Origin: Escherichia phage vB_EcoM_JE01
Strand: one strand, 5' to 3'
Sequence record: PQ471460.1
Length of the DNA: 64,000 nucleotides
Part shown: in pieces, positions 1-64,000 of the stretch
How the letters are laid out: each line of letters opens with the position of its first letter
How positions within the stretch are numbered: position 1 is the stretch's first letter
Notes under the pieces: generated by a model
What the model was told of the DNA's origin: nothing
What the model saw: the letters and a program-made list of their open reading frames with translations, nothing else
Databases searched by the model: none
Made by a program: the position numbers and the translations under genes

Positions 1-372
1 TTCTATAAATGGGCTGAAGCACAAAAAGATATTCATTGCGTATTTGTAGATGAAGCTCAGTTTTTAAAAACTGAACAGGTGCATCAATTAAGCCGAATTG
101 TAGATACATACAATGTTCCTGTTATGGCTTATGGTCTAAGGACTGATTTCGCTGGAAAATTATTTGAAGGTTCTAAAGAACTTTTGGCGATTGCAGATAA
201 ACTTATTGAACTAAAAGCAGTTTGTCATTGTGGTAAAAAAGCTATTATGACAGCTCGATTAATGGAAGATGGAACACCAGTTAAAGAAGGTGATCAAATC
301 TGTATTGGTGATGAAATTTATGTTTCTTTGTGTAGAAAACATTGGAATGAATTAACTAAAAAGCTTGGTTAG
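1..372 (+). CDS. tk: thymidine kinase, C-terminal part (5' end lies outside window)
   Basis: Frame is open from base 1; translation ...[35 protein letters not shown]...CHCGKKA... matches recalled T4 Tk C-terminus. Confidence 0.9.
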
Positions 373-381
373 TGCAAAAGT

Positions 382-389
382 TATAAATA
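382..389 (+). promoter_or_regulatory. candidate T4-type late promoter (TATAAATA) upstream of rI.1/rI
   Basis: Exact TATAAATA about 25 nt upstream of the ATG at 415. Confidence 0.45.
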
Positions 390-414
390 GGTTTATCTAA
401 CTAAAGGGGTATAT

Positions 415-627
415 ATGCTACAATTAACTGAAAAGCAACTTCGCAATCTTACTGTTCTTCAATTAGATGAAATTCGTAGGGAAGTTGGAAATATCATTTC
501 AGCTTTGCGTCGAGAAGTATCACTCAACCAATCTCCGGCAGACTATACTAGATTGCGAAATTTTGAAAAATACCTTGATAAAGTTAAGGCCGTGCATCGG
601 CATAAAGTAAATACAGGACAAAAATGA
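415..627 (+). CDS. hypothetical protein (rI.1 position)
   Basis: 70-aa ORF with SD-like AAAGGGG upstream; synteny tk-rI.1-rI. Confidence 0.6.
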
Positions 628-639
628 TAGGAGGCCTTT

Positions 640-933
640 ATGGCCTTAAAAGCAACGGCACTATTTGCCATGCTAGGATTAGCGTTTGCTTTATCTCCAC
701 CGATTGAAGCGAATGTCGATCCTCATTTTGATAAATTTATGGAATCTGGTATTAGACATGTTTATATGCTTTTTGAAAATAAAAGCGTAGAATCATCTGA
801 ACAGTTCTATAGTTTTATGCGAACGACCTATAAAAATGACCCGTGCTCTTCCGATTTTGAATGTATAGAACGAGGCGCGGAGATGGCACAATCATACGCT
901 AGAATTATGAACATTAAATTGGAGACTGAATGA
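640..933 (+). CDS. rI: lysis inhibition regulator RI (signal-anchored periplasmic protein)
   Basis: 97 aa; MALKATALFAMLGLAFALSPPIEANVDPHFDKFMESG... matches recalled T4 RI; SD AGGAGG upstream. Confidence 0.9.
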   Translation: MALKATALFAMLGLAFALSPPIEANVDPHFDKFMESGIRHVYMLFENKSVESSEQFYSFMRTTYKNDPCSSDFECIERGAEMAQSYARIMNIKLETE

Positions 934-1316
934 AATTCAGCGACTTTTCACAAAGTGGAAAACCTTCAAAGGCAGATGAATACTTAGGTTTATTAATGGC
1001 TGCGCAAGCTTATTTTCATTCTGCGCATTTTGAAACTAAAAGTTATGCTAGACACAAAGCATACGATTTTATTTTCTCTGAGTTGCCAGATTTGATTGAC
1101 AAATTTGGTGAGCAGTATTTGGGGTATTCTGGTAGAAAATACACGCCGGCAATTCCGGATGCCAGTAAACTTCCTACTGATACAGTTAAAATGATTGATC
1201 GCATACTAGACCAATCTAACAGCATTTATAAAGAAATGCCTCCAGCCATTCAAAGCACGATAGATGATATTACTGGAATGTTTTACCAGAGTAAGTATCT
1301 TCTTTCCCTCGAATAA
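930..1316 (+). CDS. hypothetical protein (rI.-1 position)
   Basis: 128-aa ORF overlapping rI stop (ATGA). Confidence 0.6.
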
Positions 1317-1320
1317 CATT

Positions 1321-1343
1321 AGTCTCCTTCGGGAGACTTTTTT
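1321..1343 (+). terminator. rho-independent terminator (UUCG hairpin + T-run)
   Basis: agtctcc-ttcg-ggagact followed by TTTTTT. Confidence 0.7.
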
Positions 1344-1353
1344 CATTTTACCG

Positions 1354-1383
1354 GTTTACTTTCCATTTGAGCTGTGATACTAT
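1354..1383 (+). promoter_or_regulatory. T4-type early promoter (GTTTAC -35, 18-nt spacer, TACTAT -10)
   Basis: ccGGTTTACtttcc...gtgaTACTATacaa; same module recurs at 43509. Confidence 0.6.
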
Positions 1384-1411
1384 ACAACCATCGGATAAAG
1401 AGGAGAACATC

Positions 1412-1600
1412 ATGAAAATTGAAGCACTTAATCAAGAAGGAAATATCTACGTCATCATTAATGGTGATTTTTTCGTCGACATGGATGAAGTTACTAGTGA
1501 AGAACTTGTAGAACTTCTTAAGAAACGTTATGATATGTGTGATGAAGCTGCAACTCATATGGCGTGTGCAATATTCTCTCTTTCATATGTGGTGGAATAA
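1412..1600 (+). CDS. hypothetical small protein
   Basis: 62-aa ORF; SD AAGAGGAG before ATG; lies downstream of the early promoter. Confidence 0.45.
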
Positions 1601-1782
1601 TGATTAGTATCGAACAAGCAGATAAAATTAAAGAATTGGTAGCTTTAATTCGCAAAGCAGATGAGGAACGCATTAACTTTGCCTTATCAGGTATTGAAGA
1701 ATTTGAAGCTAAAGTTGATAATGCTTTAGAAGCTTTAGATATGTTTCTTGATGAAATTATCGATCACAATACGAGAGTTTAG
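1600..1782 (+). CDS. hypothetical small protein
   Basis: 60-aa ORF, ATGA overlap with upstream ORF. Confidence 0.45.
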   Translation: MISIEQADKIKELVALIRKADEERINFALSGIEEFEAKVDNALEALDMFLDEIIDHNTRV

Positions 1783-1783
1783 T

Positions 1784-1978
1784 ATGCTAACACGTGAACA
1801 GTTTGAAAAAATCATTAAATTAGCACGTGATATTGAAATAGATTCATATCAATTGGCAGTTGAGCACTGTGAAGGATATTCATACGACGGTATAGAAGCA
1901 GCTAAAAAGGATTTGGATAAATCCAAAGCTAAGTTAGTTCAATATCTTGAAATGATTAGGTGGAATAATGAAAACTGA
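1784..1978 (+). CDS. hypothetical small protein
   Basis: 64-aa ORF in tandem small-gene run. Confidence 0.45.
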   Translation: MLTREQFEKIIKLARDIEIDSYQLAVEHCEGYSYDGIEAAKKDLDKSKAKLVQYLEMIRWNNEN

Positions 1979-2099
1979 AAAGCAGATGTTTTTAATGAAG
2001 CTAATTGAAGAATATGCTAATGCAGTTTCTGACTATGAGTATTCTGCTCGGGAAAGAGGTACAGCTTTCGCAAAGGAAGAAATGAAAAATTATGGTTGA
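1968..2099 (+). CDS. hypothetical small protein (43 aa)
   Basis: Short ORF overlapping upstream stop; below ORF-track cutoff. Confidence 0.3.
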   Translation: MKTEKQMFLMKLIEEYANAVSDYEYSARERGTAFAKEEMKNYG

Positions 2100-2144
2100 T
2101 GCTCACACAAAACTCCAGAATTTTATTGAAACCGTCATTTAATG

Positions 2145-2174
2145 GTTTACAAGTTGGCAAGGTTATGATATAGT
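2145..2174 (+). promoter_or_regulatory. T4-type early promoter with stem-loop
   Basis: GTTTAC ... TATAGT at 18-nt spacing; imperfect inverted repeat agttggcaag/cttgtcaact around the -10. Confidence 0.5.
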
Positions 2175-2309
2175 AATCTTGTCAACTGTCAAGGAGAAGA
2201 GAATGAAAGTTTTGTTTGTTGTGTATGTGATGATTCAATATAATTACCCAATGTTTACTTATAATCTAGTGAACAACATTATTGATATTATTCAAAGGAG
2301 TATGTAATT

Positions 2310-2867
2310 GTGAGTGAGTCGAAGAGAATCAATATGAAACGATTAGTACTAGAAGTTAGTTCACTTTTTGGTGAATTGGCTATAGAAAAAGTAAATAATA
2401 TGTATCGTTTGACGCAAGAAGACGATATGCTATATTTTACGCCTAGCGAAATTATTCATTTAACCCAAATTGAAAAACCTTACACTGATAAAATTGTAAG
2501 CATCAATGATGAGCATAAAATTCATTTTTATTCTTTATGCCCAGGATTTAACATTGAAAGCGAGTCAATATGCTTATCAATTAATAATTGGGATAATTTT
2601 ATAACTAAAATTAAATATTTTTATTATTCTAATGAAAGAAAACATAGTTTAAAATGGCTTAAAAATTGCAATGCTATTATTACTAACGCTTGTGATCGGA
2701 ATGATGAAACTGTTTTAAATGTATCAAAATGTTATGAAGAGGGAGATGTCTTAACTATTCGTCAAATTGATGATTTTCGATCACATATTGTCACATTTAC
2801 CAAAGACGAAGCTATTGCGCTAAAGACTTATCTTGATTCTGTCATTCCAACTATGATTTCAAAGTGA
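2310..2867 (+). CDS. hypothetical protein, paralog of the next ORF
   Basis: 185-aa ORF (GTG start after AAGGAG); shares GFNIE-E motif and C-terminal ...AIALKTYLDSVIPTMISK with the next ORF (...AEAMIKYLTTVTPSMKG). Confidence 0.6.
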   Translation: MSESKRINMKRLVLEVSSLFGELAIEKVNNMYRLTQEDDMLYFTPSEIIHLTQIEKPYTDKIVSINDEHKIHFYSLCPGFNIESESICLSINNWDNFITKIKYFYYSNERKHSLKWLKNCNAIITNACDRNDETVLNVSKCYEEGDVLTIRQIDDFRSHIVTFTKDEAIALKTYLDSVIPTMISK

Positions 2868-2873
2868 GGAAAT

Positions 2874-3395
2874 ATGTTTATTTCAAGTGAAAGTGGTTTA
2901 ATTCGTGTTGAATTTAAAAATGACATCTTCCTTATTCAAGGAGATGATATTATTAAAATGAGTTATGATGAAATCAAGAAAATTTGTCATGCTCTTGAAA
3001 GTCATGGAAAGGAAAATGCTACTATTAATATAGGTGATTTATGGGTGACACTTTATGAAGTATCCGAAGGATTTAATATTGAAGATGAAAATAACATTTT
3101 AGCTATTGATAAAAGAAGTGATTTGTTTGATGTATTAAAAGTTTATGAACAATCAAACGGTGGAAGAAAAGCCGTATTGATTTATCAAAAACCGCATTCA
3201 TGTGGAACTGCTTCAATCATTTCAAATATTGAAGATGAAACTGATACCTATATGTGTGTTTTGAAAGCTGGTGGTGACCGTCATCCGGATTTTATTTCTA
3301 TTCGTCAAAACAATGGAGAAATTTCATTATCAAAATCAGAAGCTGAAGCTATGATTAAGTATTTAACAACTGTTACACCTTCAATGAAAGGATAA
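2874..3395 (+). CDS. hypothetical protein, paralog of the previous ORF
   Basis: 173-aa ORF; SD GAGGAAA; shared motifs with 2310-2867. Confidence 0.6.
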   Translation: MFISSESGLIRVEFKNDIFLIQGDDIIKMSYDEIKKICHALESHGKENATINIGDLWVTLYEVSEGFNIEDENNILAIDKRSDLFDVLKVYEQSNGGRKAVLIYQKPHSCGTASIISNIEDETDTYMCVLKAGGDRHPDFISIRQNNGEISLSKSEAEAMIKYLTTVTPSMKG

Positions 3396-3397
3396 TT

Positions 3398-3859
3398 ATG
3401 ATTATTAATGAAAACTCTTGGCATTATAAATTATTCAAAATGTTTAATGATGAATGGAAACGGCCTAAGACACTATGCGCGTATTTTTGGTCTATTGTTA
3501 TTCCTACATTTTTCGTTTCTTTTTTCGGATGTACTATACTCGCAGGTCTAACTATCATCTGTGCAGAAATCATACAGAAATGGCTTATTTTTGGTAGTTT
3601 ATGGACTCTTATTCCATCAGCATTTGTACTTGCCATTTTGCTTGTTTTACTTATTATTGGTTCATTTGTTATTCCTGCACAACTGCATGAAAAATATAAA
3701 GATTATAAATGGAAAAAGGATTATGCTTTACATGTAGAAAATATTGATAGGGCGTATAAAGGTTTACCTCCTATTCAACCCAAGAAGTCTATTATCGTCG
3801 AATTTTTAAAAGCTCGTAAAGCTAAAGTATGTCCTGTTATTGAATATAAGGCTGAATGA
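3398..3859 (+). CDS. predicted integral membrane protein
   Basis: 153 aa with at least three long hydrophobic segments. Confidence 0.6.
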   Translation: MIINENSWHYKLFKMFNDEWKRPKTLCAYFWSIVIPTFFVSFFGCTILAGLTIICAEIIQKWLIFGSLWTLIPSAFVLAILLVLLIIGSFVIPAQLHEKYKDYKWKKDYALHVENIDRAYKGLPPIQPKKSIIVEFLKARKAKVCPVIEYKAE

Positions 3860-4845
3860 TGAAAACAGTAATGAAAAGCTATTTTGGTAGTCATCTTTAT
3901 GGAACTTCTACTCCAGAATCTGATGTAGATTTTAAAGAAATCTTTGTTCCTCCTGCTCGCGATATTCTTATCGGAAATGTTAAAGAGCATATGAGTAAAA
4001 ACACTAAAGATGATATTGACCATGAACTATACAGTCTTAAGTATTTCTTTAAATTAGCAGCAGACGGTGAAACTGTAGCATTGGATATGCTTCACACTCC
4101 ACCTGAACTAGTAGTTAAATCTGATTTGCCTGATGTATGGAAGTTTATTCAAGACAATCGTTCACGGTTTTATACGACTAACATGAAATCCTATTTAGGA
4201 TATGTCCGCAAGCAAGCTTCTAAATATGGTGTTAAGGGTTCTCGTTTGGCCGCATTGCGTGATGTATTGAAAGTAGTTAATCAAATCCCCGATCAGTGGG
4301 TTGATTACCGAGAAGATGGAACACAAGGACAACGTCGTACTAAAATTGCAGATATTAAACACCGTCTTCCAGAGAACGAGTTCTGTGAATGGGTATTCCA
4401 TAACCACGAGAAAACAGGTCCTCAAACGTTCTATACTGTTCTTGGACGTAAGTACCAAACCACCTTGTCTTTAATCGAGCTCAAGCAATCTCTGAATAAG
4501 CTCGATGCGGAATATGGTGAACGTGCTCGTAAGGCTGAAGCTAATGAAGGTATTGACTGGAAAGCTCTGAGTCATGCTTATCGCGCAGGGTATCAATTGA
4601 TGGAAATCTACCAAACAGGTGATTTGGCGTTCCCATTGCGCGAAGCCTCTATCATTAAGCTGATTAAAGCCGGTGAATTACCATTTAAAGAAGTTCAAGA
4701 ACTTCTTGAAGATACTGTTGATTTGGTTGAAGTCCTAGCCATCCAGGCAGCTAAGAACGGTATGCCTGATAAGGTAGACATGAAGTTCTGGGACAAGTTC
4801 GTTGAAGAGGTATATCTTGAAAACCACCGAAGTTATTATAAATGA
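3856..4845 (+). CDS. predicted nucleotidyltransferase (Pol-beta superfamily fold)
   Basis: 329 aa; N-terminal GS-x10-DVD (YFGSHLYGTSTPESDVDFKEIF) typical of Pol-beta-type NTases, with a further acidic residue about 50 aa downstream (VALDMLH). Confidence 0.65.
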   Translation: MMKTVMKSYFGSHLYGTSTPESDVDFKEIFVPPARDILIGNVKEHMSKNTKDDIDHELYSLKYFFKLAADGETVALDMLHTPPELVVKSDLPDVWKFIQDNRSRFYTTNMKSYLGYVRKQASKYGVKGSRLAALRDVLKVVNQIPDQWVDYREDGTQGQRRTKIADIKHRLPENEFCEWVFHNHEKTGPQTFYTVLGRKYQTTLSLIELKQSLNKLDAEYGERARKAEANEGIDWKALSHAYRAGYQLMEIYQTGDLAFPLREASIIKLIKAGELPFKEVQELLEDTVDLVEVLAIQAAKNGMPDKVDMKFWDKFVEEVYLENHRSYYK

Positions 4846-4847
4846 TA

Positions 4848-4872
4848 GGGAGCCTTCGGGCTCCCTTTTTTG
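4848..4872 (+). terminator. rho-independent terminator (UUCG hairpin + T-run)
   Basis: gggagcc-ttcg-ggctccc TTTTTTG. Confidence 0.7.
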
Positions 4873-4894
4873 TTTAAAATGACGTCACAAAGTT

Positions 4895-4924
4895 GTTTAC
4901 AAGCATAAAGCTTTATGGTACTAT
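4895..4924 (+). promoter_or_regulatory. T4-type early promoter
   Basis: GTTTAC, 18 nt, TGGTACTAT; followed by conserved leader CAACTATCAACT. Confidence 0.6.
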
Positions 4925-4959
4925 ACAACTATCAACTGATGTGGATTTGGGGGAATAAA

Positions 4960-5109
4960 ATGAAAACTACGTTAATTGAAGTAAAAAAGTTGATTGACAC
5001 AGAAGAGATTTCAGCTTGTTTTGAAAATTTCTTAGAAGATGCAACTGAAGATAACGCAGTTTATCTCGCTCAGAAAATTATAGAAACATATTTGGAGCAG
5101 AATCAATGA
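4960..5109 (+). CDS. hypothetical small protein
   Basis: 49-aa ORF downstream of the promoter. Confidence 0.4.
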   Translation: MKTTLIEVKKLIDTEEISACFENFLEDATEDNAVYLAQKIIETYLEQNQ

Positions 5110-5369
5110 CAGTTTACGTAGATGTTTTAATGAATCATGGATGGAAACTTCGCGGTCATCCAACTAAAAATTGTCATATGTTCACTGATGGAGATATTGA
5201 AGAGCTTCATGAAATGGCAGAAGCAATAGGAATGAAACGCTCTTGGTTTCAAGATAAACGCATTAAACATTATGACTTACACGCGCGCCGCCGCCAAAAA
5301 GCCGTAGAACTTGGAGCTGTAGAAGTATCTCGTCGCGAAGCAGTAAAAATTTGGCGAACATTAAAATAA
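5106..5369 (+). CDS. hypothetical protein
   Basis: 87-aa basic ORF (ATGA overlap); no confident family assignment. Confidence 0.55.
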   Translation: MTVYVDVLMNHGWKLRGHPTKNCHMFTDGDIEELHEMAEAIGMKRSWFQDKRIKHYDLHARRRQKAVELGAVEVSRREAVKIWRTLK

Positions 5370-5372
5370 ATT

Positions 5373-5402
5373 GTTTACAGTAGGGTAGTAGTGTGATACT
5401 AT
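5373..5402 (+). promoter_or_regulatory. T4-type early promoter with stem-loop
   Basis: GTTTAC ... TGATACTAT; inverted repeat tagggta/taccct flanks the -10. Confidence 0.55.
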
Positions 5403-5438
5403 TACCCTATCAAAACAAATGTTAAATTGGAGAATAAA

Positions 5439-6407
5439 ATGAAAACTGTAACTATCAATAAGGGTATCTACTTCGGTAAAGAAATCTCTGGAACTTTTGA
5501 GCTCTTAGGCGAATGGTTCCCAGATAATGCTCCGGTAGATGCACAGGGAGATGGTAAAGTTTTTGTTGAAATTGACGGTAAACGTCGCGGTGTTTGGGTT
5601 TACAAATCAGATATTTCATATGATGGTGTAAAAGTTGAAGAAGTTAAAGAATCATATGAAGATATGAAAACCCGCATTAATAAAAGATTTAATGTTATGG
5701 GAATGATGACGAATGGTATTATTAATGGAAATATTCGTTCATTGATTATCTCTGGCGCAGCAGGTATTGGTAAAACGTATTCTTTAGATAAAGCTTTAAA
5801 TAAAGCAAATGATAATGGATACATTGAATATAAAAGCATTAACGGTAAAATCTCTGGTATTGGTCTTTATGAGCAGCTTTGGAATAATCGTGAAGAGAAT
5901 TCTGTCCTTTTGATTGATGATGTGGATGTTTTCTCTGATATGGACATTCTTAATCTTCTAAAAGCTGCTCTGGACACTGGAGAGACCCGTAAAGTCTGCT
6001 GGAGTACTGCGTCTTCTTACTTAGAAGAAAAAGGCATTGAGCGTGAGTTTGAATTTAAAGGAACGATTGTTTTTATCACAAACGTTGATATTGACCGCGA
6101 ATTAGACCGTGGTACTAAACTTGCTCCACACCTACAAGCATTAGTGTCCCGCTCAGTTTATTTAGATTTGGGTGTTCATACTAATGAAGAAATTATGGTC
6201 AGGGTTGAAGATGTTATTCTTTCAACTGACATGATGCAAAAGCGCGGTCTTTCTGATGAAGAAACTTATAAAGCATTATCATGGATGAAAGTTAATGTTA
6301 ATCGTTTACGCAATGTTTCACTGCGTACTGCTCTTTATCTTGCTGACTTTATTATGACCGACAAAAACGGTTGGGAAGAAATTGCTGAAACGGTATTATT
6401 AAAATGA
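5439..6407 (+). CDS. predicted P-loop NTPase (AAA-like ATPase)
   Basis: 322 aa; Walker A GAAGIGKT and Walker B LLIDDVD; SD GGAG before ATG. Confidence 0.65.
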   Translation: MKTVTINKGIYFGKEISGTFELLGEWFPDNAPVDAQGDGKVFVEIDGKRRGVWVYKSDISYDGVKVEEVKESYEDMKTRINKRFNVMGMMTNGIINGNIRSLIISGAAGIGKTYSLDKALNKANDNGYIEYKSINGKISGIGLYEQLWNNREENSVLLIDDVDVFSDMDILNLLKAALDTGETRKVCWSTASSYLEEKGIEREFEFKGTIVFITNVDIDRELDRGTKLAPHLQALVSRSVYLDLGVHTNEEIMVRVEDVILSTDMMQKRGLSDEETYKALSWMKVNVNRLRNVSLRTALYLADFIMTDKNGWEEIAETVLLK

Positions 6408-7123
6408 AAAAATATTTTACTATCTATAAAACTGAAATATTAAATTTAAAGACAGGTATTAAGAAATACTATTATGGTCGACATATAACTAATAACATCA
6501 ATGATTCGTATGTTGGTAGTGGAAATTATATAGAACGTGTAAAAGTGTCAAATGACCACATATTATCAAAAACGGTTTTAGAAGTTTTTGATAATTATGA
6601 TAAAATGGTACAAGCTGAAATATTATATATCATGGCAGGTAAATTGAAATATGGAAAAAACTGTGTTAACCTGTCATACGGGGGTGAAGGAGGAAAGGTT
6701 GCAGATGAAACTAGGATAAAATGCAAAAAGCATTCTATAAATTTATGGAAAAATCCTAATCATATACAGCATATGAAGAAAAAGATGAAAGAGGTTACAT
6801 CCACGCCGGAAGCTAAATTAAACACTTCAATAAAAACTTCGCAACGATATAAGGACCCAGTTTTTGTTAGAAAAGTTAGTAATATTATTAAAAAGAAACT
6901 AAGCAATCCTGCAGTAAAAGAAAAGCATATTAATGGAATTAAAGCTGCAAAGCGTTCTCATTTAACTATATGGCAGTATGAAGATGAATTATTCGAGCTT
7001 TGGAAAGAAACTAAATATGGATGGAGAAAATTTACAAAGGAAGCTATAAAACACGGATATCCAAATGAACCGTATCGTAGTATGGTATCAACTTTTCAGA
7101 AAAGACATTTAGAAGAATCCTAA
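6404..7123 (+). CDS. putative Seg-like (degenerate GIY-YIG) homing endonuclease
   Basis: 239 aa, lysine-rich and AT-rich; N-terminus FTIYKTEILNLKTGIKKYYYGRH resembles GIY-(10-11)-YIG; C-terminal basic repeats typical of DNA-binding modules. Confidence 0.5.
   Translation: MKKYFTIYKTEILNLKTGIKKYYYGRHITNNINDSYVGSGNYIERVKVSNDHILSKTVLEVFDNYDKMVQAEILYIMAGKLKYGKNCVNLSYGGEGGKVADETRIKCKKHSINLWKNPNHIQHMKKKMKEVTSTPEAKLNTSIKTSQRYKDPVFVRKVSNIIKKKLSNPAVKEKHINGIKAAKRSHLTIWQYEDELFELWKETKYGWRKFTKEAIKHGYPNEPYRSMVSTFQKRHLEES
6404..7123 (+). mobile_element. putative free-standing homing endonuclease gene
   Basis: Same ORF as above; compositionally distinct from neighbours. Confidence 0.4.
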
Positions 7124-7206
7124 GACAAAAAAGGCAGTTCAGAAATAGATTATATGGACTGCCATTAAAAAGATGACTAGAACTAAACTGGTGAATGGAG
7201 GTAGTG

Positions 7207-7509
7207 ATGTTATACTCAAAGGCTCGTGAAATTTACGAAACTAAAATTAAAGAAGCTGTATTTCAGTTCGCAACAACGATGCGATGGACAAATGATTGGG
7301 AGTATTCAAAAAATCATAAGAAGCCCCTGGTGACAAGAAAGGCTCATATGTTAGTGTTAATAGACCGTGAGCAGATTAAAGCCCGAGAAGCCCTCCAGAA
7401 TCATAAAAAGGCTGCCTTTGAATGGTTTATGGATAACACTGCTCCTGAGACTAAGAAAGTGGTAAGTGCTTGGTTCAGTGGAAAAAATTGTGAAAGAAGT
7501 TTCTTTTAG
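7207..7509 (+). CDS. hypothetical protein
   Basis: 100-aa ORF with SD GGAGG upstream. Confidence 0.5.
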   Translation: MLYSKAREIYETKIKEAVFQFATTMRWTNDWEYSKNHKKPLVTRKAHMLVLIDREQIKAREALQNHKKAAFEWFMDNTAPETKKVVSAWFSGKNCERSFF

Positions 7510-7511
7510 TG

Positions 7512-7564
7512 GTTTACAAGACTGTTCCTCTGTGGTACTATACAACTATCAACTACGGAGGAAC
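7512..7564 (+). promoter_or_regulatory. early promoter inside a stem-loop (PeSL-type cassette)
   Basis: GTTTAC, 18 nt, TGGTACTAT; stem gttcctctg/cggaggaac encloses the -10 and forms the SD; near-identical copy at 60741-60793. Confidence 0.6.
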
Positions 7565-7569
7565 AGAAA

Positions 7570-8097
7570 ATGAACGCTAAAGATATTTTCAACTTAGTAA
7601 ATTATAACGATGGTAAATTTAAATCTGAAGCACAAAGCAAGTTCTTTAACGACATCTCAATCGGAGGTGAAATCACTGTTGATGGAGGACAAATTTACAA
7701 ATCACGTTGGAATTGGATCGTTATTATTGATGAGATTGGTATTGTAGAAATTTACAAGAATACGAATAAAAATCGTACATTACACTGGTCTCGTGATACT
7801 AACGAACAGTACAAAAAGGATAAAGCATCTAAAATGTCTCGTGTAACTCAAGAAGATATTGAGTTCATCAAGAAAGATATTTTAATGTATGATAACTTAA
7901 TTGCTGAAGAGCAAGCTGTTATTGATAAATTTGACGAGATTAAAGCTTCTCGTGAAATTCCTGATTTTATGAAAGAATCAGTAAATGAACGATACTCTCT
8001 CATTTCAGAGCGTATTGAAACTTACAAAAAGCAAAGAGCTGAACGCCAAAATACTCTTCGGAAGTTTGAAGAACGGTTAAAGACGGTACTCGCATAA
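7570..8097 (+). CDS. hypothetical protein with coiled-coil C-terminus
   Basis: 175-aa ORF immediately after the cassette. Confidence 0.6.
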   Translation: MNAKDIFNLVNYNDGKFKSEAQSKFFNDISIGGEITVDGGQIYKSRWNWIVIIDEIGIVEIYKNTNKNRTLHWSRDTNEQYKKDKASKMSRVTQEDIEFIKKDILMYDNLIAEEQAVIDKFDEIKASREIPDFMKESVNERYSLISERIETYKKQRAERQNTLRKFEERLKTVLA

Positions 8098-8099
8098 CC

Positions 8100-8123
8100 G
8101 CTTTATACCAAGGATGGTATAAT
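8100..8123 (+). promoter_or_regulatory. candidate middle-type promoter (weak MotA box + TATAAT)
   Basis: GCTTTA, 12 nt, TGGTATAAT. Confidence 0.4.
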
Positions 8124-8152
8124 GGTTCTAAGCCCTTTTAATTGAGATTATT

Positions 8153-8560
8153 ATGAAACGGTTGATAATTAAAAGATTGAATTTATTGATATGTTGTTTA
8201 TGTATAGTAGTTGCATATGGTTATTACGCAATTAATGATTATATGCACTATAAAGATTATGATGTTACTGTAGTTAATACTATTACAGGAACTCAAGGAA
8301 AGGGGTCTAGTTTATCGTTTATTGCCGTATATGAACTCAAAGACGGTTATAGATTTAGTGAATATATTTCCCCAGAGATGTATTCTTCAATAGAAAAAGG
8401 TGATAATATTACTGTAAGTTTACGTCCTTTCGACGTAAAACAGACACTGTTTGATAATATTGTTTGGTTCTTTGGGATGGTATTAGTTCAATCCGTGTGT
8501 GGCGCTTATGTAGTTTGTTCAATCATATTCTGTGTATTTAGTAAAATTGAAATTGAGTGA
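8153..8560 (+). CDS. predicted membrane protein
   Basis: 135 aa with N- and C-terminal hydrophobic helices. Confidence 0.55.
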   Translation: MKRLIIKRLNLLICCLCIVVAYGYYAINDYMHYKDYDVTVVNTITGTQGKGSSLSFIAVYELKDGYRFSEYISPEMYSSIEKGDNITVSLRPFDVKQTLFDNIVWFFGMVLVQSVCGAYVVCSIIFCVFSKIEIE

Positions 8561-8567
8561 GGAAAAT

Positions 8568-9458
8568 ATGTCAGTAGTAATTAATAATGTCAATGCAGTA
8601 ATTAAATCTTTAGTTAATAAAAAAATGATGAATGAATGGACTGTACTTCGTCGTGGAGAGCCAGATAAATTTTTTCATAGATTTAACCCAACTTTGGATT
8701 TGAATGTTATTGATAAAGATGTTCATGCCGAAATTTTAGATAAGTTTAAAGTTGATATTGGATTTGGATTAGAAAAACATTTACAGCGAACAAATGGATC
8801 TGGAATGAGTTTATCTAATCGCATTATGAAAGCCCTTAATAAAATTGGAGCATTGTCTCGTATTAACGCGAGTGAAATCCTTCGTAATTATAATAAAGGA
8901 TATGACCTTTATGGTCGACTAATGCCGAAGTTATCATTTGACCAAATGATAGCAGATTTGTGGGAAAATCAACGACGATTATTAGCATTAGGCGCTCGAT
9001 TAGCTAAAGGTCTAGATAAACAAATGATTTTTAAGACCAATAATACAGAAGACCTTAAATGCTTTAAATTTAGTATTCGCGGAGATGATTATTATATCAG
9101 AGCTCGCTCTACAGATTATGTTAATATGGGGCATCATCTCTGTTTAGCTTTTGAAGTTTTAAAAGAAGCTGGAACATTAGAATATTCATCTGGTGCAAAA
9201 TGCCCTATCGGTTCAAGTTGTATTTTAATTTATCGCCCGAATGAATCCAGTTCAACTACATTGCCTATGAAACCTGCGCCAGTTCGTAGTAACGAAAAAC
9301 ATTCTGAACAAATTGATTATTTTAATAAACAGATTGAAGAGCTGAATATTTCTATTCAACAATATGACGATGAAATTTTCAGACTATCTGGATTGAGTAG
9401 TAAAGCTAAATCTGAGCGTGAAAAGTTAATTAAAATCGTTGATTTACTTAAATCTTAA
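8568..9458 (+). CDS. hypothetical protein, member 1 of a four-gene tandem array
   Basis: 296 aa; SD GAGGAAA; C-terminal K/E-rich heptad-like helix. Confidence 0.6.
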   Translation: MSVVINNVNAVIKSLVNKKMMNEWTVLRRGEPDKFFHRFNPTLDLNVIDKDVHAEILDKFKVDIGFGLEKHLQRTNGSGMSLSNRIMKALNKIGALSRINASEILRNYNKGYDLYGRLMPKLSFDQMIADLWENQRRLLALGARLAKGLDKQMIFKTNNTEDLKCFKFSIRGDDYYIRARSTDYVNMGHHLCLAFEVLKEAGTLEYSSGAKCPIGSSCILIYRPNESSSTTLPMKPAPVRSNEKHSEQIDYFNKQIEELNISIQQYDDEIFRLSGLSSKAKSEREKLIKIVDLLKS

Positions 9459-9466
9459 GGAATACC

Positions 9467-10495
9467 ATGAAAACTCGTTCTCAAATTGAAGATATGGTTC
9501 GTAATGCCAGTTATACTCGTGATGTTATGACATTTTTGTGTGAAAATAATTTAGACCCTGATAAAGTTAATCGTGTTATTCATCACTTTAAGTATACGAA
9601 TAGCAGTGAATGGGTGCGTAATTTTAGTAAAGCGGGATATATTACACAAATGACTGCTCGTGAGCAGCTCACCGATTTCTGTAAAACTATTGATTATAAA
9701 AATCCTTTATTTGTTCAAGGCGTTGGTCAAAGTAAGGTCGATTTATCATCTGGATTTTTCAATCCAAATCATTATCGTATTGAATGGAGATTTATTGCTC
9801 TGTTCCGTAGACAATTAAAGCAAATTTTATCAACTGCGAGTCGATTAAAAGGTTCTGATATTAACTTAAAGAACTTGAAATTTGATGGTTATACTCTTCA
9901 GATGGAAGTAAGACCATTAAAAGAAAATAACAGAACTGCACGAATTAGCTTTAAACCTAATACAAAAAATTCTCTTTCAATTTGCGAATGCCTTAAATCA
10001 CAGTTGACAGAAGCATTTAAGTATATGGATGTTGTTGCCGCTGTTCAGTCTAAGATTTTACCTCGTTTTGAGCGAAATTGGGAACATACAACAACGTATG
10101 AACTTGATATGATCGTTTCATTTAAATACGATTTTTTGAGAAAGGACGAAGTCACGCAAGAGAAAAAGCAGGAAGTGCAAGATAACTTAAATTTAAATTT
10201 ATCCAATTACTCATCAAACGATCCTAAATTTTGGATGTATAGCTCAAGCAATATAGATGCATGTAAACTTAATAAAGTGAGTTTTCTTCCTACTGAAAAT
10301 TCAAATTTTAAACCTGTAGAAAAATGGCACGCTGACGCGATTGAGAAGTCTCTTAAGGCAGTAGATGATGAACTCGTTAAAGCGACCAATGAAGTGCTAG
10401 AAGCTGAAAAGGTGTTAGAACAAGCTCAGTCAAGGGTTCAAAATCTGACAAAGCAACGTTCTAAACTGAACAATGCACTAAATGCACTGAACTAG
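9467..10495 (+). CDS. hypothetical protein, array member 2
   Basis: 342 aa; starts MKTR as member 4 does; C-terminal coiled-coil-like segment. Confidence 0.65.
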   Translation: MKTRSQIEDMVRNASYTRDVMTFLCENNLDPDKVNRVIHHFKYTNSSEWVRNFSKAGYITQMTAREQLTDFCKTIDYKNPLFVQGVGQSKVDLSSGFFNPNHYRIEWRFIALFRRQLKQILSTASRLKGSDINLKNLKFDGYTLQMEVRPLKENNRTARISFKPNTKNSLSICECLKSQLTEAFKYMDVVAAVQSKILPRFERNWEHTTTYELDMIVSFKYDFLRKDEVTQEKKQEVQDNLNLNLSNYSSNDPKFWMYSSSNIDACKLNKVSFLPTENSNFKPVEKWHADAIEKSLKAVDDELVKATNEVLEAEKVLEQAQSRVQNLTKQRSKLNNALNALN

Positions 10496-10524
10496 TTTAC
10501 TTTGCCACAAGGATGTGGTATAAT
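10495..10524 (+). promoter_or_regulatory. T4-type early promoter
   Basis: GTTTAC, 18 nt, TGGTATAAT; module ccacaaggatgtggtataat repeated at 55750. Confidence 0.6.
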
Positions 10525-10552
10525 GTTCTTACTTTCTACTGAGGAGATTAAT

Positions 10553-11554
10553 ATGACTCGTAACGAATATATCAAATCATTCAATAGTGTTATTGATGAT
10601 AAAGCTATACCGATGTTTGGTCAAAATAGCGTTATTTCTATTATCAATCAATGGCTCAATAGTGTTGATGCAAGTATTGTTTCTTCTGCTAAATTTATTC
10701 ATGAAATTCGTAAAATTTCTAGCCGTGTAGATAAAGATGTTATCAAGAAAACCTTTAAAGAGTCTCGTCTTCTTTCATATTTGGTTAATCGAGATATTCT
10801 TGGTAATTTTGGGAAAGAAATTAAACGAACCAAAGATGTAGTAGGATATAATTGGTTCGGTGATGTTAATTCTTATCATCTTAATAATAAAGAAGACCCT
10901 GAGAATATTTTTACTCGTCGTTGGATTAGTAATTTCAGACTTTTCAAAAAGCAAATTCTAAAATCAGCTTCTAAATTATGCTATGGCGATTATCGTCAAA
11001 TTCATCCTTGGGCTTCTGATATGATTATCATAAAAGAATATGAGCTTGATAAAAATAAAGCAGCTATTTTTGTGAATTATGAATTTTTTACACCAGACGC
11101 TAACCAAAAGAATATTAATAAATTTTTCTCAATTGCTAGCACTATAACTCGTCAATTAGAAACCGCATTACTTTGTATGGAAACAGTAGAAAATATTCAT
11201 ACTTATCCTTTTAAGAATGTGTGCGGTTGGGAAGGATACAAAATTGTAGTTAGTCTTCGTGAAGTAAAGTGTGCTTATTCACTAACTGATAAAGAAATTT
11301 ACCAACAAAAATGCGAAGAAATTGTGAATACTCCTAAAGAAGAAACTACCCTTGAGGAACTAATGGATAATCTTGATGATTCACCTGAATCGGTAGAAAT
11401 TCGTCCAGAAGTTATTGCATTAGAAAAAGCTTATAAAGAAGCTCTAGAAATTTCTAATAAAGCGCAGAAAGAATATGAGCAGGCTAAAAGGATTTGGGAA
11501 GAATCTGTTAATCGCCTGGATCGTCTTGAACAAGCTTTACAGTTAATTAAGTAA
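10553..11554 (+). CDS. hypothetical protein, array member 3
   Basis: 333 aa; SD GAGGAG; C-terminal coiled-coil-like segment. Confidence 0.65.
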   Translation: MTRNEYIKSFNSVIDDKAIPMFGQNSVISIINQWLNSVDASIVSSAKFIHEIRKISSRVDKDVIKKTFKESRLLSYLVNRDILGNFGKEIKRTKDVVGYNWFGDVNSYHLNNKEDPENIFTRRWISNFRLFKKQILKSASKLCYGDYRQIHPWASDMIIIKEYELDKNKAAIFVNYEFFTPDANQKNINKFFSIASTITRQLETALLCMETVENIHTYPFKNVCGWEGYKIVVSLREVKCAYSLTDKEIYQQKCEEIVNTPKEETTLEELMDNLDDSPESVEIRPEVIALEKAYKEALEISNKAQKEYEQAKRIWEESVNRLDRLEQALQLIK

Positions 11555-11606
11555 TTTAAAGCCAAGGATGGCTCGGAGTATAAATCATTAACTAAGTGAG
11601 AAGAAC

Positions 11607-12536
11607 ATGAAAACTCGTAAACATTATATTGATTATTTTGACAGTCTTATTACTAAACATCGTAATTATCAGATCGGGCACAGAGCAGTAATCAATAATA
11701 TTCTTCGTGATTTCCTTCAATATGTTGGCCAGGAAAATCATATCTGTAAAGATACTCAAAACGCTTATTCTCATTCGTTAGGCAATTTGCTTCAATGGTT
11801 TAAACGTTCTCGTCTGTTATCTTCTACTGTAGCTAGTGATAACATTAAAAACTTTATGAAGCCGAGCTTCATTAAATCTGCGACATCTATAACCGATTTG
11901 GTTGAATTTACTATTGTTAACGATGTTAAAAAGACCCATTTGGCTGATTGGTTATCTACCATTCCTGAAACTAAATTTGCTGATAAATTCGCTTGTCAAT
12001 TCAATGACCAAGTGAATATGCTTTTTAAGCATGCTCGTAAACTATTTACTGCAGGTGATGACCGTACAAATACAGTTCATGTTAAGGACTGGGTTATTGC
12101 TGATGAAGTAACACACAAGCCAGGTGGTTCATCAGTATTAATTAATATCCAGGTTCCTTATTATTACTCACGTAATCTCGGCACCATGACAGCTAGAGAA
12201 ATTAATAAGCACAACAAAACTATTCGTTCGTTGTCTTATAAACTCTGCACGATGGTGGAGATGATGGACGTAGTTGAAATGTATGACGAAACCGAAGATA
12301 ATGGTTCAATGCTGTACAGTTCACGCATTCTAATTAAACTGAAGAACCCTAATACATATAAGCCAGTTGTAAAAGAACCTAAAGTAGAAAAGATTGATAA
12401 CCTGAGTGAAGAACGCGAATATCTTAATACACGTTTAATTGAAGTTGAAAAACAGATTGAAGAGCATACTAAAGTTCTTAAGGCTTTAACCGCCAAAGCA
12501 AATGGTTTACGTAATGCTATTGAGGTATTGAAATGA
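11607..12536 (+). CDS. hypothetical protein, array member 4
   Basis: 309 aa; starts MKTRKHY; C-terminal coiled-coil-like segment. Confidence 0.65.
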   Translation: MKTRKHYIDYFDSLITKHRNYQIGHRAVINNILRDFLQYVGQENHICKDTQNAYSHSLGNLLQWFKRSRLLSSTVASDNIKNFMKPSFIKSATSITDLVEFTIVNDVKKTHLADWLSTIPETKFADKFACQFNDQVNMLFKHARKLFTAGDDRTNTVHVKDWVIADEVTHKPGGSSVLINIQVPYYYSRNLGTMTAREINKHNKTIRSLSYKLCTMVEMMDVVEMYDETEDNGSMLYSSRILIKLKNPNTYKPVVKEPKVEKIDNLSEEREYLNTRLIEVEKQIEEHTKVLKALTAKANGLRNAIEVLK

Positions 12537-12850
12537 AAAAGCGCTTATTAGAAGATATTGCAGCTTCAAGTAATTCCAGTCTAATTAAAATTATTATGGC
12601 TGGTGAAGAAGACGATTTAGAAATGCGTGGAAAGATTCATGGCTGTGACGATCTAGACTTTAAACCTCCTGCTTGGGATGCCATTATGGTTATGGTTGAA
12701 CGCCGCGAAAGGGCTTCTAAGAATGTTCCGAACTGCCCAAAATGTGGTACTGAACAGGTCCAATTGATTAACTGGCGTAAACCAGAGCTTGAATATAAAT
12801 GTCGTCATTGCAAACACCGATTTAACCGAGAAGAAAATGACCAAGCGTAA
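12533..12850 (+). CDS. zinc-ribbon protein
   Basis: 105 aa; CPKCG-x19-CRHC four-cysteine motif near C-terminus. Confidence 0.6.
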
Positions 12851-13079
12851 AGAATATATGGAGACTGCTGAAAAGGCAGTCCGTGAATTAGCAATAGCTT
12901 ATTATAATGAACATGGTAAATTTCCTGATAGATACAGCGTGCTTAAATCTGCTTTAACCCGTTCATATAAAAATATGCTATCAGAAGTAAGTGATATTAT
13001 ATACAAACATAAAGAACAAACGGGCCAAAGTCTTGATTACGACGAGACTTTTAAACAAGTACTAGGAATTAAGGAATAA
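12837..13079 (+). CDS. hypothetical protein
   Basis: 80-aa ORF; start uncertain, overlaps upstream gene end. Confidence 0.4.
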
Positions 13080-13080
13080 T

Positions 13081-13344
13081 ATGTTTAAAGTATATGGTTA
13101 TGATAGCAATATCCATAAATGTGTATATTGTGATAATGCAAAACGTCTTTTGACTGTGAAGAAACAGCCGTTTGAATTTATCAACATTATGCCGGAAAAA
13201 GGTGTTTTTGATGATGAGAAAATCGCTGAGCTTCTGACTAAACTGGGTCGTGATACTCAAATCGGATTGACGATGCCTCAGGTATTTGCTCCTGACGGAA
13301 GTCATATTGGTGGATTTGACCAATTGCGGGAATACTTTAAATGA
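13081..13344 (+). CDS. nrdC: thioredoxin (glutaredoxin-like) NrdC
   Basis: 87 aa; MFKVYGYDSNIHKCVYCDNAKRLL... with CVYC redox motif; matches recalled T4 NrdC. Confidence 0.9.
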   Translation: MFKVYGYDSNIHKCVYCDNAKRLLTVKKQPFEFINIMPEKGVFDDEKIAELLTKLGRDTQIGLTMPQVFAPDGSHIGGFDQLREYFK

Positions 13345-13556
13345 TGCTTGAAGGAACTGATTATATCCATGACTACCGCGGAAGCGCGGTATATGTGGGT
13401 GATGAGGTTGCAGTTTATTATGGGTATGGAACTTTGATGACAGCAAAGGTTATTCAAATTAAAAATAATCGTGCTAAACTCGAAGTTTATTATTCTAATG
13501 GTGAAAAGTCTATTTCTAAATGGAAATACGGCGATTGCATGGTCAAACTGGGGTAA
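13341..13556 (+). CDS. hypothetical protein
   Basis: 71-aa ORF, ATGA overlap with nrdC. Confidence 0.5.
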   Translation: MMLEGTDYIHDYRGSAVYVGDEVAVYYGYGTLMTAKVIQIKNNRAKLEVYYSNGEKSISKWKYGDCMVKLG

Positions 13557-13558
13557 AT

Positions 13559-13729
13559 ATGATTTACGATATTAGTGTATCAAGAACTCCGTCAATGGTT
13601 ACTATTCCAGCTGAAGAATTAGATCGTCTTCAGAAAATTGAAGAGCTTCTTTGGGAAATTGAATCTGATTTGCCATCAGGATTAGAATCCTGGATTGATT
13701 ATGAAGAACTTAATAAATTGCGAAATTAA
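13559..13729 (+). CDS. hypothetical small protein
   Basis: 56-aa ORF. Confidence 0.4.
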   Translation: MIYDISVSRTPSMVTIPAEELDRLQKIEELLWEIESDLPSGLESWIDYEELNKLRN

Positions 13730-13739
13730 TTGGTGAAAA

Positions 13740-14060
13740 ATGAATATTGAAAATAAATTAGATGTTGATGCAGTTCTGAGTGAAATCATCGAAGACCATG
13801 ATGCATTTTCAGAAAATTATGATTTCGATTTTTCGGATTATCTTAAACCTATCGAAATAGAAGACTGGGTGCAAGACGGTAAATGTCAATATCGTCAGTG
13901 TGTTTATTTTAGTCCAAAACATAACGTACATGTTTCCGTAAATGAATGCCGTTCAGGTTCTTACCATTCTGACTGGTATTATGCAGTTCCGACTGTTGAA
14001 CTAGTCGAGCCCCGTGAACGTGTAGTAACTCAAACAATACGAGAATGGATTACGCTATAA
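13740..14060 (+). CDS. hypothetical protein
   Basis: 106-aa ORF. Confidence 0.55.
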   Translation: MNIENKLDVDAVLSEIIEDHDAFSENYDFDFSDYLKPIEIEDWVQDGKCQYRQCVYFSPKHNVHVSVNECRSGSYHSDWYYAVPTVELVEPRERVVTQTIREWITL

Positions 14061-14183
14061 AACCTTGGTGGGCGGCTAGATGGGAAACAGTAGAGCCAGA
14101 GCCGGAAGAACCGGTTTACACTGATGAAGAAACAGTATATAATGAACCTACAATAAATGACATAATTGATATGGAGATGGGAC

Positions 14184-14630
14184 ATGATTACAGTAGATAA
14201 GTGGTTTAGAATTAATCGTGCTGATAAAGGGCTATGTAATTATTGGCCAGAACTTAGTGCAGGTACTGTCTTTAAAGTTCGTGAACTCGCAAAAGAATGC
14301 GAAGATGATATAGAACCTGATACTGGAATTATTGAAATTGAACTTTCTGATGGAAAGATTATTAACATCTACGATAAGCCAATTACGTATTGGTGCTTGT
14401 GGAATACTGAATCAGTAGAAAATGGCGAAATTGAAGAAGTTGTAGAACGAGTTGATCAAGCTATTCATAAACCTAAAGCCGCTTTTCAAGGTGAACGCAT
14501 TTCATATGCATTAGCTAAATTAGCTGCGCAAGAAAACAACGATGGTTATGAAGGAAATTTGATGCAAGCTGCGGCAGAATATATTGAATGGCTTGAAACT
14601 CAAATTTCTTTTTCTGACCGAGCATTTTAA
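14184..14630 (+). CDS. hypothetical protein (position of pin/49.x genes)
   Basis: 148-aa ORF; SD GGAGATGGG before ATG. Confidence 0.5.
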   Translation: MITVDKWFRINRADKGLCNYWPELSAGTVFKVRELAKECEDDIEPDTGIIEIELSDGKIINIYDKPITYWCLWNTESVENGEIEEVVERVDQAIHKPKAAFQGERISYALAKLAAQENNDGYEGNLMQAAAEYIEWLETQISFSDRAF

Positions 14631-14806
14631 TGAAAACTGAATTGATTTATACTGAAAAGTTAAATGGTGGTAAGGTTTGGAAACTTTTTATTAAAGGAAA
14701 TTCTACAGACCCTAATATGACCACTTGTGTAGGAACTTATTCTCGTCCTACTAAAAAGATGATTCGACAATATAAGCGATTGCATCGAATGTTTTACAAT
14801 ACTTGA
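14630..14806 (+). CDS. hypothetical small protein
   Basis: 58-aa ORF; TAATG overlap with upstream stop. Confidence 0.4.
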   Translation: MKTELIYTEKLNGGKVWKLFIKGNSTDPNMTTCVGTYSRPTKKMIRQYKRLHRMFYNT

Positions 14807-14817
14807 AAATAATAAAT

Positions 14818-14842
14818 ACCCTTATCTATTCAAGGTAAGGGT
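14818..14842 (+). promoter_or_regulatory. hairpin sequestering the gene 49 ribosome-binding site
   Basis: 7-bp stem acccttA/Taagggt; 3' arm is the AAGGG SD; AATAAATA late-promoter-like box just upstream. Confidence 0.5.
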
Positions 14843-14848
14843 TTTATT

Positions 14849-15322
14849 ATGTTATTGACTGGCAAATTATACAAAGAAGAAAAACAAAAATTTTATAATG
14901 CACAAAACGGTAAATGCTTAATTTGCCAACGAGAACTAAATCCTGATGTTCAAGCTAATCACCTCGACCATGACCATGAATTAAATGGACCAAAAGCAGG
15001 AAAGGTACGTGGATTGCTTTGTAATCTCTGCAATGCTGCAGAAGGTCAAATGAAACACAAATTTAATCGTTCTGGCTTAAAGGGACAAGGTGTTGATTAT
15101 CTTGAATGGTTAGAAAATTTACTTACTTATTTAAAATCCGATTACACCCAAAATAATATTCACCCTAACTTTGTTGGAGATAAATCAAAGGAATTTTCCC
15201 GTTTAGGAAAAGAGGAAATGATGGCTGAGATGCTTCAAAGAGGATTTGAATATAATGAATCTGACACTAAAACACAATTAATAGCTTCATTTAAGAAGCA
15301 GCTTAGAAAGAGTTTAAAATGA
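14849..15322 (+). CDS. 49: endonuclease VII (Holliday junction resolvase)
   Basis: 157 aa; MLLTGKLYKEEKQKFYNAQNGKCLICQREL...HLDHDH...; matches recalled T4 gp49. Confidence 0.9.
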   Translation: MLLTGKLYKEEKQKFYNAQNGKCLICQRELNPDVQANHLDHDHELNGPKAGKVRGLLCNLCNAAEGQMKHKFNRSGLKGQGVDYLEWLENLLTYLKSDYTQNNIHPNFVGDKSKEFSRLGKEEMMAEMLQRGFEYNESDTKTQLIASFKKQLRKSLK

Positions 15323-17136
15323 CAATTGAAAAAGAAATTGAAGGATTGATTCATAAAACTAATAAAGACCTTTTAAACGAGAATGCTAATAAAGATTCTC
15401 GTGTTTTTCCAACTCAACGGGACCTTATGGCTGGTATTGTGTCTAAACACATTGCCAAAAATATGGTCCCGTCTTTTATTATGAAAGCGCATGAAAGCGG
15501 AATTATCCATTTCCATGATATTGATTATTCCCCTGCTCTTCCATTTACTAATTGCTGTTTAGTAGATTTAAAAGGAATGCTTGAAAACGGATTTAAGCTA
15601 GGTAATGCACAGATTGAAACCCCCAAATCAATTGGCGTTGCTACTGCAATTATGGCACAAATTACTGCACAGGTTGCTTCCCATCAATATGGCGGAACGA
15701 CCTTTGCGAATGTAGATAAAGTACTTTCTCCTTATGTTAAACGCACCTATGCAAAACATATTGAGGACGCAGAAAAATGGCAAATCGCAGATGCATTGAA
15801 TTATGCCCAATCTAAAACAGAAAAAGACGTATACGATGCATTCCAAGCTTATGAATATGAAGTAAATACTCTCTTTAGTTCAAACGGACAAACGCCTTTT
15901 GTAACAATTACATTTGGCACGGGAACTGACTGGACTGAACGAATGATTCAGAAAGCAATTCTGAAAAATCGTATTAAAGGTCTTGGTCGTGATGGGATAA
16001 CTCCTATTTTCCCTAAGCTTGTTATGTTCGTTGAAGAAGGTGTTAATCTTTACAAAGACGATCCGAACTATGATATTAAGCAACTTGCCCTAGAGTGTGC
16101 AAGTAAAAGAATGTATCCTGATATTATTTCAGTTAAGAATAATAAAGCTATCACAGGTTCATCTATTCCTGTTTCTCCAATGGGTTGCCGTAGTTTCTTG
16201 GGCGTATGGAAAGATTCGACTGGTAATGAAATTCTTGATGGACGTAATAATCTTGGCGTTGTAACATTGAATCTTCCCCGTATTGCGTTAGATTCTTATA
16301 TTGGAACACAGTTCAATGAACAGAAATTTGCCGAATTGTTCAATGAACGAATGGATTTATGTTTTGAAGCATTGATGTGTAGAATCAGTTCCTTAAAAGG
16401 AGTTAAAGCGACTGTTGCTCCTATTCTTTACCAAGAAGGTGCATTCGGGGTTCGTCTTAAACCTGATGACGATATAATTGAGTTATTTAAAAACGGTAGA
16501 AGTTCAGTGTCTTTGGGATACATTGGTATTCACGAATTGAATATTCTTGTCGGTCGTGATATTGGACAGGAAATTTTAACTAAAATGAATGCTCGTCTTA
16601 AGCAGTGGACTGAAAGAACTGGTTTTGCTTTTAGCTTGTATTCTACACCTGCTGAAAACCTTTGTTATCGCTTCTGTAAACTTGATACTGAGAAATATGG
16701 AAGTGTAAAGGATGTTACCGATAAAGGCTGGTACACTAACAGTTTCCACGTTTCGGTAGAAGAAAATATTACTCCATTTGAAAAGATTTCTCGCGAAGCC
16801 CCATATCATTTCATTGCGACAGGTGGTCACATTTCTTATGTTGAACTTCCTGATATGAAAAATAACCTAAAAGGTCTTGAGGCTGTATGGGATTATGCTG
16901 CACAACATTTAGATTATTTTGGTGTTAACATGCCAGTAGATAAATGTTTTACATGCGGAAGTACCCATGAAATGACTCCTACTGAAAACGGATTTGTTTG
17001 TTCTATTTGTGGAGAAACTGATCCTAAAAAGATGAACACAATAAGAAGAACTTGTGGTTATTTGGGAAATCCGAATGAACGCGGATTTAATCTCGGCAAA
17101 AATAAAGAAATCATGCATAGGGTTAAACACCAATGA
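15319..17136 (+). CDS. nrdD: anaerobic ribonucleoside-triphosphate reductase
   Basis: 605-aa continuous ORF; glycyl-radical C-terminus (RTCGYLG) and Cys-rich motif CFTCGS...CSICG; no intron. Confidence 0.95.
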   Translation: MTIEKEIEGLIHKTNKDLLNENANKDSRVFPTQRDLMAGIVSKHIAKNMVPSFIMKAHESGIIHFHDIDYSPALPFTNCCLVDLKGMLENGFKLGNAQIETPKSIGVATAIMAQITAQVASHQYGGTTFANVDKVLSPYVKRTYAKHIEDAEKWQIADALNYAQSKTEKDVYDAFQAYEYEVNTLFSSNGQTPFVTITFGTGTDWTERMIQKAILKNRIKGLGRDGITPIFPKLVMFVEEGVNLYKDDPNYDIKQLALECASKRMYPDIISVKNNKAITGSSIPVSPMGCRSFLGVWKDSTGNEILDGRNNLGVVTLNLPRIALDSYIGTQFNEQKFAELFNERMDLCFEALMCRISSLKGVKATVAPILYQEGAFGVRLKPDDDIIELFKNGRSSVSLGYIGIHELNILVGRDIGQEILTKMNARLKQWTERTGFAFSLYSTPAENLCYRFCKLDTEKYGSVKDVTDKGWYTNSFHVSVEENITPFEKISREAPYHFIATGGHISYVELPDMKNNLKGLEAVWDYAAQHLDYFGVNMPVDKCFTCGSTHEMTPTENGFVCSICGETDPKKMNTIRRTCGYLGNPNERGFNLGKNKEIMHRVKHQ

Positions 17137-17603
17137 ATTACGATAGATTTTATCCCTGCGATTTTGTGAATGGCCCTGGATGCAGGGTCGTTCTTTTCGT
17201 TACAGGTTGTTTGCATAAATGCGAAGGGTGTTATAATAAATCAACGTGGAATGCTAGAAATGGCGTTCCATTCACTGGTGAAACACTGGAACAATTAATT
17301 AAATGTTTGAATAATGATTATATAGAAGGATTAACTATAACTGGAGGAGACCCTCTTTATCCTGATAACCGAGATGTTGTTCATTGCATTGTTCAAACAG
17401 TAAAAAATCTTTATCCGAATAAAAGCATTTGGTTGTGGACAGGATATAAGTTTGAAGATATTAAACAACTAGAAATGCTTAAATATGTTGATGTTATTAT
17501 TGATGGGAAGTATGAGAAAAATCTTCCGACCAAAAAGCTGTGGCGAGGATCAGATAATCAGCGACTTTGGTCAAATACCGATGGGGTGTGGAAACATGAT
17601 TAA
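17133..17603 (+). CDS. nrdG: anaerobic RNR activating protein (radical SAM)
   Basis: 156 aa; Cys cluster CLHKCEGC near N-terminus; ATGA overlap with nrdD. Confidence 0.9.
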   Translation: MNYDRFYPCDFVNGPGCRVVLFVTGCLHKCEGCYNKSTWNARNGVPFTGETLEQLIKCLNNDYIEGLTITGGDPLYPDNRDVVHCIVQTVKNLYPNKSIWLWTGYKFEDIKQLEMLKYVDVIIDGKYEKNLPTKKLWRGSDNQRLWSNTDGVWKHD

Positions 17604-17709
17604 ATTGAATTATATTATAGACACTATAAATGATATGATTTTTCATTTTGGTCCAGAATTTTATTCGCAGTATAGTTTAGTACTTATCAATGCTTGGTTA
17701 ATCAATTAA
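17596..17709 (+). CDS. hypothetical small protein (37 aa)
   Basis: Short ORF starting at the nrdG stop; low confidence. Confidence 0.3.
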   Translation: MIKLNYIIDTINDMIFHFGPEFYSQYSLVLINAWLIN

Positions 17710-17717
17710 GGGTAAAT

Positions 17718-17933
17718 ATGTATAAATTTCGTAAAGGTTTAGCTGATTTTCTTACAACTGTAACATTCTTTTTGTTTATGGCAGTTGGAGCTATTTTTCT
17801 TATTCCTTTTATTGCTATATTTTTCGTGATTAGCTTAATTTCTCCAGAAAAAGGACTATCTTCTAGCGAGTTCAATGAGCGTCTGGATAAAATTACTAAC
17901 AAACTGAATGCTGTTCTTGATAAAAAGGCTTAA
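17718..17933 (+). CDS. small membrane protein
   Basis: 71 aa with one long hydrophobic helix. Confidence 0.45.
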   Translation: MYKFRKGLADFLTTVTFFLFMAVGAIFLIPFIAIFFVISLISPEKGLSSSEFNERLDKITNKLNAVLDKKA

Positions 17934-17935
17934 TT

Positions 17936-18247
17936 ATGATTAGTTTTGAGCGGTATGTGGTAGAGAGTTGGAAGGGTTTTGATATGTTCGGTAATGACTA
18001 TTATTTCTATGAATGTAGTCTAAATCCTAGTTTTTGGGCTGGACGAGAACGAGAACTTGAAGAAATTAATAACCGCGCTGAATTGTTAGGTGAATTACCT
18101 ACGGTTTATTTTACCTTTGATGCATCTGGATTTGTTATCCAGGTTTATTTTCCTGAAGAAAATTCTGGCGATGATTCTGTTAACCCGCCATACTGGGCTT
18201 ATCAAGGAATTATTTCTCGTGGAACAAAACTCGAACTTAAAGAATAA
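17936..18247 (+). CDS. hypothetical protein
   Basis: 103-aa ORF. Confidence 0.5.
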   Translation: MISFERYVVESWKGFDMFGNDYYFYECSLNPSFWAGRERELEEINNRAELLGELPTVYFTFDASGFVIQVYFPEENSGDDSVNPPYWAYQGIISRGTKLELKE

Positions 18248-18542
18248 GATTGAAGTCTATGGAATTCCAGATGAAGTAGGTCGTTGTCCTGGATGTCAAT
18301 CAGTTACAAAACTTCTAAAGGAGCTCAATGCTCCTTTTACTTTCTATAAAGTTCTTACAAATAATGGTAAGATCGAGTATGATCGTCCATTGATTGTATC
18401 TCTTGCTAAACGCGCTGGATTCACATCTCTTAACATTCGTTATCCAGTCATTTTCATTAATGATTCTAGACAAAAGAACATTAAACACTTCAAAGAAACT
18501 CTCATTTCACTTGGATATGATAGAGATATCATAGAAGACTAA
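18219..18542 (+). CDS. nrdH: glutaredoxin-like protein (NrdH-like), probable GTG start
   Basis: No in-frame ATG; GTG at 18219 lies 10 nt after AGGA; CPGC redox motif (...VYGIPDEVGRCPGCQSV...). Confidence 0.55.
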   Translation: MEQNSNLKNKIEVYGIPDEVGRCPGCQSVTKLLKELNAPFTFYKVLTNNGKIEYDRPLIVSLAKRAGFTSLNIRYPVIFINDSRQKNIKHFKETLISLGYDRDIIED

Positions 18543-18545
18543 GAC

Positions 18546-18570
18546 GGGCCCTCTGGGCCTTTCTTTCTCA
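18546..18570 (+). terminator. candidate terminator hairpin with T-rich tail
   Basis: ggccc-tct-gggcc followed by TTTCTTTCTC; loop is short, so weak. Confidence 0.35.
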
Positions 18571-18638
18571 CATTCTGTATATTACCATTCTAACTATCAT
18601 TCGCTTCTTATCATTCCCTAAAATAATTTTCACAAAGT

Positions 18639-18669
18639 TGTTTACAAGAAGTTCAAACTGTGGTATTAT
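18639..18669 (+). promoter_or_regulatory. T4-type early promoter
   Basis: GTTTAC, about 19 nt, TGGTATTAT. Confidence 0.55.
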
Positions 18670-18867
18670 TAACATATGAATTGCCTTTGAGGATTTGATA
18701 TGGTTGATAAAGAGATTAAAAGGATCAGTATTATCGTGTTAACGGACATATTGTTATTGTTACAGCAGTAGATGATCTAGATGTTCATTATACTGTACTT
18801 AAATGGAACAAACAGATGATTTGTGACCGTGCTGTATTTAGTTCAGTTGCTAAGGAAATTAAACTCC

Positions 18868-19161
18868 ATGGGTAAAACGTATCGTCGTAAAGACTTGAAA
18901 GTTCGTGATTATGACTATTTCGGAAAGCGTAAAGCTCCTGATGGTGTAAGTCATAAAGATATGGTTGAAAACATTTTTCGCTCAGATAAATGGCGTAGAA
19001 TGAAAGGCATTGATTCAGAAGTTAAAGATGAGCTAAATCGTCAATTACGTAATGAAGTAAGAAAGTTGAAAAAATCAGTTTACATTGATGATGATTTTGA
19101 TTATAATACTTCTCAACGAGTTGCTAAACGTAAATCAAACGAGTGCTATCGTTACAGCTGA
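18868..19161 (+). CDS. hypothetical basic protein
   Basis: 97-aa ORF from first ATG after AAGGAA. Confidence 0.45.
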   Translation: MGKTYRRKDLKVRDYDYFGKRKAPDGVSHKDMVENIFRSDKWRRMKGIDSEVKDELNRQLRNEVRKLKKSVYIDDDFDYNTSQRVAKRKSNECYRYS

Positions 19162-19168
19162 GGAAAAT

Positions 19169-19369
19169 ATGAATCCTGAATCTAAATTATCGCAACGAAT
19201 TGCCGAAGCTCGTCGTCAGTTCTTTGAAAATATGATAGCCCAGGGTATTGATGACGAAGTTTTTCTAAACTGGTTTTGGAATCACAAATATTCAAGCTGT
19301 TCAGGGGCAATATTAATATCAGCCGCAATGATGTACGAAGGCTGGAAGGGTGCCAAACAGTTTAGCTAA
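19169..19369 (+). CDS. hypothetical small protein
   Basis: 66-aa ORF; SD GAGGAAA. Confidence 0.45.
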   Translation: MNPESKLSQRIAEARRQFFENMIAQGIDDEVFLNWFWNHKYSSCSGAILISAAMMYEGWKGAKQFS

Positions 19370-19386
19370 GGGCTTCGGCCCTTTTT
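19370..19386 (+). terminator. rho-independent terminator (UUCG hairpin + T-run)
   Basis: gggc-ttcg-gccc TTTTTGG. Confidence 0.65.
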
Positions 19387-19421
19387 GGATAATAAAATTT
19401 TAACGCAATTGAGGATAATGT

Positions 19422-19748
19422 ATGACTATTCAAATTAAAAACGCCATCAATTCTTACGCATATGATAAAGTAGTTTCTTTGCTAGAAAAAGGCGATATTG
19501 TAACTCCTCAAATTTTGGATAAATGGGAAAAAGAGCTTCATCAGACGATGAAACAGAATGATCAGAAGATTGGACGCAATACTGTCCGTGAATTGTTGGT
19601 TCAATATATCTTGTCAGAATTTGATGTTAAAGCTTTTGGTGTAGAATCTAAAGCTTATCAAAAACATGAAATTTCTGATAAAACTATTCGTCGTATGAAA
19701 AATCAACGCAAGAAAAAATTTGCTGACCTGAAAATTGCTAAGGTATGA
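19422..19748 (+). CDS. hypothetical protein
   Basis: 108-aa ORF; SD GAGGATAA. Confidence 0.5.
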   Translation: MTIQIKNAINSYAYDKVVSLLEKGDIVTPQILDKWEKELHQTMKQNDQKIGRNTVRELLVQYILSEFDVKAFGVESKAYQKHEISDKTIRRMKNQRKKKFADLKIAKV

Positions 19749-19966
19749 ATATGAACGAAGCTCTTATTAACGATTTGCGTCTTGCCGGATATGAAGTAAA
19801 TACAAACGGCATTGGTTTAACTCAAATTGAAGGAAATGGATTCATCCTTGAGTATGAATTTAGCCAATGGTGGTTATACGCTAATTACGGCGAATTGATT
19901 GAATATGTTGATCAGTTTGATTCACTAGATGCAGCTCTTGAAGCGGCTAAGTTGATGAATGCATGA
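19745..19966 (+). CDS. hypothetical small protein
   Basis: 73-aa ORF. Confidence 0.45.
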   Translation: MNMNEALINDLRLAGYEVNTNGIGLTQIEGNGFILEYEFSQWWLYANYGELIEYVDQFDSLDAALEAAKLMNA

Positions 19967-20232
19967 AATTTATTAATATTTCTATTACTATTGAAAATTA
20001 TGGAATTTTCTATGTTGATCAATATATGAAAATTTCATTTTTCCCAAATAAGACTGGTGTTGGATATTGGGAAAGCCATGTTTCTGAATTAAATGAAAGT
20101 GAATATGTTAGCACACATGAAAAGTTTTTAGACTTTTTATATCGTGCTGATTTAACTAGTCATTACATAGATATTCATGAATTTAAAAAGATGATGGAGA
20201 AAGTGTTCCAAGCATACTGTTTACTTAGATAA
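19963..20232 (+). CDS. hypothetical small protein
   Basis: 89-aa ORF. Confidence 0.45.
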   Translation: MKFINISITIENYGIFYVDQYMKISFFPNKTGVGYWESHVSELNESEYVSTHEKFLDFLYRADLTSHYIDIHEFKKMMEKVFQAYCLLR

Positions 20233-20310
20233 CTGGTATCCTCTATGCTTTAAGATAGATCTTCAAATATTATGATATAATAGATCTATGAATTGAGCTA
20301 AGAGGTGAAA

Positions 20311-20868
20311 ATGTCAGAAACTAAGCCTAAATATAATTACGTAAACAATAAAGAGCTTTTACAAGCTATTATTGATTGGAAAACAGAATTAGCAAATAAT
20401 AAAGACCCAAATAAAGTAGTTCGTCAGAATGATACTATCGGATTAGCCATTATGCTTATTGCAGAAGGCTTATCTAAACGTTTCAACTTTTCAGGATACA
20501 CCCAGTCTTGGAAACAAGAAATGATTGCAGATGGTATAGAAGCTTCTATTAAAGGACTTCATAATTTTGATGAAACGAAATATAAAAACCCACATGCATA
20601 TATAACTCAAGCTTGTTTTAATGCATTCGTCCAACGTATTAAAAAAGAACGTAAGGAAGTTGCAAAGAAATATAGTTACTTCGTTCACAATGTCTATGAC
20701 AGTCGTGACGACGATATGGTTGCGTTAGTAGATGAAACTTTTATTCAAGACATCTACGATAAAATGACGCATTACGAAGAATCAACCTATAGAACACCAG
20801 GGGCTGAAAAGAAAAGTGTTGTAGACGATTCTCCTAGTTTGGATTTTTTATATGAGGCTAACGATTAA
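20311..20868 (+). CDS. 55: late-transcription sigma factor gp55
   Basis: 185 aa; [31 protein letters not shown]... matches recalled T4 gp55; SD AAGAGGTG. Confidence 0.9.
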
Positions 20869-21070
20869 CCTCTCCGGATTCTTGGAAGAAATACCTGAAG
20901 TTGAAGCTATTCCCTATTTACTTAAAATGTATCTCAGGGAAGTTTTAGCTCTTGACATTGATATTGATCCAGAAAATCCGTATGATACCGCTTTTAAATC
21001 TAATGGTGTAGAATTAAACTATCGGTATCATTTAACAGATGATGATTTTTATTTTATATTAGAGAAATAA
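20852..21070 (+). CDS. hypothetical small protein
   Basis: 72-aa ORF overlapping end of gene 55. Confidence 0.4.
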
Positions 21071-21071
21071 T

Positions 21072-21389
21072 ATGACTGATAAACCCGAAATTAATGATGA
21101 AGTGGAAAAGCTTATTTCTTCTATTGAAGAAAAGAACCGTCTTGAAGCAGAAAGAAAAGCAAATAAGTTATTGTCTAAAAATAAACGCGAACTGAACCGT
21201 CTTTATAAGCACGCTCAGATTGCAGCTGAAAACAATAATTTTGCTCAATACGAATACGCTATCAAGAAAAGTCGGGATATTCTAAAACAGCCATATAACG
21301 ATGAACTCATTAGTATTCTTTGGAAGACTACTAGATCGCAGATTGAGGATATGATTGATGCTTACACACGTAAAATTCAAGCGTCTTAA
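21072..21389 (+). CDS. hypothetical protein
   Basis: 105-aa ORF. Confidence 0.5.
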   Translation: MTDKPEINDEVEKLISSIEEKNRLEAERKANKLLSKNKRELNRLYKHAQIAAENNNFAQYEYAIKKSRDILKQPYNDELISILWKTTRSQIEDMIDAYTRKIQAS

Positions 21390-21561
21390 AATTAACGCAG
21401 GATTTACTGAATCTTTGAATGGTCATCTTTGTGTGAAAATTTCTGAAAAAGAATACCATGATAGTTCAATTAAAGAAGTTAATCCTCCTATTGTAAGAGC
21501 AGACCCTAATATGAAAGTGTGGGTTGATTCTTATCAAGTCAAAAAATGGTGGCAACTGTGA
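21358..21561 (+). CDS. hypothetical small protein
   Basis: 67-aa ORF. Confidence 0.35.
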   Translation: MLTHVKFKRLKINAGFTESLNGHLCVKISEKEYHDSSIKEVNPPIVRADPNMKVWVDSYQVKKWWQL

Positions 21562-21564
21562 AAG

Positions 21565-21738
21565 ATGAACACCCAGACTTCTGAAATAGATTATAATAAA
21601 ATTCGTTCCTCTAAAGTAGAAATGATGAGACGCTTTAAAGAGTCTCATGATAAAGCTAAAGCAGAAGGAACTATAACATATAAGCGCATAAAATTTAGAA
21701 GCTCTAACGAGCCTTTGTATGGCGTATTATGCGGATAG
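21565..21738 (+). CDS. hypothetical small protein (57 aa)
   Basis: Short ORF ending at the UUCG hairpin. Confidence 0.35.
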   Translation: MNTQTSEIDYNKIRSSKVEMMRRFKESHDKAKAEGTITYKRIKFRSSNEPLYGVLCG

Positions 21739-21751
21739 GAGCTTCGGCTCC
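21738..21751 (+). terminator. UUCG-tetraloop hairpin (terminator or RNA 3'-end stabiliser)
   Basis: ggagc-ttcg-gctcc. Confidence 0.5.
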
Positions 21752-21756
21752 TATAT

Positions 21757-21780
21757 TGCTTTATAAATTTTTGGTAAAAT
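21757..21780 (+). promoter_or_regulatory. middle promoter (MotA box + -10)
   Basis: TGCTTTA, 12 nt, TAAAAT. Confidence 0.55.
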
Positions 21781-21804
21781 AAACCAAAACAATGAGGATA
21801 TTAA

Positions 21805-23007
21805 ATGAAAGTATGTATTTTTATGGCTCGAGGTCTTGAAGGTTGCGGTGTAACTAAATTTTCTCTTGAGCAGCGTGATTGGTTTATTAAAAATGGTCAT
21901 GAAGTAACTTTGGTTTATGCTAAAGATAAATCATTTACTCGTAATTGCGCGCATGATTATAAATCATTTTCAATTCCGGTTTTATTGGCAAAAGAATACG
22001 ATAAAACGCTTAAGCTGGTAAATGATTGTGATATTCTAGTTATCAATTCAGTTCCTGCTACTTCAGTCGAAGAAGACACAATTAATAACTATAAAAAAAT
22101 TATTGATAACATTAAACCTTCGGTTCGTGTTGTAGTTTATCAGCATGACCATTCTTCTCTTTCTTTGCGTCGAAATTTGGGATTAGAAGAAACTGTTCGT
22201 CGAGCTGATGTTATTTTTAGCCATTCTGATAATGGTGACTTTAATAAAGTTTTGATGAAAGAATGGTATCCGGAAACTGTTTCTCTGTTTGATGATATTG
22301 AAGAAGCACCGACCGTATATAACTTTCAGCCTCCTATGGATATTGCGAAGGTTCGATCAACCTACTGGAAAGATGTTTCTGAAATTAACATGAATATCAA
22401 TCGTTGGATTGGTCGTACTACTACATGGAAAGGTTTTTATCAGATGTTTGATTTTCACGAAAAACATCTTAAACCTGCAGGACTAAGTACTATTATGGAA
22501 GGTCTGGAACGTTCTCCAGCGTTCATTCCTATTAAAGAAAAAGGAATTCCATACGAGTATTATCGTCTTCATCAAGTAGACCAAATTAAAATTGCTCCTA
22601 ATTTGCCGACACAAATTCTCGACCGTTATGTAAATAGCGAAATGCTTGAACGCATGAGTAAATCCGGATTTGGTTATCAGCTGAGTAAATTAGATAAAAA
22701 ATATCTACAACGTTCTTTAGAATATACTCATCTCGAGCTTGGTGCATGTGGAACAATTCCGGTATTTTGGAAATCTACGGGCGAAAATTTAAAATTCCGT
22801 GTTGATAACACTCCATTAATTTCTCATGATAGCGGTATCGTTTGGTTTGATGAAAATGACATGGAATCAACATTTGAACGTATTAAAGAACTGTCATCTG
22901 ACCGAGCTCTTTATGACCGTGAACGTGAAAAATCTTATGAATTTTTGTATCAGCATCAAGATTCAAGCTTCTGCTTTAAAGAACAGTTTGACATTATTAC
23001 AAAATAA
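21805..23007 (+). CDS. a-gt: DNA alpha-glucosyltransferase
   Basis: 400 aa; MKVCIFMARGLEGCGVTKFSLEQRDWFIKNGHEV... matches recalled T4 alpha-gt. Confidence 0.9.
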   Translation: MKVCIFMARGLEGCGVTKFSLEQRDWFIKNGHEVTLVYAKDKSFTRNCAHDYKSFSIPVLLAKEYDKTLKLVNDCDILVINSVPATSVEEDTINNYKKIIDNIKPSVRVVVYQHDHSSLSLRRNLGLEETVRRADVIFSHSDNGDFNKVLMKEWYPETVSLFDDIEEAPTVYNFQPPMDIAKVRSTYWKDVSEINMNINRWIGRTTTWKGFYQMFDFHEKHLKPAGLSTIMEGLERSPAFIPIKEKGIPYEYYRLHQVDQIKIAPNLPTQILDRYVNSEMLERMSKSGFGYQLSKLDKKYLQRSLEYTHLELGACGTIPVFWKSTGENLKFRVDNTPLISHDSGIVWFDENDMESTFERIKELSSDRALYDREREKSYEFLYQHQDSSFCFKEQFDIITK

Positions 23008-23008
23008 A

Positions 23009-23020
23009 GGGCTTCGGCCC
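23009..23020 (+). terminator. UUCG-tetraloop hairpin
   Basis: gggc-ttcg-gccc followed by TTTAGCTTTA. Confidence 0.5.
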
Positions 23021-23023
23021 TTT

Positions 23024-23048
23024 AGCTTTATACGGAGTTTGATATAAT
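23024..23048 (+). promoter_or_regulatory. candidate middle promoter (MotA-like box + TATAAT)
   Basis: AGCTTTA, 12 nt, TATAAT; same hairpin/box module as 53855-53895. Confidence 0.5.
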
Positions 23049-23183
23049 GATATTTCTTGGATATGTGATACTTTTTCTTGCATTTTATCTATTCACCAGA
23101 GCGTGTTGGATTGGGTTCTTTAGCACTCCAGATGGATTTATTTCAATAATTTTATTTTGCATTTCAATGACGGTTCTTGATAT

Positions 23184-24203
23184 ATGAAAATTTTAAATTT
23201 AGGTGATTGGCATTTAGGCGTTAAAGCCGATGATGAGTGGATTCAATCGATCCAGTTGGATGGAATTAAGCAGGCGATAGAATATTCTAAGAAAAACGGA
23301 ATTACTACATGGATTCAATACGGTGATATTTTTGATGTGCGAAAAGCAATCACACATAAAACTATGGAGTTCGCCCGTGAAATAGTTCAAATGCTTGATG
23401 ATGTTGGTATTACCCTACATACTGTTGTAGGAAACCATGATATGCACTTTAAAAATACTTTAACTCCAAATGCTTCTACTGAGCTTTTGGCTAAATACCC
23501 TAATGTTAAAGTATATGATAAGCCTACTACAGTAGATTTTGACGGATGTTTGATTGATTTAATTCCTTGGATGTGCGAAGAAAATACTGGTGAAATTCTT
23601 GAACACATTAAAACTTCATCTGCTTCCTTTTGTGTCGGTCACTGGGAACTGAATGGATTTTATTTTTATAAAGGAATGAAATCTCACGGTCTTGAACCTG
23701 ATTTCCTTAAGACTTATAAAGAAGTGTGGTCTGGTCACTTCCATACTATCTCTGAGGCTGCTAACGTCAGATATATTGGGACACCATGGACACTAACTGC
23801 AGGTGACGAGAATGACCCTCGTGGGTTCTGGATGTTTGATACAGAAACAGAACGAATGGAATTTATTCCAAACAACACTACCTGGCATCGTCGAATTCAA
23901 TATCCATTTAAGGGAAAAATTGACTATAAAGATTTTACAAATCTATCAGTACGTGTTATAGTAACTGAGGTAGACAAAAATCTGACGAAGTTCGAATCTG
24001 AACTAGAAAAAGTTGTGCATTCATTACGAGTTGTGTCAAAGATTGATAACTCTGTCGAGTCAGATGATAGTGAAGAAGTTGAAGTTCAATCTCTTCAGAC
24101 ATTGATGGAAGAATACATTAATGCAATTCCAGACATCACTGATTCTGACCGTGAAGCACTTATTCAATATGCAAATCAGTTATATGTAGAGGCAACACAA
24201 TGA
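23184..24203 (+). CDS. 47: recombination endonuclease subunit gp47 (Mre11-like)
   Basis: 339 aa; phosphoesterase motifs LGDWHLG, GDIFD, GNHD. Confidence 0.95.
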   Translation: MKILNLGDWHLGVKADDEWIQSIQLDGIKQAIEYSKKNGITTWIQYGDIFDVRKAITHKTMEFAREIVQMLDDVGITLHTVVGNHDMHFKNTLTPNASTELLAKYPNVKVYDKPTTVDFDGCLIDLIPWMCEENTGEILEHIKTSSASFCVGHWELNGFYFYKGMKSHGLEPDFLKTYKEVWSGHFHTISEAANVRYIGTPWTLTAGDENDPRGFWMFDTETERMEFIPNNTTWHRRIQYPFKGKIDYKDFTNLSVRVIVTEVDKNLTKFESELEKVVHSLRVVSKIDNSVESDDSEEVEVQSLQTLMEEYINAIPDITDSDREALIQYANQLYVEATQ

Positions 24204-24463
24204 CTTTTGATGAATTTAAAAATGTTATGATGAGTCAGCATTTTGAATGCGAAGTAAAAGATGATATTGGGCATAAAGAAATTATTGAATATTGGTTTGA
24301 ACCACTAGAGGTTGAAGATAATTGTATTAAAAAGGTCACGGTCTGCACTGACTGGGCTGTATCTTTTAACTTCAACATTTTAGATAATGACACACCTAAA
24401 TCATTACAAGATATGGCTGTATCTTGTATTAAGGATGCATACTGTGAAGTTTTCGACATTTGA
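24200..24463 (+). CDS. hypothetical protein
   Basis: 87-aa acidic ORF between genes 47 and 46. Confidence 0.5.
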   Translation: MTFDEFKNVMMSQHFECEVKDDIGHKEIIEYWFEPLEVEDNCIKKVTVCTDWAVSFNFNILDNDTPKSLQDMAVSCIKDAYCEVFDI

Positions 24464-24650
24464 CATTAACGATGAATTCATAGCAAATATTGATTACACT
24501 GAAGAAGATTCTAGATATGTTGGAATAATTTATATCACATCAAAAGCAGCACAAGGTGCTGTTTGCATGGCTGAATTTGATGAATACTTTTTAGATTATG
24601 ATGATATGATAGAATGGTCTAAAAGATACATTAAAAGGAATCTTTTGTGA
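24435..24650 (+). CDS. hypothetical small protein (start uncertain; GTG at 24444 possible)
   Basis: About 70-aa ORF between genes 47 and 46. Confidence 0.3.
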   Translation: MHTVKFSTFDINDEFIANIDYTEEDSRYVGIIYITSKAAQGAVCMAEFDEYFLDYDDMIEWSKRYIKRNLL

Positions 24651-26335
24651 AGAATTTTAAACTAAACCGAGTTAGGTATCAAAATATAATGTCAGTAGGT
24701 GGAAATCCTATTGACATTCAACTAGATAAGGTTCAAAAAACTCTTATTACTGGACGAAATGGCGGTGGTAAGTCTACTATGTTAGAAGCCATCACATTTG
24801 GGCTTTTTGGCAAGCCATTTCGTGATGTAAAGAAAGGTCAATTAATAAACAGCACAAATAAGAAAGAACTTTTAGTTGAACTGTGGATGGAATATGATGA
24901 GAAAAAGTACTATATCAAAAGAGGGCAAAAACCAAACGTTTTCGAAATCACCGTTAACGGTACACGTCTTAATGAATCTGCCAGCAGTAAAGATTTCCAA
25001 GCAGAATTTGAACAGCTTATCGGAATGTCATACGCCAGTTTCAAACAGATCGTCGTACTCGGCACGGCTGGATATACCCCTTTCATGGGCCTATCCACTC
25101 CTGCAAGAAGAAAACTCGTCGAAGACCTTCTCGAAGTAGGAACATTAGCTGAAATGGATAAGCTTAATAAAGCACTAATACGTGAATTAAATTCACAAAA
25201 CCAAGTGCTTGATGTTAAAAAAGATAGTATTATCCAACAAATTAAAATATATAATGATAACGTTGAACGCCAGAAAAAATTAACTGGTGATAACCTTACT
25301 CGTTTGCAGAATATGTATGATGATTTGGCAAAAGAAGCTAGAACGCTAAAATCGGAAATAGAAGAAGCTAATGAAAGATTAGTTAATATTGTTTTGGATG
25401 AAGACCCGACTGATGCATTTAATAAAATCGGTCAAGAAGCATTTTTAATTAAATCAAAAATTGACTCGTATAATAAAGTCATTAATATGTATCACGAAGG
25501 TGGATTATGTCCAACCTGTTTGTCACAATTAAGTTCCGGTGATAAAGTTGTTTCTAAAATTAAAGATAAAGTTTCTGAATGCACGCATTCGTTTGAACAG
25601 CTTTCAACACATCGTGATAATTTAAAAGTTCTTGTCGATGAATACCGAGATAATATTAAAACCCAACAGTCATTGGCAAATGATATTCGCAATAAAAAGC
25701 AATCTCTAATCACGACGGTAGATAAAGCTAAAAAAGTTAAAGCGGCTATAGAAAAAGCATCATCTGAGTTTATTGACCATGCTGATGAAATAGCACTGCT
25801 TCAAGAAGAACTTGATAAAATTGTTAAGACAAAAACTAATTTAGTAATGGAAAAATACCACAGAGGAATTTTGACTGACATGCTCAAAGATTCTGGTATT
25901 AAAGGTGCTATTATTAAAAAGTACATTCCATTATTTAATAAGCAGATTAACCATTATCTTAAAATAATGGAAGCGGATTATGTGTTTACATTAGATGAAG
26001 AATTTAATGAGACAATTAAATCCCGTGGTCGTGAAGATTTTAGTTATGCTTCATTTAGTCAAGGTGAAAAAGCACGAATTGATATTGCTCTTTTATTTAC
26101 TTGGCGTGATATTGCTGAAAAAGTTTCAGGTGTTAAAATAAGCTGTTTATTTCTTGATGAAGTATATGACGGTGCATTTGATGCTGAAGGTATTAAAAAT
26201 GTAGCTAAAATTTTAGATGGTTTGAAGGATACCAACTTCTTCATAATTTCGCATAAAGACCATGACCCACAAGAATATGGTCAGCATATTCAGATGGAAA
26301 AAGTTGGTAGATTTAGTTTAGCTAAGATTAGCTAG
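24647..26335 (+). CDS. 46: recombination endonuclease subunit gp46 (Rad50/SbcC-like ATPase)
   Basis: 562 aa; Walker A GRNGGGKST, central coiled coil with CPTC zinc hook, Walker B LFLDEV; GTG start. Confidence 0.95.
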   Translation: MKNFKLNRVRYQNIMSVGGNPIDIQLDKVQKTLITGRNGGGKSTMLEAITFGLFGKPFRDVKKGQLINSTNKKELLVELWMEYDEKKYYIKRGQKPNVFEITVNGTRLNESASSKDFQAEFEQLIGMSYASFKQIVVLGTAGYTPFMGLSTPARRKLVEDLLEVGTLAEMDKLNKALIRELNSQNQVLDVKKDSIIQQIKIYNDNVERQKKLTGDNLTRLQNMYDDLAKEARTLKSEIEEANERLVNIVLDEDPTDAFNKIGQEAFLIKSKIDSYNKVINMYHEGGLCPTCLSQLSSGDKVVSKIKDKVSECTHSFEQLSTHRDNLKVLVDEYRDNIKTQQSLANDIRNKKQSLITTVDKAKKVKAAIEKASSEFIDHADEIALLQEELDKIVKTKTNLVMEKYHRGILTDMLKDSGIKGAIIKKYIPLFNKQINHYLKIMEADYVFTLDEEFNETIKSRGREDFSYASFSQGEKARIDIALLFTWRDIAEKVSGVKISCLFLDEVYDGAFDAEGIKNVAKILDGLKDTNFFIISHKDHDPQEYGQHIQMEKVGRFSLAKIS

Positions 26336-27044
26336 GTTTATATTTACAGTTATCATTATGCCATCTTGATAAATTTCCGAAAGTGGTAACTTTACCACAA
26401 TGGACGCAAGTACCAGTCTTTTCAGTTTTCTTGCGTCCATTTGGATTTTTCTTGCAGAAATTTCTATGCGCTGCGATAACGCATTTCTTGCCTATCATTC
26501 CACAGAATTCGCAGGATGTTTCTTCAAGAACGATTGCTTTAAGCCCGTTTGAGATATTATTTCTGTGTTCTTTAGACATTGGTGGTCTAACTTTAGGATT
26601 AGGGTGATTTGGACAGTTATCAAAATGCCAACGATTCATATTCCCGCTTAATCCAGACTTACCGCAATGAGGACAAGTTAGTCTTGCTTTATTAGCTACT
26701 GCATCAGACATTTTCTTTCGTGTCTCCTGGGAGAATTCTTTGTTCTTTTCTATTTCCCAGAGTTTACGACGAATCCAACCGAAAGTTTTATTGTTGCGTT
26801 TAGCGTATTTCGTGGAAACTGTCATCATGTTAGCAGCATAGACTAATTTTGGTTCAGAAGGATAAATTTTTACTAAAAGTTGATGAGCTACATAGTGCTC
26901 TTCTGGCGTTAAATCTACTAAGTTTGAAGCATCATCACTACCGTTTAAACAGCGTGGTATAATGTGATGAGATTCAGTATAGCAATCAAGTTTTCGAGAT
27001 TTAGCATTAGAGATTAACTTTTCATAAATTAGTTTATAATTCAT
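26328..27044 (-). CDS. HNH homing endonuclease (mob-type)
   Basis: 238 aa on minus strand; ...ESHHIIPRCLNGSDDASNLVDLTPEEHYVAHQ... HNH core plus three C-terminal repeats of C-x-H/F-CGK...RWH-x-DNC. Confidence 0.8.
   Translation of the reverse strand: MNYKLIYEKLISNAKSRKLDCYTESHHIIPRCLNGSDDASNLVDLTPEEHYVAHQLLVKIYPSEPKLVYAANMMTVSTKYAKRNNKTFGWIRRKLWEIEKNKEFSQETRKKMSDAVANKARLTCPHCGKSGLSGNMNRWHFDNCPNHPNPKVRPPMSKEHRNNISNGLKAIVLEETSCEFCGMIGKKCVIAAHRNFCKKNPNGRKKTEKTGTCVHCGKVTTFGNLSRWHNDNCKYKPS
26328..27044 (-). mobile_element. free-standing homing endonuclease gene between genes 46 and rpbA
   Basis: Lone minus-strand gene in a + strand operon; HNH family. Confidence 0.6.
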
Positions 27045-27095
27045 AACATATCCTTTTGATACAGCGAGTGATAAACATATTTATACGGAGGAACT

Positions 27096-27287
27096 GTGGC
27101 AGAATATTCAACTGGACAGCATCTATTAACTATTCCTGAAATAAAACGATATATTCTGAGAAATAATTTTTCTAATGAAGAGCATATAGTTACTGAATCT
27201 ATGCTTAAGAATGCATTTAAATCAGAATATACGAAAATAATGTCCAACAGAAATGAAGCTTGGACTGTTACTGATTATTATGACTAA
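27096..27287 (+). CDS. hypothetical small protein
   Basis: 63-aa ORF; GTG start 7 nt after GGAGGA. Confidence 0.45.
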   Translation: MAEYSTGQHLLTIPEIKRYILRNNFSNEEHIVTESMLKNAFKSEYTKIMSNRNEAWTVTDYYD

Positions 27288-27296
27288 AGGTGTATT

Positions 27297-27686
27297 ATGA
27301 CTAAAATTACTGTGAATTATACTGTTGATGTAAAAGATATTCAGCCAAAACACGTGCGTTCTGAATCAAATCCACAAAACCAAAATAAAATTCGTCGAGC
27401 ATGGGTTTTGTCTCTTTCTGATAACGCAATGGAAGTTATTCAGAACAAAATTAAATCTGCACCTGCTCGTCATGCGTATTATGAAGCCATCGATCGTGAA
27501 GTGAGTGATAAATGGATTGAACTGATGCGCAAACATACAGCAGAATCTCTAAATGCTGGTGCCAAATTTATTATGACTTCATGTGGTGAGCGCCTTGAAG
27601 ATGATTATTGCGGTAATGCAGATGAACGTCTAATTGTTGCTGCTCAAATTGTTGCTGAAACAATTGCTGCTGATTTTAATCGTTAA
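27297..27686 (+). CDS. rpbA: RNA polymerase-binding protein RpbA
   Basis: 129 aa at the rpbA position before gene 45; length matches T4 RpbA. Confidence 0.7.
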
Positions 27687-27687
27687 T

Positions 27688-27712
27688 TGCTTTATTAAAT
27701 TAGTTATAAAAT
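27688..27712 (+). promoter_or_regulatory. candidate middle promoter for gene 45
   Basis: TGCTTTA box followed 10-12 nt later by TATAAAAT. Confidence 0.45.
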
Positions 27713-27741
27713 TAAATCTCATTTGAATTGAAGGAAATTAC

Positions 27742-28428
27742 ATGAAACTGTCTAAAGATACTACTGCTCTGCTTAAAAATTTCGCTACTATTAACTCCGG
27801 TATTATGCTTAAATCTGGTCAATTTATTATGACTCGCGCAGTTAATGGTACAACTTATGCAGAAGCAAATATTTCTGACACTATTGATTTTGATGTAGCA
27901 ATTTACGATTTGAACGGTTTTCTCGGTATTCTGTCTCTAGTTAATGATGATGCAGAAATTTCCCAGTCAGAAGATGGAAATATTAAAATTGCTGATGCTC
28001 GTTCAACAATTTTTTGGCCAGCAGCCGATCCAAGTACAGTAGTTGCTCCTAATAAACCAATTCCATTCCCGGTAGCATCTGTTGTTACTGAAATTAAAGC
28101 TGAAGACCTTCAACAGCTATTGCGTGTATCTCGCGGTCTGCAGATTGATACAATTGCTATCACAGTAAAAGAAGGTAAAATCGTAATTAACGGTTTTAAT
28201 AAAGTAGAAGATTCTGCTTTGACCCGTGTTAAATATTCTTTGACTCTTGGTGATTATGATGGTGAAAATACATTTAATTTCATTATCAATATGGCAAATA
28301 TGAAAATGCAACCAGGAAATTATAAACTTCTGCTCTGGGCAAAAGGTAAACAAGGTGCTGCTAAATTTGAAGGTGAACACGCGAATTATGTAGTAGCTCT
28401 TGAAGCTGATTCTACCCACGACTTTTAA
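27742..28428 (+). CDS. 45: sliding clamp gp45
   Basis: 228 aa; MKLSKDTTALLKNFATINSGIMLKSGQFIMTRAVNGTTYAEANISDTIDFDVAIYDLNGFLGILSLVNDDAE... matches recalled T4 gp45. Confidence 0.95.
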   Translation: MKLSKDTTALLKNFATINSGIMLKSGQFIMTRAVNGTTYAEANISDTIDFDVAIYDLNGFLGILSLVNDDAEISQSEDGNIKIADARSTIFWPAADPSTVVAPNKPIPFPVASVVTEIKAEDLQQLLRVSRGLQIDTIAITVKEGKIVINGFNKVEDSALTRVKYSLTLGDYDGENTFNFIINMANMKMQPGNYKLLLWAKGKQGAAKFEGEHANYVVALEADSTHDF

Positions 28429-28432
28429 TAAA

Positions 28433-28444
28433 GGGCTTCGGCCC
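28433..28444 (+). terminator. UUCG-tetraloop hairpin
   Basis: gggc-ttcg-gccc TTTAT. Confidence 0.5.
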
Positions 28445-28479
28445 TTTATAATTTACACTAAAACTTGAATGAGGAAATT

Positions 28480-29439
28480 ATGATTACTGTAAATGAAAAA
28501 GAACACATTCTTGAACAGAAATATCGTCCATCTACTATCGATGAATGTATTCTTCCCGCCTTTGATAAAGAAACCTTTAAATCTATTACAAGTAAAGGTA
28601 AGATTCCACATATTATTCTTCATTCTCCTTCTCCAGGAACAGGTAAAACAACCGTAGCAAAAGCATTGTGTCATGATGTAAATGCTGATATGATGTTTGT
28701 GAATGGGTCAGATTGTAAAATTGATTTCGTTCGCGGTCCTTTGACTAATTTTGCTAGTGCAGCTTCATTTGATGGTCGTCAAAAAGTAATCGTTATTGAT
28801 GAATTTGACCGTTCAGGGTTAGCAGAGTCTCAGCGACATCTTCGTTCCTTTATGGAAGCTTATAGTTCAAACTGTAGTATTATTATTACTGCTAACAATA
28901 TTGATGGTATTATTAAACCGCTTCAGTCACGCTGCCGAGTTATTACGTTCGGTCAACCGACCGATGAAGATAAAATTGAAATGATGAAGCAGATGATTCG
29001 TCGATTGACTGAAATCTGTAAGCATGAAGGAATTGCTATAGCTGATATGAAAGTTGTAGCAGCTTTGGTTAAAAAGAATTTTCCTGATTTTCGTAAAACT
29101 ATTGGTGAGCTCGATAGTTATTCGTCTAAAGGTGTTTTGGATGCTGGTATTTTATCACTGGTTACTAACGATCGTGGTGCTATTGATGATGTTCTTGAGT
29201 CTCTCAAAAATAAAGATGTTAAACAGCTCAGAGCTTTAGCACCAAAATATGCAGCTGATTATTCGTGGTTCGTTGGTAAACTTGCTGAAGAAATCTATAC
29301 ACGCGTAACTCCGCAAAGTATTATTCGTATGTATGAAATTGTTGGTGAAAATAACCAGTATCATGGAATTGCGGCTAATACGGAATTACATTTAGCATAT
29401 CTTTTCATTCAATTGGCATGCGAAATGCAGTGGAAGTGA
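28480..29439 (+). CDS. 44: clamp loader large subunit gp44 (AAA+)
   Basis: 319 aa from [17 protein letters not shown]...; Walker [11 protein letters not shown]; SD GAGGAAA. Confidence 0.95.
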
Positions 29440-29440
29440 T

Positions 29441-30004
29441 ATGAGCTTATTTGAAGATGATATTCAATTAAACGAGCATCAAGTTGCTTGGTATTCAAAA
29501 GATTGGACAGCTGTCCAATCTGCTGCTGATTCTTTTAAAGAAAAAGCTGAAAATGAGTTTTTTGAAATAATTGGAGCTATCAATAATAAAACTAAATGCT
29601 CTATTACTCAAAAAGATTATTCAAAATACATGGTTGAGAATGCATTATCACAATTTCCTGAGTGCATGCCAGCTGTATATGCTATGAATTTAATTGGATC
29701 AGGTTTAAGCGATGAAGCCCATTTTAATTATCTGATGGCTGCTGTTCCTCGGGGTAAAAGATACGGTAAATGGGCAAAACTGGTTGAAGATTCTACCGAA
29801 GTATTGATTATTAAGTTACTTGCTAAGCGGTATCAAGTTAATACAAATGATGCAATTAACTATAAATCAATTCTTACTAAAAATGGAAAACTTCCTTTAG
29901 TATTAAAAGAACTAAAAGGTTTAGTCACGGATGATTTTTTGAAAGAAGTGACTAAGAACGTAAAAGAACAGAAACAACTCAAAAAACTAGCATTGGAATG
30001 GTAA
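29441..30004 (+). CDS. 62: clamp loader small subunit gp62
   Basis: 187 aa immediately after gene 44. Confidence 0.9.
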
Positions 30005-30005
30005 A

Positions 30006-30374
30006 ATGATTGAAATTACTCTTAAAAAACCTGAAGATTTTCTGAAAGTTAAAGAAACCTTGACTCGCATGGGAATTGCTAATAATAAAGATAAAGTCCT
30101 GTATCAATCCTGTCATATTCTCCAGAAAAAAGGACTATACTATATCGTCCATTTTAAAGAAATGCTTCGTATGGATGGTCGTCAAGTTGAAATGACAGAA
30201 GAAGATGAAGTTCGTCGTGATTCGATTGCATGGCTGTTAGAAGATTGGGGACTGATTGAAATCGCTCCAGGTCAAAGAACTTTTATGAAAGATTTAACTA
30301 ATAACTTCCGAGTTATTTCTTTTAAGCAAAAACATGAATGGAAACTCGTTCCTAAATATACGATTGGAAATTAA
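30006..30374 (+). CDS. regA: translational repressor RegA
   Basis: 122 aa; MIEITLKKPEDFLKVKETLTRMGIANNKDKVLYQSCHILQKKGLYYIVHFKEM... matches recalled T4 RegA. Confidence 0.9.
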   Translation: MIEITLKKPEDFLKVKETLTRMGIANNKDKVLYQSCHILQKKGLYYIVHFKEMLRMDGRQVEMTEEDEVRRDSIAWLLEDWGLIEIAPGQRTFMKDLTNNFRVISFKQKHEWKLVPKYTIGN

Positions 30375-30378
30375 GCAA

Positions 30379-30392
30379 GGGGCTTCGGCCCC
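30379..30392 (+). terminator. UUCG-tetraloop hairpin
   Basis: gggg-cttcgg-cccc. Confidence 0.5.
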
Positions 30393-30415
30393 TTATTTGG
30401 AGTATAATATATCAA

Positions 30416-30452
30416 GAGCCTAATAACTCGGGCTATAAACTAAGGAATATCT
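30416..30452 (+). promoter_or_regulatory. gene 43 translational operator (hairpin next to SD)
   Basis: Stem agcc/ggct with loop taataactc, then AUAAACUAAGGAAUAUCUAUG; matches recalled T4 gp43 autoregulatory operator. Confidence 0.5.
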
Positions 30453-33149
30453 ATGAAAGAATTTTATATCTCTATCGAAACAGTCGGAAATAATATTGTT
30501 GAACGTTATATTGATGAAAATGGAAAGGAACGTACTCGTGAAGTAGAATATCTTCCGACTATGTTTAGGCATTGTAAGGAAGAGTCAAAATACAAAGACA
30601 TTTATGGTAAAAATTGTGCTCCTCAAAAATTTCCATCAATGAAAGATGCCCGAGACTGGATGAAACGAATGGAAGACATCGGTCTCGAAGCTCTCGGTAT
30701 GAACGATTTTAAACTCGCTTATATCAGTGATACATATGGTTCAGAAATTGTTTATGACCGAAAATTTGTTCGTGTAGCTAACTGTGACATTGAGGTTACT
30801 GGTGATAAATTTCCTGACCCAATGAAAGCAGAATATGAAATTGATGCTATCACTCATTATGATTCAATTGACGACCGTTTTTACGTCTTTGATTTGTTGA
30901 ATTCAATGTACGGTTCAGTATCAAAATGGGATGCAAAGTTAGCTGCTAAGCTTGACTGTGAAGGTGGTGATGAAGTTCCTCAGGAAATTCTTGACCGAGT
31001 AATTTATATGCCATTTGATAATGAGCGTGATATGCTCATGGAATATATTAATCTCTGGGAACAGAAACGACCTGCTATTTTTACTGGTTGGAATATTGAG
31101 GGATTTGACGTTCCGTATATCATGAATCGTGTTAAAATGGTTCTCGGCGAACGCAGTATGAAACGCTTCTCTCCAATCGGTCGAGTAAAATCTAAACTAA
31201 TTCAAAATATGTACGGTAGCAAAGAAATTTATTCTATTGATGGCGTATCTATTCTTGATTATTTAGATTTGTACAAAAAATTCGCATTTACTAATTTGCC
31301 ATCATTCTCTTTGGAATCAGTTGCTCAACATGAAACCAAAAAAGGTAAATTACCATATGATGGTCCTATTAATAAACTTCGTGAGACTAATCATCAACGA
31401 TACATTAGTTATAACATTATTGACGTAGAATCAGTTCAAGCAATTGATAAAATTCGCGGGTTTATTGATCTAGTTTTAAGTATGTCTTATTACGCTAAAA
31501 TGCCTTTTTCTGGTGTAATGAGTCCTATTAAAACTTGGGATGCTATTATTTTTAACTCATTGAAAGGTGAACATAAGGTTATTCCTCAACAAGGTTCGCA
31601 CGTTAAACAAAGTTTTCCAGGTGCATTTGTATTTGAACCTAAAGCGATTGCTCGTCGATACATTATGAGTTTTGACTTGACGTCTCTGTATCCGAGTATT
31701 ATTCGTCAGGTTAACATTAGTCCTGAAACTATTCGTGGTCAGTTTAAAGTTCATCCAATTCATGAATATATCGCAGGAACCGCTCCTAAGCCAAGTGATG
31801 AGTACTCTTGTTCCCCGAATGGATGGATGTACGATAAGCATCAAGAAGGTATCATTCCAAAGGAAATCGCTAAAGTATTTTTCCAGCGTAAAGATTGGAA
31901 AAAGAAAATGTTCGCTGAAGAAATGAATGCCGAAGCTATTAAAAAGATTATTATGAAAGGCGCAGGGTCTTGCTCAACTAAACCAGAAGTTGAACGATAT
32001 GTTAAGTTTAATGATGATTTCTTAAACGAATTATCGAATTACACTGAATCTGTTCTTAATAGTCTGATCGAAGAATGTGAAAAAGCAGCTACACTTGCTA
32101 ACACAAATCAGCTGAACCGTAAAATTCTTATTAACAGTCTTTATGGTGCTCTTGGTAACATTCATTTCCGCTATTATGATTTGCGAAATGCTACTGCTAT
32201 CACAATTTTTGGTCAAGTTGGTATTCAGTGGATTGCTCGTAAAATTAATGAATACCTGAATAAGGTGTGTGGAACTGATGGTGAAGATTTCATCGCAGCA
32301 GGTGATACTGATTCGGTATATGTCTGCGTAGATAAAGTTATTGAAAAAGTAGGTCTTGACCGCTTTAAAGAACAAAATGATTTAGTTGAATTCATGAATC
32401 AGTTCGGTAAGAAAAAGATGGAACCTATGATTGATGCTGCATATCGTGAGTTATGTGATTATATGAATAACCGCGAGCATCTGATGCATATGGACCGTGA
32501 AGCTATTTCTTGCCCTCCACTTGGTTCAAAGGGTGTCGGTGGATTTTGGAAAGCGAAAAAACGTTATGCTCTGAACGTTTATGATATGGAAGATAAGCGA
32601 TTTGCTGAACCGCATCTAAAAATCATGGGTATGGAAACTCAGCAGAGTTCAACACCAAAAGCAGTACAAGAAGCTCTCGAAGAAAGTATTCGTCGTATTC
32701 TTCAGGAAGGCGAAGAGTCTGTCCAAGAATACTACAAGAACTTTGAGAAAGAATATCGTCAACTTGATTATAAAGTTATTGCTGAAGTAAAAACCGCGAA
32801 CGATATAGCGAAATATGATGATAAAGGTTGGCCAGGGTTTAAATGCCCGTTCCATATTCGTGGTGTACTAACTTATCGTCGAGCTGTTAGTGGTTTAGGT
32901 GTAGCTCCAATTTTGGATGGAAATAAGGTAATGGTTCTTCCATTACGTGAGGGAAATCCATTTGGTGACAAGTGTATTGCTTGGCCGTCGGGCACAGAAC
33001 TTCCAAAAGAAATTCGTTCTGATGTACTGTCTTGGATTGACTACTCAACTTTGTTCCAAAAATCGTTTGTTAAACCGCTTGCGGGCATGTGTGAATCGGC
33101 AGGTATGGACTATGAGGAAAAAGCTTCGTTAGACTTCCTGTTTGGCTGA
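30453..33149 (+). CDS. 43: DNA polymerase gp43 (family B, proofreading)
   Basis: 898 aa; exonuclease and polymerase motifs (DIE, YGDTDS, KINSLYG-like). Confidence 0.97.
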   Translation: MKEFYISIETVGNNIVERYIDENGKERTREVEYLPTMFRHCKEESKYKDIYGKNCAPQKFPSMKDARDWMKRMEDIGLEALGMNDFKLAYISDTYGSEIVYDRKFVRVANCDIEVTGDKFPDPMKAEYEIDAITHYDSIDDRFYVFDLLNSMYGSVSKWDAKLAAKLDCEGGDEVPQEILDRVIYMPFDNERDMLMEYINLWEQKRPAIFTGWNIEGFDVPYIMNRVKMVLGERSMKRFSPIGRVKSKLIQNMYGSKEIYSIDGVSILDYLDLYKKFAFTNLPSFSLESVAQHETKKGKLPYDGPINKLRETNHQRYISYNIIDVESVQAIDKIRGFIDLVLSMSYYAKMPFSGVMSPIKTWDAIIFNSLKGEHKVIPQQGSHVKQSFPGAFVFEPKAIARRYIMSFDLTSLYPSIIRQVNISPETIRGQFKVHPIHEYIAGTAPKPSDEYSCSPNGWMYDKHQEGIIPKEIAKVFFQRKDWKKKMFAEEMNAEAIKKIIMKGAGSCSTKPEVERYVKFNDDFLNELSNYTESVLNSLIEECEKAATLANTNQLNRKILINSLYGALGNIHFRYYDLRNATAITIFGQVGIQWIARKINEYLNKVCGTDGEDFIAAGDTDSVYVCVDKVIEKVGLDRFKEQNDLVEFMNQFGKKKMEPMIDAAYRELCDYMNNREHLMHMDREAISCPPLGSKGVGGFWKAKKRYALNVYDMEDKRFAEPHLKIMGMETQQSSTPKAVQEALEESIRRILQEGEESVQEYYKNFEKEYRQLDYKVIAEVKTANDIAKYDDKGWPGFKCPFHIRGVLTYRRAVSGLGVAPILDGNKVMVLPLREGNPFGDKCIAWPSGTELPKEIRSDVLSWIDYSTLFQKSFVKPLAGMCESAGMDYEEKASLDFLFG

Positions 33150-33162
33150 TAGAATAAATCTA

Positions 33163-33184
33163 GGGACCTCCGGGTCCCTTTTTC
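33163..33184 (+). terminator. rho-independent terminator
   Basis: gggacc-tccg-ggtccc TTTTTC. Confidence 0.7.
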
Positions 33185-33267
33185 ATACAAGTAATATAAA
33201 TCTATACTTAGGAAAAATAGATGATTCTGGACCTCTGGAATTCATTAAAAAATTTTTCACAAAACTG

Positions 33268-33297
33268 TTTACATCCCAGTTCCTTTGTGGTACTATA
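33268..33297 (+). promoter_or_regulatory. T4-type early promoter
   Basis: GTTTAC, 18 nt, TGGTACTAT; conserved leader CAACTATCAACT. Confidence 0.6.
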
Positions 33298-33330
33298 CAA
33301 CTATCAACTGATGCGGATTTGGAGAATGAA

Positions 33331-33711
33331 ATGAAAATCGCTATTTTGGTTATTGCATTGGGTCTTACTGGTTGTGTAGCTCAAGGACCAGTAGTAAATC
33401 AGTCTGATGTAGGAAAAATTGTAAACTGTTCAAGCAAATTTTATAATCCTAACGTCAAGTGTTATAAAGAGGCTCCAAAACAGACAGTAGAACAAATGCA
33501 GGCGAATTTTGACGAAGCTATTCGTCCAGATGAATCTGCACAAGCATATCGTAATTCAGATGTGATTACGCGTGAAGAAAAAATTGAAAACTACTGTGCT
33601 GAACTTTGGGCAAATTGGGCTAATAATTACCAATGGCGTACTGGTAAAAATGCTCCGATGGAGTATGTAGTAAATTCTTATAATTCATGTGTAAAAAATT
33701 TGACTAAGTGA
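33331..33711 (+). CDS. predicted lipoprotein (imm.1 position)
   Basis: 126 aa; signal peptide with lipobox LTGC. Confidence 0.6.
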   Translation: MKIAILVIALGLTGCVAQGPVVNQSDVGKIVNCSSKFYNPNVKCYKEAPKQTVEQMQANFDEAIRPDESAQAYRNSDVITREEKIENYCAELWANWANNYQWRTGKNAPMEYVVNSYNSCVKNLTK

Positions 33712-33718
33712 GGAAAAC

Positions 33719-33970
33719 ATGGAAACTTTAGTAGCAGGTTCAATTTTTATGGTTTTAGTTTCAGGCGTGTTGGCTATTATTATATACATGCTTCCGTGGT
33801 TCATCGCCTTGATGCGTGGGTCAAAATCGACAGTAGGAATCTTTTTCACGTCTTTACTGTTTAACTGGTCAATTATTGGTTGGTTTATTACCTTTATTTG
33901 GTCAATTGCGGGTGAAACTAAAAAATCTGTACAGCAAAATCAAGTAATTATCATCAGAGAGAAGGAATGA
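33719..33970 (+). CDS. imm: superinfection immunity protein Imm (membrane)
   Basis: 83 aa; METLVAGSIFMVLVSGVLAIIIYMLPWFIALMRGSKSTVGIFFTSLLFNWSIIGWFITFIWSIAGE... matches recalled T4 Imm. Confidence 0.85.
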   Translation: METLVAGSIFMVLVSGVLAIIIYMLPWFIALMRGSKSTVGIFFTSLLFNWSIIGWFITFIWSIAGETKKSVQQNQVIIIREKE

Positions 33971-34116
33971 AAAGCAAAATTTTAGCAGTATTGCTTTTAA
34001 TCTTGATGATTATAATAAGTATATACTATAGCGTAACAGTTCCTTGTATGATTCCAACGCTTATTATAGGGTGGAGTTTATTACTGTTACAAGTTAAATA
34101 TGAATGCATCAATTGA
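33967..34116 (+). CDS. small hydrophobic peptide (49 aa)
   Basis: ATGA overlap with imm; below ORF-track cutoff. Confidence 0.35.
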   Translation: MKSKILAVLLLILMIIISIYYSVTVPCMIPTLIIGWSLLLLQVKYECIN

Positions 34117-34123
34117 GGTTTAA

Positions 34124-34864
34124 ATGATTAACGATTATATGACAGTTGAAGAAATCCGTCTTGATTTGGGTCTTGCATTAAAGGAAAAAGATTTCGTAAT
34201 TGATAAAACCGGTGTTAAAACTATTGAAATTATTGGTGCATCATTTGTAGCAGATGAACCTTTTATTTTTGGCGCTCTTAATGATGAATACATTCAGCGT
34301 GAACTTGAATGGTATAAGTCTCAAAGTTTGTTTGTTAAAGATATTCCAGGTGAAACACCAAAGATTTGGCAGCAGGTAGCATCTTCTAAAGGCGAAATTA
34401 ACTCGAATTATGGTTGGGCCATCTGGTCAGAAGATAACTATGCCCAGTATGATATGTGTTTAGCTGAACTTGGTCAAAATCCTGATTCTCGACGCGGTAT
34501 CATGATTTATACTCGTCCATCCATGCAGTTTGACTACAATAAAGATGGTATGTCAGATTTCATGTGTACGAATACAGTACAGTATCTGATTCGTGATAAG
34601 AAAGTCAATGCAGTAGTAAGCATGCGTTCAAATGACGTGGTCTTCGGATTCCGTAATGATTATGCATGGCAAAAATACGTACTAGATAAATTAGTATCTG
34701 ATTTGAATGCAGGTGATTCAACTCGTCAGTATAAAGCAGGTTCTATTATATGGAATGTCGGAAGTCTTCATGTGTATTCCCGTCATTTTTATTTGGTTGA
34801 CCATTGGTGGAAAACTGGCGAAACTCATATTGCGAAAAAAGATTATAACGGTGAGTGGAAATGA
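34124..34864 (+). CDS. 42: dCMP hydroxymethylase gp42
   Basis: 246 aa; thymidylate-synthase-like fold; MINDYMTVEEIRLDLGLALKEKDFVIDKTGVKTIEIIGASF... Confidence 0.95.
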   Translation: MINDYMTVEEIRLDLGLALKEKDFVIDKTGVKTIEIIGASFVADEPFIFGALNDEYIQRELEWYKSQSLFVKDIPGETPKIWQQVASSKGEINSNYGWAIWSEDNYAQYDMCLAELGQNPDSRRGIMIYTRPSMQFDYNKDGMSDFMCTNTVQYLIRDKKVNAVVSMRSNDVVFGFRNDYAWQKYVLDKLVSDLNAGDSTRQYKAGSIIWNVGSLHVYSRHFYLVDHWWKTGETHIAKKDYNGEWK

Positions 34865-35703
34865 TTCAATTCGTAATTCCAAGTTATCAACGCGTAGGGG
34901 CAGTTTCTGCCCTTAATATGTTTCCATCTGATTATGAACCTCATATTGTAGTACGTAAACACGAAGAAAAAGCTTATTATGATGCTTATGGGTCTAGAGC
35001 TAAAATTATAACTATTCCTGATGATGTTAATGGAATTGCTGGTACTCGTAAAGCAATTACTGATATGTATGCAGGCCAACGAATCTGGATGATTGATGAT
35101 GATACTACTATTCGTATGAGTTCAATGCGAAAGAAAGATGATCGTCGTTGCGTAGATAAAATTAATCAATTAACTCGTGAACAGTTCTATGAATTGATTC
35201 AATACGTTGAAGATGCCATGGATTGTGGGTATTATCACGGTCATGCTCGTCTACCTATTTTTAAAATTACTTCATCTTGGGGTAATTATCGTGAAAATTC
35301 ATATGGATTCACGAATACCTGGTATGACCTTGGAAAACTTACAACAGAACAAATTGGGTATGGAAAAATTGATTTATGCGAAGATATGTATGCATTTCTC
35401 AATTTAATTAATCAAGGTTATCCGCATTTGGCCTTGTTCAAATATCTGGTTGTATCTGGAAAAGCACAAGCTCCTGGCGGATGTAGTTCAATTCGTAGTA
35501 ATTCAAAACATAATAGAGCGCTTGAGCAAATCAATAGAGAGTTTCCAGAGCAAGCTCGTTGGAAAACTTCTAATATTGAAAAACGAAAATCATTAGGTGA
35601 AGAAGACGAGCCATTAAAGGTTCTTCGCATGTGTGTTTCGCGCAAAGAAAAATCAGAAGCATTTCATAAGTTTAATGCTATTCATCCAATAGCAGTTGAT
35701 TAA
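34861..35703 (+). CDS. putative DNA glycosyltransferase with DxD motif (occupies the beta-gt position; not T4 beta-gt)
   Basis: 280 aa; IWMIDDDTTIR DxD motif; between 42 and uvsX; unlike the recalled 351-aa T4 beta-gt. Confidence 0.65.
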   Translation: MIQFVIPSYQRVGAVSALNMFPSDYEPHIVVRKHEEKAYYDAYGSRAKIITIPDDVNGIAGTRKAITDMYAGQRIWMIDDDTTIRMSSMRKKDDRRCVDKINQLTREQFYELIQYVEDAMDCGYYHGHARLPIFKITSSWGNYRENSYGFTNTWYDLGKLTTEQIGYGKIDLCEDMYAFLNLINQGYPHLALFKYLVVSGKAQAPGGCSSIRSNSKHNRALEQINREFPEQARWKTSNIEKRKSLGEEDEPLKVLRMCVSRKEKSEAFHKFNAIHPIAVD

Positions 35704-35780
35704 TGCCTAAATTTATTGTGTTATAATTACCCTATCTTTAACCAGTGAGGAAAATATAATGATGCCTATGGAAAAAATGA

Positions 35781-36962
35781 ATGTCTATTGCAGATTTAAA
35801 ATCCCGTTTGATTAAAGCTTCCACTTCTAAAATGACTGCTGAACTGACTACATCTAAATTCTTTAATGAAAAGGATGTAATTCGTACAAAAATCCCAATG
35901 CTTAATATTGCTATTTCCGGTGCGATTGATGGCGGTATGCAGTCTGGTTTAACCATTTTTGCAGGTCCTTCTAAACACTTTAAATCAAATATGTCTTTGA
36001 CTATGGTTGCGGCGTATTTGAACAAATATCCTGACGCGGTTTGTCTATTTTATGATAGCGAATTTGGTATTACTCCAGCTTATTTGCGATCCATGGGAGT
36101 TGACCCGGAACGAGTAATTCATACACCAATTCAGTCAGTTGAACAGCTGAAAATTGATATGGTGAATCAGCTTGAAGCTATTGAGCGCGGTGAAAAAGTT
36201 ATTGTATTCATCGACTCAATCGGTAATATGGCTTCTAAGAAAGAAACGGAAGATGCCTTGAATGAAAAATCTGTGGCAGATATGACTCGTGCTAAATCAC
36301 TGAAGTCATTATTCCGTATTGTTACTCCTTATTTTAGCATTAAAAATATTCCATGTGTTGCGGTTAACCATACAATTGAAACAATTGAAATGTTTAGTAA
36401 AACCGTGATGACAGGTGGTACAGGCGTAATGTATTCGGCTGATACTGTATTCATTATCGGTAAGCGCCAGATTAAAGATGGTTCCGATCTTCAGGGATAT
36501 CAATTTGTTCTAAATGTAGAAAAATCTCGTACCGTCAAAGAAAAAAGTAAATTCTTTATTGATGTTAAATTTGACGGCGGCATCGATCCTTATTCTGGAT
36601 TGTTAGATATGGCTCTTGAATTAGGGTTTGTAGTAAAACCTAAAAATGGTTGGTATGCTCGTGAATTTCTTGACGAAGAAACTGGCGAGATGATTCGCGA
36701 AGAAAAATCTTGGCGTGCAAAAGATACCAATTGCACTACATTCTGGGGTCCTTTATTTAAGCATCAACCATTCCGAGATGCTATTAAACGTGCTTATCAG
36801 TTAGGTGCTATTGATAGTAATGAAATTGTTGAAGCTGAAGTCGACGAATTGATTAACTCAAAGGTTGAAAAATTTAAATCTCCAGAAAGTAAAAGTAAAT
36901 CAGCAGCTGATTTAGAAACTGACCTAGAACAGTTAAGTGATATGGAAGAATTTAATGAATAA
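35781..36962 (+). CDS. uvsX: RecA-like recombinase UvsX
   Basis: 393 aa; Walker A GPSKHFKS; ...MLNIAISGAIDGGMQSGLTIFAGPSKHFKSN... matches recalled T4 UvsX. Confidence 0.95.
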   Translation: MSIADLKSRLIKASTSKMTAELTTSKFFNEKDVIRTKIPMLNIAISGAIDGGMQSGLTIFAGPSKHFKSNMSLTMVAAYLNKYPDAVCLFYDSEFGITPAYLRSMGVDPERVIHTPIQSVEQLKIDMVNQLEAIERGEKVIVFIDSIGNMASKKETEDALNEKSVADMTRAKSLKSLFRIVTPYFSIKNIPCVAVNHTIETIEMFSKTVMTGGTGVMYSADTVFIIGKRQIKDGSDLQGYQFVLNVEKSRTVKEKSKFFIDVKFDGGIDPYSGLLDMALELGFVVKPKNGWYAREFLDEETGEMIREEKSWRAKDTNCTTFWGPLFKHQPFRDAIKRAYQLGAIDSNEIVEAEVDELINSKVEKFKSPESKSKSAADLETDLEQLSDMEEFNE

Positions 36963-37299
36963 AGATGATTTAGATTTAGATCTAGAAATTATCGACGAAT
37001 CCCCCTCTTCGGAGGGGGAAGAAGAAAGAAAAGAACGCCTTTTTAATGAATCTCTTAAGATAATTAAATCTGCCATGGAAAATGTTATCCAGGAGATTGT
37101 CATTAAACTAGAAGACGGTTCTACACACATTGTGTATGTGACAAAATTAGATTGGGTTGATGGAAAAGTCGTAATGGACTTTGCTGTTCTTGACCAAGAA
37201 AGAAAAGCTGAGTTAGCTCCTCATGTAGAAAAATGTATTACAATGCAACTACAAGATGCATTTAATAAAAGGTCAAAGAAAAAATTTAAATTCTTTTAA
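36955..37299 (+). CDS. 40: gp40-like protein (head vertex assembly chaperone position)
   Basis: 114-aa ORF between uvsX and 41; contains a UUCG hairpin in its 5' coding region. Confidence 0.55.
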   Translation: MNKDDLDLDLEIIDESPSSEGEEERKERLFNESLKIIKSAMENVIQEIVIKLEDGSTHIVYVTKLDWVDGKVVMDFAVLDQERKAELAPHVEKCITMQLQDAFNKRSKKKFKFF

Positions 37300-37308
37300 G
37301 GAGTAAGT

Positions 37309-38736
37309 GTGGTAGAAATTATTCTTTCTCATCTTATATTTGATCAAGCTTATTTTTCAAAAGTTTGGCCATATATGGATTCAGAATATTTTGAAAGTGG
37401 TCCAGCTAAAAATACATTCAAATTAATTAAATCTCATGTTAATGAGTACCATAGCGTTCCATCTATTAATGCGTTAAATGTTGCATTAGAAAATAGTTCA
37501 TTTACTGAAACAGAATATTCTGGTGTAAAAACACTTATTTCAAAACTAGCTGATTCTCCAGAAGACCACAGCTGGTTAGTAAAAGAAACAGAAAAATATG
37601 TTCAGCAAAGGGCGATGTTTAACGCCACATCTAAAATAATTGAAATTCAAACCAATGCTGAGCTTCCTCCAGAAAAACGAAATAAGAAAATGCCGGATGT
37701 AGGTGCTATTCCTGACATTATGCGCCAAGCATTATCAATTTCATTTGATAGCTACGTTGGCCATGATTGGATGGATGACTATGAAGCACGTTGGCTATCT
37801 TATATGAATAAAGCTCGTAAGGTTCCATTTAAACTCAAAATTCTAAATAAAATTACTAAAGGCGGAGCTGAAACTGGAACACTGAATGTTTTAATGGCTG
37901 GTGTTAACGTCGGTAAGTCATTAGGTCTGTGTTCATTGGCAGCAGATTATTTGCAGCTCGGACATAATGTTCTTTACATTTCAATGGAAATGGCAGAAGA
38001 AGTCTGTGCTAAGCGTATTGACGCTAATATGCTCGATGTTTCTCTTGATGACATTGATGATGGGCATATTTCTTACGCTGAGTATAAAGGAAAAATGGAA
38101 AAATGGCGTGAGAAATCTACTCTTGGACGTTTAATCGTTAAACAGTATCCTACTGGTGGAGCAGACGCTAATACATTTCGTTCTCTTTTGAACGAATTGA
38201 AGCTCAAGAAGAATTTTGTTCCAACAATCATTATTGTTGACTATCTAGGTATTTGTAAATCTTGTCGCATCAGAGTTTATTCAGAAAATAGTTACACAAC
38301 TGTTAAAGCTATCGCAGAGGAATTGCGTGCTCTGGCTGTTGAAACCGAAACTGTTCTTTGGACTGCAGCACAGGTTGGTAAACAAGCTTGGGATTCTTCT
38401 GATGTTAACATGAGCGATATTGCAGAATCCGCCGGTCTTCCAGCAACAGCTGATTTTATGCTTGCGGTCATTGAAACCGAGGAGTTAGCAGCGGCTGAAC
38501 AACAACTCATTAAGCAAATCAAATCACGATATGGTGATAAGAATAAATGGAATAAGTTTTTGATGGGTGTTCAAAAAGGAAATCAGAAATGGGTAGAAAT
38601 TGAACAAGATTCTACTCCAACTGAAGTGAACGAAGTAGCAGGTTCACAGCAGATTCAGGCTGAACAGAACCGCTATCAAAGAAATGAATCGGCTCGAGCT
38701 CAGTTAGATGCTTTAGCAAACGAATTAAAATTTTAG
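37309..38736 (+). CDS. 41: replicative DNA helicase gp41 (DnaB-like)
   Basis: 475 aa; GTG start; Walker A GVNVGKS; MVEIILSHLIFDQAYFSKVWPYMDSEYF... Confidence 0.95.
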   Translation: MVEIILSHLIFDQAYFSKVWPYMDSEYFESGPAKNTFKLIKSHVNEYHSVPSINALNVALENSSFTETEYSGVKTLISKLADSPEDHSWLVKETEKYVQQRAMFNATSKIIEIQTNAELPPEKRNKKMPDVGAIPDIMRQALSISFDSYVGHDWMDDYEARWLSYMNKARKVPFKLKILNKITKGGAETGTLNVLMAGVNVGKSLGLCSLAADYLQLGHNVLYISMEMAEEVCAKRIDANMLDVSLDDIDDGHISYAEYKGKMEKWREKSTLGRLIVKQYPTGGADANTFRSLLNELKLKKNFVPTIIIVDYLGICKSCRIRVYSENSYTTVKAIAEELRALAVETETVLWTAAQVGKQAWDSSDVNMSDIAESAGLPATADFMLAVIETEELAAAEQQLIKQIKSRYGDKNKWNKFLMGVQKGNQKWVEIEQDSTPTEVNEVAGSQQIQAEQNRYQRNESARAQLDALANELKF

Positions 38737-38773
38737 TTTACAAGCTGACAAGACTATGGTATAGTAGTCTTGT
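38736..38773 (+). promoter_or_regulatory. early promoter inside a stem-loop (PeSL-type)
   Basis: GTTTAC, 18 nt, TGGTATAGT; 9-bp stem acaagacta/tagtcttgt encloses the -10. Confidence 0.55.
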
Positions 38774-38794
38774 TGGTTAAATGAGGAGATTGTT

Positions 38795-38977
38795 ATGGAA
38801 TTGGTAAAGGTAGTTTTTATGGGGTGGTTTAAGAATGAAAGCATGTTTACTAAAGAAATCACAATGATGAAAGATGACGTTCAATGGGCTACTACTCAAT
38901 ATGCTGAAGTTAATAAAGCATTAGTTAAAGCTTTCATTGATGACAAGAAAGTATGCGAAGTGGATTGCCGAGGGTAA
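38795..38977 (+). CDS. dmd: Dmd (antitoxin against RnlA/LsoA RNase toxins)
   Basis: 60 aa; MELVKVVFMGWFKNESMFTKEITMMKDDVQWATTQYAEVNKALVKAFIDDKKVCEVDCRG matches recalled T4 Dmd. Confidence 0.8.
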   Translation: MELVKVVFMGWFKNESMFTKEITMMKDDVQWATTQYAEVNKALVKAFIDDKKVCEVDCRG

Positions 38978-38978
38978 T

Positions 38979-39221
38979 ATGCATATCGTTTTATTTAAAC
39001 CTACTCCGTATAATGTCAGGAAAAATACTCAATTCAAGGCACTTATTGCGGATACGTGGGAATTGATGTTAGATATTCCAGCAGAAGAAAGTCCTCCATT
39101 TGGTCGAGTGGAATTTATTAAGTTTGCTGTGCGCCCTACGAAGCGACAGATTCGCCAATGCAAAAGATACTTTCGTAAAATCGTCAAGTTAGAGAAACAG
39201 TTATTGATGCTAGTAAAATAG
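38979..39221 (+). CDS. hypothetical protein (61.4 position)
   Basis: 80-aa basic ORF after dmd. Confidence 0.5.
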   Translation: MHIVLFKPTPYNVRKNTQFKALIADTWELMLDIPAEESPPFGRVEFIKFAVRPTKRQIRQCKRYFRKIVKLEKQLLMLVK

Positions 39222-39223
39222 TA

Positions 39224-39253
39224 GTTTACAAGCTGATAGAGTTGTGTTATAGT
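39224..39253 (+). promoter_or_regulatory. early promoter with stem-loop
   Basis: GTTTAC, 18 nt, TTATAGT; inverted repeat gctgatagag/ctatcagc. Confidence 0.5.
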
Positions 39254-39284
39254 AATTCTATCAGCTAATCGCGGAGAAAAGAAA

Positions 39285-39539
39285 ATGATGCTAGTTAATA
39301 GAGAATATCAGTTTAAATCAGAAGAAGATTTGGAAAAATTCGCAAGTGGTTGTGAACTGAATAGACGCACAGCTAAAGTCATAGGATTAAAACCCTTTAC
39401 AGTTCTAGATTGTGAAGTTTCTAAATTCCGCAGAGGGTGTTCTATTAGCGGTCATGCTCTGGTTGATGGAAACACATTTTTCTTTGTTTTTAGCGTCAGA
39501 GAACTTTTATTGATTAACGAACTTGAGGAAATAAAATAG
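39285..39539 (+). CDS. hypothetical protein
   Basis: 84-aa ORF. Confidence 0.5.
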   Translation: MMLVNREYQFKSEEDLEKFASGCELNRRTAKVIGLKPFTVLDCEVSKFRRGCSISGHALVDGNTFFFVFSVRELLLINELEEIK

Positions 39540-39596
39540 TTTACTTTTGTTAGAAATTGAGATACTATATAAACATAAACTACTGAGGAGATTATC

Positions 39597-39890
39597 ATGA
39601 AAAAATTTGTTTTTGCTGCAATTTTTGCTTTAGCTTCTTGTGCTGCTCAGCCTGCTATGGCAGGTTATGATAAAGATTTGTGCGAATGGTCTATGACTGC
39701 AGATCAGACTGAGGTTGAAACTCAGATTGAAGCAGATATTATGAATATCGTTGAGCGTGATCGCCCTGAAATGAAAGCTGAAGTACAAAAACAGCTTAAA
39801 TCTGGTGGTGTAATGCAGTATAATTATGTTCTGTATTGCGATAAAAACTTCAATAATAAAAATATCATCGCTGAAGTGGTAGGTGAATAA
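39597..39890 (+). CDS. sp: Spackle (periplasmic inhibitor of tail lysozyme; superinfection exclusion)
   Basis: 97 aa with signal peptide MKKFVFAAIFALASCAAQPAMA; length and position match T4 sp. Confidence 0.8.
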   Translation: MKKFVFAAIFALASCAAQPAMAGYDKDLCEWSMTADQTEVETQIEADIMNIVERDRPEMKAEVQKQLKSGGVMQYNYVLYCDKNFNNKNIIAEVVGE

Positions 39891-40516
39891 TGCTTTATCA
39901 AATGCACAAGTGCAAAGACACGTACAAATATAAAGGTGCCCAGTGTTATATCATTAATCGTGAAAACGCAGGTCCAGGTCATTCGCATCAATCGCGGTTT
40001 GTATTCGTTAAAAACAACGAAATTATAGCAGTTGCTAATTACATGCTTGCGACTAGTGATGTTAATCCGGTGCCTTTCACATATTATAATCTAATGGACT
40101 TGGCGTACGATTATAATTGGTTTAATCATGATAATTTGGCTCATATTGAAGGCGTAGGATTTGACATCTCTTATTCTAGTTACTCGTTGTGTCCTATGAG
40201 CCGAGCTCATAAAGAGCCTGAATATTTTTCATTTCGTCGGCGTGTAGACTTTGAACGCAGCACAGAGTATATCGGTGGAATCTTTGTTAAAGATAATCGA
40301 ATTACTCGCATTATTTATCCTTTGGGCTGTGGTCAAAAAGATATTGATGTTGATTTAGACTTTACTGAAAACATCATTAATCATATTGCTTCTGTGTATT
40401 TTGATATTGATCATAAAATTGTAATATGTGGATATGAATTACCATCAGAAAAACAGTCTAAAGTGAATGTTTCTATTGATGACCAAATTTTTAATGCTTT
40501 TATGAATAGAGGTTAA
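39890..40516 (+). CDS. hypothetical protein (61.2 position)
   Basis: 208-aa ORF. Confidence 0.6.
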   Translation: MLYQMHKCKDTYKYKGAQCYIINRENAGPGHSHQSRFVFVKNNEIIAVANYMLATSDVNPVPFTYYNLMDLAYDYNWFNHDNLAHIEGVGFDISYSSYSLCPMSRAHKEPEYFSFRRRVDFERSTEYIGGIFVKDNRITRIIYPLGCGQKDIDVDLDFTENIINHIASVYFDIDHKIVICGYELPSEKQSKVNVSIDDQIFNAFMNRG

Positions 40517-40517
40517 T

Positions 40518-40682
40518 ATGAAAACGTTTAAAGAATTTATCAAAGAAGATATGGTCACTGGAGATTCAGGTGGTAATCCTGAAAATATCTCCACTGGAAC
40601 AACATCAGGTGCTGTAGTAAATAAAGGTCCTGAACAGATTCCTAAAAAGAAAAAAGAGGAATCTAAAGAAAAAGAAGAGTAA
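40518..40682 (+). CDS. hypothetical small protein (61.1 position)
   Basis: 54-aa ORF with lysine/glutamate-rich tail. Confidence 0.4.
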   Translation: MKTFKEFIKEDMVTGDSGGNPENISTGTTSGAVVNKGPEQIPKKKKEESKEKEE

Positions 40683-40684
40683 AA

Positions 40685-41713
40685 ATGTCATCAATACCTT
40701 GGATTGATAATGAGTTTGCATACCGTGCATTAGCTCATTTACCTAAATTCACACAAGTAAATAATAGTTCAACTTTTAAATTACGGTTTAGATGCCCTGT
40801 TTGTGGAGATTCAAAAACCGACCAAAATAAAGCCCGTGGATGGTATTATGGCGATAATAATGAAGGAAATATTCATTGTTATAACTGTAACTATCATGCA
40901 CCAATCGGAATATATTTAAAGGAGTTTGAACCTGATTTATATCGTGAGTATATCTTTGAAATAAGAAAAGAAAAAGGTAAAAGTCGTCCAGTAGAAAAAC
41001 CTAAAGAACTTCCTAAACAACCCGAGAAGAAAATAATTAAATCTCTTCCGTCATGCATTAGATTAGATAAACTGGCGGAAGACCATCCAATTATAAAATA
41101 CGTAAAAGCTCGTTGTATTCCAAAGGATAAATGGAAATATCTTTGGTTTACAACTGAATGGCCTAAATTAGTTAATAGTATAGCACCAGGAACATATAAA
41201 AAGGAAATACCTGAGCCTCGTCTTGTTATTCCAATTTATAATGCTAATGGAAAAGCTGAGTCTTTTCAAGGACGTGCATTAAAGAAAGATGCTCCCCAAA
41301 AATATATCACCATCAAAGCTTATCCTGAGGCAACAAAAATTTATGGTGTTGAACGAGTTAAAGATGGTGATGTATATGTTCTAGAAGGACCTATAGATTC
41401 ACTTTTTATTGAAAATGGTATAGCTATTACGGGTGGTCAATTAGACCTAGAAATTGTTCCATTTAAAGATAGACGTGTATGGGTTTTAGATAATGAACCT
41501 CGTCACCCTGACACTATTAAACGAATGACTAAATTAGTTGATGCAGGAGAAAGGGTTATGTTTTGGGATAAATCTCCCTGGAAATCAAAAGATGTCAATG
41601 ATATGATTAGAAAGGAAGGTGCAACCCCTGAACAAATTATGGAATATATGAAAAATAATATTGCCCAAGGGCTGATGGCTAAAATGCGGCTATCTAAATA
41701 TGCTAAGATTTAA
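40685..41713 (+). CDS. 61: DNA primase gp61
   Basis: 342 aa; N-terminal zinc ribbon CPVCGDS...CYNC; TOPRIM-like C-terminus. Confidence 0.95.
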   Translation: MSSIPWIDNEFAYRALAHLPKFTQVNNSSTFKLRFRCPVCGDSKTDQNKARGWYYGDNNEGNIHCYNCNYHAPIGIYLKEFEPDLYREYIFEIRKEKGKSRPVEKPKELPKQPEKKIIKSLPSCIRLDKLAEDHPIIKYVKARCIPKDKWKYLWFTTEWPKLVNSIAPGTYKKEIPEPRLVIPIYNANGKAESFQGRALKKDAPQKYITIKAYPEATKIYGVERVKDGDVYVLEGPIDSLFIENGIAITGGQLDLEIVPFKDRRVWVLDNEPRHPDTIKRMTKLVDAGERVMFWDKSPWKSKDVNDMIRKEGATPEQIMEYMKNNIAQGLMAKMRLSKYAKI

Positions 41714-41910
41714 ATTAACCCAACCAAAGCAAATGCTAAATCTACGAATGTATCAAGAGTAATTACTGGAATACTAACGCCATGAGCAATAGCAACTGGC
41801 GATAAAACAAAATTCCAAAGTAAAATTCCTATCATAGCAGAAATAGTAAAAGCTATACGTTTTTTATTACCTTTGATGGCATTAACAAGTGCCATTAATT
41901 TTTGTACCAT
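41710..41910 (-). CDS. small membrane protein on opposite strand
   Basis: 66 aa with two hydrophobic helices; strong SD AAGGAGGA 4 nt before ATG on minus strand. Confidence 0.4.
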   Translation of the reverse strand: MVQKLMALVNAIKGNKKRIAFTISAMIGILLWNFVLSPVAIAHGVSIPVITLDTFVDLAFALVGLI

Positions 41911-41980
41911 ATGTCCTCCTTATTGCTTTATATATTTATTGTATAATTAATCTACTAACCCATGAATTGAAAGGATATAT

Positions 41981-42631
41981 GTGAATTACCAAAAAATTTA
42001 CTCGGCTTTAATTACAAAAGCTAAATGCCGGCATCTTGGTGGATATAAAGAACGCCATCATATAATTCCTAGATGTATGGGAGGAGCAGATGACAAAAAC
42101 AATCTTGTTGAGTTAACTGCGCGTGAGCATTTTATAGCTCATAGATTATTAACCAAAATATATCCAGATGTGAGAGGATTGCATTATGCTGTAAATTTAA
42201 TGCGATATAATAAAGGTGTTAAATTAACAAGTAGATTAATAGAAACCCTTAAAATTCAAAACTCTGTTCTTTTCTCGGGTGAAAATAATCCTAGATATGG
42301 CAAGCCGTCATGGATTAAAGGCAAAAAGACCCCAGAAGAAACTAAAGCCAAAATGCGTCTAGCTCATAAAGGTAAAATTATATCCGATGAAGCCAAGGCT
42401 AATATGAGTAAAGCCCGAAAAGGAAGATTTAGCGGTAAAAATTCACCTCGATATTGTTTACCGAATCCAAGACGTGGTGAGATATGGAATTCGTATGATT
42501 CGCTTTACGAGTTGTGGGTTTATAATAATAGACCTAAGCGCACAAAATTTAATAAAATAGCTGTCAAGGCAGGTTATCCTAATATCTGCTATAGACATAT
42601 GATAGAAAACTTCATAAGAAAGGAAAAATAA
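41981..42631 (+). CDS. HNH homing endonuclease (mob-type)
   Basis: 216 aa; N-terminus ...ERHHIIPRCMGGADDKNNLVELTAREHFIAHRLL... paralogous to 26328-27044; GTG start. Confidence 0.75.
   Translation: MNYQKIYSALITKAKCRHLGGYKERHHIIPRCMGGADDKNNLVELTAREHFIAHRLLTKIYPDVRGLHYAVNLMRYNKGVKLTSRLIETLKIQNSVLFSGENNPRYGKPSWIKGKKTPEETKAKMRLAHKGKIISDEAKANMSKARKGRFSGKNSPRYCLPNPRRGEIWNSYDSLYELWVYNNRPKRTKFNKIAVKAGYPNICYRHMIENFIRKEK
41981..42631 (+). mobile_element. free-standing homing endonuclease gene between genes 61 and 56
   Basis: HNH family; inserted in an intergenic position. Confidence 0.55.
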
Positions 42632-42632
42632 C

Positions 42633-43151
42633 ATGCCACATTTCAACGAATGTAGTCATCTGATCGAAGGCGCTGATAAAGCTCAAAATGAATACTGGGA
42701 TATTCTCGGTGACGAAAAAGACCCGCTGCAAGTTATGCTTGATATGCAGAAATCTCTGCAAGTTCGTTTAGCTAAAGATAAACCTGAATATAATCGTCAT
42801 CCTGATGATTTGGCTACTGCTGGTGAAGTTGTTGATTGGCTGCGTAATCAGAAAGATTATATTGACGATGAATTCCGTGAACTTCTGACATCTCTTGGTG
42901 GTATGAGCAATGGCGAAAAAGATGCATCTGCTGTATGGAAGCCTTGGAAAGCTCAACATGGTGAACGCCGTGAAACTCTAATTACCGATTTGTCTCCGCA
43001 AGACCAGTTGGAAATTAAATTCGAAATGATTGATATTCTTCATTTCGTTCTGAACATGTTCCAAGGTCTTGGTCTTACAGCTGAAGAAATCTTTAAACTT
43101 TATTATCTGAAAAATGCTGAAAACTTCGCTCGTCAAGACCGAGGTTATTAA
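42633..43151 (+). CDS. 56: dCTPase/dUTPase gp56
   Basis: 172 aa (MazG-like NTP pyrophosphatase fold) at the gene 56 position. Confidence 0.85.
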   Translation: MPHFNECSHLIEGADKAQNEYWDILGDEKDPLQVMLDMQKSLQVRLAKDKPEYNRHPDDLATAGEVVDWLRNQKDYIDDEFRELLTSLGGMSNGEKDASAVWKPWKAQHGERRETLITDLSPQDQLEIKFEMIDILHFVLNMFQGLGLTAEEIFKLYYLKNAENFARQDRGY

Positions 43152-43184
43152 TATAAACGACAGCTTAAAAGCCGTGAGAATTAT

Positions 43185-43192
43185 TATAAATA
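43185..43192 (+). promoter_or_regulatory. late promoter (TATAAATA) for soc
   Basis: Exact TATAAATA about 30 nt upstream of soc ATG; soc is a late capsid gene. Confidence 0.6.
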
Positions 43193-43222
43193 ATCATGTA
43201 ATTTAAATAAAAGGAGAATTAC

Positions 43223-43468
43223 ATGGCTAGTACTCGCGGTTATGTTAATATCAAAACATTTGAGCAGAAATTAGATGGAAATAAGAAAATTGAAGGAAAG
43301 GAAATTTCAGTAGCTTTCCCTCTTTATTCTGACGTTCACAAAATTTCTGGCGCTCATTACCAGACATTCCCTTCAGAAAAAGCAGCATATACTACTGTAT
43401 ATGAAGAAAATCAACGTGATGCATGGATTGCTGCAAACGAAGATTTGTGGAAAGTAACTGGTGAATAA
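43223..43468 (+). CDS. soc: small outer capsid protein Soc
   Basis: 81 aa; MASTRGYVNIKTFEQKLDGNKKIEGKEISVAFPLYSDVHKISGAHYQTFPSEKAAY... matches recalled T4 Soc. Confidence 0.9.
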   Translation: MASTRGYVNIKTFEQKLDGNKKIEGKEISVAFPLYSDVHKISGAHYQTFPSEKAAYTTVYEENQRDAWIAANEDLWKVTGE

Positions 43469-43474
43469 ATTCAA

Positions 43475-43498
43475 GGACTCCTTCGGGAGTCCTTTTTT
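43475..43498 (+). terminator. rho-independent terminator
   Basis: ggactcc-ttcg-ggagtcc TTTTTT; duplicate of the 1321 module. Confidence 0.7.
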
Positions 43499-43508
43499 CA
43501 TTTTACCG

Positions 43509-43538
43509 GTTTACTTTCCAAAACAAGTATGGTATAAT
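43509..43538 (+). promoter_or_regulatory. T4-type early promoter
   Basis: GTTTAC, 18 nt, TGGTATAAT. Confidence 0.6.
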
Positions 43539-43564
43539 AAAATTATCTTATAGAGGAGAGCACC

Positions 43565-43771
43565 ATGTTAAATCGTTGGATTAAACCAAATGAAGATTTA
43601 GATATTATCATTTCACGGCATGTAATGAAGAAATATGAACTACAACCATGGTCTACAGAAGTTGTTGTGCATTCATTTATGATGTACGCAGATGGTTCTG
43701 TCGAATTTAATGCAGAGATTCGATATGATTATGGTGAGAAGCAAGTTGAATTCAAGAGAGGCTTTTTGTAA
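43565..43771 (+). CDS. hypothetical protein (soc.1 position)
   Basis: 68-aa ORF; SD GAGGAGAG. Confidence 0.5.
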   Translation: MLNRWIKPNEDLDIIISRHVMKKYELQPWSTEVVVHSFMMYADGSVEFNAEIRYDYGEKQVEFKRGFL

Positions 43772-44112
43772 TGTTTATCTTTAATTGGTTTAAAAATTTC
43801 TTTACGGATTTTTTCTTTACAGCTCCTGGAGAAGGTGTAGTTCCTATTTCAAATGACTACCTTCCTTTAACTGTAGTTGAATATGTTTATATGGGAGATG
43901 GAACAGTAGAAGCAGTTACTATGACTTATGAAGAAGCCCAGGAATATTATAAAAATCCTTGGCGCTGGTCAACACCTACTACATCATCTAATACACAGAA
44001 TACACAGTCTAATTCTGATTCATATGATACTAATGTTCCTGTTCATGTATGGACGGGCGATTCATGTGGAAGTTCTTGTGATTCTAGTTGTTCATCTACA
44101 TCTTGCGATTGA
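43771..44112 (+). CDS. hypothetical protein with Ser/Thr/Cys-rich tail
   Basis: 113-aa ORF. Confidence 0.5.
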
Positions 44113-44120
44113 GGAAAATT

Positions 44121-44606
44121 ATGGAAGCGATTTTGTTTGAAATGTATATTAGCAGTAATAGCATGTCGTTTGCTAAAGATGTTCCAATTACAGTAGCAGT
44201 AATGATTGATAAAAGATATGATAATAGCATGTATCTAGTAGAAGATTTTATTTCAATGCCAGTTCCAGAAGATGTTGAAATAAAACTTAAAAAGATCGGA
44301 ATTATTGAAACTGTACGAAATTCTCCATTTATGTCAATTCAAGCATTTACTAAATCTAACTATATTGATGTTGCTGAAGCATATTATAACAATAAACCGT
44401 TGCCATTATATTCATATGATTCAATATATGACTGGAAAGTAGATAAGGGAAATAAATTTATAATTACGGAAGAAAATGCGCTATCATATTTTATTACCTC
44501 TTTATGGAATAATTTAAATCCAAATTTGCTAAAAATTCATAAATTCGATGATGCTCCTACTGTTGTTTTAGGTAAAATAAATGAAAGTTCTGAAGAAAAT
44601 GTTTGA
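44121..44606 (+). CDS. hypothetical protein
   Basis: 161-aa ORF; SD GAGGAAAA. Confidence 0.5.
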
Positions 44607-44784
44607 ATGGTTCAATAGACCAAACTCAATGTACATTGATGATGGTTGGGTTGAACAAGCAAATAAAGAAATGCAGAACGAATCAGAAGAATGGATGAAA
44701 TCAATGATTAATGCTGAGAAAGAAAAGAAATTAGAACGCTCAGCGCTTAAATTGATGAGAGACATCTATGGGGATAAATCATGA
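44581..44784 (+). CDS. hypothetical small protein
   Basis: 67-aa ORF. Confidence 0.4.
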
Positions 44785-44945
44785 ACAGAGATATGACGCT
44801 AGAAGAGGCCAAGGCTAAAGCAAATGAAGCATTGGATTTGCTTCTTAAAATTGGCAGTAAAATGATGGAAGAGAATGAAAAATATATCCAGGAAAACAAA
44901 ATTCCTGACGGCCCATTAGTAGGCAAAAGGAAATCACATGATTGA
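44781..44945 (+). CDS. hypothetical small protein (54 aa)
   Basis: ATGA overlaps at both ends. Confidence 0.3.
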
Positions 44946-45408
44946 AGTAGCAAAACATTATTCAATAGAATTTATGTCTAAAGAAGGTAAATCAGTAAAT
45001 ACGCTTGATAAAAAGTGCTCATTAATTATTCCTTTAGCAGAAAATCCGGATCTTTTAATTAAAGATATAAAAGAAAGAAAATACCCAGAAAATGTTATCC
45101 TAATTATAAAGCATACTGAAGATATTTTGCAGAATACTGATTCACCATTTTCTTCTTCTGAAGCTTTAACTATTAAAGGATATAAAAGAGCTCATGAATA
45201 TGGTCTTTTTGACCTGTTTGAAGATGATAACGTTAAATTAGCGAGTCAACCTTCTAAAAGTAAAACATTCATTATTGAAGATATTAAAGACATAAATGCA
45301 TTTGTTAAGATGGTCTGGGCTCATTTTGATGTTGGACTACGCTGGAGAATGTCCGAAGAAGAAAGAAAGATCATTGAAGCTAATCGTTATTTTGGTTTTT
45401 ATCGCTAG
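44938..45408 (+). CDS. hypothetical protein
   Basis: 156-aa ORF. Confidence 0.55.
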
Positions 45409-45416
45409 GAATTAAT

Positions 45417-45599
45417 ATGGATTTATTTGAGATGTTAGAAGATAATCATTCTACGAATATCCAGAATGATTCTAGTGATTATAAGAAAGAGTACCGTATA
45501 GTATTACAGAATTATGGAATTGAAGCCCCAGATGCTCTTCTAGAAGAACTAGCTTCATACCATCTTGACCCTCCGCCCTGGGCTCCCTGGGCAAAATAA
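45417..45599 (+). CDS. hypothetical small acidic protein
   Basis: 60-aa ORF. Confidence 0.45.
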   Translation: MDLFEMLEDNHSTNIQNDSSDYKKEYRIVLQNYGIEAPDALLEELASYHLDPPPWAPWAK

Positions 45600-45610
45600 T
45601 TCAAAAAGTT

Positions 45611-45640
45611 GTTTACTTTCCTTCCTAACAATGATATGAT
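45611..45640 (+). promoter_or_regulatory. T4-type early promoter
   Basis: GTTTAC, 18 nt, TATGAT. Confidence 0.55.
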
Positions 45641-45666
45641 AGCTTCTGAAGTATATGGAGGCTATC

Positions 45667-46290
45667 ATGATTATTAATCTTGCAGATGTTGAACAGTTAT
45701 CTATAAAAGCTGAAAGCGTTGATTTTCAACATGATATGTATAAAAAGGTCTGTGAAAAATTTACTGACTTTGAACAATCAGTTCTTTGGCAATGTATGGA
45801 AGCCAAAAAGAATGAAGCTCTTCATCGGCAGTTGAATAAAATCATTAAAAAGCATTTAACTGAATCACCTTATCAGTTATATCGTGGTATATCAAAATCG
45901 ACAAAAGAACTCATTAAAGATTTACAAGTCGGAGAAGTGTTTTCAACGAACAGAGTAGATTCATTTACTACTAGTTTGCACACAGCGTGTTCTTTTTCTT
46001 ATGCTGAATATTTCACTGAAATAATATTTCGCTTAAAAACTGATAAAGCTTTTAATTATTCTGACCATATCAGCGATATTATACTTTCTTCTCCTAATAC
46101 TGAGTTTAAGTATACATATGAAGATACTGATGGATTAGATTCAGAACGTACTGATAACTTAATGATGATTGTACGTGAACAAGAATGGATGATTCCAATT
46201 GGAAAGTATAAAATAACTTCTATTTCAAAAGAAAAATTACACGATTCATTTGGAACATTTAAAGTGTATGATATTGAGGTAGTTGAATGA
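45667..46290 (+). CDS. modB: ADP-ribosyltransferase ModB
   Basis: 207 aa from ATG after GGAGG; R-S-E motif (YRG ... STN ... EQEWMIP). Confidence 0.7.
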   Translation: MIINLADVEQLSIKAESVDFQHDMYKKVCEKFTDFEQSVLWQCMEAKKNEALHRQLNKIIKKHLTESPYQLYRGISKSTKELIKDLQVGEVFSTNRVDSFTTSLHTACSFSYAEYFTEIIFRLKTDKAFNYSDHISDIILSSPNTEFKYTYEDTDGLDSERTDNLMMIVREQEWMIPIGKYKITSISKEKLHDSFGTFKVYDIEVVE

Positions 46291-46889
46291 AATATTCAGC
46301 AATGCAATTAAAAGATTTTAAAATCAAATCAATGGATGCATCGGTGCGTGCTTCTATTCGTGAAGAATTACTTTCTGAAGGATTTAATTTATCTGAAATT
46401 GAACTTTTAATTCATTGTATTACTAATAAGCCAGACGACCACTCTTGGTTAAATGAAATAATCAAATCTCGTTTGGTTCCAAACGATAAACCTCTTTGGA
46501 GAGGTGTTCCAGTTGAGACTAAGCAAGTGTTAAATCAAGGAATTGATATTATTACATTTGATAAAGTAGTATCAGCTTCATATGATAAAAATATAGCTCT
46601 ACATTTTGCTTCTGGATTAGAATACAATACACAAGTTATTTTTGAATTCAAAGCTCCTATGGTATTTAATTTTCAGGAGTATGCTATAAAAGCTCTACGT
46701 TGTAAAGAATATAGTCCAAGTTTTAAGTTTCCAGATAGCCATCGCTATCGTAATATGGAATTAGTTTCAGATGAACAAGAAGTAATGATACCAGCTGGAA
46801 GTGTATTTAGAATTGCGGATAGATACGAGTATAAAAAGTATTCAACATACACTATCTATACTCTTGACTTTGAAGGATTTAATCTATAA
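46287..46889 (+). CDS. modA: ADP-ribosyltransferase ModA
   Basis: 200 aa; MKYSAMQLKDFKIKSMDASVRASIREELLSEGFNLSEIELLIHC...; R-S-E motif (WRG ... SAS ... EQEVMIP). Confidence 0.75.
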   Translation: MKYSAMQLKDFKIKSMDASVRASIREELLSEGFNLSEIELLIHCITNKPDDHSWLNEIIKSRLVPNDKPLWRGVPVETKQVLNQGIDIITFDKVVSASYDKNIALHFASGLEYNTQVIFEFKAPMVFNFQEYAIKALRCKEYSPSFKFPDSHRYRNMELVSDEQEVMIPAGSVFRIADRYEYKKYSTYTIYTLDFEGFNL

Positions 46890-46945
46890 TGGAAGGACTT
46901 AGATTCATTATACCATGAAAGTTTTAAAGCATTTTTCATAAAGTT

Positions 46946-46975
46946 GTTTACAAGCTGAAGTAAAAATGTTATAGT
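46946..46975 (+). promoter_or_regulatory. T4-type early promoter
   Basis: GTTTAC, 18 nt, TATAGT. Confidence 0.55.
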
Positions 46976-47004
46976 ATAAGTAGTTAACCGTCCGTGAGAA
47001 AAAT

Positions 47005-47751
47005 ATGAAACTGTCTAAAAATCAAATTCGTAAAATTACACGTCGTCTAGAGCATACTCAGGCATCTGCTAAAAGACGTTCTAAAGATTTTAACTTAGAC
47101 TTCAATTACATTAAGAACATTTTAGATCAGAAAGTTTGCGCTTACTCGGGAGAACCTTTTGATAATCATATTGAAGGAGAGAAATTATCATTAGAACGTT
47201 TTGATAATAACGTTGGATACATTAAAGGGAATGTTATTGCAGTAAAGAAAAAGTATAATACATTTCGTTCTGATTATACTTTAGAAGAGTTGATTGAAAA
47301 GCGTGATTTATTTGCTTTGCGAATTGGTCGTTCATCTGCGAAAAAAGTTCATAAACTAAATTTAGATGAAAAGAAATGGGCTAAAATCAAAAAGACTTAT
47401 AATCAAATTAAAGCTATACAGAAAAAACGCGAAAACCGAATTGAGCACATTTCTCAGCTTTCTAAATCAAAACAAACCTCTGACGTTAAGCTAACGATTA
47501 TAGCACTTAAAGCTCGTATTGATGGTTCTCGTATAGCAGAAGGCGCTGAAGTTGTTAAACTAAACGTTCTTCTTAAAGGCTCGGATTGGAAAACTGTGAA
47601 AAAATTGTCAGAAGCAGAAATGCAATATGATATGTGTGATAAAATTATTCAAGGTGTAGAGCGGTATCAAAACTTGTCTTTTATTGATAAACTTAAACTG
47701 AAAAGAGGATACCCGCTAAATTGTTCAATTTTTAAACTTATCCGAGGATAA
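47005..47751 (+). CDS. srd: Srd-like protein (putative)
   Basis: 248-aa basic ORF at the srd position between modA and dda; assignment by size and synteny only. Confidence 0.45.
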   Translation: MKLSKNQIRKITRRLEHTQASAKRRSKDFNLDFNYIKNILDQKVCAYSGEPFDNHIEGEKLSLERFDNNVGYIKGNVIAVKKKYNTFRSDYTLEELIEKRDLFALRIGRSSAKKVHKLNLDEKKWAKIKKTYNQIKAIQKKRENRIEHISQLSKSKQTSDVKLTIIALKARIDGSRIAEGAEVVKLNVLLKGSDWKTVKKLSEAEMQYDMCDKIIQGVERYQNLSFIDKLKLKRGYPLNCSIFKLIRG

Positions 47752-47752
47752 T

Positions 47753-48064
47753 ATGTTTTATGTATATGCGATAGTGTATAGAGATAAAGATGGATTTGCG
47801 GTGCCTGTTCCGCTTGATGAACATCGTCCTGCTGTATTTTTTGAAAGGGAGATTGCTGATAAAGTATTTACTACTCTTAAAGAGCAGTATCAACTAGCTT
47901 TAGGTATGGGAATTCCGAGATTAGTTGAGACTCCACGCAAGTTTTGGTTTAATAAAATAGAAGTTAAACACGTTAAGCCTGATGTAGACACACAAAGATT
48001 ATATCGGCGAATTTTAGATACTGGGCGTATTGTTAGTATACCAATTGCAGGGAATTTACGATGA
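47753..48064 (+). CDS. hypothetical protein (dda.1 position)
   Basis: 103-aa ORF. Confidence 0.55.
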   Translation: MFYVYAIVYRDKDGFAVPVPLDEHRPAVFFEREIADKVFTTLKEQYQLALGMGIPRLVETPRKFWFNKIEVKHVKPDVDTQRLYRRILDTGRIVSIPIAGNLR

Positions 48065-49380
48065 CATTTGATGATTTGACCGAAGGCCAGAAAAATGCCT
48101 TTAACATCGTTATGAGGGCTATTAAAGAAAAGAAACATCATGTAACTATTAATGGACCTGCTGGTACTGGTAAGACTACTCTTACTAAGTTCATCATTGA
48201 AGCTTTAATATCTACGGGCGAAACTGGAATTATTTTAGCAGCTCCTACACATGCAGCTAAAAAGATTCTTTCAAAACTATCAGGGAAAGAAGCGAGTACT
48301 ATTCACAGTATTCTTAAAATTAACCCAGTAACATACGAAGAAAACGTTCTTTTTGAACAAAAAGAAGTACCGGATTTAGCTAAATGCAGAGTATTAATCT
48401 GCGACGAAGTATCAATGTATGATAGAAAGCTATTTAAAATTCTGCTTTCAACTATTCCACCTTGGTGTACTATAATTGGAATAGGCGATAATAAGCAAAT
48501 TAGACCTGTTGACCCAGGAGAAAACATTGCTTATATCAGTCCATTCTTTACGCACAAAGATTTTTATCAATGTGAACTCACTGAAGTTAAACGCAGTAAT
48601 GCTCCTATTATTGATGTAGCTACTGATGTTCGCAACGGTAAGTGGATTTATGATAAAATTGTTGACGGGCATGGAGTACGTGGATTTACTGGTGATACCG
48701 CTTTACGCGATTTTATGGTAAATTATTTTTCAATCGTCAAATCGCTAGATGATTTGTTTGAAAATCGCGTAATGGCATTTACGAATAAATCTGTTGATAA
48801 GTTAAATAGCATTATTCGCAAAAAGATTTTTGAAACTGATAAAGATTTTATCGTTGGTGAAATTATTGTAATGCAGGAACCATTAATTAAAACATATAAA
48901 ATTGATGGAAAGCCTGTGTCAGAAATTATTTTTAATAATGGACAATTAGTTCGTATTATAGAAGCAGAGTATACATCAACATTTGTTAAAGCTCGTGGTG
49001 TTTCTGGAGAATATCTAATTCGTCATTGGGATTTAACAGTAGAAACTTACGGCGATGATGAATATTATCGTGAAAAGATTAAAATAATTTCATCTGATGA
49101 AGAGCTGTATAAGTTTAACCTATTTTTAGGTAAAACGGCAGAAACGTATAAAAATTGGAATAAAGGTGGAAAAGCTCCGTGGAGTGATTTTTGGGATGCT
49201 AAATCACAGTTTAGTAAAGTGAAAGCACTTCCTGCATCAACATTTCACAAAGCTCAGGGCATGTCTGTAGACCGTGCTTTCATCTATACACCTTGTATTC
49301 ATTATGCAGATGCTGAATTGGCTCAGCAGCTTCTTTATGTTGGTGTCACTCGTGGTCGTTATGATGTGTTTTATGTGTGA
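48061..49380 (+). CDS. dda: DNA helicase Dda (SF1B)
   Basis: 439 aa; Walker A GPAGTGKTT; MTFDDLTEGQKNAFNIVMRAIKEKKHHVTINGPAGTGKTTL... Confidence 0.95.
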   Translation: MTFDDLTEGQKNAFNIVMRAIKEKKHHVTINGPAGTGKTTLTKFIIEALISTGETGIILAAPTHAAKKILSKLSGKEASTIHSILKINPVTYEENVLFEQKEVPDLAKCRVLICDEVSMYDRKLFKILLSTIPPWCTIIGIGDNKQIRPVDPGENIAYISPFFTHKDFYQCELTEVKRSNAPIIDVATDVRNGKWIYDKIVDGHGVRGFTGDTALRDFMVNYFSIVKSLDDLFENRVMAFTNKSVDKLNSIIRKKIFETDKDFIVGEIIVMQEPLIKTYKIDGKPVSEIIFNNGQLVRIIEAEYTSTFVKARGVSGEYLIRHWDLTVETYGDDEYYREKIKIISSDEELYKFNLFLGKTAETYKNWNKGGKAPWSDFWDAKSQFSKVKALPASTFHKAQGMSVDRAFIYTPCIHYADAELAQQLLYVGVTRGRYDVFYV

Positions 49381-49386
49381 GGATAT

Positions 49387-49647
49387 ATGATTAACATCAA
49401 TTCAAAATATTTAAATCGTCTAATAGATGGTATAAAGAAGCATACTGATAAGCAAGATAACCTCAGTGTTATGATAACAGGAGCTGAGCTCCTTTATAAG
49501 CTTAATCTTATAAGTGATACTATACTAGCAATTAAACGAATTGAAAAACAATCATATCATAGTAATACAGACACGGTAATTACGCTAGATGAAAGTGTCT
49601 GTAAGCTGCTGATTAAATTTGAGGAAGCTATTCGTGGAAATAACTAA
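49387..49647 (+). CDS. hypothetical protein
   Basis: 86-aa ORF. Confidence 0.5.
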   Translation: MININSKYLNRLIDGIKKHTDKQDNLSVMITGAELLYKLNLISDTILAIKRIEKQSYHSNTDTVITLDESVCKLLIKFEEAIRGNN

Positions 49648-49879
49648 AGATCAGTTTTATCTTCTTCAAGATAAAGTAAGCGAAATTTATGAAATATCTT
49701 ATAGTAAAAATTATGAAACTGTAAAAATTGAGTCTAGTAAGTTAATGCTTCAATTGGAAGAAATTGAACGAGATTTGACTGCGTTAGAATTCTTTTGCGG
49801 TAGAGTGAAAACTGTCACAATCAGTGATTATATTTTAGGTGAAATTAGCCATCTTTATAAGGCGATTATTAATGTTTGA
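49619..49879 (+). CDS. hypothetical protein (start uncertain)
   Basis: 86-aa ORF overlapping neighbours. Confidence 0.4.
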   Translation: MRKLFVEITKDQFYLLQDKVSEIYEISYSKNYETVKIESSKLMLQLEEIERDLTALEFFCGRVKTVTISDYILGEISHLYKAIINV

Positions 49880-50555
49880 TTTTATTATAGATTTTGAAAC
49901 AATGGGAAGCGGTGAAAAGGCAGCTGTTATTGATTTGGCTGTTATTGCCTTTGACCCTAATCCAGAAGTAGTTGAAACATTTGATGAATTAGTTTCACGT
50001 GGCATTAAAATCAAATTTGATTTAAAAAGTCAAAAAGGACATCGTCTTTTTACTAAAAGCACTATCGAATGGTGGAAAAATCAATCTCCTGAAGCTCGAA
50101 AAAATATTGCGCCATCAGATGAAGATGTAAGCACTATCGATGGTATTGCAAAATTTAATGATTACATCAATGCGCATAATATCGATCCTTGGAAATCTCA
50201 GGGCTGGTGCCGTGGAATGTCGTTTGATTTTCCAATTTTAGTTGATCTCATTCGCGATATTCAACGTCTTAACGGCGTTTCCGAGAATGAGCTTGACACA
50301 TTTAAGTTAGAACCTTGTAAATTCTGGAATCAGCGTGATATTCGTACCAGAATTGAAGCACTTCTGCTTGTTCGTGATATGACCACGTGTCCTCTTCCAA
50401 AAGGAACTTTAGATGGATTCGTTGCACATGATTCTATTCATGACTGTGCGAAAGACATCCTGATGATGAAGTATGCTTTGCGATATGCTATGGGTCTTGA
50501 AGACGCTCCGTCAGAGGAAGAGTGCGATCCTCTATCTCTTCCAACAAAACGATAA
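49872..50555 (+). CDS. dexA: exonuclease A (DnaQ-like 3'-5' exonuclease)
   Basis: 227 aa from MFDFIIDFETMGSGEKAAVIDLAVIAF...; DEDD-type motif. Confidence 0.9.
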   Translation: MFDFIIDFETMGSGEKAAVIDLAVIAFDPNPEVVETFDELVSRGIKIKFDLKSQKGHRLFTKSTIEWWKNQSPEARKNIAPSDEDVSTIDGIAKFNDYINAHNIDPWKSQGWCRGMSFDFPILVDLIRDIQRLNGVSENELDTFKLEPCKFWNQRDIRTRIEALLLVRDMTTCPLPKGTLDGFVAHDSIHDCAKDILMMKYALRYAMGLEDAPSEEECDPLSLPTKR

Positions 50556-50561
50556 AAAGTT

Positions 50562-50591
50562 GTTTACTTCCTCGGTTAGTTGTGGTATTAT
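50562..50591 (+). promoter_or_regulatory. T4-type early promoter
   Basis: GTTTAC, 18 nt, TGGTATTAT. Confidence 0.55.
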
Positions 50592-50618
50592 AACACCATA
50601 GCTACTGAGGATAATAAA

Positions 50619-51119
50619 ATGAAAATTTATCGTGTTGAATCATCGTTTAGTATTCTTGATTATGAAGATGCTATAACAATACGTCGAAATCTTTGTGTTC
50701 AAATAACGCCGTACAGGAGTATAATAGATTCATGGAGCGAAGAGTGGCTATTACACGTAGGTTATGACAGACCTAATTTTATGCATCATAGCGATAATAA
50801 TAAAAGAATTCCTTTACCACACGAAGATAAATTATTAGTTAAAAACGCTAATATAGTAATTAATACTAAGTTCAAGAAAGATTATGTTGGAGTAGAATAT
50901 CATATTCCAGGATGGTTTATAGCTCTTTATCATTTTGCTTTCGCTAGTGAATATGATATGATGAGATGGTTCACACGAGAAGAGCGTGAAGAATTATCTT
51001 CTAAAGGATTTTATCTTGCTGTATACGAAGTTCCTGAAGATGAAGTTATCATTGGCGGGCACCAAGTAATGTTCCGCAAATCGCATGCTGAACTCATAGA
51101 TTTTATTGAAATGAGATAA
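50619..51119 (+). CDS. hypothetical protein
   Basis: 166-aa ORF; SD GAGGATAA. Confidence 0.55.
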   Translation: MKIYRVESSFSILDYEDAITIRRNLCVQITPYRSIIDSWSEEWLLHVGYDRPNFMHHSDNNKRIPLPHEDKLLVKNANIVINTKFKKDYVGVEYHIPGWFIALYHFAFASEYDMMRWFTREEREELSSKGFYLAVYEVPEDEVIIGGHQVMFRKSHAELIDFIEMR

Positions 51120-51121
51120 TT

Positions 51122-51655
51122 ATGAAATTTAATTATAATCCTGAATACACACCAAATCCGGTAGCTAAACTGATTGATTTTGATGTTGTAAGCACTTATG
51201 TATGCCCTGTTAAACCACTGGAAATTAAGGAACCTACTATGACTACCGCTATTGAAATCGGCAAAACCTACAAACTAGTTGAACCTGAAATTAAAACTAA
51301 TGCCTTGATTTCCGGCTATAAAACTTTGACTGATGTTTTTGGCGAAGGCGAATTTACTGTTGAAGACTTTGGAAAAAGTAAATGGTTTACTAAATCTTAT
51401 ATTGTCCACGGTCGTCGTTTAGACAATAACAAAATAGAGAAAATCCTGGTTTATGAAGCAGAGTTCATCCTCTTTCAAGAATGCGATCCTACTGACCTTT
51501 TGACTCGTGCGGTAGCTATCAAGACTCCATTTATTTCGGTCTGTGGTTGGGTAACAGACCAGTGGATTGAAGATGGTGTTGAGCTTCTGAACGTTGTTCA
51601 TGCAGGTGATTTTAGTGTAGTACCTCGTAGTGCGGTGGTAGCTATTTTAAATTAA
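51122..51655 (+). CDS. hypothetical protein, paralog of 51732-52229
   Basis: 177 aa; shared C-terminal motif TDQW(I/V)EDGV(E/K)L-N-V. Confidence 0.6.
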   Translation: MKFNYNPEYTPNPVAKLIDFDVVSTYVCPVKPLEIKEPTMTTAIEIGKTYKLVEPEIKTNALISGYKTLTDVFGEGEFTVEDFGKSKWFTKSYIVHGRRLDNNKIEKILVYEAEFILFQECDPTDLLTRAVAIKTPFISVCGWVTDQWIEDGVELLNVVHAGDFSVVPRSAVVAILN

Positions 51656-51657
51656 TA

Positions 51658-51693
51658 GTTTACAAACTCTTGGGACCAGAGTATAATGGTCCC
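51658..51693 (+). promoter_or_regulatory. early promoter inside a stem-loop (PeSL-type)
   Basis: GTTTAC, 18 nt, TATAAT; stem gggacca/tggtccc encloses the -10. Confidence 0.6.
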
Positions 51694-51731
51694 GTGGAGT
51701 ATAAAATCTTTTTAACAAGTGAGAGATAAGT

Positions 51732-52229
51732 ATGATTATTAATATTGGTGAATTAGCTCGTGTATCTGATAAATCCCGTTCTAAAGCAGCAGGAAAATTG
51801 GTCGAAATTGTAAGCATTCAGCTTAAACACGGCGTTAAAGATGAAGATTCTGAAGTAAAAGTGCGTATCATTCCTAAAGATGGAAAGTCTAAACCTCAGT
51901 TTGGCTATGTTCGTGCGAAATTTCTTGAATCTGCGTTTTTGAAAGCTGTTCCTGCTAAAGGAATTGAAACGATTGATACTTCGCATGTAGGTGTAGACTT
52001 TAAGTGGAAACTCGGTCAGGCTATTAAGTTCATTGCTCCTTATGAATTCGAATTTACCGAAGATGAGGAAGGGGTTGTTCAAAAACGTCGTACTCGTGCT
52101 ATGTGTGCATACATTACCGATCAATGGGTAGAAGATGGCGTTAAGTTGTACAACGCGGTATTTTTAGGAACATACAAAGTCATTCCTGAAAGTTGGATTA
52201 AACACTATAGCAAAGCTCGCTGTGCATAA
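51732..52229 (+). CDS. hypothetical protein, paralog of 51122-51655
   Basis: 165 aa; shared C-terminal motif. Confidence 0.6.
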   Translation: MIINIGELARVSDKSRSKAAGKLVEIVSIQLKHGVKDEDSEVKVRIIPKDGKSKPQFGYVRAKFLESAFLKAVPAKGIETIDTSHVGVDFKWKLGQAIKFIAPYEFEFTEDEEGVVQKRRTRAMCAYITDQWVEDGVKLYNAVFLGTYKVIPESWIKHYSKARCA

Positions 52230-52260
52230 AGTTTAAATTTTTTCATAAAACTATATACAT

Positions 52261-52299
52261 CAGTAGTTGATTATGGTATTATATCAATATCAACTACTG
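52261..52299 (+). promoter_or_regulatory. stem-loop enclosing an extended -10 (TGGTATTAT)
   Basis: 11-bp stem cagtagttgat/atcaactactg; no clear GTTTAC -35. Confidence 0.45.
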
Positions 52300-52400
52300 A
52301 TACAGAAAACAACTTGGAGAATAAAATGGAAAATTTGCCAAAGGTGCTGCTACTCTTCTGAAACGCATCGCTCCACTGTTCAATTAATGAGGAAATTGTA

Positions 52401-52616
52401 ATGAAACGTAAAACTGTTCAGAAATGCACTAATGACGAATTTGAAGATGTATTATTCGATCCAGATTTGGTAGTGGTTCAAAAGGAACACACCATTAAGT
52501 TTACTCACTTGACTTCGGTTTATGTGTATGAAAAGGTTGGTGATAAACAGCCAATTTACGGTGTATTCCGTGAAATCACTGAAGACGGTACAACTTACTG
52601 GAAGGAAATTTATTAA
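52401..52616 (+). CDS. hypothetical protein
   Basis: 71-aa ORF; SD GAGGAAA. Confidence 0.5.
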
Positions 52617-53035
52617 TGGCTATTAGATTTGAAGTTAATAAATGGTATCAATTTAAAAATAAACAAGCTCAAGAAAATTTTATTAAAGACCATATTAATA
52701 ACGGAATTTATGCGCGCCGTTTAGGTATGTATCCTTTTAAAATTTTAGATGTGGACGCTCTTGGGCGTCCTATTAAAATTTTGTCATCTACTGGAAATTT
52801 AGTACTATCTCCTGATAAAGATGTTTTGGATGAAGACTTTATTTGGCTTTCAAAAAGTGAAGCTGGGTTCTTTGATGAAGTTGAAAATCCATATCAGGCT
52901 GCTGAAGAACAAGAGCAGGAAGAGCAAGAACAAATAGAAGATTTCACAGAATTTCCGGTCATGAAAGTTACTATTGAAAATAATGAACAGGCATGGTCCT
53001 TGTATCAGATGTTGAAAGCACATTTTAAGGAATAA
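52616..53035 (+). CDS. hypothetical protein with acidic [10 protein letters not shown] stretch
   Basis: 139-aa ORF. Confidence 0.55.
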
Positions 53036-53037
53036 TT

Positions 53038-53214
53038 ATGCCAATGTATGATTATAAATGCCAATCCGAAGATTGCGGGCATGAATATGAAAAAATTAAA
53101 AAGATTTCTGAACGAGAAAATGATGTTTGCCCTAAATGTCATCGTTTGTCTACTCGTCGGCCTTCTGCTCCTAAGCATGTGAATGGTGGATTTTACGACT
53201 TACTTAAAGGGTGA
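53038..53214 (+). CDS. small zinc-ribbon protein (FmdB-like)
   Basis: 58 aa; MPMYDYKCQSEDCGHEYE...CPKCH: CxxC-x17-CxxC. Confidence 0.5.
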   Translation: MPMYDYKCQSEDCGHEYEKIKKISERENDVCPKCHRLSTRRPSAPKHVNGGFYDLLKG

Positions 53215-53216
53215 TT

Positions 53217-53588
53217 ATGTTTAAAATCGGTAAGAAATATCGTGTTCGCGAAGGTGAAGAAAAGAAATATCTACTTTCTTCTATTTATAGGAATGGTTCT
53301 ATTAATGCCGTAATATCTACAAGCGAATTTATCGTTGAAGATATGAAAGGCCATAATGTTACAATGATTAGTACAGCATCTGGAAATGATGGAAAAATTC
53401 TTCACAGTTTTCAGAGTAATGTTCTAATTTATGATGAAGAATTTGACTTCTTCGAAGAAGTTCCTGAAGATTTTGATTTTGAATGCACTATCACTATGAA
53501 ATCTGGCGACCCTCTTTCTTTTACAGTTAAAGATGAAAGAAGTCGCTTGAGAATTATTAGTCTCCTTCAAGCCATTAAATTTGAGTGA
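53217..53588 (+). CDS. hypothetical protein
   Basis: 123-aa ORF. Confidence 0.55.
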   Translation: MFKIGKKYRVREGEEKKYLLSSIYRNGSINAVISTSEFIVEDMKGHNVTMISTASGNDGKILHSFQSNVLIYDEEFDFFEEVPEDFDFECTITMKSGDPLSFTVKDERSRLRIISLLQAIKFE

Positions 53589-53592
53589 AATT

Positions 53593-53853
53593 ATGAAATA
53601 TGTTAATCGTTCTATCGCGGCATTAGTATTAGCAGTATCTTTAGTAGGATGTACTGATGCTGATAATGCAACCAAAGTTTTGTCTTCAAGTGGTTTTACT
53701 AATATTGAAATCACTGGATATAATTGGTTCGGTTGCTCTGAAAATGATTTCCAACACACTGGATTTCGTGCTATTGGACCTACCGGGCAGAAAGTAGAAG
53801 GAACAGTATGTTCTGGTCTATTCTTCAAGGATTCGACTATCCGTTTTAAATAA
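53593..53853 (+). CDS. predicted lipoprotein
   Basis: 86 aa; signal peptide with lipobox LVGC. Confidence 0.55.
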   Translation: MKYVNRSIAALVLAVSLVGCTDADNATKVLSSSGFTNIEITGYNWFGCSENDFQHTGFRAIGPTGQKVEGTVCSGLFFKDSTIRFK

Positions 53854-53854
53854 A

Positions 53855-53868
53855 AGGCCTTCGGGCCT
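53855..53868 (+). terminator. UUCG-tetraloop hairpin
   Basis: aggcc-ttcg-ggcct followed by TTAGCTTTA. Confidence 0.5.
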
Positions 53869-53870
53869 TT

Positions 53871-53895
53871 AGCTTTATGATTACCGGAGTATAAT
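53871..53895 (+). promoter_or_regulatory. candidate middle promoter for gene 39
   Basis: AGCTTTA MotA-like box, 12 nt, TATAAT. Confidence 0.5.
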
Positions 53896-53922
53896 ATTCC
53901 CGAAACCAAACGAGGATAAGTG

Positions 53923-55740
53923 ATGATTAAGAATGAAATTAAAATTCTGAGCGATATTGAACATATCAAAAAGCGTAGCGGCATGTATATTGGCTCTTCT
54001 GCTAATGAAATGCATGAGCGCTTTCTGTTTGGTAAATGGGAAAGTGTTCAGTATGTACCTGGTCTTGTTAAGCTTATTGATGAAATTATTGATAACTCAG
54101 TAGATGAAGGTATTCGTACTAAGTTTAAATTCGCAAATAAAATTAATGTTACTATCAAAAACAATCAAGTAACAGTTGAAGATAACGGTCGTGGTATTCC
54201 ACAGGCGATGGTTAAAACACCTACCGGTGAAGAAATTCCTGGTCCTGTTGCTGCATGGACTATTCCAAAAGCAGGTGGTAACTTTGGTGATGATAAAGAA
54301 CGCGTCACTGGCGGTATGAACGGTGTTGGTTCTAGTTTAACTAACATTTTTTCTGTGATGTTTGTCGGTGAAACTGGCGACGGTCAAAATAATATTGTAG
54401 TTCGCTGCTCGAATGGCATGGAAAATAAATCGTGGGAAGATATTCCTGGAAAATGGAAAGGAACACGTGTTACTTTCATACCTGATTTTATGTCATTTGA
54501 AACTAATGAGCTATCTCAAGTTTATCTTGACATTACACTAGATCGTCTCCAGACACTTGCAGTAGTTTATCCTGATATTCAATTTACCTTTAATGGTAAA
54601 AAGGTTCAGGGTAATTTTAAGAAATATGCACGCCAATATGATGAACATGCTATCGTTCAAGAACAAGAAAATTGTTCTATTGCGGTTGGTCGTTCACCGG
54701 ATGGTTTTCGTCAATTAACATACGTCAATAACATTCATACTAAGAATGGTGGCCATCACATTGACTGCGTTATGGATGATATTTGTGAAGACCTTATTCC
54801 ACAAATCAAACGTAAGTTCAAAATTGATGTAACTAAAGCACGTGTTAAAGAATGTTTGACTATCGTTATGTTTGTTCGTGATATGAAAAACATGCGATTT
54901 GATTCTCAAACTAAAGAGCGTTTGACTTCTCCATTTGGTGAAATTCGTAGTCATATTCAGCTTGATGCTAAAAAGATTTCACGTGCTATTTTAAATAATG
55001 AAGCAATTTTAATGCCAATCATTGAAGCTGCCTTGGCTCGTAAATTGGCGGCAGAAAAAGCAGCAGAAACTAAAGCAGCTAAAAAGGCTTCTAAAGCTAA
55101 GGTTCATAAACATATTAAAGCGAATCTTTGTGGTAAAGATGCTGATACTACTCTTTTCTTGACTGAGGGTGATTCTGCTATTGGATATCTTATTGATGTT
55201 CGTGATAAAGAACTTCATGGTGGTTATCCATTGCGTGGTAAAGTTCTTAACAGTTGGGGCATGTCATATGCTGATATGCTTAAAAACAAAGAACTATTTG
55301 ATATTTGCGCAATCACTAGATTAGTTCTTGGTGAAAAAGCCGAAAACTTGAATTATCATAATATTGCAATTATGACCGATGCTGACCATGATGGTCTAGG
55401 AAGCATTTATCCTTCTCTGCTCGGATTTTTTAGTAATTGGCCAGAATTGTTTGAACAAGGAAGAATTCGCTTTGTCAAAACTCCTGTAATCATCGCTCAG
55501 GTCGGCAAAAAACAAGAATGGTTTTATACAGTCGCTGAATATGAGAGTGCCAAAGATGCTCTACCTAAACATAGCATCCGTTATATTAAAGGACTTGGCT
55601 CTTTGGAAAAATCTGAATATCGTGAGATGATTCAAAATCCAGTATATGATGTTGTTAAACTTCCTGAGAATTGGAAAGAGCTTTTTGAAATGCTCATGGG
55701 AGATAATGCTGACCTTCGTAAAGAATGGATGAGCCAGTAG
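53923..55740 (+). CDS. 39: DNA topoisomerase II large subunit (GyrB-like ATPase), uninterrupted
   Basis: 605-aa continuous ORF (GHKL ATPase + TOPRIM); MIKNEIKILSDIEHIKKRSGMYIGS...; no separate gene 60 and no bypass element. Confidence 0.95.
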   Translation: MIKNEIKILSDIEHIKKRSGMYIGSSANEMHERFLFGKWESVQYVPGLVKLIDEIIDNSVDEGIRTKFKFANKINVTIKNNQVTVEDNGRGIPQAMVKTPTGEEIPGPVAAWTIPKAGGNFGDDKERVTGGMNGVGSSLTNIFSVMFVGETGDGQNNIVVRCSNGMENKSWEDIPGKWKGTRVTFIPDFMSFETNELSQVYLDITLDRLQTLAVVYPDIQFTFNGKKVQGNFKKYARQYDEHAIVQEQENCSIAVGRSPDGFRQLTYVNNIHTKNGGHHIDCVMDDICEDLIPQIKRKFKIDVTKARVKECLTIVMFVRDMKNMRFDSQTKERLTSPFGEIRSHIQLDAKKISRAILNNEAILMPIIEAALARKLAAEKAAETKAAKKASKAKVHKHIKANLCGKDADTTLFLTEGDSAIGYLIDVRDKELHGGYPLRGKVLNSWGMSYADMLKNKELFDICAITRLVLGEKAENLNYHNIAIMTDADHDGLGSIYPSLLGFFSNWPELFEQGRIRFVKTPVIIAQVGKKQEWFYTVAEYESAKDALPKHSIRYIKGLGSLEKSEYREMIQNPVYDVVKLPENWKELFEMLMGDNADLRKEWMSQ

Positions 55741-55769
55741 TTTACTTTACCACAAGGATGTGGTATAAT
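55740..55769 (+). promoter_or_regulatory. T4-type early promoter
   Basis: GTTTAC, 18 nt, TGGTATAAT; copy of the 10495 module. Confidence 0.55.
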
Positions 55770-55794
55770 TAATTGGGCAAATGAGGATATTGAA

Positions 55795-55998
55795 ATGAAA
55801 TCATATAGAGTAAATTTAGAACTTTTTGATAAAGCAGTTCATCGAGAATATAGAATCATTCAACGCTTTTTCGATATGGGAGAAGCCGAAGAGTTTAAAA
55901 ACCGCTTTAAGGATATTAGAGATAAAATTCAATCTGACACCGCAACTAAAGATGAACTACTAGAAGTTGCTGAAGTTATTAAACGCAATATGAATTAA
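55795..55998 (+). CDS. hypothetical protein (rIIA.1 position)
   Basis: 67-aa ORF. Confidence 0.5.
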
Positions 55999-56008
55999 TG
56001 AGGAAATT

Positions 56009-58186
56009 ATGATTATCACCACTGAAAAAGAAACAATTCTTGGTAATGGTTCTAAATCAAAAGCATTTAGCATCACAGCATCTCCTAAAGTATTTAAAAT
56101 TCTATCATCTGATTTGTACACAAACAAGATTCGCGCAGTAGTCCGTGAATTGATTACCAACATGATTGATGCCCATGCTCTTAATGGAAATCCTGAAAAA
56201 TTTATCATACAAGTTCCAGGACGATTAGATCCGCGATTTGTTTGTCGAGATTTTGGTCCGGGTATGAGCGATTTTGATATTCAGGGTGATGATAATTCTC
56301 CTGGGTTGTATAATTCATACTTCAGTTCATCTAAGGCTGAATCCAACGATTTCATTGGCGGATTTGGTTTAGGTTCTAAATCTCCGTTTAGTTATACTGA
56401 TACATTTAGTATTACTTCGTACCATAAAGGTGAAATTCGCGGTTATGTAGCTTACATGGATGGTGACGGTCCGCAAATTAAACCTACATTCGTAAAAGAA
56501 ATGGGTCCAAATGATAAAACTGGTATTGAAATCGTAGTTCCAGTTGAAGAAAAAGATTTTAGAAACTTTGCTTATGAAGTTTCTTATATCATGCGACCAT
56601 TCAAAGATTTAGCTATCATTAACGGTCTTGACCGCGAAATTGATTATTTTCCGGATTTTGATGACTATTACGGTGTAAATCCAGAAAGATACTGGCCAGA
56701 TCGTGGTGGATTGTATGCTATCTATGGCGGCATTGTTTATCCTATCGAAGGTGTTATTAGAGATCGTAACTGGTTAAGCATCCGCAATGAAGTGAATTAT
56801 ATTAAGTTTCCAATGGGTTCACTTGATATTGCTCCATCGCGTGAGGCTCTTTCACTAGATGATCGTACTCGTAAAAATATTATTGAGCGTGTTAAAGAGC
56901 TCAGTGAGAAGGCATTTAATGAAGATGTAAAACGATTTAAAGAATCTACATCTCCTCGTCATACATACCGTGAATTGATGAAGATGGGATATTCTGCTCG
57001 AGATTATATGATTAGCAATTCGGTCAAATTCACGACTAAAAATCTGTCATATAAAAAGATGCAAAGCATGTTTGAACCTGACAGTAAGTTATGTAATGCA
57101 GGAGTTGTGTATGAAGTAAATCTTGACCCTCGACTGAAACGCATTAAGCAAAGCCATGAAACTTCAGCCGTTGCATCAAGTTATCGTCTGTTTGGTATTA
57201 ACACAACAAAAATTAATATCGTTATTGATAATATTAAAAACCGCGTTAATATTGTCCGTGGATTAGCACGTGCATTAGATGATAGCGAATTTAATAACAC
57301 CTTAAATATTCATCACAATGAGCGTCTTCTGTTTATTAATCCGGAAGTAGAATCACAGATTGATTTACTCCCTGATATTATGGCAATGTTTGAAAGTGAT
57401 GAAGTTAACATTCATTATTTGTCAGAAATTGAAGCTTTAGTTAAAAGTTATATTCCAAAGGCAGTAAAAAGTACAGCTCCTCGTCCTAAAACTGCCACTG
57501 CATTTAAGTTTGAAATTAAAGACGGGCGTTGGGAAAAAGAGGAATTGTTTACGCTCACATCAGAAGCAGATGAAATTACTGGTTATGTAGCATACATGCA
57601 TCGTTCTGATATTTTCTCTATGGATGGTACTACATCGCTTTGTCATCCATCTACGAATATTTTGATTCGTATGGCTAATCTTATTGGCATTAATGAATTT
57701 TATGTTATTCGTCCGCTTTTGCAGAAAAAGGTAAAAGAACTTGGTCAGTGCCAATGTATTTTTGAAACTTTGCGTGATTTATATGTAGATGCTTTTGATG
57801 ATGTAGATTATGATAAGTATGTAGGTTATTCAAGTTCAGCTAAACGATATATTGATAAAATTATCAAGTATCCTGAGTTAGATTTTATGATGAAGTACTT
57901 CAGTGTAGATGAAGTTTCTGAAGAATATACACGACTCGCTAATATGGTTAGTTCATTACAGGGTGTATATTTCAACGGTGGAAAAGATACCATCGGTCAT
58001 GACATCTGGACAGTAACTAATCTTTTTGATGTATTATCAAATAATGCTTCAAAAAACAGTGATAAAATGGTTGCTGAGTTTACCAAGAAATTCCGTATTG
58101 TTTCCGACTTCATCGGTTATCGCAATTCTTTAAGTGATGATGAAGTTTCCCAAATCGCTAAAACTATGAAGGCCCTTGCGGCCTAA
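56009..58186 (+). CDS. rIIA: rIIA protein
   Basis: 725 aa; [56 protein letters not shown]... matches recalled T4 rIIA. Confidence 0.95.
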
Positions 58187-58197
58187 TAAGGAAAATT

Positions 58198-59136
58198 ATG
58201 TACAATATTAAATGCCTGACCAAAAACGAACAAGCTGAAATTGTTAAATTGTATTCAAGTGGTAATTATACCCAACAGGAATTGGCTGATTGGCAAGGTG
58301 TATCGGTTGACACAATCCGTCGTGTTTTGAAAAATGCTGAAGAAGCTGAACGCTCTAAAGTTACCATTAGCGGTGATATTACAGTTAAAGTTAATAACGA
58401 TACAGTTATTGCTCCAGTTGCTAAATCTGACATTATTTGGAATGCATCTAAAAAATTCATTTCAATTACTGTTGACGGCGTAACTTATAACGCAACTCCT
58501 AATACACATTCAAACTTCCAGGAAATTCTTAATCTGCTTGTTGCAGATAAATTGGAAGAAGCGGCACAAAAAATTAACGTTCGTCGCGCTGTTGAAAAAT
58601 ATATTTCCGGTGATGTTCGAATTGAAGGTGGAAGCTTGTTCTATCAAAACATTGAATTGCGGTCTGGTTTAGTTGATCGTATTCTCGATTCGATGGAAAA
58701 AGGCGAAAACTTTGAATTTTATTTTCCGTTCTTGGAAAATCTGCTGGAAAATCCAAGCCAAAAAGCGGTGTCTCGACTCTTTGATTTCTTGGTAGCAAAC
58801 GATATTGAAATTACAGAAGACGGCTACTTCTATGCTTGGAAAGTAGTTCGTAGCAATTACTTTGACTGTCACTCAAATACCTTTGATAACAGTCCTGGTA
58901 AAGTAGTTAAAATGCCACGTACTCGTGTGAATGACGATGATACACAAACTTGTTCTCGTGGTCTGCATGTGTGTTCTAAATCTTATATTCGTCACTTTGG
59001 CAGTTCAACCAGCCGAGTTGTAAAAGTTAAAGTACATCCTCGCGATGTAGTATCAATTCCGATTGATTACAACGATGCTAAAATGCGTACCTGCCAATAC
59101 GAAGTAGTTGAAGACGTTACTGAACAATTTAAATAA
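58198..59136 (+). CDS. rIIB: rIIB protein
   Basis: 312 aa; MYNIKCLTKNEQAEIVKLYSSGNYTQQELADWQGVSVDTIRR... matches recalled T4 rIIB. Confidence 0.95.
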   Translation: MYNIKCLTKNEQAEIVKLYSSGNYTQQELADWQGVSVDTIRRVLKNAEEAERSKVTISGDITVKVNNDTVIAPVAKSDIIWNASKKFISITVDGVTYNATPNTHSNFQEILNLLVADKLEEAAQKINVRRAVEKYISGDVRIEGGSLFYQNIELRSGLVDRILDSMEKGENFEFYFPFLENLLENPSQKAVSRLFDFLVANDIEITEDGYFYAWKVVRSNYFDCHSNTFDNSPGKVVKMPRTRVNDDDTQTCSRGLHVCSKSYIRHFGSSTSRVVKVKVHPRDVVSIPIDYNDAKMRTCQYEVVEDVTEQFK

Positions 59137-59148
59137 GGGCTTCGGCCC
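59137..59148 (+). terminator. UUCG-tetraloop hairpin
   Basis: gggc-ttcg-gccc directly after rIIB stop. Confidence 0.5.
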
Positions 59149-59164
59149 CTTACTGAGGAAAATT

Positions 59165-59359
59165 ATGTTAGGTTATCAAGCACGAGTAAAAGAAGAATAC
59201 GATCAATTAATGCTCAAAATTAATGCGCTGAGCAAATTTTTAGAAAGCACAAAGTTTCTAACGATTAATGAAGTTGAGCAAGAACTGCTGCTTTCACAAT
59301 TTATCTCAATGAAATCTTACGCAGATTGTTTAGAGAAAAGAATTGCACAATTCAAATAA
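59165..59359 (+). CDS. hypothetical small protein
   Basis: 64-aa ORF; SD GAGGAAAA. Confidence 0.45.
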   Translation: MLGYQARVKEEYDQLMLKINALSKFLESTKFLTINEVEQELLLSQFISMKSYADCLEKRIAQFK

Positions 59360-59365
59360 AATAAG

Positions 59366-59384
59366 GGGCTTCGGCCCTTTTGTT
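59366..59384 (+). terminator. rho-independent terminator
   Basis: gggc-ttcg-gccc TTTTGTTTT. Confidence 0.6.
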
Positions 59385-59397
59385 TTAAGGAAAAATT

Positions 59398-59727
59398 ATG
59401 ATTTATTGTATGAATATCGGTGATTCCGACATAAAAGAGATTAAACTGCACGGAAATCATCACGCTAATATTGTGTACTGCAATAAATTTGAGTTTGGTC
59501 ACGAAAAACTTGGGTTTCTTTACTGCAATGATGTTATAGTCATGGATAAAAAGAAACTCGATGAACTTGACCGTGAGTCTTTAAATGAAAATGATCGAAT
59601 TTATTATGGTACTCTTAAAGTATATAACGCTTATCTTAGTGGTAAAAAGGAAAGTCTAAATGCAGAAAACGAATCCAGGTTTACAGAGACTATTTCAGAT
59701 TCCGACATTTACCCTATCGAACAGTGA
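59398..59727 (+). CDS. hypothetical protein
   Basis: 109-aa ORF; SD AAGGAAAAA. Confidence 0.5.
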   Translation: MIYCMNIGDSDIKEIKLHGNHHANIVYCNKFEFGHEKLGFLYCNDVIVMDKKKLDELDRESLNENDRIYYGTLKVYNAYLSGKKESLNAENESRFTETISDSDIYPIEQ

Positions 59728-60217
59728 CTTGACTAGTGAAATGAAGGTCAAAATTGCTGATACAGCAAGATACTCTTTAAAACAAAATCCTAATCAGGAT
59801 AAAGCAGAAGTTATTGAAAGATGTCGCATCGCTGTGTACGCAGAATTTTTTGTAGCAGATTGGCTAAGAGGGTATGTTAACAAAGGCCAAGAGGATGTTA
59901 ATGACCCGTATACATATGCGTGGGATGTATTGGCACACCCAAGATACTGTGGACTTCGTGTAGAAGTCAAAACACATCAAACTGACTCACGTTGGATTTC
60001 GGTAACAACCGGATGCAGCGGAGAGTATCCATACGGTTCTGGAATAAATCTAGGGCCCATTCTGAATCATCAGGTCGCTGACTGTATAATTATATTCAAC
60101 ACTAAAGAAATTCATCCAGGTGTCATCCAGTACACTCCGAAGTTCATCGGTGATAGAGAAGACCTTCGTAAGGTTGTAAGAAAAAGCAACTACAACGGAT
60201 GGTATCTTTCTATTTAA
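59660..60217 (+). CDS. denB: endonuclease IV-like protein (putative DenB)
   Basis: 185 aa, same length as T4 DenB, at the syntenic position after rIIB; start overlaps upstream ORF. Confidence 0.5.
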   Translation: MQKTNPGLQRLFQIPTFTLSNSDLTSEMKVKIADTARYSLKQNPNQDKAEVIERCRIAVYAEFFVADWLRGYVNKGQEDVNDPYTYAWDVLAHPRYCGLRVEVKTHQTDSRWISVTTGCSGEYPYGSGINLGPILNHQVADCIIIFNTKEIHPGVIQYTPKFIGDREDLRKVVRKSNYNGWYLSI

Positions 60218-60234
60218 AAAATTTTCACAAAACA

Positions 60235-60264
60235 GTTTACATACCACAAGGACCGTGGTACTAT
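60235..60264 (+). promoter_or_regulatory. T4-type early promoter
   Basis: GTTTAC, 18 nt, TGGTACTAT; conserved leader. Confidence 0.55.
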
Positions 60265-60291
60265 ACAACTATCAGCTACGGAGGAGTAAAA

Positions 60292-60555
60292 ATGAAATTT
60301 AAATTTTATTACGCTAAACATAAAATAACTGATGAGTTCGTGTCAGTTGAATATTCTAGCGACGATGAAGGTATGATTTATACTCACTTGGGACTATCGC
60401 ATTGGGAGTCTGATACGCCTTATTTTTCAACTCCCGAAGAAATTACACGCTTAGTTAATGGTCATATGAATGACCACTGGAATGTAATTCTTTCAGATAG
60501 TCTTAAAGCGGCTATTAATAGTAATGAAATGAAAATCGCTGAGATTGAACTATGA
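60292..60555 (+). CDS. hypothetical protein
   Basis: 87-aa ORF; SD GGAGGAG. Confidence 0.5.
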   Translation: MKFKFYYAKHKITDEFVSVEYSSDDEGMIYTHLGLSHWESDTPYFSTPEEITRLVNGHMNDHWNVILSDSLKAAINSNEMKIAEIEL

Positions 60556-60638
60556 GTTCATTATGGTGGTGTTTTGTTTGGTTAATTAGTATTCCATTAA
60601 TTTGTTTAACATTTACTTTTGTGATGAGGTTATTATGA
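60552..60638 (+). CDS. tiny hydrophobic peptide (28 aa)
   Basis: ATGA overlap; single predicted TM helix. Confidence 0.3.
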   Translation: MSSLWWCFVWLISIPLICLTFTFVMRLL

Positions 60639-60733
60639 AAATTTTTAATTCTGTACTTATTGCTTGTGCGTGGTGGGTTGCACAAGTTTCGGCAGTAGTA
60701 ATTGGTATTCACATTTATTACGAATATTTTTAA
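60635..60733 (+). CDS. tiny hydrophobic peptide (32 aa)
   Basis: ATGA overlap; single predicted TM helix. Confidence 0.3.
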   Translation: MKIFNSVLIACAWWVAQVSAVVIGIHIYYEYF

Positions 60734-60740
60734 AAAAGTT

Positions 60741-60793
60741 GTTTACAAGACTGTTCCTCTGTGGTATTATTACTCTATCAACTACGGAGGAAC
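60741..60793 (+). promoter_or_regulatory. early promoter inside a stem-loop (PeSL-type), copy of the 7512 cassette
   Basis: GTTTAC, 18 nt, TGGTATTAT; stem gttcctctg/cggaggaac. Confidence 0.6.
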
Positions 60794-60798
60794 AGAAA

Positions 60799-60912
60799 AT
60801 GAAAAAGATTGTTAAAGCTATATGGAATGTAGTTATAATACTAGTAGTTTTGAGTATATTCCCAATCGTTTTAATGATTGATGTATTAAACGCTTACTTT
60901 GGATTTATGTGA
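60799..60912 (+). CDS. small membrane peptide (37 aa)
   Basis: First ATG after cassette SD. Confidence 0.35.
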   Translation: MKKIVKAIWNVVIILVVLSIFPIVLMIDVLNAYFGFM

Positions 60913-60919
60913 GGAAAAT

Positions 60920-61117
60920 ATGAAGCGTAAACGCAGTGCTTTTACATTTATTGAATGGTTTTTCGATAATATTTTTCCGGCTTTATTCATTTTCATGTTG
61001 ATTTTCGCCTTAGGTTCTGTTGTAGTTGGAATCTATTTGATGGCGGTTGTCGGAATGGATATTCACCAAAATGGTTTGAAATCTGTGGTTGAAACAATTT
61101 GGAATGGTGTAAAATAA
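60920..61117 (+). CDS. small membrane protein
   Basis: 65 aa; SD GAGGAAAA; hydrophobic core. Confidence 0.5.
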   Translation: MKRKRSAFTFIEWFFDNIFPALFIFMLIFALGSVVVGIYLMAVVGMDIHQNGLKSVVETIWNGVK

Positions 61118-61224
61118 TGAATTTACTAAGCATTTGGTTTTATATTCTTGTATTTTACATTGGCGCAAATATCCCATATTGGATGGGATGGTCAACAGCT
61201 GCATTTGGATTTTATACTCCTTGA
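61117..61224 (+). CDS. tiny hydrophobic peptide (35 aa)
   Basis: TAATG overlap. Confidence 0.3.
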   Translation: MNLLSIWFYILVFYIGANIPYWMGWSTAAFGFYTP

Positions 61225-61232
61225 GGTGAATT

Positions 61233-61448
61233 ATGAAAATTTTTAAAGATGTAAAAGTTGGTGAAATTTTCTGTTTAGATAATGGTGATCAGTTAATTCG
61301 TATTTCACCTCTTAAGAGCACTAGCGAGAAAATGACAGTTAACGCTACTTTAGCAAATAACAGTAATGAACGTTTCTGTATTGAAAATGATACTGAAACT
61401 TATACTGTAGAAGAGTTCTGGGAATTGAGCGTCGCCTGCGACGATTAA
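61233..61448 (+). CDS. hypothetical protein
   Basis: 71-aa ORF. Confidence 0.5.
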   Translation: MKIFKDVKVGEIFCLDNGDQLIRISPLKSTSEKMTVNATLANNSNERFCIENDTETYTVEEFWELSVACDD

Positions 61449-61508
61449 TTTATCGGCCGTATGAATTCATACGGCCTTGGAGTAGAAAATAATTTAGAGG
61501 AAATTAAC

Positions 61509-61964
61509 ATGAAATATATGACTGTTACTGATTTGAATAATGCAGGCGCAACTGTTATTGGTACAATCAAGGGCGGTGAATGGGTTTTTGGAACTCCGCA
61601 TAAAGACATTTTGTCTAACCCTGGATTTTACTTTTTAGTGAGTAAATTTGGTGGTCCATTTGATAGTCCGTGTGTATCTGCACGATTTTATGTAGGTAAT
61701 CAGCGTTCTAAGCAAGGATTCAGTGCAGTTCTAAGTCATATTCGTCAGCGTCGGTCTCAGCTTGCGCGTACTATTGCAAATAACAATGTTCCATACACAG
61801 TATTTTATCTACCTTCTTCTAAGATGAAACCTCTGACGACTGGATTTGGAAAAGGTCAGTTAGCTTTAGCGTTTACTCGTAATCATCATTCTGAGTATCA
61901 AACGCTTGAAGAAATGAACCGTATGTTGGCTGATAACTTTAAATTTGTTTTGCAGGCATATTAA
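61509..61964 (+). CDS. ndd: nucleoid disruption protein Ndd
   Basis: 151 aa from [25 protein letters not shown]...FVLQAY; matches recalled T4 Ndd. Confidence 0.8.
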
Positions 61965-62044
61965 TGAGTAATTTCCATAACGAACATGTGATGCAGTTCT
62001 ATCGTAACAATCTTAAAACTAAAGGCGTCTTCGGACGCCAGTGA
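61964..62044 (+). CDS. stp: Stp peptide (activator of the host PrrC anticodon nuclease)
   Basis: 26 aa [26 protein letters not shown]; matches recalled T4 Stp; TAATG overlap with ndd. Confidence 0.75.
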
Positions 62045-62051
62045 GGAAAAT

Positions 62052-62207
62052 ATGAATATTGCAAAATTATTAGGAGTTATTTCATTTATTTGTTGGATAG
62101 TAGCATGTGTTTTAACTATCTGTATAGATGCTAGCAGTGTGTTTTCGCAAGCTTTAGCTCAGGGTATGTGTGCATATTTAACATTTGCGTTGTTATCTAA
62201 TGATTAA
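62052..62207 (+). CDS. ac: Ac (acridine sensitivity) membrane peptide
   Basis: 51-aa hydrophobic peptide at the ac position after stp; SD GAGGAAAA. Confidence 0.6.
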   Translation: MNIAKLLGVISFICWIVACVLTICIDASSVFSQALAQGMCAYLTFALLSND

Positions 62208-62340
62208 GAAAATCTTGGGCTACTCGGTAGCCCTTGCTGCTTTATTGGTAGCACTATATTATGGAGTAATGTTCGGATTAATTCAAGTCGTGCTTTTCAT
62301 TTCTGATGTTATTATGGCACTACATTCACTAGTATGGTAA
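62200..62340 (+). CDS. small membrane peptide (46 aa; 52.1 position)
   Basis: Short hydrophobic ORF overlapping ac end. Confidence 0.3.
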   Translation: MIKKILGYSVALAALLVALYYGVMFGLIQVVLFISDVIMALHSLVW

Positions 62341-62344
62341 ATTT

Positions 62345-63673
62345 ATGCAACTGAATAATCGCGATTTAAAAAGTATCATTGATAATGAAGCATTGGCTTA
62401 TGCTATGTACACGGTTGAAAATCGTGCTATTCCAAATATGATTGATGGATTTAAGCCAGTCCAACGATTTGTTATCGCTCGAGCTCTTGATTTGGCACGA
62501 GGAAATAAAGATAAGTTTCACAAACTTGCTTCTATTGCAGGTGGTGTAGCTGACCTTGGATATCATCATGGCGAAAACTCTGCACAAGATGCGGGGGCTT
62601 TGATGGCTAACACTTGGAATAATAACTTTCCTTTGTTAGACGGTCAAGGAAACTTTGGTTCTCGTACTGTTCAAAAAGCAGCGGCAAGTCGTTATATTTT
62701 TGCTCGTGTAAGTAAAAATTTCTATAACGTATATAAAGATACTGAATATGCTCCGGTACATCAAGATAAAGAACACATTCCGCCTGCTTTCTATTTGCCT
62801 ATTATTCCTACTGTTCTTCTTAATGGTGTTTCCGGTATTGCAACTGGTTATGCAACTTACATTCTTCCTCATAGTGTTTCTTCTGTTAAGAAAGCTGTAT
62901 TACAAGCTCTTCAAGGAAAGAAAGTAACTAAACCGAAGGTAGAATTCCCAGAATTTCGCGGTGAAGTCGTTGAGATTGACGGGCAATATGAAATTCGTGG
63001 AACATATAAGTTTACTTCACGAACTCAAATGAATATCACTGAGATTCCGTATAAGTATGATCGTGAAACTTATGTGAGTAAAATCTTAGACCCGCTTGAA
63101 GATAAGGGCTTCATTACATGGGATGATGCTTGCGGTGAGCATGGTTTTGGCTTTAAAGTTAAATTCCGCAAAGAATATTCTTTGAGCGATAACGAAGAAG
63201 AACGCCATGCAAAAATCATGAAAGACTTCGGGTTGATTGAGCGTCGTTCCCAGAATATTACAGTCATTAATGAGAAAGGAAAGCTGCAAGTTTACGATAA
63301 CGTAGTTGATTTAATCAAAGACTTCGTTGAAGTTCGTAAAACTTATGTCCAAAAACGAATTGATAACAAAATTAAAGAAACTGAATCAGCATTTCGTTTA
63401 GCCTTTGCCAAGGCACATTTCATTAAGAAAGTAATTTCAGGTGAAATCGTTGTACAGGGTAAAACTCGCAAAGAACTGACCGAAGAACTTTCTAAAATTG
63501 ATATGTATTCTTCTTATGTCGATAAACTAGTCGGAATGAATATTTTTCATATGACTTCTGACGAAGCAAAGAAACTTGCTGAAGAAGCTAAAGCTAAGAA
63601 AGAAGAAAACGAATATTGGAAAACTACTGATGTAGTTACAGAATACACCAAAGATTTAGAGGAAATCAAATGA
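62345..63673 (+). CDS. 52: DNA topoisomerase II medium subunit gp52 (GyrA-like)
   Basis: 442 aa; MQLNNRDLKSIIDNEALAYAMYTVENRAIPNMIDGFKPVQRFV... Confidence 0.95.
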   Translation: MQLNNRDLKSIIDNEALAYAMYTVENRAIPNMIDGFKPVQRFVIARALDLARGNKDKFHKLASIAGGVADLGYHHGENSAQDAGALMANTWNNNFPLLDGQGNFGSRTVQKAAASRYIFARVSKNFYNVYKDTEYAPVHQDKEHIPPAFYLPIIPTVLLNGVSGIATGYATYILPHSVSSVKKAVLQALQGKKVTKPKVEFPEFRGEVVEIDGQYEIRGTYKFTSRTQMNITEIPYKYDRETYVSKILDPLEDKGFITWDDACGEHGFGFKVKFRKEYSLSDNEEERHAKIMKDFGLIERRSQNITVINEKGKLQVYDNVVDLIKDFVEVRKTYVQKRIDNKIKETESAFRLAFAKAHFIKKVISGEIVVQGKTRKELTEELSKIDMYSSYVDKLVGMNIFHMTSDEAKKLAEEAKAKKEENEYWKTTDVVTEYTKDLEEIK

Positions 63674-63819
63674 GTCCATTCATAGGTATTACAAGCGCGG
63701 CATTAGTATCTGGCGGCATTTTACTAGCGGGGGTAGGTGTTGTTCCAGCCGTAGCAGGAGGTCTTCTTGCGTTCGGCATTCAACGTGTTATCATGACAGT
63801 TATCACAGTCATGCAGTAA
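63670..63819 (+). CDS. small glycine-rich membrane peptide (49 aa)
   Basis: ATGA overlap with gene 52 stop. Confidence 0.4.
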   Translation: MSPFIGITSAALVSGGILLAGVGVVPAVAGGLLAFGIQRVIMTVITVMQ

Positions 63820-63825
63820 ATTTTA

Positions 63826-63851
63826 GGGAGAGCCGAGGCTCTCCCTTTTTT
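63826..63851 (+). terminator. rho-independent terminator
   Basis: gggagagc-cgag-gctctccc TTTTTT. Confidence 0.7.
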
Positions 63852-63877
63852 ATTTTAATTTTTTTTTTCACAAAACG

Positions 63878-63907
63878 GTTTACAACCAAAGCATACTATG
63901 GTACTAT
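63878..63907 (+). promoter_or_regulatory. T4-type early promoter for motA
   Basis: GTTTAC, 18 nt, TGGTACTAT; conserved leader. Confidence 0.6.
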
Positions 63908-63948
63908 ACAACTATCAACTACTGATACAGAATTACGGAGATTAGAAA

Positions 63949-64000
63949 ATGTCTAAAGTAACTTACATCATCAAAGCTTCTAACGATGTTCTGAATGAAA
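63949..64000 (+). CDS. motA: middle-transcription activator MotA, N-terminal part (3' end lies outside window)
   Basis: MSKVTYIIKASNDVLNE matches recalled T4 MotA N-terminus; synteny after gene 52. Confidence 0.8.
   Translation, partial: MSKVTYIIKASNDVLNE

Follow-up and report, generated by a model that had tools for sequence, protein, structure and literature searches.

Four consecutive open reading frames (ORFs) of Escherichia phage vB_EcoM_JE01, here called A to D, correspond in that order to the T4 genes nrdC.6, nrdC.5, nrdC.4, and nrdC.3, and comparison of their protein profiles supports the view that they are anciently diverged, very distant paralogues in a tandem array. We think it probable that the array is a set of counter-defence paralogues built on one scaffold, with B directed against the host defence Dsr1 and A, C, and D against other targets.

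Identity and surroundings of the four genes

The window, that is, the whole stretch of 64,000 nucleotides that was analysed (PQ471460.1), comes from a Tequatrovirus and shows 97.4% identity over 5.4 kb to phage Killian; the region is collinear with T4 from nrdC.8 to nrdC. A sequence-only reading of this DNA had listed four consecutive ORFs with the sizes given in Table 1, two of them starting with MKTR. This was correct: all four lie on the plus strand within 8568-12536, B begins with MKTRSQ and D with MKTRKH, and C begins with MTRNEY. Sizes are given from the ATG, the program-called starts being a GTG at 8532 for ORF A and a TTG at 10502 for ORF C.

Table 1. Positions in the window of the array genes, their parts, and neighbouring features
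Feature	Position	Strand	Details
nrdC.8, upstream neighbour	7570..8097	+	175 aa; conserved; helical tail; not a family member
ORF A, nrdC.6 orthologue	8568..9458	+	296 aa from ATG; PHROG 2257; Pfam Phage_T4_Y05B, PF26899
Conserved core of A (aa 88-151)	8829..9020	+	KALNKIGALSRINASEILRNYNKG ... DQMIADLWENQRRLLALGARLAKGLDK; omega 0.05
Heptad helix of A (hairpin in model)	9303..9455	+	ends KLIKIVDLLKS
ORF B, nrdC.5 orthologue	9467..10495	+	342 aa; 94.2% identity to T4; Pfam DUF7235, PF23882
Conserved core of B (aa 50-131)	9614..9859	+	VRNFSKAGYITQMTAREQLTDFCKT ... EWRFIALFRRQLKQILSTASRLKGSD; omega 0.04
Heptad helix of B	10310..10492	+	~59 residues, pLDDT 83-91; ends KLNNALNALN
Promoter-like site, B-C spacer	10496..10524	+	TTTACT, 17 nt, TATAAT with extended TG; consensus match only
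ORF C, nrdC.4 orthologue	10553..11554	+	333 aa from ATG; 94.0% identity to T4; PHROG 1435
Conserved core of C (aa 65-148)	10745..10996	+	KKTFKESRLLSYLVNRDILGNFGKE ... RRWISNFRLFKKQILKSASKLCYGDYR
Heptad helix of C	11405..11551	+	ends RLEQALQLIK
ORF D, divergent nrdC.3 allele	11607..12536	+	309 aa; 62.5% identity to T4; PHROG 1435; Pfam Phage_T4_Y04OP, PF26897
Core of D (aa 62-153)	11790..12065	+	LQWFKRSRLLSSTVASDNIKNFMKP ... DKFACQFNDQVNMLFKHARKLFTAGDDR
Variable body cassette of D	11815..12400	+	45-75% DNA identity to T4; flanks 90-99%
Heptad helix of D	12405..12533	+	DNA 90-96% identical to T4, unlike the diverged D body
nrdC.2, zinc-ribbon protein	12533..12850	+	105 aa; start overlaps D stop (ATGA); not a family member

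Database profiles place the four proteins in three families. B matches DUF7235 (PF23882) over its full length with 406 bits (E 1.5e-121; the Pfam gathering threshold is 30 bits), and A, C, and D gave no match to this model at E values up to 1. The phrog_1435 profile matches C and D over their full length (E 4.7e-167 and 3.9e-116), as phrog_2257 does A (E 6.9e-151), while precomputed assignments put PF26899 on all A homologues and PF26897 on D homologues and one C-type protein. The tail of ORF A is intact in the window, and the T4 reference copy of nrdC.6 is truncated. At the DNA level, a repeat search of the array returned short matches only; the start contexts of B and D share 17 of 19 nucleotides. 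The spacer between B and C holds a site (GTTTAC...TGgTATAAT) that resembles a T4 early promoter.

Many GenBank records label these genes "thioredoxin" or "phage-associated thioredoxin", and they do adjoin nrdC, nrdD, and nrdG. That they encode thioredoxin-like or nucleotide-metabolism proteins is nevertheless scarcely credible, as Pfam and NCBIfam hold no thioredoxin or glutaredoxin match for them, CxxC is absent from all four proteins (the genuine NrdC in the window has CVYC), and the label derives from the gene names nrdC.x, which denote map position only. This widespread misannotation can now be corrected. A "Mur ligase" annotation was also considered; the gene that bears it is nrdC.7, which lies outside the array. 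No enzyme, defence, or RNA family match was obtained for the four ORFs in Pfam, NCBIfam, PADLOC, and Rfam, the single PADLOC match being that of the C tail to BrxC at 14 bits.

Paralogy and distribution of the family

The similarity between members had been described as weak, and so it is: C and D are the sole pair of the four with a significant BLASTP match (E 4.5e-7, 25.6% over 227 aa). In full-length HHalign comparisons of shallow family alignments, too, only C-D was significant, with A-B, A-C, and A-D at E 0.02-0.2. Because tail-driven matches muddled these comparisons, we used tail-less profiles, with the last 60 residues taken off every member, and an empirical background null instead.

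Paralogy, which had earlier been only inferred, is borne out at three strengths by tail-less HHalign, bridging proteins, and clade-level profiles. Tail-less HHalign gave 98.2% (E 5e-14) for C-D, a pair whose paralogy we regard as certain from the sequence comparison, and 82.7% (E 9.6e-6, 169 columns) for C-B, which we grade as probable paralogues. In direct family-to-family comparison of tail-less profiles the link of A to the others is weak, with E 0.004 for A-B and no significant result for A-C or A-D. Against PM2 gp092 / IME523 gp085, A scored 85% (E 6e-6), and at clade level A versus B/C/D, likewise tail-less, reached 89.2% (E 2.2e-6) with a score of 49.7, the best background score being 22.7. 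A score above 27 was obtained by 9 of 21 candidate pairs versus 4 of 540 background pairs (Fisher p 1.4e-11), and in each of five independent pairwise alignments the same pair of motifs is superposed, in a consistent register, over a core of ~85 residues. A is placed in the family by bridging sequences together with merged profiles and a single model of medium confidence.

An iterative jackhmmer search of a local ORF database with tail-less bodies had also connected A with the other three, but the connection depended on a step of 13 bits. Once reversed-sequence decoys were added, fewer links remained, and decoys were even drawn in by the C query; because this step was not robust to decoys, the result was dropped as evidence.

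Since the relation of A, C, and D to B is seen only by profile-profile comparison, these three are best described as superfamily relatives of B, not as DUF7235 members. The proposed superfamily also takes in PM2 gp092, IME523 gp085, and fHe-Yen9-01 gp94 and gp111. Its confinement to T4-like phages was shown. When HMMER was run exhaustively over 1.84 billion representatives with a profile of C and D, it retrieved 8 matches, all of C/D type, which indicates a narrow family but provides no bridge to A or B, neither of which was reached; IMG/VR scans with C/D and B alignments returned three already-known genera and nothing further. Family candidates, 1-4 in each, occur in eleven T4-like genera. 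Seven genera are linked by sequence or context, four of these also by fold, and the four further genera are linked by fold only. For Acj9p122 no sequence link was detectable, and its tie consists of fold and synteny only. In most genera examined, the last family member has nrdC.2 as its constant neighbour on the downstream side.

Tail, predicted fold, and selection

Each ORF had been said to end in a heptad-like helix common to the four. This is upheld by the heptad score, by the 3.5-residue period, and by the helices in AlphaFold2 models of A and B. On a crude heptad score the four ORFs fall within the top eight of 84 (all plus-strand ORFs of the window with 80 aa or more), with the signal at the extreme C-terminus in every case, and the chance of such scores in four adjacent ORFs is ~0.003. 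In the C-terminally anchored tails of 14 family members, the hydrophobic period of 3.5 residues has a power of 26, compared with 14 at 3.6 and at most 1.8 at the other periods tested. One heptad register is common to all tails, together with a terminal motif, L-x-x-[A/I/S]-[LIMV]-x-x-L-[KNRD]. Of the 360 locus ORFs, 73 carry the motif, and each of these is a family member (A, B, C, and D included); none of the 271 locus ORFs that do not belong to the candidate families has it. The pattern was defined after the fact, and only its specificity is informative. The upstream neighbour nrdC.8, which is among these 271, was considered as a fifth member on account of its amphipathic helix end. It has neither the terminal motif nor similarity in the body, and we therefore count four members in the array, not five.

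A coiled-coil tail might also suggest a structural or scaffolding role, be it in virion assembly, in membrane fusion, or in surface exclusion. The tails do have sub-threshold matches to V-SNARE, PgrA surface exclusion, and keratin, and nrdC.8 has one to head scaffolding PHROG 194, but all of these lie far under the curated cut-offs and involve the heptad helix only. As the genes sit in an early, non-essential region, and nrdC.5 has been described as early and dispensable on laboratory hosts, we hold a structural role to be very improbable.

In the AlphaFold2 model of A (pLDDT 76.8), the C-terminal helices (243-272 and 278-295) are folded back as a helical hairpin. The model of B reaches a pLDDT of only 48.9 overall because its alignment is >88% identical apart from two sequences; its C-terminal helix (283-341) stands at 83-91. 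Secondary-structure elements follow in the same order in the two models, that of B being of low confidence. A Foldseek search with the A model matched same-locus proteins of 300-335 aa in other T4-like genera (E 2e-7 to 4e-4), and these matches land on proteins at the C/D position. Among solved structures the family has no relative. The predicted layout begins with a helical, poorly conserved N-terminal segment and a conserved core of two helices ending [AS]-[SA]-[RK]-L-x-x-G. Next come a beta-hairpin / helix / beta-hairpin unit and a disordered linker, and a heptad helix of 45-60 residues, ending L-x-x-[A/I]-[LIM]-x-x-L-K, closes the protein.

These models bear on whether all four proteins are paralogous, or whether unrelated proteins of similar size gained or exchanged a coiled-coil tail, any likeness between the bodies, especially that of A, being due to chance. 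One can cite for the latter the full-length E values of the A pairs, the decoy-sensitive 13-bit step between A and C, and the failure of the C+D profile to reach A or B; yet it would leave the tail-less cross-family pairs, far above the empirical null in long collinear alignments of consistent register, to coincidence, along with the hits that Foldseek gave for the A model at the C/D position, the like order of secondary-structure elements in A and B, and a tail register and terminal motif that are both common to the family and specific for it. We consider tail exchange between unrelated proteins improbable and retain distant paralogy.

The array genes were shown to evolve faster than their neighbours, yet under purifying selection, with omega at 0.11-0.30 versus 0.01-0.05 for nrdC, endonuclease VII, and nrdC.8. 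The earlier idea of a diversifying family finds no support in the strict sense of diversifying selection, as no region of the array genes has dN/dS above 1. The related picture of variable N-terminal recognition domains joined to a shared helix oversimplifies: the helix is shared and the first 60-80 residues are variable, but it is the central core (about residues 60-150) that the paralogues have best conserved among themselves, and variability extends to the beta/linker region and, in D, to the whole central body. In A, B, and C this core is also the most constrained region (omega 0.04-0.11). Constraint centred on the core would be equally in keeping with one activity common to all members instead of separate targets.

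D has three allele classes with a mosaic structure, and its central body has undergone cassette-like allele replacement. Fast turnover of the locus is evident from these classes, from family copy numbers of 1 to 4 per genus, and from the presence of some frameshifted and split copies. T4 nrdC.6 and RB69 nrdC.5 are disrupted in laboratory strains.

Probable counter-defence role and known systems

In T4, nrdC.5 is an early, non-essential gene, dispensable on laboratory hosts, that counteracts the SIR2 defence Dsr1 and restores infection of Dsr1-carrying E. coli; the evidence comes from one complementation experiment, carried out with T4 (PMC9391042). A counter-defence role thus has published backing for the T4 orthologue of B, and for that member only; action as decoys or modifiers, as first suggested, is conjectural. 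Dsr1 senses a capsid protein through a sensor that it has in common with Avs7.

B may be a non-enzymatic inhibitor that binds Dsr1, probably at or near the capsid-protein sensor by analogy with DSAD1 on DSR2. A, C, and D would then present the same scaffold to different defence proteins of the host or to different alleles, and the C-terminal helix could either drive oligomerisation, which would give avidity, or have a docking role common to all of them. Alternatively, the four may be paralogues of which only nrdC.5 acts in counter-defence, the others having non-immune early functions or being redundant copies that meet the same target class through the core. The functional data concern nrdC.5 alone, the constraint on the core suggests a common activity, and A is found in more phages than B or C (741 versus 530 and 553 records), so this is a possibility to be taken seriously, if a rather unlikely one. 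The array lies, however, in a hyperplastic accessory block, genera differ in copy number (1 to 4), copies are disrupted in laboratory strains, and D shows allele replacement of the type usual for host-interaction genes; accessory, host-specific roles fit these features better.

Beyond this preferred reading of four counter-defence paralogues, one may speculate that the family is a modular platform for immune-sensor inhibitors. T-even phages would swap the body cassette, as in D, by recombination in the conserved N-terminal and coiled-coil segments that serve as its arms, and the array would be a swappable repertoire against different pattern-recognition sensors, those for capsids of the Dsr1/Avs7 type among them; the invariant C-terminal motif might mediate homo- or hetero-oligomers or docking on one partner for all, for which the translationally coupled NrdC.2 is an example. 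We regard this scheme as unlikely.

By showing that four genes are copies of one scaffold, the analysis extends a single anti-Dsr1 gene to a family and offers nrdC.3, nrdC.4, and nrdC.6 as three concrete candidate counter-defence genes in T4, the best-studied phage. It also names the parts to mutate: the core as common machinery, the body cassette as candidate specificity determinant, and the tail as candidate assembly element.

The array is an extension of the known gene nrdC.5 and not a new kind of system. B is the orthologue of T4 NrdC.5 (PF23882; Srikant et al. 2022, PMC9391042) at the same map position; architecture, core motifs, and tail recur in A, C, and D, which, unlike B, fall outside the DUF7235 model. 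In the databases PF26897, PF26899, and PHROGs 1435 (C and D), 2257 (A), and 2351 (B) are treated as three unrelated families without assigned function, and here they are joined as one superfamily.

As a model for the putative action of B we take DSAD1 of the SPbeta group, a small non-enzymatic phage protein that reportedly blocks the SIR2 NADase DSR2 by occupation of the sensor domain. It is taken as a functional analogue, with no sequence or fold relationship; it differs in having no paralogue array and no coiled-coil tail, and its target DSR2 senses the tail tube, whereas Dsr1 senses a capsid protein. The T4 anti-toxin-antitoxin island (dmd, tifA, and adfA) and the internal proteins IPI-IPIII are likewise small accessory gene clusters of T-even phages, in which every gene is directed against a host defence of its own, differs from phage to phage, and is readily lost in the laboratory. 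Their genes are not reported to be related to each other, whereas the neighbours in the array are diverged copies of one scaffold.

Gene content and layout of the array

The four tandem ORFs, A to D, correspond to T4 nrdC.6, nrdC.5, nrdC.4 and nrdC.3, and the sequence-only reading had their sizes, their order and the opening MKTR of B and D right. Relative to the T4 map the window is reversed, its + strand corresponding to the T4 minus strand, and the gene order is that of the T4 reference (mobD, ..., nrdC.8, nrdC.7, nrdC.6, nrdC.5, nrdC.4, nrdC.3, nrdC.2, nrdC.1, nrdC, ..., gene 49). Over the 5.4 kb surrounding the array, identity to Escherichia phage Killian is 97.4%; this segment has matches in 743 phage records, almost all from Tequatrovirus and its relatives. 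The identity of A to its T4 protein is as low as listed because the T4 copy appears to be frameshifted near its end.

Features of the array region in the window
Feature	Position	Strand	Description
MobD-type gene	6404-7123		GIY-YIG homing endonuclease; ~1.4 kb upstream of array
nrdC.8	7570-8097		175 aa; 98% identity to T4
nrdC.7	8153-8560		135-aa predicted membrane protein
A (nrdC.6)	8568-9458	+	296 aa; 87% identity to T4 protein
B start context	9460-9478		17/19 nt common to B and D
B (nrdC.5)	9467-10495	+	342 aa; 94% identity to T4 protein
B-C spacer	10496-10524		GTTTAC-N17-TGgTATAAT, like T4 early promoter
C (nrdC.4)	10553-11554	+	333 aa; 94% identity to T4 protein
C-D spacer	11555-11606		short hairpin GCCAAGGATGGC, then GTATAAATC, like T4 late-promoter box TATAAATA
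D start context	11600-11618		17/19 nt common to B and D
D (nrdC.3)	11607-12536	+	309 aa; 62.5% identity to T4 protein
D/nrdC.2 overlap	12533		ATGA
nrdC.2	12533-12850		zinc ribbon

Many GenBank records call nrdC.3-.6 'thioredoxin', an artefact of the gene names, and a redox function is unlikely: a thioredoxin domain is not found and CxxC is absent in nrdC.3-.6, whereas the real NrdC of the window has CVYC. A 2026 DRT1 paper applies 'nucleotide reductase' to nrdC.8, a label that likewise seems to have been read off the gene name. For nrdC.7, several records (HY01, IME537) give 'Mur ligase domain-containing protein', and such a domain is undetectable; in RB69 and PM2 this gene has moved to the opposite flank of the array.

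GGAG, the RegB cleavage motif, is present in several ribosome-binding sites of the array region, and mobile endonucleases could contribute to local mosaicism. The start context common to B and D (GAAnnnCATGAAAACTCGT) spans the start codon and the MKTR codons; no other sign of their shared origin survives in the DNA.

The zinc-ribbon gene nrdC.2 directly follows the last family member in every genus examined except Tegunavirus and Acj9, with an overlap of 4 nt except in RB69 (Mosigvirus, L027), where it is a single base; this suggests functional or translational coupling of the two. The equivalent genes of loci L002, L003, L004, L027, L028, L029 and L034 occupy this position whether C, D or the single copy is the final paralogue. 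The nrdC.2 genes of Tequatroviruses also differ unusually strongly from one another (64-88% identity, dS 0.79).

C-terminal tails and relatedness of the four proteins

Each protein ends in a heptad helix (the tail), and this coiled-coil-like character, noticed in the sequence-only reading, is confirmed by a heptad score, AlphaFold2 helices, a 3.5-residue period and a terminal motif. By the simple, purpose-written score, calibrated on all 84 + strand ORFs of the window, A, B, C and D rank within the top eight, each at its extreme C-terminus, which for four adjacent ORFs has a chance of ~0.003. In the AlphaFold2 models the C-terminus of A is helical at 243-272 and 278-295, that of B in a single stretch at 283-341 (pLDDT 83-91). 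Summed over the tails of 14 family members, aligned at their C-termini, hydrophobicity varies with a sharp 3.5-residue period, and one heptad register suits all tails (L at d, [A/I/S] at g, [LIMV] at a, L at d, K at e). A regular expression for the terminal motif matches 73 of the 360 ORFs in all fetched loci, exclusively family members and never nrdC.8, though only this specificity counts, since the pattern was derived post hoc.

The product of nrdC.8 likewise scores high, its K/E/R-rich terminal helix being strongly heptad-like. Highly conserved (omega 0.05), it possesses neither the family core (the conserved central ~85 residues) nor the terminal motif.

Paralogy had been proposed from size, arrangement and tail pattern, with the remark that pairwise similarity is weak. 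Indeed, BLASTP joins only C and D (E 4.5e-7), PHROGs places these two in phrog_1435 with A and B in separate families, and current Pfam splits them three ways, with A in Phage_T4_Y05B, B in DUF7235, and C and D in Phage_T4_Y04OP. Comparing full-length profiles built from shallow family alignments gained little. An iterative search did join all four and was discounted as evidence, since the step that joined them was marginal and did not hold up against decoys.

The syntenic region was fetched from other genera, all ORFs of those loci were clustered into 34 family profiles, and 561 HHalign comparisons were run after the last 60 residues had been cut from every candidate member to exclude the coiled coil from the scores. 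Similarity among the members was then found for C-D (98.2%, E 5e-14), for C-B (82.7%, E 9.6e-6, 169 columns) and for A against a bridging family composed of PM2 gp092 and IME523 gp085 (85%, E 6e-6). Further pairs scoring >27 were A-Yen9 gp94, E-Yen9 gp94, C-E, B-Yen9 gp111, B-E and B-A, where E is presumably the bridging family and Yen9 is Yersinia phage fHe-Yen9-01. In all, 9/21 candidate pairs exceeded this score versus 4/540 background pairs (Fisher p 1.4e-11), and those four appear to be genuine homologues from small families. The cross-family alignments extend collinearly over 59-209 columns, versus 11-30 in the background, and five independent pairwise alignments superpose two common elements, K-x-x-K-x-[SG]...[AN][RS]-x-x-L-x-x-[FY] and a helix ending [AS]-[SA]-[RK]-[LC]-x-x-G. 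The merged A clade matches the B/C/D clade over 83 columns (89.2%, E 2.2e-6, score 49.7); against 28 unrelated profiles neither clade scores above 22.7.

Predicted structures lend independent support. The A model (pLDDT 76.8, pTM 0.65; AlphaFold2) was compared with a viral structure library using Foldseek, and matched proteins of 300-335 aa at E 2e-7 to 4e-4 and 12-16% identity from Pectobacterium phage PM2, Enterobacter phage IME523, Acinetobacter phages Acj9 and Acj61, Yersinia phage fHe-Yen9-01, Klebsiella phage Mineola and Citrobacter phage Merlin. All four of the fold-matched proteins that were mapped lie in the same genomic block, PM2 gp092 and IME523 gp085 exactly at the C/D position, immediately upstream of nrdC.2. 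Although the B model as a whole is unreliable (pLDDT 48.9), its secondary-structure elements follow one another as in A, namely a long helix, a beta-hairpin, a helix, a beta-hairpin, a disordered linker and a long C-terminal helix.

The proposed paralogy is thus borne out by the tail-less HHalign comparisons, the clade profiles and the fold matches of A, at graded strength: it is certain for C and D, probable for B and C, and probable for A through transitive and clade-level evidence, A being the weakest link. That the four are not all paralogous is unlikely.

Distribution, selection and disrupted copies

Copy number varies by genus across T4-like phages, and roughly 500-740 orthologues of each gene are on record. 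Tequatrovirus has A, B, C and D; Mosigvirus has A, a B-like member and D; Gaprivervirus, Dhakavirus and one uncultured lineage have A, a B-like member and C. One copy is found in Mosugukvirus (PM2), in Kanagawavirus (IME523) and, linked by fold and position only, in Acinetobacter phage Acj9, and two in Tegunavirus (fHe-Yen9-01). The family is restricted to phages: an exhaustive HMMER search of 1.84 billion representative proteins with a C+D profile returned eight sequences only, and word-indexed searches for A, B and D found nothing beyond T4-like phage proteins or obvious contaminants in bacterial assemblies. Records P0021, P0053, P0091 and P0092 include NrdC.5 homologues in bacterial assemblies (one 489-kb 'E. 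coli' contig, one 'Enterococcus faecalis') and short ENA proteins in which pieces of nrdC.3 are joined with hydrolase or FAD domains; contamination or chimeric assembly is the most likely source of these records.

In eight Tequatrovirus genomes, purifying selection acts on each of the four (omega 0.11 in A, 0.18 in both B and C, 0.30 in D), so they are real functional genes. Their amino acids change 4-10 times faster than those of nrdC (omega 0.03), endonuclease VII (0.01) or nrdC.8 (0.05). Within the genes, constraint is strongest in the core-helix region (0.04-0.11 in A, B and C) and in the tail (0.02-0.14), and weakest in the linker and the first 60-80 residues (0.17-0.32); omega >1 was found in no region in these genomes.

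D occurs in three discrete allele classes, with ~90-99%, 74-78% and 61-63% identity to the window protein. DNA identity between the window and T4 is 93-99% from nrdC.8 to nrdC.4; within D it drops to 45-75% over codons 70-265 and is back at 90-96% in the tail. Codons 70-265 have the look of an exchanged cassette flanked by conserved arms.

Disruption of individual copies is frequent. The T4 reference nrdC.6 (L001, NC_000866, 52066-52893) has 275 aa, ends ...KQIEELIFLFNNMMMKFSDYLD and lacks the tail, while the window gene and most other phages' copies read on ...KQIEELNISIQQYDDEIFRLSGL... to 296 aa (window 9303-9458). With local DNA identity at 96-98%, a 1-nt frameshift would account for the loss of the coiled-coil tail in laboratory T4. 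T2-type phages have nrdC.6 intact. The nrdC.5-like protein of RB69 (L027 6974-7876) has 300 aa and an unrelated end without heptad tail, probably through a frameshift or sequencing error; the version in Mosigvirus UGJNEcP2 (L030 4842-5801; 319 aa) has its tail intact. Split genes include the B-like gene of SP18 (L004 4956-5860; ORFs of 170 and 125 aa) and nrdC.4 of one IMG/VR Tequatrovirus genome (L007 4971-6003; 193 and 158 aa). In Shigella phage Sf25, nrdC.6 (P0093, 378 aa) carries an internal tandem duplication of ~80 residues (IRAHSTDYVNMGHH...KQIEEL repeated), as also in Sf22. A metagenomic B/D fusion of 299 aa (P0056; contigs up to 167 kb) starts MEVRPLKE... at B residue ~146 and switches to D at ...NKV/NMLFKHARKLF; since the junction joins non-equivalent positions, it points to a deletion that fused nrdC.5 to nrdC.3 with loss of nrdC.4.

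Proposed function and relation to known systems

Full-text literature searches on these genes found one functional report only, in which T4 nrdC.5, an early, non-essential gene, has an anti-Dsr1 phenotype (Srikant et al. 2022, PMC9391042), Dsr1 (E. coli, WP_029488749.1) being a SIR2 defence protein. Most likely, as we propose, the array products are non-enzymatic, probably oligomeric binders of host defence proteins built on one common scaffold, in which the body (the protein without its tail) would confer specificity and the heptad helix assembly or shared docking. B would neutralise Dsr1, most simply by binding its bilobed sensor or blocking its activation, and A, C and D would act on other defence proteins or other alleles; direct binding, different targets per paralogue and oligomerisation are what we infer. 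The main rival is that nrdC.5, the one gene with a reported phenotype, is the only counter-defence gene among the four. A structural role is unlikely for products that include that of a non-essential gene.

The unification of three database families as one superfamily across several T4-like genera, its defined architecture and terminal motif, and the cassette-like D allele were not found in searchable literature, Pfam or PHROGs. The main value of seeing the four as candidate defence-protein binders is that the function of three T4 genes becomes directly testable.

According to a 2026 study, the sensor of Dsr1 is common to Avs7 and recognises the phage major capsid protein; for DSR2, which is related to Dsr1, the phage inhibitor DSAD1 is reported to work by occupying the sensor. 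Because the array consists of long-annotated T4 ORFs, one of them with a published phenotype, it is not a new kind of system, and we place it, as a member or set of members, with the phage counter-defence proteins related to NrdC.5.

Follow-up and report, generated by a model that had tools for sequence, protein, structure and literature searches.

In the DNA of Escherichia phage vB_EcoM_JE01 (sequence record PQ471460.1), a long open reading frame (ORF) on the minus strand stands between the plus-strand genes 46 and 45.2. What does this ORF encode, is it mobile, and does it serve the phage that carries it? These questions were addressed for a 64-kb stretch of this DNA (64,000 nucleotides, hereafter the window) by comparison with related phages and known enzymes. 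Judged from these comparisons, the ORF is very probably a free-standing homing endonuclease gene (HEG) of the T-even 'Mob' family in a Tequatrovirus genome.

Gene neighbourhood and expression signals

As read from its sequence, the window belongs to a Tequatrovirus, a T4-like phage, and covers its early/middle replication-recombination genes. The ORF list, annotated T4 and near-identical records all gave the plus-strand order 47, 46.2, 46.1, 46, 45.2, rpbA, 45, 44 and 62. The HEG is the sole opposite-strand gene of this early/middle cluster, being the single long minus-strand ORF between 46 and 45.2, and it is also the longest minus-strand ORF of the whole window (Table 1). It starts with ATG and stops with TAA (26330-26328), and its end overlaps that of gene 46 tail to tail by 8 nt (26328-26335), in agreement with the overlap reported for this minus-strand ORF in a first-pass annotation of the sequence. 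The same annotation had placed the ORF between 46 and rpbA, which needs correction: the adjoining gene is 45.2, and rpbA lies one gene further.

Table 1. Coordinates of the HEG, its predicted parts and the neighbouring features in the window.
Feature	Position	Strand	Remark
Putative homing endonuclease ORF (Mob-type HNH and three zinc fingers)	26328..27044	-	238 aa, PHROG 655
Predicted HNH (beta-beta-alpha-metal) core, residues 24-54	26883..26975	-	Invariant residues and AF2
Predicted zinc finger 1, CX2CX12HX3C, residues 124-144	26613..26675	-	Motif scan; predicted beta-beta-alpha
Predicted zinc finger 2, CX2CX11HX3C, residues 178-197	26454..26513	-	Aligns with RB3 I-TevIII ZF I
Predicted zinc finger 3, CX2CX12HX3C, residues 213-233	26346..26408	-	Aligns with I-TevIII ZF II
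Shine-Dalgarno-like AAGGA	27051..27055	-	6 nt before HEG ATG
T4 late-promoter consensus TATAAATA	27078..27085	-	33 nt upstream of HEG ATG
Minimal cassette distinguishing HEG+ from HEG-	26288..27101	.	6 HEG+ versus 11 HEG- alignments
Divergent gene 46 3'-end allele travelling with the HEG	26117..26287	+	Also in HEG-less KMB22
Gene 46 (Rad50/SbcC-like recombination nuclease subunit)	24647..26335	+	Stop TAG 26333-26335
Gene 45.2	27096..27287	+	PHROG 1045
rpbA	27297-27686	+	After 45.2
Other supported minus-strand gene of the window	41710..41910	-	66 aa, PHROG 2024
Second HNH gene of the window	41981-42631	+	Between primase gene 61 and dCTPase gene 56, PHROG 655

Both a T4 late-promoter consensus, TATAAATA, and a Shine-Dalgarno-like motif were found upstream of the HEG. 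There were 4 copies of the promoter octamer in the window versus 10.4 expected by chance. The orthologues of Mosigvirus and Klebsiella phage Roth67 are likewise preceded by the octamer, accompanied by a conserved GTTTATCA...GTATCA stretch, and the Slopekvirus phT4A orthologue has TTAAATA at the octamer position. Because the gene has its own late promoter and ribosome-binding site, we infer that the HEG is expressed late. No terminator was predicted 3' of the HEG at the convergent 46/HEG junction, so that late transcripts may run antisense into gene 46. The hairpin at this junction was weak in the window (z -1.2 and -0.5); at the junction of the Mosigvirus orthologue a strong hairpin was observed (-18.6 kcal/mol, z -6.1).

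Two further regulatory features were considered. An I-TevI-style operator, that is, a HEG promoter/5'UTR resembling the empty site, was rejected since its score equalled the shuffle mean. In HEG-less phages, a MotA-box-like middle promoter (TGCTTTA-N11-TATAAT) lies in the 55-bp spacer between 46 and 45.2. The window cassette has none, and no sigma-70-like replacement promoter adjoining 45.2 was found in it.

Nuclease domain, zinc fingers and known relatives

The 238-aa protein matched PHROG 655 'homing endonuclease' with an E of 8.6e-69. T4 MobE could be aligned with it over the full length (35% identity, E 3e-34), and T4 MobD was 53% identical to residues 1-70, in keeping with the Mob group (MobA-E), whose members have the N-terminal HNH domain in common and differ in the C-terminal DNA-binding part. 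The sequence of the HNH core is ESHHIIPRCLNGSDDASNLVDLTPEEHYVAH. In an alignment of 21 homologues, H26, H27, N41, H50 and H54 were invariant, and these residues correspond to the catalytic H26, H27, N39 and H48 of I-TevIII (PMC1865063). The AF2 model, with a mean pLDDT of 84.9 for the whole protein, placed strands at residues 24-27 and 42-45 and a helix at 47-60 in the nuclease, all with pLDDT >90. An HNH core had been proposed in the first-pass annotation, and the five conserved residues and the PHROG 655 match bear it out. The Pfam HNH model PF01844 was matched below threshold (16.9 bits versus a gathering cut-off of 21.4, E 0.0072), the Mob-type HNH domain being a divergent subtype. A PDB sequence search with the HEG protein gave no significant match.

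The three predicted fingers have the sequences CPHCGKSGLSGNMNRWHFDNC (residues 124-144), CEFCGMIGKKCVIAAHRNFC (178-197) and CVHCGKVTTFGNLSRWHNDNC (213-233). The pattern C..C.{10,13}H...C occurred five times in the six frames of the window, and three of the five occurrences are in the HEG. The ligands of finger 1 were nearly invariant in the 21-sequence alignment, which includes the HEG, and those of finger 3 (C213, C216, H229 and C233) were invariant. Fingers 2 and 3 aligned with residues 207-266 of RB3 I-TevIII (37% identity over 65 aa, E 7e-8), the spacer of finger 2 having 11 residues, one below the I-TevIII range (CX2CX12-13HX3C). Finger 3 also aligned with the one finger that T4 MobE has at its C-terminus. 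It was reported that the I-TevIII motifs hold approximately one zinc each, and that the enzyme needs them for binding and cleavage of its homing site (PMC1865063). The earlier wording 'zinc-finger-like' is thus justified for fingers 2 and 3 by their homology to fingers shown to bind zinc (PMC1865063). As for the claim of three repeats of the form 'CGK...RWH-x-DNC', all four ligands are present in each repeat; the formula itself fits the first and third repeats but fails for the middle one.

In the AF2 model each of the three fingers adopts a beta-beta-alpha fold, and a NUMOD3-like helix precedes fingers 1 and 2. These two helices (SQETRKKMSDA and SKEHRNNISNG) only resemble NUMOD3, with PF07460 scoring 12.6 bits, below the gathering cut-off of 20.4. 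Searches of Pfam and NCBIfam for a name for the finger yielded only sub-threshold zinc-ribbon matches. Going by the alignments, the finger module is already known from I-TevIII and MobE, and the HEG has three copies of it.

The HEG protein and T4 MobE share membership of PHROG 655, the N-terminal nuclease domain (MNY..IY...HHIIPR..GG.D..NL..LT..EH..AH), a NUMOD3-like linker and a C-terminal CPHCGK...RWH.D.C finger. Both genes are free-standing, lie between two conserved genes and are patchy among T-even phages. The insertion sites are different (nrdA/nrdB for mobE, 46/45.2 for the HEG). Moreover, mobE is promoterless and co-oriented with its neighbours (PMC2790892), whereas the HEG lies on the opposite strand and has its own late promoter; and MobE has one finger and several NUMOD3 repeats, compared with three fingers and few NUMOD3 repeats in the HEG. 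The HNH region of MobE was reported to be needed for strand-specific nicking of nrdB in vivo and for high-frequency inheritance (PMC2790892). RB3 I-TevIII has the same layout as the HEG protein, with an N-terminal HNH domain, a long linker and C-terminal tandem fingers. In contrast to the HEG, it is encoded in the nrdB intron, carries only two fingers, acts as a dimer that cuts both strands (PMC1865063) and belongs to a different HNH subtype, with no significant match to the HEG outside the fingers.

Within the window, the gene at 41981-42631 had been called a paralog of the HEG. This holds for the nuclease half, with 36% identity over the N-terminal 174 aa (E 4e-30), but not for the C-terminal half, which has NUMOD3 repeats and no zinc fingers; this gene is also co-oriented with its neighbours. 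RB32ORF054w and its copies in RB51, RB68, slur07, teqhad and others are the same gene at the same locus (98.7-100% protein identity), and nothing of substance differs between them and the HEG. GenBank annotations of the gene, all by prediction, date back to RB32 and read 'homing endonuclease' or 'similar to mobB', and many further records have identical or near-identical ORFs under the name 'homing endonuclease'. A literature search found no paper on this 46/45.2 HEG protein.

Distribution, cassette limits and candidate target

The full element was found in 59 of the 660 phage records sharing its flanks, and when the element was removed from the query, 501 records matched end to end. The HEG is therefore far from being present at the same site in all relatives. 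In Tequatrovirus, approximately 1 in 9 genomes has it (∼59 among ∼500 records), and it is missing from ∼88%. RB32, RB51, RB68, slur07, teqhad and others are carriers; T4, T2, T6, slur11, phage 132 and KMB22 are HEG-less and have the 55-bp spacer between 46 and 45.2 instead. All nine IMG/VR loci retrieved via RpbA were HEG-less. The 46/45.2 site is also occupied in Mosigvirus 348Ecol098PP, Slopekvirus phT4A and Klebsiella phage Roth67: each has an orthologue (42-65% identity) that runs antisense, as the HEG does, and overlaps gene 46 at its end; that of Roth67 is split into two ORFs. In Mosigvirus, the HEG was found in 15 of ∼187 records and was missing from ∼92%, and the 46/45.2 site of RB69 is empty. 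Homologues with at most 38% identity occupy other sites, e.g. nrdA/nrdB, the neck genes and gene 2.

Each of the six natural Tequatrovirus alleles examined had the ORF intact and at equal length. Among these alleles, 39 synonymous and 5 nonsynonymous segregating sites were counted, over 142 and 560 sites, respectively, giving an omega of ∼0.03 (binomial p = 3e-22). This ratio implies that the protein has been maintained. The purifying selection exceeds what a purely selfish gene needs, and it could point to a host-beneficial role. Ac3, considered as a diverged natural allele that would speak for HEG movement between very different gene 46 backgrounds and for extreme purifying selection, was rejected as a blockwise synonymous recoding of RB51: 369 and 141 codons differ between the two in discrete blocks, with 0 amino-acid changes. 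Since such recoding cannot be natural divergence, Ac3 was left out of all counts.

The comparison with HEG-less T-even genomes suggested in the first-pass annotation was carried out by aligning the junctions of 6 HEG+ with those of 11 HEG- Tequatrovirus loci, and it defined both a minimal cassette (26288-27101) and the empty site, the 55-bp spacer. In HEG+ genomes the cassette stands in place of the 55-bp intergenic region, the 45.2 start codon and, on the other side, the final ∼13 codons of gene 46. Strictly HEG-linked sites were found at 26288, 26297, 26299, 26309, 26316 and 27101, and colinearity of HEG+ and HEG- sequences resumes at 27101. As a result, the tail of gp46 reads RFSLAKIS in carriers versus RFTVMV in non-carriers including T4, and 45.2 starts with GTG-GCA (M-A-E-Y) in HEG+ versus ATG-GAA (M-E-Y) in HEG- phages. 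The Mosigvirus cassette likewise adds an Ala codon after the start of 45.2.

The 187 bp to the left of the cassette (26101-26287) were 77-81% identical between carriers and non-carriers and at least 96% identical among carriers. Further out on both sides, the best identities between carriers and non-carriers were 98-99%, and flank similarity beyond ∼200 bp was independent of HEG status. KMB22 has the carrier-type gene 46 allele and no HEG, with a switch to the non-carrier junction at 26285-26288. From the boundary alignments and flank identities, the mobile unit is estimated as ∼0.8-1.0 kb (26117/26288 to 27101), comprising the ∼0.8-kb cassette and usually ∼200 bp of divergent gene 46 allele, and its presence shows no linkage to other parts of the genome. 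Homing with co-conversion would be expected to leave such a pattern.

The possibility that the 55-bp spacer is a remnant of the 5' end of the HEG was also considered. The T4 spacer matched HEG codons 2-13 at 26 of 35 positions, and 11 of 2000 shuffles did as well; the RB69/Mosigvirus pair failed, with 347 of 2000 shuffles as good, and the idea was not supported.

Non-carriers of both genera share a stretch just upstream of the junction, CAT CTT CAA ATG A.. AAA GTT GG. CGA TTT ACT GTA ATG. Within gene 46, codon 548 was CTT or CTC in 14 of 15 non-carriers, and ATT, TTG or TTA in all carriers from four lineages. In Mosigvirus the change at this codon is synonymous and needs two substitutions. The exception is the HEG-less Mosigvirus 172859UKE1, which has the 'carrier' codon TTG. 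The candidate positions for target and immunity were obtained by correlation only, over 17 Tequatrovirus and 6 Mosigvirus loci. With MobE as a model (PMC2790892), the correlation suggests that recognition or cutting may involve the stretch around codon 548. The target is predicted to lie around gene 46 codons 546-558 and the start of 45.2.

Proposed homing cycle and alternative readings

The sequence data are best read as a Mob-type HNH homing endonuclease gene that works or did so until recently, with HEG-less 46/45.2 junctions as its predicted targets. The interpretation as an HNH homing endonuclease, made from the letters alone in the first-pass annotation, has gained support from the family match, the intact catalytic residues, the patchy presence and the unlinked flanks. 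In the proposed cycle, the late promoter TATAAATA and the ribosome-binding site would bring about HEG expression late, when many genome copies are present. The N-terminal ∼75 residues form a predicted HNH (His-Me finger) nuclease, and the two NUMOD3-like helices and three CCHC beta-beta-alpha fingers an extended DNA-binding tail. Expression and protein layout are backed by sequence evidence, and the action and self-protection that follow are inferred. During a mixed infection, the protein would bind and nick or cut the HEG-less 46/45.2 junction, and phage recombination would repair the break from the HEG+ genome, so that the ∼0.8-kb cassette, often with ∼200 bp of the gene 46 allele, would be copied. 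The junction of the carrier may be protected by the changed last ∼13 codons of gene 46, including codon 548, and by the extra Ala codon of 45.2.

Could the gene be a relic, its product once a homing endonuclease but now unable to cut, and be kept only through linkage to its essential neighbours? T4 carries defunct endonuclease genes, e.g. I-TevIII, which is truncated in the nrdB intron (PMC1865063, PMC2790892), the activity of MobE could not be shown in vitro (PMC2790892), and the Pfam HNH match was below threshold. However, the ORF is intact at one length in 6 of 6 natural Tequatrovirus alleles, none of the catalytic or zinc-ligand residues has been lost, neither the promoter nor the ribosome-binding site is damaged, and the excess of synonymous over nonsynonymous sites (39:5) rejects neutral decay. 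A relic was thus considered highly improbable. The same strong selection (omega ∼0.03) can be read in favour of a domesticated nuclease, which would have lost homing and been kept for a benefit to the phage, such as excluding co-infecting relatives by cutting gene 46, regulating as a late DNA-binding protein, or providing a source of antisense RNA to gene 46. Four lineages whose proteins are only 42-65% identical have kept the site, orientation and late promoter, no terminator is predicted to stop late transcripts that converge on gene 46, and there are precedents in marker exclusion by homing endonucleases and in I-TevI autorepression (PMC2988022). Against domestication, the absence of the HEG from ∼88% of Tequatrovirus and ∼92% of Mosigvirus records implies that phages can do without it, the copy in Roth67 is disrupted, and the promoter/5'UTR showed no operator-like similarity to the empty site. 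Exclusion and homing are not mutually exclusive. Domestication seemed quite unlikely.

A broader proposal, also unlikely, is that the endonucleases of the 46/45.2 junction are orthologues of old descent, kept by strong purifying selection in at least four Tevenvirinae lineages, and that they are perhaps not just selfish genes but late weapons or regulators connected with gp46/47, the Mre11/Rad50-like nuclease. If so, the gene 46 alleles of competitors would be excluded, or gene 46 would be damped late by convergent antisense transcription. Under the same proposal, the three-finger array may be a compact, programmable reader of glucosyl-hydroxymethylcytosine DNA.

Returning to the Mob-type homing endonuclease, the HEG is an ordinary selfish gene of T4-like phages that is already annotated in public records. 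Its significance beyond bookkeeping is small, as these records already name it as a predicted homing endonuclease. Nevertheless, the cassette and its empty site provide a clean natural allele pair for a homing assay. The fingers show that the zinc-finger module characterised in I-TevIII recurs among Mob-type enzymes in one, two or three copies. By rewriting the C-terminus of the Rad50-like gp46 and the start of 45.2, the HEG also illustrates, on a small scale, the way in which essential neighbours are reshaped by such genes.

Endonuclease genes at gene 46 and at the 61/56 junction

In some Tequatrovirus genomes, 46.1 is separated from gene 46 by another homing endonuclease gene or pseudogene, which lies directly upstream of the latter; in these phages gene 46 has endonuclease genes on both flanks. 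The second HNH gene of the window is flanked by the primase gene 61 and the dCTPase gene 56, in the same orientation as both, and its product carries NUMOD3 repeats in place of zinc fingers. At this position T4 has different small genes.

The first-pass annotation had counted two convincing minus-strand genes in the window. Besides the homing endonuclease gene between 46 and 45.2 (the HEG), the other real one was probably the 66-aa ORF, which encodes a hydrophobic product and shares 4 nt with the end of gene 61. The 186-aa minus-strand ORF, for which a PHROG search gave no match, is probably spurious.

Features in the window and in other phage records (L-numbers are fetched loci, with coordinates within them)
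Feature	Record	Coordinates	Strand	Remark
66-aa ORF	window	41710-41910	-	PHROG 2024 (unknown function), E 2e-30
Second Mob-type HNH homing endonuclease gene	window	41981-42631	+	PHROG 655, E 3e-59
Octamer TATAAATA, one of four in window	window	43185-43192	+	30 nt upstream of 81-aa ORF
81-aa ORF	window	43223-43468	+	
186-aa ORF	window	53424-53984	-	
46.1/46 endonuclease gene or pseudogene	RB51 (L026)	1294-2158		also Aplg8, G28 and N2 records
46.1/46 endonuclease gene or pseudogene	T2 (L017)	1-194		
Hairpin	Mosigvirus 348Ecol098PP (L022)	3190-3250		-18.6 kcal/mol, z -6.1
46/45.2 spacer	RB69 (L027)	2116-2169		
Ac3/RB51 divergent blocks	record coordinates	about 31966-35230; within 45900-46399; within 54400-54899		

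Two unusual records

Comparison of Enterobacteria phage Ac3 (OK040907.1; L018, L033) with RB51 (FJ839693.1; L026, L034) revealed identity for many kb outside discrete blocks, within which the divergence was ∼25% with zero indels. All codon changes in these blocks were synonymous, without a single amino-acid change; 369 codons were altered in gene 46 and 141 in the HEG, and the GC content was raised from 33-36% to 47-48%. A frameshifted pseudogene was likewise recoded, frame by frame, and the recoded version was found in no other phage record. The blocks look artificial (back-translated or codon-optimised sequence, or part of an engineered phage) rather than naturally diverged.

The 142-kb record PV654520.1 ('Pseudomonas phage vB_PSGBLB0006', labelled as a Pseudomonas aeruginosa phage; L024) has a typical Tequatrovirus 47-46-HEG-45.2-rpbA-45 region, and its HEG protein shows 100% identity to that of the window. 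Its host label or assembly may be wrong.

Hairpins and putative transcription signals

Gene 46 and the HEG converge, and in 348Ecol098PP the stop codons of the two lie within a strong hairpin; the corresponding hairpin in the window is weak.

The 81-aa ORF downstream of one octamer copy is putatively soc, the small outer capsid protein gene known from T4. If this is true, copies of the octamer in the window do correspond to genuine late promoters.

In HEG-less phages of both genera (T4, L003; RB69), the 54-55-bp 46/45.2 spacer contains a MotA-box-like middle promoter, laid out as TGCTTTA or CGCTTTA, 11-12 nt and TATAAT. This promoter is removed by the ∼0.8-kb Tequatrovirus HEG cassette; in the Mosigvirus cassette TGCTTTA-N11-TATAAT is retained, adjoining its late promoter, with the -10 element overlapping the 45.2 start codon. 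Transcription of 45.2, rpbA and 45 may therefore differ in phages carrying the HEG.

Follow-up and report, generated by a model that had tools for sequence, protein, structure and literature searches.

A T2/T6-type second-glucose transferase gene (ba-gt, TAGT) between gene 42 and uvsX in Escherichia phage vB_EcoM_JE01

Phages T2 and T6 are without the beta-glucosyltransferase gene (b-gt) and carry ba-gt, whose product adds a second glucose to alpha-glucosyl-5-hydroxymethylcytosine (alpha-glucosyl-hmC) to give gentiobiosyl-hmC (PMC13216743; bioRxiv 10.64898/2026.02.25.707755). The share of hmC that carries the second glucose is about 5% in T2 and about 72% in T6, with about 25% of hmC left bare in both phages (PMC13216743; bioRxiv 10.64898/2026.02.25.707755); the presence of the gene does not fix the extent of second glucosylation. 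When ba-gt is deleted from T6, alpha-glucosyl-hmC alone is left and sensitivity to the glycosylase Brig1 rises (PMC11078745). Gentiobiosyl-hmC DNA resists Brig1 in vitro and is still cut by GmrSD-type enzymes, while bare hmC is exposed to Brig3 (PMC13216743; PMC11078745; bioRxiv 10.64898/2026.02.25.707755). The deglucosylase BapA cannot strip gentiobiosyl-hmC (bioRxiv 10.64898/2026.02.25.707755).

[quoted passage not shown] Nearly all of the 753 phage genomes surveyed elsewhere carry an alpha-GT or a beta-GT together with TAGT, the pairing of alpha-GT with beta-GT being confined to six of them, T4 and its close relatives (PMC13216743). By this survey the arrangement found here is common and T4 is the outlier, that is, alpha-GT with TAGT is the majority state and not an unusual variant, and the alpha and beta pair of T4 is the exception.

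The window, a stretch of 64,000 nucleotides (64 kb), is as a whole that of a Tequatrovirus, with vB_EcoM_G4498 as the closest record (96.4% identical over 24 kb). A sequence-only reading of this DNA had singled out a 280-aa ORF with a DxD-type motif, IWMIDDDTTIR, between gene 42 and uvsX, where it placed the 351-aa b-gt of T4, and had noted alpha-gt upstream. The coordinates, the motif, and both flanks of the ORF were confirmed, alpha-gt is indeed present as a 400-aa AGT protein, and T4 does carry its 351-aa b-gt in the gene 42-uvsX interval, alongside segA. The genes on which the comparison turns are the following:
34124..34864, plus strand: gene 42, dCMP hydroxymethylase (Pfam Thymidylat_synt, E=1e-15; same product name in matching records)
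34861..35703, plus strand: ba-gt/TAGT coding sequence, beta-glucosyl-HMC-alpha-glucosyltransferase, 280 aa plus stop (ORF list, PHROG 842, PF20691, T2/T6 identity)
35781..36962, plus strand: uvsX, the downstream flank of ba-gt (Pfam T4_UVSX_C, E=5e-39; RecA, E=2e-11)
21805..23007, plus strand: a-gt, DNA alpha-glucosyltransferase, 400 aa (Pfam AGT, E=5e-236; PDB 1XV5, E=2e-256; 91% identical to T6 a-gt)
42633..43151, plus strand: gene 56, dCTPase/dUTPase (PHROG 173 nucleoside triphosphate pyrophosphohydrolase, E=6e-47; dCTP pyrophosphatase in matching records)

The start codon of ba-gt is the ATG at 34861, two codons inside the frame given in the program-made ORF list, which begins at GTG 34855. 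Read from the sequence, this ATG shares the tetranucleotide ATGA with the stop codon of gene 42, and this overlap makes it probable that ba-gt is translated from the message of gene 42. The DxD-type motif occupies residues 75-85 (nucleotides 35083..35115), and a spacer of 77 nt (35704..35780) separates the end of the gene from uvsX.

Family assignment was consistent across profiles and individual proteins. PHROG 842, 'beta-glucosyl-HMC-alpha-glucosyltransferase', matches the ORF with E=3e-88 over profile positions 4-269 of 270, and the Pfam TAGT profile PF20691 matches with 39.1 bits over positions 2-205 of 205, the gathering score of that profile being 27.5 bits; NCBIfam gave no model for the ORF. 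At the DNA level, 479 phage records match, 474 of them over at least 80% of the ORF, with identity of up to 98.5%. These records are mostly T4-like phages of Escherichia, Shigella, Yersinia, and Salmonella, and many are annotated with the identical product name. Judged by the PHROG 842 match and the 474 records, the ORF is a real gene and not a chance reading frame. Comparison with the T2 and T6 beta-alpha-glucosyltransferases, which the sequence-only reading had proposed as a check, gave 98% identity with the T2 protein (273 of 280 residues) and 97% with the annotated T6 ggt (254 of 261). A search for paralogs of ba-gt within the 64-kb window found none.

The same arrangement and function have been published for T2, T6, and T6-like isolates (PMC13216743; PMC13390438; PMC11078745), and the layout of gene 42, TAGT, and uvsX without b-gt is common to the window, T6, T2, BGP, CP, EL, and EH2. 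We are therefore highly confident that the ORF at 34861..35703 is a T2/T6-type beta-glucosyl-HMC-alpha-glucosyltransferase (variously ba-gt, g-gt, ggt, or TAGT) with a role in adding the second glucose. The proposal that the locus is a T2/T6-like arrangement adding a second sugar is thus supported by the identity to T2 and T6, the presence of alpha-gt, the absence of b-gt, and the published T2/T6-like cases. This genome itself establishes which gene it is, that it is intact and syntenic, and that alpha-gt accompanies it, and modeling adds its predicted fold; the second-glucose chemistry would follow by analogy with the published work on T2 and T6.

A diverged or relocated b-gt was considered as another source of an ORF at this position and was rejected, because searches with T4 b-gt came back empty at both levels: BLASTP against the ORF found no similarity, and tblastn against the whole 64-kb window found no homolog (best E=1.5). 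The full-length alignment with T4 b-gt that would have counted against the second-sugar proposal did not appear, the best BLASTP match having E=3.3 over 8 residues. In addition, the b-gt family profile PF09198 has no match in the ORF, and no b-gt remnant was found in the 77-nt interval between TAGT and uvsX. Two metagenomic T4-like contigs bear on the history of the locus, as they show the gene order 42, TAGT, b-gt homolog (PF09198), uvsX:
contigs L011 (10001-11904) and L010 (10001-11948): TAGT adjoining a b-gt homolog (PF09198) between 42 and uvsX, the TAGT being 64% and 51-52% identical to that of the window

The presence of TAGT and b-gt side by side in these distant T4-like phages indicates that the two are not alleles of one gene or one slot. 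They can coexist at the locus, of which T4 has b-gt only and the T2/T6 type TAGT only.

Among 5.8 billion proteins searched, ba-gt has a compact family of relatives that extends to 29% identity by BLASTP, and invariance was judged on an alignment of 11 family members reaching down to 30% identity. Residues I6, P7, S8, Y9, R11, D79, D80, D81, D175, G206, G207, S209, and R212 are invariant across these homologs, and the ba-gt of the window keeps all 32 invariant alignment columns. The AlphaFold2 model computed from the ba-gt alignment (mean pLDDT 80, pTM 0.81, with low confidence for residues 132-149) is a single GT-A domain, not the two-domain GT-B fold, and its DDD triplet follows immediately after the fourth strand (74-77). 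A fold prediction had been suggested as a further check, and it points to a GT-A, GT2-like protein with DDD at the canonical DxD position. A published analysis of T6 TAGT with AlphaFold3 came to the same fold, placing the protein as GT-A and a sister group of GT2 (PMC13216743). The T6 TAGT query named in that paper is YP_010067197.1. Three elements of the predicted active site could be placed on the sequence:
34876..34893, plus strand: N-terminal motif I6-P7-S8-Y9-Q10-R11 at the end of strand 1 (strand 3-7 in the model; I6, P7, S8, Y9, and R11 invariant), putative nucleotide-sugar contact
35095..35103, plus strand: D79-D80-D81, DxD-type motif within IWMIDDDTTIR, predicted metal and UDP-sugar binding
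35380..35385, plus strand: E174-D175 (in CEDMYAF), candidate catalytic-base 'ED' motif at the start of helix 174-184 (D175 invariant, E174 nearly so)

These roles are assigned from the predicted model and by analogy with GT2 enzymes. The I6-R11 motif may contact the nucleotide sugar as in GT-A/GT2 enzymes, and by its GT2 likeness E174-D175 is a reasonable candidate for the catalytic base. GT2 enzymes invert the anomeric configuration. Such inversion is what a beta-1,6 linkage made from UDP-alpha-glucose requires, so the predicted GT-A, GT2-like fold, with DDD after the fourth strand, fits an inverting UDP-glucose transferase that forms a beta linkage.

Together with its partner genes, ba-gt would complete a familiar pathway. 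Gene 42, the dCMP hydroxymethylase, would make the hmC precursor and gene 56, the dCTPase, would exclude unmodified dCTP, giving DNA with 5-hydroxymethylcytosine. The product of alpha-gt, the sole first-sugar transferase found in the window, would then add an alpha-linked glucose to about three quarters of the hmC, creating the acceptor for ba-gt. The GT-A, GT2-like, inverting ba-gt enzyme would bind UDP-glucose and a divalent metal through DDD and, as in T2 and T6, would transfer a second glucose, beta-1,6, onto the first to yield gentiobiosyl-hmC.

We aligned the window ba-gt with those of T2 and T6 and with those of BGP, EL, CP, and EH2, four isolates whose nucleoside composition is known. 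Proportions of hmC, alpha-glucosyl-hmC, and gentiobiosyl-hmC are intermediate, about 1:2:2, in BGP, EL, and Geo, while about two thirds is gentiobiosyl-hmC in CP and EH2 (PMC13390438). Relative to the state in T2, T6, CP, and EH2, the window protein shows D19N, T23S, E33K, R92K, and V101I, all conservative and all at variable positions. The alleles of BGP and EL share seven substitutions, and of these only V101I also occurs in the window protein, the other six (I50V, M89I, R95K, C97R, A202S, and Q203H) being absent from it. CP and EH2 represent the consensus sequence and are 98% identical to the window protein, which has the consensus residue at the BGP/EL and T2 variant sites, V101I excepted, and keeps R11 and P251. 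The T2 enzyme (AP018813, 7283-8125) has R11H, at a residue invariant in the 11 aligned family members, and also P251S. This R11H change is a candidate cause of the low gentiobiosylation of T2 (about 5%) compared with T6.

More broadly, allelic differences (R11H and P251S in T2; I50V, M89I, R95K, C97R, A202S, and Q203H in BGP and EL) may set the extent of second glucosylation, a suggestion that we offer tentatively and regard as somewhat doubtful. If it were true, the window allele, being in the CP/EH2/T6 state at these sites, would predict about two thirds gentiobiosyl-hmC, and the difference between T2 and T6 would gain a simple sequence basis. The similarity of alleles and the lack of dam (see below) weakly suggest a T6-like pattern for this phage, mostly gentiobiosyl-hmC plus bare hmC, a prediction drawn from a handful of phages in which expression or other factors could equally act.

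Public T6 records differ from the window at this gene. In MH550421 (locus L002 4951-4953, minus strand) codon 10 of ggt is the stop TAG in place of the Gln10 codon of the window, CAA, and as a result ggt is annotated there from Met20 with 261 aa. AP018814 (locus L004 3135-3974), like NC_054907, its copy in RefSeq, has only two Asp in place of the DDD triplet, which leaves IWMIDDTTIR in a protein of 279 aa. We considered whether the deletion of DDD to DD is widespread and rejected this, as among 473 phage records it is unique to AP018814 and the RefSeq copy.

Such lesions raise the question of whether the window holds a decaying or non-functional copy, as the two T6 cases indicate that lesions occur in laboratory stocks or assemblies. 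The ORF of the window, however, is of full length, has Gln at codon 10, keeps DDD and every invariant residue, and has its start coupled to gene 42, and the DDD deletion is restricted to one T6 sequence and its copy; decay is hardly credible here. It is scarcely more probable that this TAGT has an altered specificity, with another donor or with bare hmC or beta-glucosyl-hmC as acceptor, and produces a modification unlike that of T2 and T6. TAGT homologs do occur with beta-GT in other phages and alone in many genomes (PMC13216743), from which it follows that the family as a whole must accept different substrates. In the window, however, the protein is 97-98% identical to the characterized T2 and T6 enzymes, keeps the invariant residues and differs from them at variable positions, and alpha-gt is the only first-sugar transferase found, so we regard such a change as very unlikely.

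A T2-like weakness of the same enzyme deserves more weight. In that case the DNA would carry mainly single alpha-linked glucoses and only a few percent of gentiobiosyl-hmC, and in practice it would differ little from that of a T4 without b-gt. T2 itself has little gentiobiosyl-hmC despite a protein 98% identical to that of the window, and the intermediate composition of the natural isolates BGP, EL, and Geo indicates that the extent varies among near-identical genes. Against this, the window retains the invariant Arg that is His in T2, retains P251, and lacks six of the seven BGP/EL substitutions. It also resembles CP and EH2, the isolates rich in gentiobiosyl-hmC, both in protein sequence and in having no dam between genes 61 and 56, although all of these points are correlations over very few phages. 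On balance we consider a weak enzyme unlikely, and an active T2/T6-type ba-gt remains the preferred reading of the locus.

Two short sequence features lie in or next to the gene. A terminator-like hairpin with a 9-bp G+C-rich stem, TAGGGGCAG-TTT-CTGCCCTTA, lies at 34895..34915 on the plus strand, 35 nt into the coding sequence of ba-gt. It outdoes shuffled sequences in folding by a modest margin only (z-score -2.5). It is kept in the homolog of 64% identity, where the peptide GAVTAL is also kept, and is lost in the homolog of 52% identity, and no covariation or compensatory changes were found in these two homologs. With this z-score, conservation where the peptide is conserved, and no covariation, a functional hairpin is not claimed. 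In the spacer before uvsX (35704..35780, plus strand), TGCCTAA begins just after the ba-gt stop codon and is followed 11 nt on by TATAAT. We take this pair to resemble the MotA box (TGCTTtA) and the -10 element of MotA-dependent middle promoters in T4. A scan of 33000..37000 for sigma-70 promoters returned 16 sites, compared with 14.8 +/- 3.7 in shuffled controls, and was uninformative, as the sites were no more numerous than in the shuffled sequences.

Elsewhere, the region from primase gene 61 to gene 56 of the window differs from that of several relatives. T4, T2, and BGP carry dam there, with a second ORF as well in T2 and BGP, whereas the window has an HNH homing endonuclease gene (216 aa, 41981..42631, plus strand; PHROG 655, E=3e-59). 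A tblastn search of the window with T2 Dam found nothing. This stretch is covered over at least 80% by only 29 of the 756 matching phage records, and the 12 matches listed for it contain primase, HNH or homing endonuclease, and dCTPase, with no dam among them. The space between gene 46 and rpbA, where T6 and T2 have no gene, holds a second HNH homing endonuclease ORF of PHROG 655 (238 aa, 26328..27044, minus strand, E=9e-69), which runs convergently to gene 46 and overlaps the end of that gene by 8 nt. A 239-aa ORF at 6404..7123 (plus strand) has weak similarity to T4 SegA (tblastn E=1e-6, about 200 residues) and probably represents a further homing endonuclease gene of the GIY-YIG seg type.

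PHROG 1234, 'Mrh transcription modulator under heat shock', is represented by two neighboring paralogs on the plus strand, at 44088..44606 (E=8e-58) and 44938..45408 (E=9e-53). Upstream of rIIA (56009..58186) is a single ORF of 606 aa (53920..55740, plus strand), which we presume to be the unsplit gene 39 of non-T4 relatives, T4 having the split topoisomerase genes 39 and 60.

For annotators and for users of such phages in phage therapy, the expectation from this locus is alpha-glucosyl-hmC and gentiobiosyl-hmC with some bare hmC, and no beta-glucosyl-hmC. This matters since, according to the published work, the pattern of hmC decoration affects the outcome of defense by Brig1, BapA, GmrSD-type enzymes, and Brig3. 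The gene itself offers no novelty, and because its arrangement is that of the majority of the genus it opens no new question; in all respects examined, from the gene and its family to its fold, locus, partner, and role in the phage, it was already known.

Among known systems, T4 b-gt (PF09198) shares with ba-gt its place in the gene 42-uvsX interval, where T4 also has segA, the UDP-glucose donor, and a beta linkage made on modified phage DNA (PMC13216743). The two differ in fold, GT-B for T4 b-gt (PMC13216743) and GT-A in the model of ba-gt, and in acceptor, which is bare hmC for b-gt and alpha-glucosyl-hmC for ba-gt. No solved structure has detectable sequence similarity to ba-gt, and identity to the inverting GT-A enzymes of family GT2 (TarP, 6H1J; TarS, 5TZE; RmlT, 8BZ4; SpsA, 1H7L) is only 7-17%. 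Unlike these enzymes, ba-gt has as its acceptor a sugar on duplex DNA and not a lipid, teichoic acid, or polysaccharide, and it carries a charged C-terminal extension of about 70 residues (208-280) beyond the Pfam domain (3-207).

The closest likeness by far is to the ba-gt of T2 and T6, with which the window gene shares a length of 280 aa, 97-98% identity, the ATGA overlap with gene 42, the alpha-gt partner, the DDD motif, and the site between gene 42 and uvsX. It differs from T2 in having Arg11 in place of His11, and from the public T6 records MH550421 and AP018814, both of which carry lesions in this gene, in being intact.

Follow-up and report, generated by a model that had tools for sequence, protein, structure and literature searches.

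The stretch of DNA analysed here, a window of 64,000 nucleotides from Escherichia phage vB_EcoM_JE01 (record PQ471460.1), carries an HNH endonuclease gene and, immediately upstream on the opposite strand, a small open reading frame (ORF) encoding 66 amino acids. This arrangement raises the question of whether the small ORF belongs to the mobile element represented by the endonuclease gene or is a phage gene in its own right. Very probably, the two are independent neighbors: namely, a mobile HNH endonuclease gene and a resident, likely late gene for a membrane microprotein that would modulate an envelope protein.

Arrangement of the gene 61–gene 56 locus

According to the ORF listing of this Tequatrovirus window, the locus comprises the DNA primase gene 61 (342 aa; 40685–41713, + strand), the small ORF (66 aa; 41710–41910, − strand), the endonuclease gene (216 aa, with a GTG start codon; 41981–42631, + strand), and the dCTPase gene 56 (172 aa; 42633–43151, + strand), which directly follows the site of the endonuclease insertion. 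The flanking ORFs are identified as genes 61 and 56 because they are so annotated in near-identical phages, and the placement of two divergent ORFs between them agrees with the original prediction. The primase gene and the small ORF are arranged tail-to-tail, with their stop codons overlapping in a palindromic TTAA (41710–41713), and the small ORF and the endonuclease gene diverge from a shared regulatory region of 70 bp.

Signals for transcription and translation were located on both strands of this region. On the + strand, a MotA-type middle promoter (41922–41947), which is predicted in fPS-90, consists of the mot box ATTGCTTTA (41922–41930), an 11-bp spacer, and TATAAT (41942–41947). Its T4 homologue is P(M)16.53, located upstream of gene 56 and with its mot box annotated in the T4 record X01416; in the window, the promoter is predicted to drive both the endonuclease gene and gene 56. 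A terminator-like hairpin followed by a T-run (41873–41905, + strand), annotated as a terminator in fPS-90, is positioned to end primase transcripts. On the − strand, the small ORF is preceded by the Shine-Dalgarno (SD) sequence AAGGAGG (41915–41921), four nucleotides before its ATG (41908–41910), so that the strong ribosome-binding site first noted for this ORF is indeed present.

A horizontally mobile endonuclease gene

Judged by its similarities and domain content, the 216-aa gene is a MobD-like, free-standing homing endonuclease gene of the HNH+NUMOD3 type, which bears out its earlier assignment as a mob-type HNH gene. Its product matches phrog_655 ('homing endonuclease') with an E-value of 3e-59, and tblastn aligned 98% of it with T4 mobD at 34.4% identity (E=1e-26). 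In the Pfam search, NUMOD3 (PF07460) was found in two stretches at 28.5 bits versus a cutoff of 20.4; the HNH domain (PF01844) reached 18.4 bits (E=0.0024), short of the gathering cutoff of 21.4. The motif ERHHIIPR..NN..EH is visible in the protein and aligns with a paralogue encoded at 26328–27044 (− strand), the other mob-type gene of the window and a member of the same PHROG (655). The N-terminal paralogy of these two genes, proposed earlier, was recovered by BLASTP (E=4e-30, 36% identity), with the similarity concentrated in approximately the first 75 residues; the C-terminal halves of the two proteins are unrelated. No PDB relative of the HNH protein was detectable by sequence.

A putative HH..N..H catalytic signature near the N-terminus and NUMOD3 DNA-binding repeats are shared with T4 MobA–E, Hef of phage U5, and HNH+NUMOD enzymes of the I-HmuI type. 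Like the Mob genes, the window gene is intergenic and free-standing, shows presence/absence polymorphism, and has been transferred across genera to one site. Unlike T4 mobD, which maps near nrdD/nrdG, it lies upstream of gene 56, and its product is shorter than MobD. SegF (T4 gene 69), annotated in T4 and VR7, is likewise encoded by a free-standing homing endonuclease gene adjoining gene 56. However, SegF is a GIY-YIG rather than an HNH enzyme, and its gene is found on the downstream side of gene 56; no segF was present in the ORF list of the window. SegF reportedly cuts gene 56 of phages that lack the endonuclease, leading to localized marker exclusion. By analogy, cutting and marker exclusion of the SegF kind are a likely mode of spread for the HNH gene. 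With the site upstream of gene 56 as its homing target, it would pass horizontally from one T-even-like phage to another.

Comparison with the empty site of W143 delimited an insertion of exactly 649 bp (41976–42624, + strand) between the gene 56 middle promoter and the gene 56 SD sequence. The insertion is bounded by two copies of GAAAGGA (41969–41975 and 42618–42624), which provide SD sequences to the HNH gene and to gene 56. A target-site duplication was considered as an explanation of this repeat and rejected, since the repeat represents a ribosome-binding site duplicated by the cassette. The insertion has placed the HNH gene precisely downstream of the MotA-dependent gene 56 promoter and ahead of the ribosome-binding site of gene 56, a position in which it would be transcribed first in the middle transcript that includes gene 56.

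The DNA of the HNH gene is 94–97% identical to its counterpart at the same locus of Mosigvirus AV111 and 88–96% identical to that of Klebsiella Jiaodavirus 15882-3-3, whereas the primase gene, small ORF, gene 56, and soc of these two phages are only 43–83% identical to the window. These nucleotide identities indicate that the HNH gene is horizontally mobile and a recent arrival at its site. It is an instance of the routine homing-endonuclease traffic in T-even phages, to which it adds a clear cross-genus case upstream of gene 56.

Conservation and coding status of the small ORF

The small ORF was matched by tblastn in 692 phage records, and in 685 of these the match was a single HSP with a coverage of at least 80%; the ORF is thus neither absent nor disrupted in close relatives. 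A scan of IMG/VR returned only five close loci. The primase gene is its neighbor in every genome examined, across eight Tevenvirinae genera in which the encoded proteins retain 30–55% identity, and its synteny was traced through Tequatro-, Mosig-, Gapriver-, Jiaoda-, Gelderland-, Kanagawa-, and Moonvirus as well as a distant metagenomic T4-like contig. The neighbor on its other side varies, being gene 56, dam, the HNH gene, a mazG-like gene, or a hypothetical gene. The TTAA overlap of the stop codons is kept in six of the eight genera and is lost in VR7, P896, and KP1079, where the ORF is retained.

T4 itself has an intact but unannotated orthologue (NC_000866, 17738–17938, + strand), and the annotation is absent from all three T4 records examined (NC_000866, MT984581, and X01416). 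The literature searched on T4 omics, start sites, small proteins, and transposon/CRISPRi essentiality makes no mention of the small ORF, and no publication in the searchable literature was found to document it by transcript, ribosome-profiling, or proteomic data. The gene is missing from the T4 RefSeq reference, one of the three T4 records. Its family is PHROG 2024, the only PHROG matched by the small-ORF product, with an E-value of 1.9e-30 (residues 2–66 on profile positions 1–65 of 65), and orthologues of this 'RB32 ORF030w' type are annotated as hypothetical in hundreds of T-even-like genomes.

Patterns of variation identify the small ORF as a genuine protein-coding gene under purifying selection that is resident in the Tevenvirinae. 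In its own frame, the pN/pS ratio is 0.17, lower than in any of the other five (0.27–1.16); in Gaprivervirus, the same frame is again the lowest, at 0.30. Within Tequatrovirus, 8, 3, and 15 variable sites fall on the first, second, and third codon positions, respectively, and indels are in frame. Estimates of dN/dS range from 0.1 to 0.4, with synonymous sites saturated between genera. Across the eight genera, the ORF keeps its ATG, its SD sequence, a length of 60–69 aa, and the motifs W-N-F/Y, P, G, P, and D/E, and an SD sequence precedes it in every lineage examined. Its length by itself carries no significance, since ORFs of 60–63 aa arise by chance on nearby non-coding strands of the ORF list; it is conservation that sets the small ORF apart.

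Two readings would deny the small ORF the standing of an independent gene. One, in line with the original suggestion of mobile-element cargo, takes it to be carried by or functionally coupled to the HNH gene, for instance as an exclusion or addiction peptide. The adjacency of the two genes, their divergence from a common regulatory region, and the recurrence of this arrangement in Mosigvirus AV111 and the Klebsiella Jiaodavirus are consistent with such a link. However, the large majority of genomes with the small ORF have no HNH gene: junction probes placed it next to the HNH gene in only 28 records, next to dam in 180, and next to gene 56 in 322, the last figure including records bridged across the HNH insertion and thus corresponding to approximately 294 empty sites. 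In W143 the order is gene 61, small ORF, gene 56, and in T4 it is gene 61, small ORF, dam, gene 56; ELT1 has the small ORF with dam plus the HNH gene. Alleles of the small ORF are independent of the presence of the endonuclease gene, as W143, which lacks it, is 98.5% identical to the window and fPS-90, which has it, is 92% identical. Across genera, small-ORF DNA is 43–55% identical to the window, compared to 88–97% for the adjoining HNH gene, and the insertion boundary is situated 58 bp beyond the small-ORF start codon. A gene that is found without the endonuclease in hundreds of phages, and beside which the endonuclease is a recent horizontal arrival, is extremely improbable as its cargo. The other reading, in which a chance ORF in a regulatory spacer owes its conservation to DNA or RNA signals, is very improbable. 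It could appeal to the primase hairpin within the 5′ end of the small ORF, to the chance ORFs of similar length nearby, and to the omission of the ORF from the three T4 records, while the absence of an Rfam match at the locus is neutral in this regard. Nevertheless, the pN/pS minimum falls exactly in the small-ORF frame, variable sites are distributed by codon position, protein similarity persists where synonymous sites are saturated, and start codon, SD sequence, length, and motifs are all maintained. In addition, the hairpin is not conserved outside Tequatrovirus, for which reason the primase terminator was rejected as the cause of the conservation.

Predicted expression, topology, and role of the small-ORF product

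A late-promoter-like box, AATAAATA (41933–41940, − strand), lies 22 nt upstream of the small-ORF ATG, within the 11-bp spacer that separates the mot box from TATAAT on the + strand. Rather than matching the T4 late promoter TATAAATA perfectly, the box is its A(−13) variant, which is the commonest natural late-promoter variant, occurring in 9 of 50 T4 late promoters (PMC2988020). T4 late promoters are marked by a −10 box of the TATAAATA type, which stands about 6 nt ahead of the RNA start and needs no −35 element, and a box of this type is found upstream of the small ORF. Among nine lineages, seven have a NATAAATA box 12–22 nt upstream of the small-ORF ATG within otherwise unrelated sequence, and the Melville and CF1 lineages have only TATTAAATA; in T4, the box GATAAATA (approximately 17709–17716, + strand of NC_000866) is a candidate late promoter. 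ATAAATA occurs 7 times in the window versus 40.5 ± 5.7 expected, a six-fold depletion, and five of the seven copies are positioned 22–33 nt upstream of an SD sequence and start codon, including those of soc and gene 49. T4 early and middle transcripts are all of one polarity (PMC2988020). Given that this polarity is opposite to that of the small ORF and that the NATAAATA box is conserved, the small ORF is most likely transcribed late only, which would be carried out by gp55/gp33/gp45-RNA polymerase. The primase hairpin sits antisense in codons ~5–13 of the small ORF, and from this position the primase 3′ UTR is predicted to be antisense to almost the whole small ORF. Past the end of the small ORF, no terminator-like site was predicted on its strand, and the late transcript probably continues antisense into gene 61.

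The AF2 model of the small-ORF product (pLDDT 78) contains helices at residues 2–12, 16–42, and 52–63, in agreement with the hydropathy profile. The product had been described as a two-helix membrane protein; its membrane character is upheld, but only helix 16–42 is long enough to span the membrane, the C-terminal helix 52–63 being short. The N-terminus forms an amphipathic helix with a KGNKKR basic cluster, and five basic residues precede the transmembrane helix and two acidic residues follow it. The model suggests a single-pass inner-membrane microprotein of N-in/C-out orientation, in which the basic N-terminus would be cytoplasmic and a tail of ~24 residues with a conserved HG..P..(D/E) motif would be periplasmic.

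Searches for a known family returned nothing in Pfam (E≤0.1), PDB sequences, or Rfam, and no homology was found to Imm, Sp (Spackle), RI, holins, or other characterized families; in related loci, a separate gene for a Spackle homologue lies ahead of the primase gene. The exclusion peptide suggested originally is neither favored nor disfavored by these searches. A HMMER profile search of 1.84 billion representatives recovered only proteins of 44–72 aa, which were either members of the family, fragments, or one of four distant relatives with matches to phrog_2024, with no relatives outside small phage proteins. A Foldseek search of BFVD with the AF2 model returned only orthologues, one of them labeled 'Holin' without evidence, and noise, a small helical model of this kind being uninformative for fold search. 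The T6 label 'putative head morphogenesis protein' was dismissed as noise, since the notes of the same record attach wrong products to adjacent genes, such as 'ferredoxin' to the dCTPase. In architecture only, the product resembles E. coli MgrB and AcrZ and T4 Imm and RI, proteins of similar size (about 50–100 aa) that share a basic cytoplasmic N-terminus, one transmembrane helix, and a short conserved extracytoplasmic tail but have no sequence or fold homology to it; moreover, Imm is an early protein, whereas the small ORF is predicted to be late. By analogy with such bacterial and phage microproteins, the small-ORF product most plausibly acts as a late modulator of an envelope protein, that is, it would bind a larger envelope protein late in infection and modulate it, and the process affected might be the timing of lysis, its inhibition, or late exclusion.

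Two other roles were weighed against modulation of an envelope protein. A holin, pinholin, or other lysis effector would fit a small, hydrophobic product with a late-type promoter; furthermore, the OE5505 orthologue is named 'Holin' in UniProt, the KP1079 orthologue is annotated as 'putative holin', and distant members of the family have sub-threshold matches to phrog_11161 (E=0.012) and GTA_holin_3TM (E=0.1). However, these database labels come with no stated evidence, no significant match to a Pfam or PHROGs holin family was obtained, and a single helix of the AF2 model is long enough to span the membrane. The gene is, moreover, always adjacent to the primase gene, with no endolysin, spanin, or holin among the annotated neighbors in the loci examined, and holin T, endolysin E, the PseT.3/PseT.2 spanins, and RI/RIII already explain T4 lysis; together, these points make a lysis effector quite unlikely. 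Alternatively, the locus may act mainly at the RNA level, with late antisense transcription into gene 61 and an early primase 3′ UTR antisense to the small ORF forming an excludon-like switch that would shut down the primase late, the peptide being secondary. The convergence of the two genes, the TTAA overlap in six of eight genera, the lack of a predicted minus-strand terminator-like site downstream of the small ORF, and the position of the + strand terminator beyond the whole of the small ORF are all compatible with such a switch. Purifying selection at the amino acid level shows, however, that the protein itself matters, and the small ORF is kept in VR7, P896, and KP1079, where the overlap is lost, so that a primarily RNA-level function is possible but somewhat unlikely.

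The preferred reading remains that of a mobile endonuclease gene beside a resident gene for an envelope-modulating microprotein. A more far-reaching and, on balance, unlikely proposal is that the small ORF is an unstudied T-even late gene whose single-pass microprotein has a specific envelope role, for which an accessory of the holin T/RI system of lysis inhibition and a late block to superinfection are candidates, and whose convergent, stop-overlapping layout with the primase gene may also act as a late antisense switch on gene 61. The small ORF represents a strongly conserved, apparently late membrane-microprotein gene in roughly 700–900 T4-like genomes. Annotating it in T4 would be cheap, and screens that start from annotated genes, whether proteomic, CRISPRi, or transposon-based, would then cover it. 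A role in the control of lysis or in exclusion, if true, would be of moderate interest for phage biologists.

A resident small gene beside the primase

In this T4-like Tequatrovirus phage, whose plus strand is equivalent to the T4 reference's complement strand, the gene 61 primase (40685-41713, +) is followed by a 66-aa ORF on the minus strand (41710-41910), a 216-aa HNH gene with a GTG start (41981-42631, +), and the gene 56 dCTPase (42633-43151, +). Phages 95-99% identical to the window over 1.5 kb around this finding include GRNsp7, fPS-90, and IME340. These coordinates, together with an AAGGAGG motif seen by inspection 4 nt upstream of the small ORF's ATG, agree with the original prediction of an HNH gene between 61 and 56 and an opposite-strand ORF with a strong Shine-Dalgarno (SD) sequence; that description is therefore accurate, and the observation is confirmed.

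The small ORF is kept in relatives, being matched by tblastn in 692 phage records, 685 of them with a single HSP of at least 80% coverage. It adjoins the primase in opposite orientation in Tequatro-, Mosig-, Gapriver-, Jiaoda-, Gelderland-, Kanagawa-, and Moonvirus, as well as in a distant metagenomic T4-like contig, while its other neighbor differs (56, dam, the HNH gene, a mazG-like gene, or hypothetical genes). A palindromic TTAA (41710-41713) provides the TAA stop of both convergent genes in six of eight genus-level groups, with equivalents at the related-phage loci L005, L016, L022, L023, and L024. The ATG and the SD are retained, as are a length of 60-69 aa and the arrangement basic cluster - TM - W(N/D)(F/Y)..P..A...G..(L)P....(D/E). 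Nei-Gojobori dN/dS ranges from 0.1 to 0.4, synonymous sites having reached saturation in comparisons between genera. Among Tequatrovirus sequences, the coding frame has the lowest pN/pS, 0.17, as against 0.27-1.16 for the remaining five, and the VR7/P896 pair ranks the frames identically. By these sequence criteria, the small ORF is a genuine resident gene, with selection clearly acting on its protein. It belongs to a hypothetical protein family already known in databases, PHROG 2024 (no assigned function); Pfam, PDB, and Rfam searches gave no match, and when 1.84 billion representative proteins were searched exhaustively with a profile, only nine were returned (44-72 aa), comprising family members, four distant relatives matching phrog_2024, and fragments.

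Several variants were observed. The Gapriverviruses VR7 (L006, ~2200-2380) and P896 (L007, 2194-2304) carry a second, divergent paralog (..FLWNLLVVPIAATQGVHLPQVT..) between the first copy and the primase; it lacks a proper stop in VR7, continuing into the antisense strand of the primase, and is truncated in P896, and seems to be a tandem duplicate undergoing decay. The T6 start codon is ATT, not ATG (L010, NC_054907, 2001-2003), OE5505 (L009) has lost three codons of the TM helix in frame, and ECCR664 (L008, 1963-2150) has a frameshift that may be an assembly error.

An independent mobile endonuclease

The HNH gene matches phrog_655 'homing endonuclease' (E=3e-59), has NUMOD3 repeats scoring above the Pfam cutoff and a sub-threshold HNH domain match, and shares 34% identity with T4 MobD across 98% of its length; it is an ordinary mob-type element. 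Its proposed N-terminal paralogy with the minus-strand HNH gene at 26328-27044, also a phrog_655 member, held up (36% identity, E=4e-30), the likeness lying mainly in the N-terminal ~75 residues. Set against phage W143, in which the gene is missing, the window shows an exact 649-bp insertion (41976-42624) bordered by GAAAGGA, a repeat providing ribosome-binding sites to both the HNH gene and gene 56. Upstream is a MotA-type middle promoter (mot box ATTGCTTTA at 41922-41930, 11-bp spacer, then TATAAT), homologous to T4 P(M)16.53 ahead of gene 56; the endonuclease gene has therefore settled at the head of the middle 56 transcript. In AV111 (L021, 1819-2991), the HNH gene and gene 56 are annotated as a single 1173-nt CDS, either a real fusion by stop-codon loss or an annotation error.

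The suggestion that the small ORF is cargo of this element is refuted by junction counts and cross-genus identities. Junction probes, used to count arrangements next to the small ORF in phage records, placed it beside the HNH gene in 28 records, beside gene 56 in about 294 (the 322 counted, less records bridging the insertion), and beside dam, as in T4, in 180. DNA identity to the window in Mosigvirus AV111 and Klebsiella Jiaodavirus 15882-3-3, respectively, is 94-97% and 88-96% for the HNH gene versus 69% and 64% for the primase, 55% and 43% for the small ORF, 80-83% and 73-76% for gene 56, and 61% and 57% for soc, a contrast that carries the sequence signature of horizontal homing-endonuclease transfer into one target site. 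The pairing of the two genes is coincidental.

Putative late promoters and possible antisense transcription

In T4, early and middle transcripts are all of one polarity, with either strand used only by late transcripts, and the late promoter is an 8-bp TATAAATA box whose commonest variant has A at -13 (9/50 sites) (PMC2988020). A late-promoter-like AATAAATA box (41933-41940, -) lies 22 nt upstream of the small ORF's ATG, within the spacer of the divergent middle promoter. T4 has GATAAATA 21 nt upstream, in sequence otherwise unrelated to that of the window because dam is inserted there; the box is AATAAATA in Mosigvirus and CATAAATA in Gapriver-, Jiaoda-, and Kanagawavirus and the metagenomic contig, being present in 7/9 lineages 12-22 nt before the ATG. 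Transcript polarity and this conserved box suggest that the small ORF is expressed late.

Across the window, the heptamer ATAAATA is about six-fold depleted (7 copies versus 40.5 +/- 5.7 expected; 383, 14812, 27078, 40312, 41933, 43186, and 53282); TATAAATA occurs 4 times versus 10.4 expected and AATAAATA twice versus 14.2. For five of the seven, an SD and start codon follow 22-33 nt downstream; the genes concerned include soc and 49 (endonuclease VII), both known to be late, and the other HNH gene. The latter (238 aa, 26328-27044, -; to 27085 with its box), between gene 46 and rpbA, has a perfect TATAAATA (27078-27085, -) 33 nt upstream of its ATG and is therefore probably late-transcribed, unlike the middle-promoter-driven HNH gene at 41981. 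Another perfect TATAAATA lies 25 nt upstream of an SD-preceded 70-aa ORF (415-627, +; 382-627 with the box) of phrog_1826, which has no assigned function, a candidate for another small late gene. Downstream of the copies at 40312 (-) and 53282 (-), no SD-preceded ORF of at least 25 aa begins within 60 nt, and these two are candidate antisense late promoters; the former is antisense inside a 208-aa ORF (39890-40516; 61.2 by synteny).

Convergent antisense transcripts could add a regulatory layer at the primase and small ORF. A terminator-like hairpin for plus-strand transcripts (41873-41905) lies within the small ORF's first codons, so the predicted primase 3′ UTR is antisense to almost the whole small ORF; conversely, minus-strand prediction gives no terminator beyond the small ORF, and its late transcript probably extends antisense into gene 61. 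However, the hairpin is not kept beyond Tequatrovirus, and selection on the protein is clear.

Predicted product and annotation

An AlphaFold2 model of the protein (22-sequence alignment, pLDDT 78) has helices at 2-12, 16-42, and 52-63. The anticipated two-helix membrane protein is thus borne out as to a membrane helix, but of the three helices the middle one alone has the length to span a membrane, and the hydropathy profile concurs. Five basic residues before this helix and two acidic residues after it predict an N-in/C-out topology, with a tail of ~24 residues in the periplasm. Our best guess is a late inner-membrane microprotein modulating a larger envelope protein.

Two database entries label the protein 'Holin', but neither homology nor genomic context supports this. 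T6 RefSeq NC_054907 names the product 'putative head morphogenesis protein', and its notes cite 'ferredoxin' for dCTPase and 'terminase small subunit' for the soc-position gene; its product names and notes are unreliable and should not be propagated. The T4 ortholog (NC_000866, 17738-17938, +) lies between gene 61 and dam in a 310-bp gap left unannotated, and annotation of the small ORF is absent from three T4 records (NC_000866, MT984581, and the 1984 record X01416). The small ORF deserves annotation in T4.
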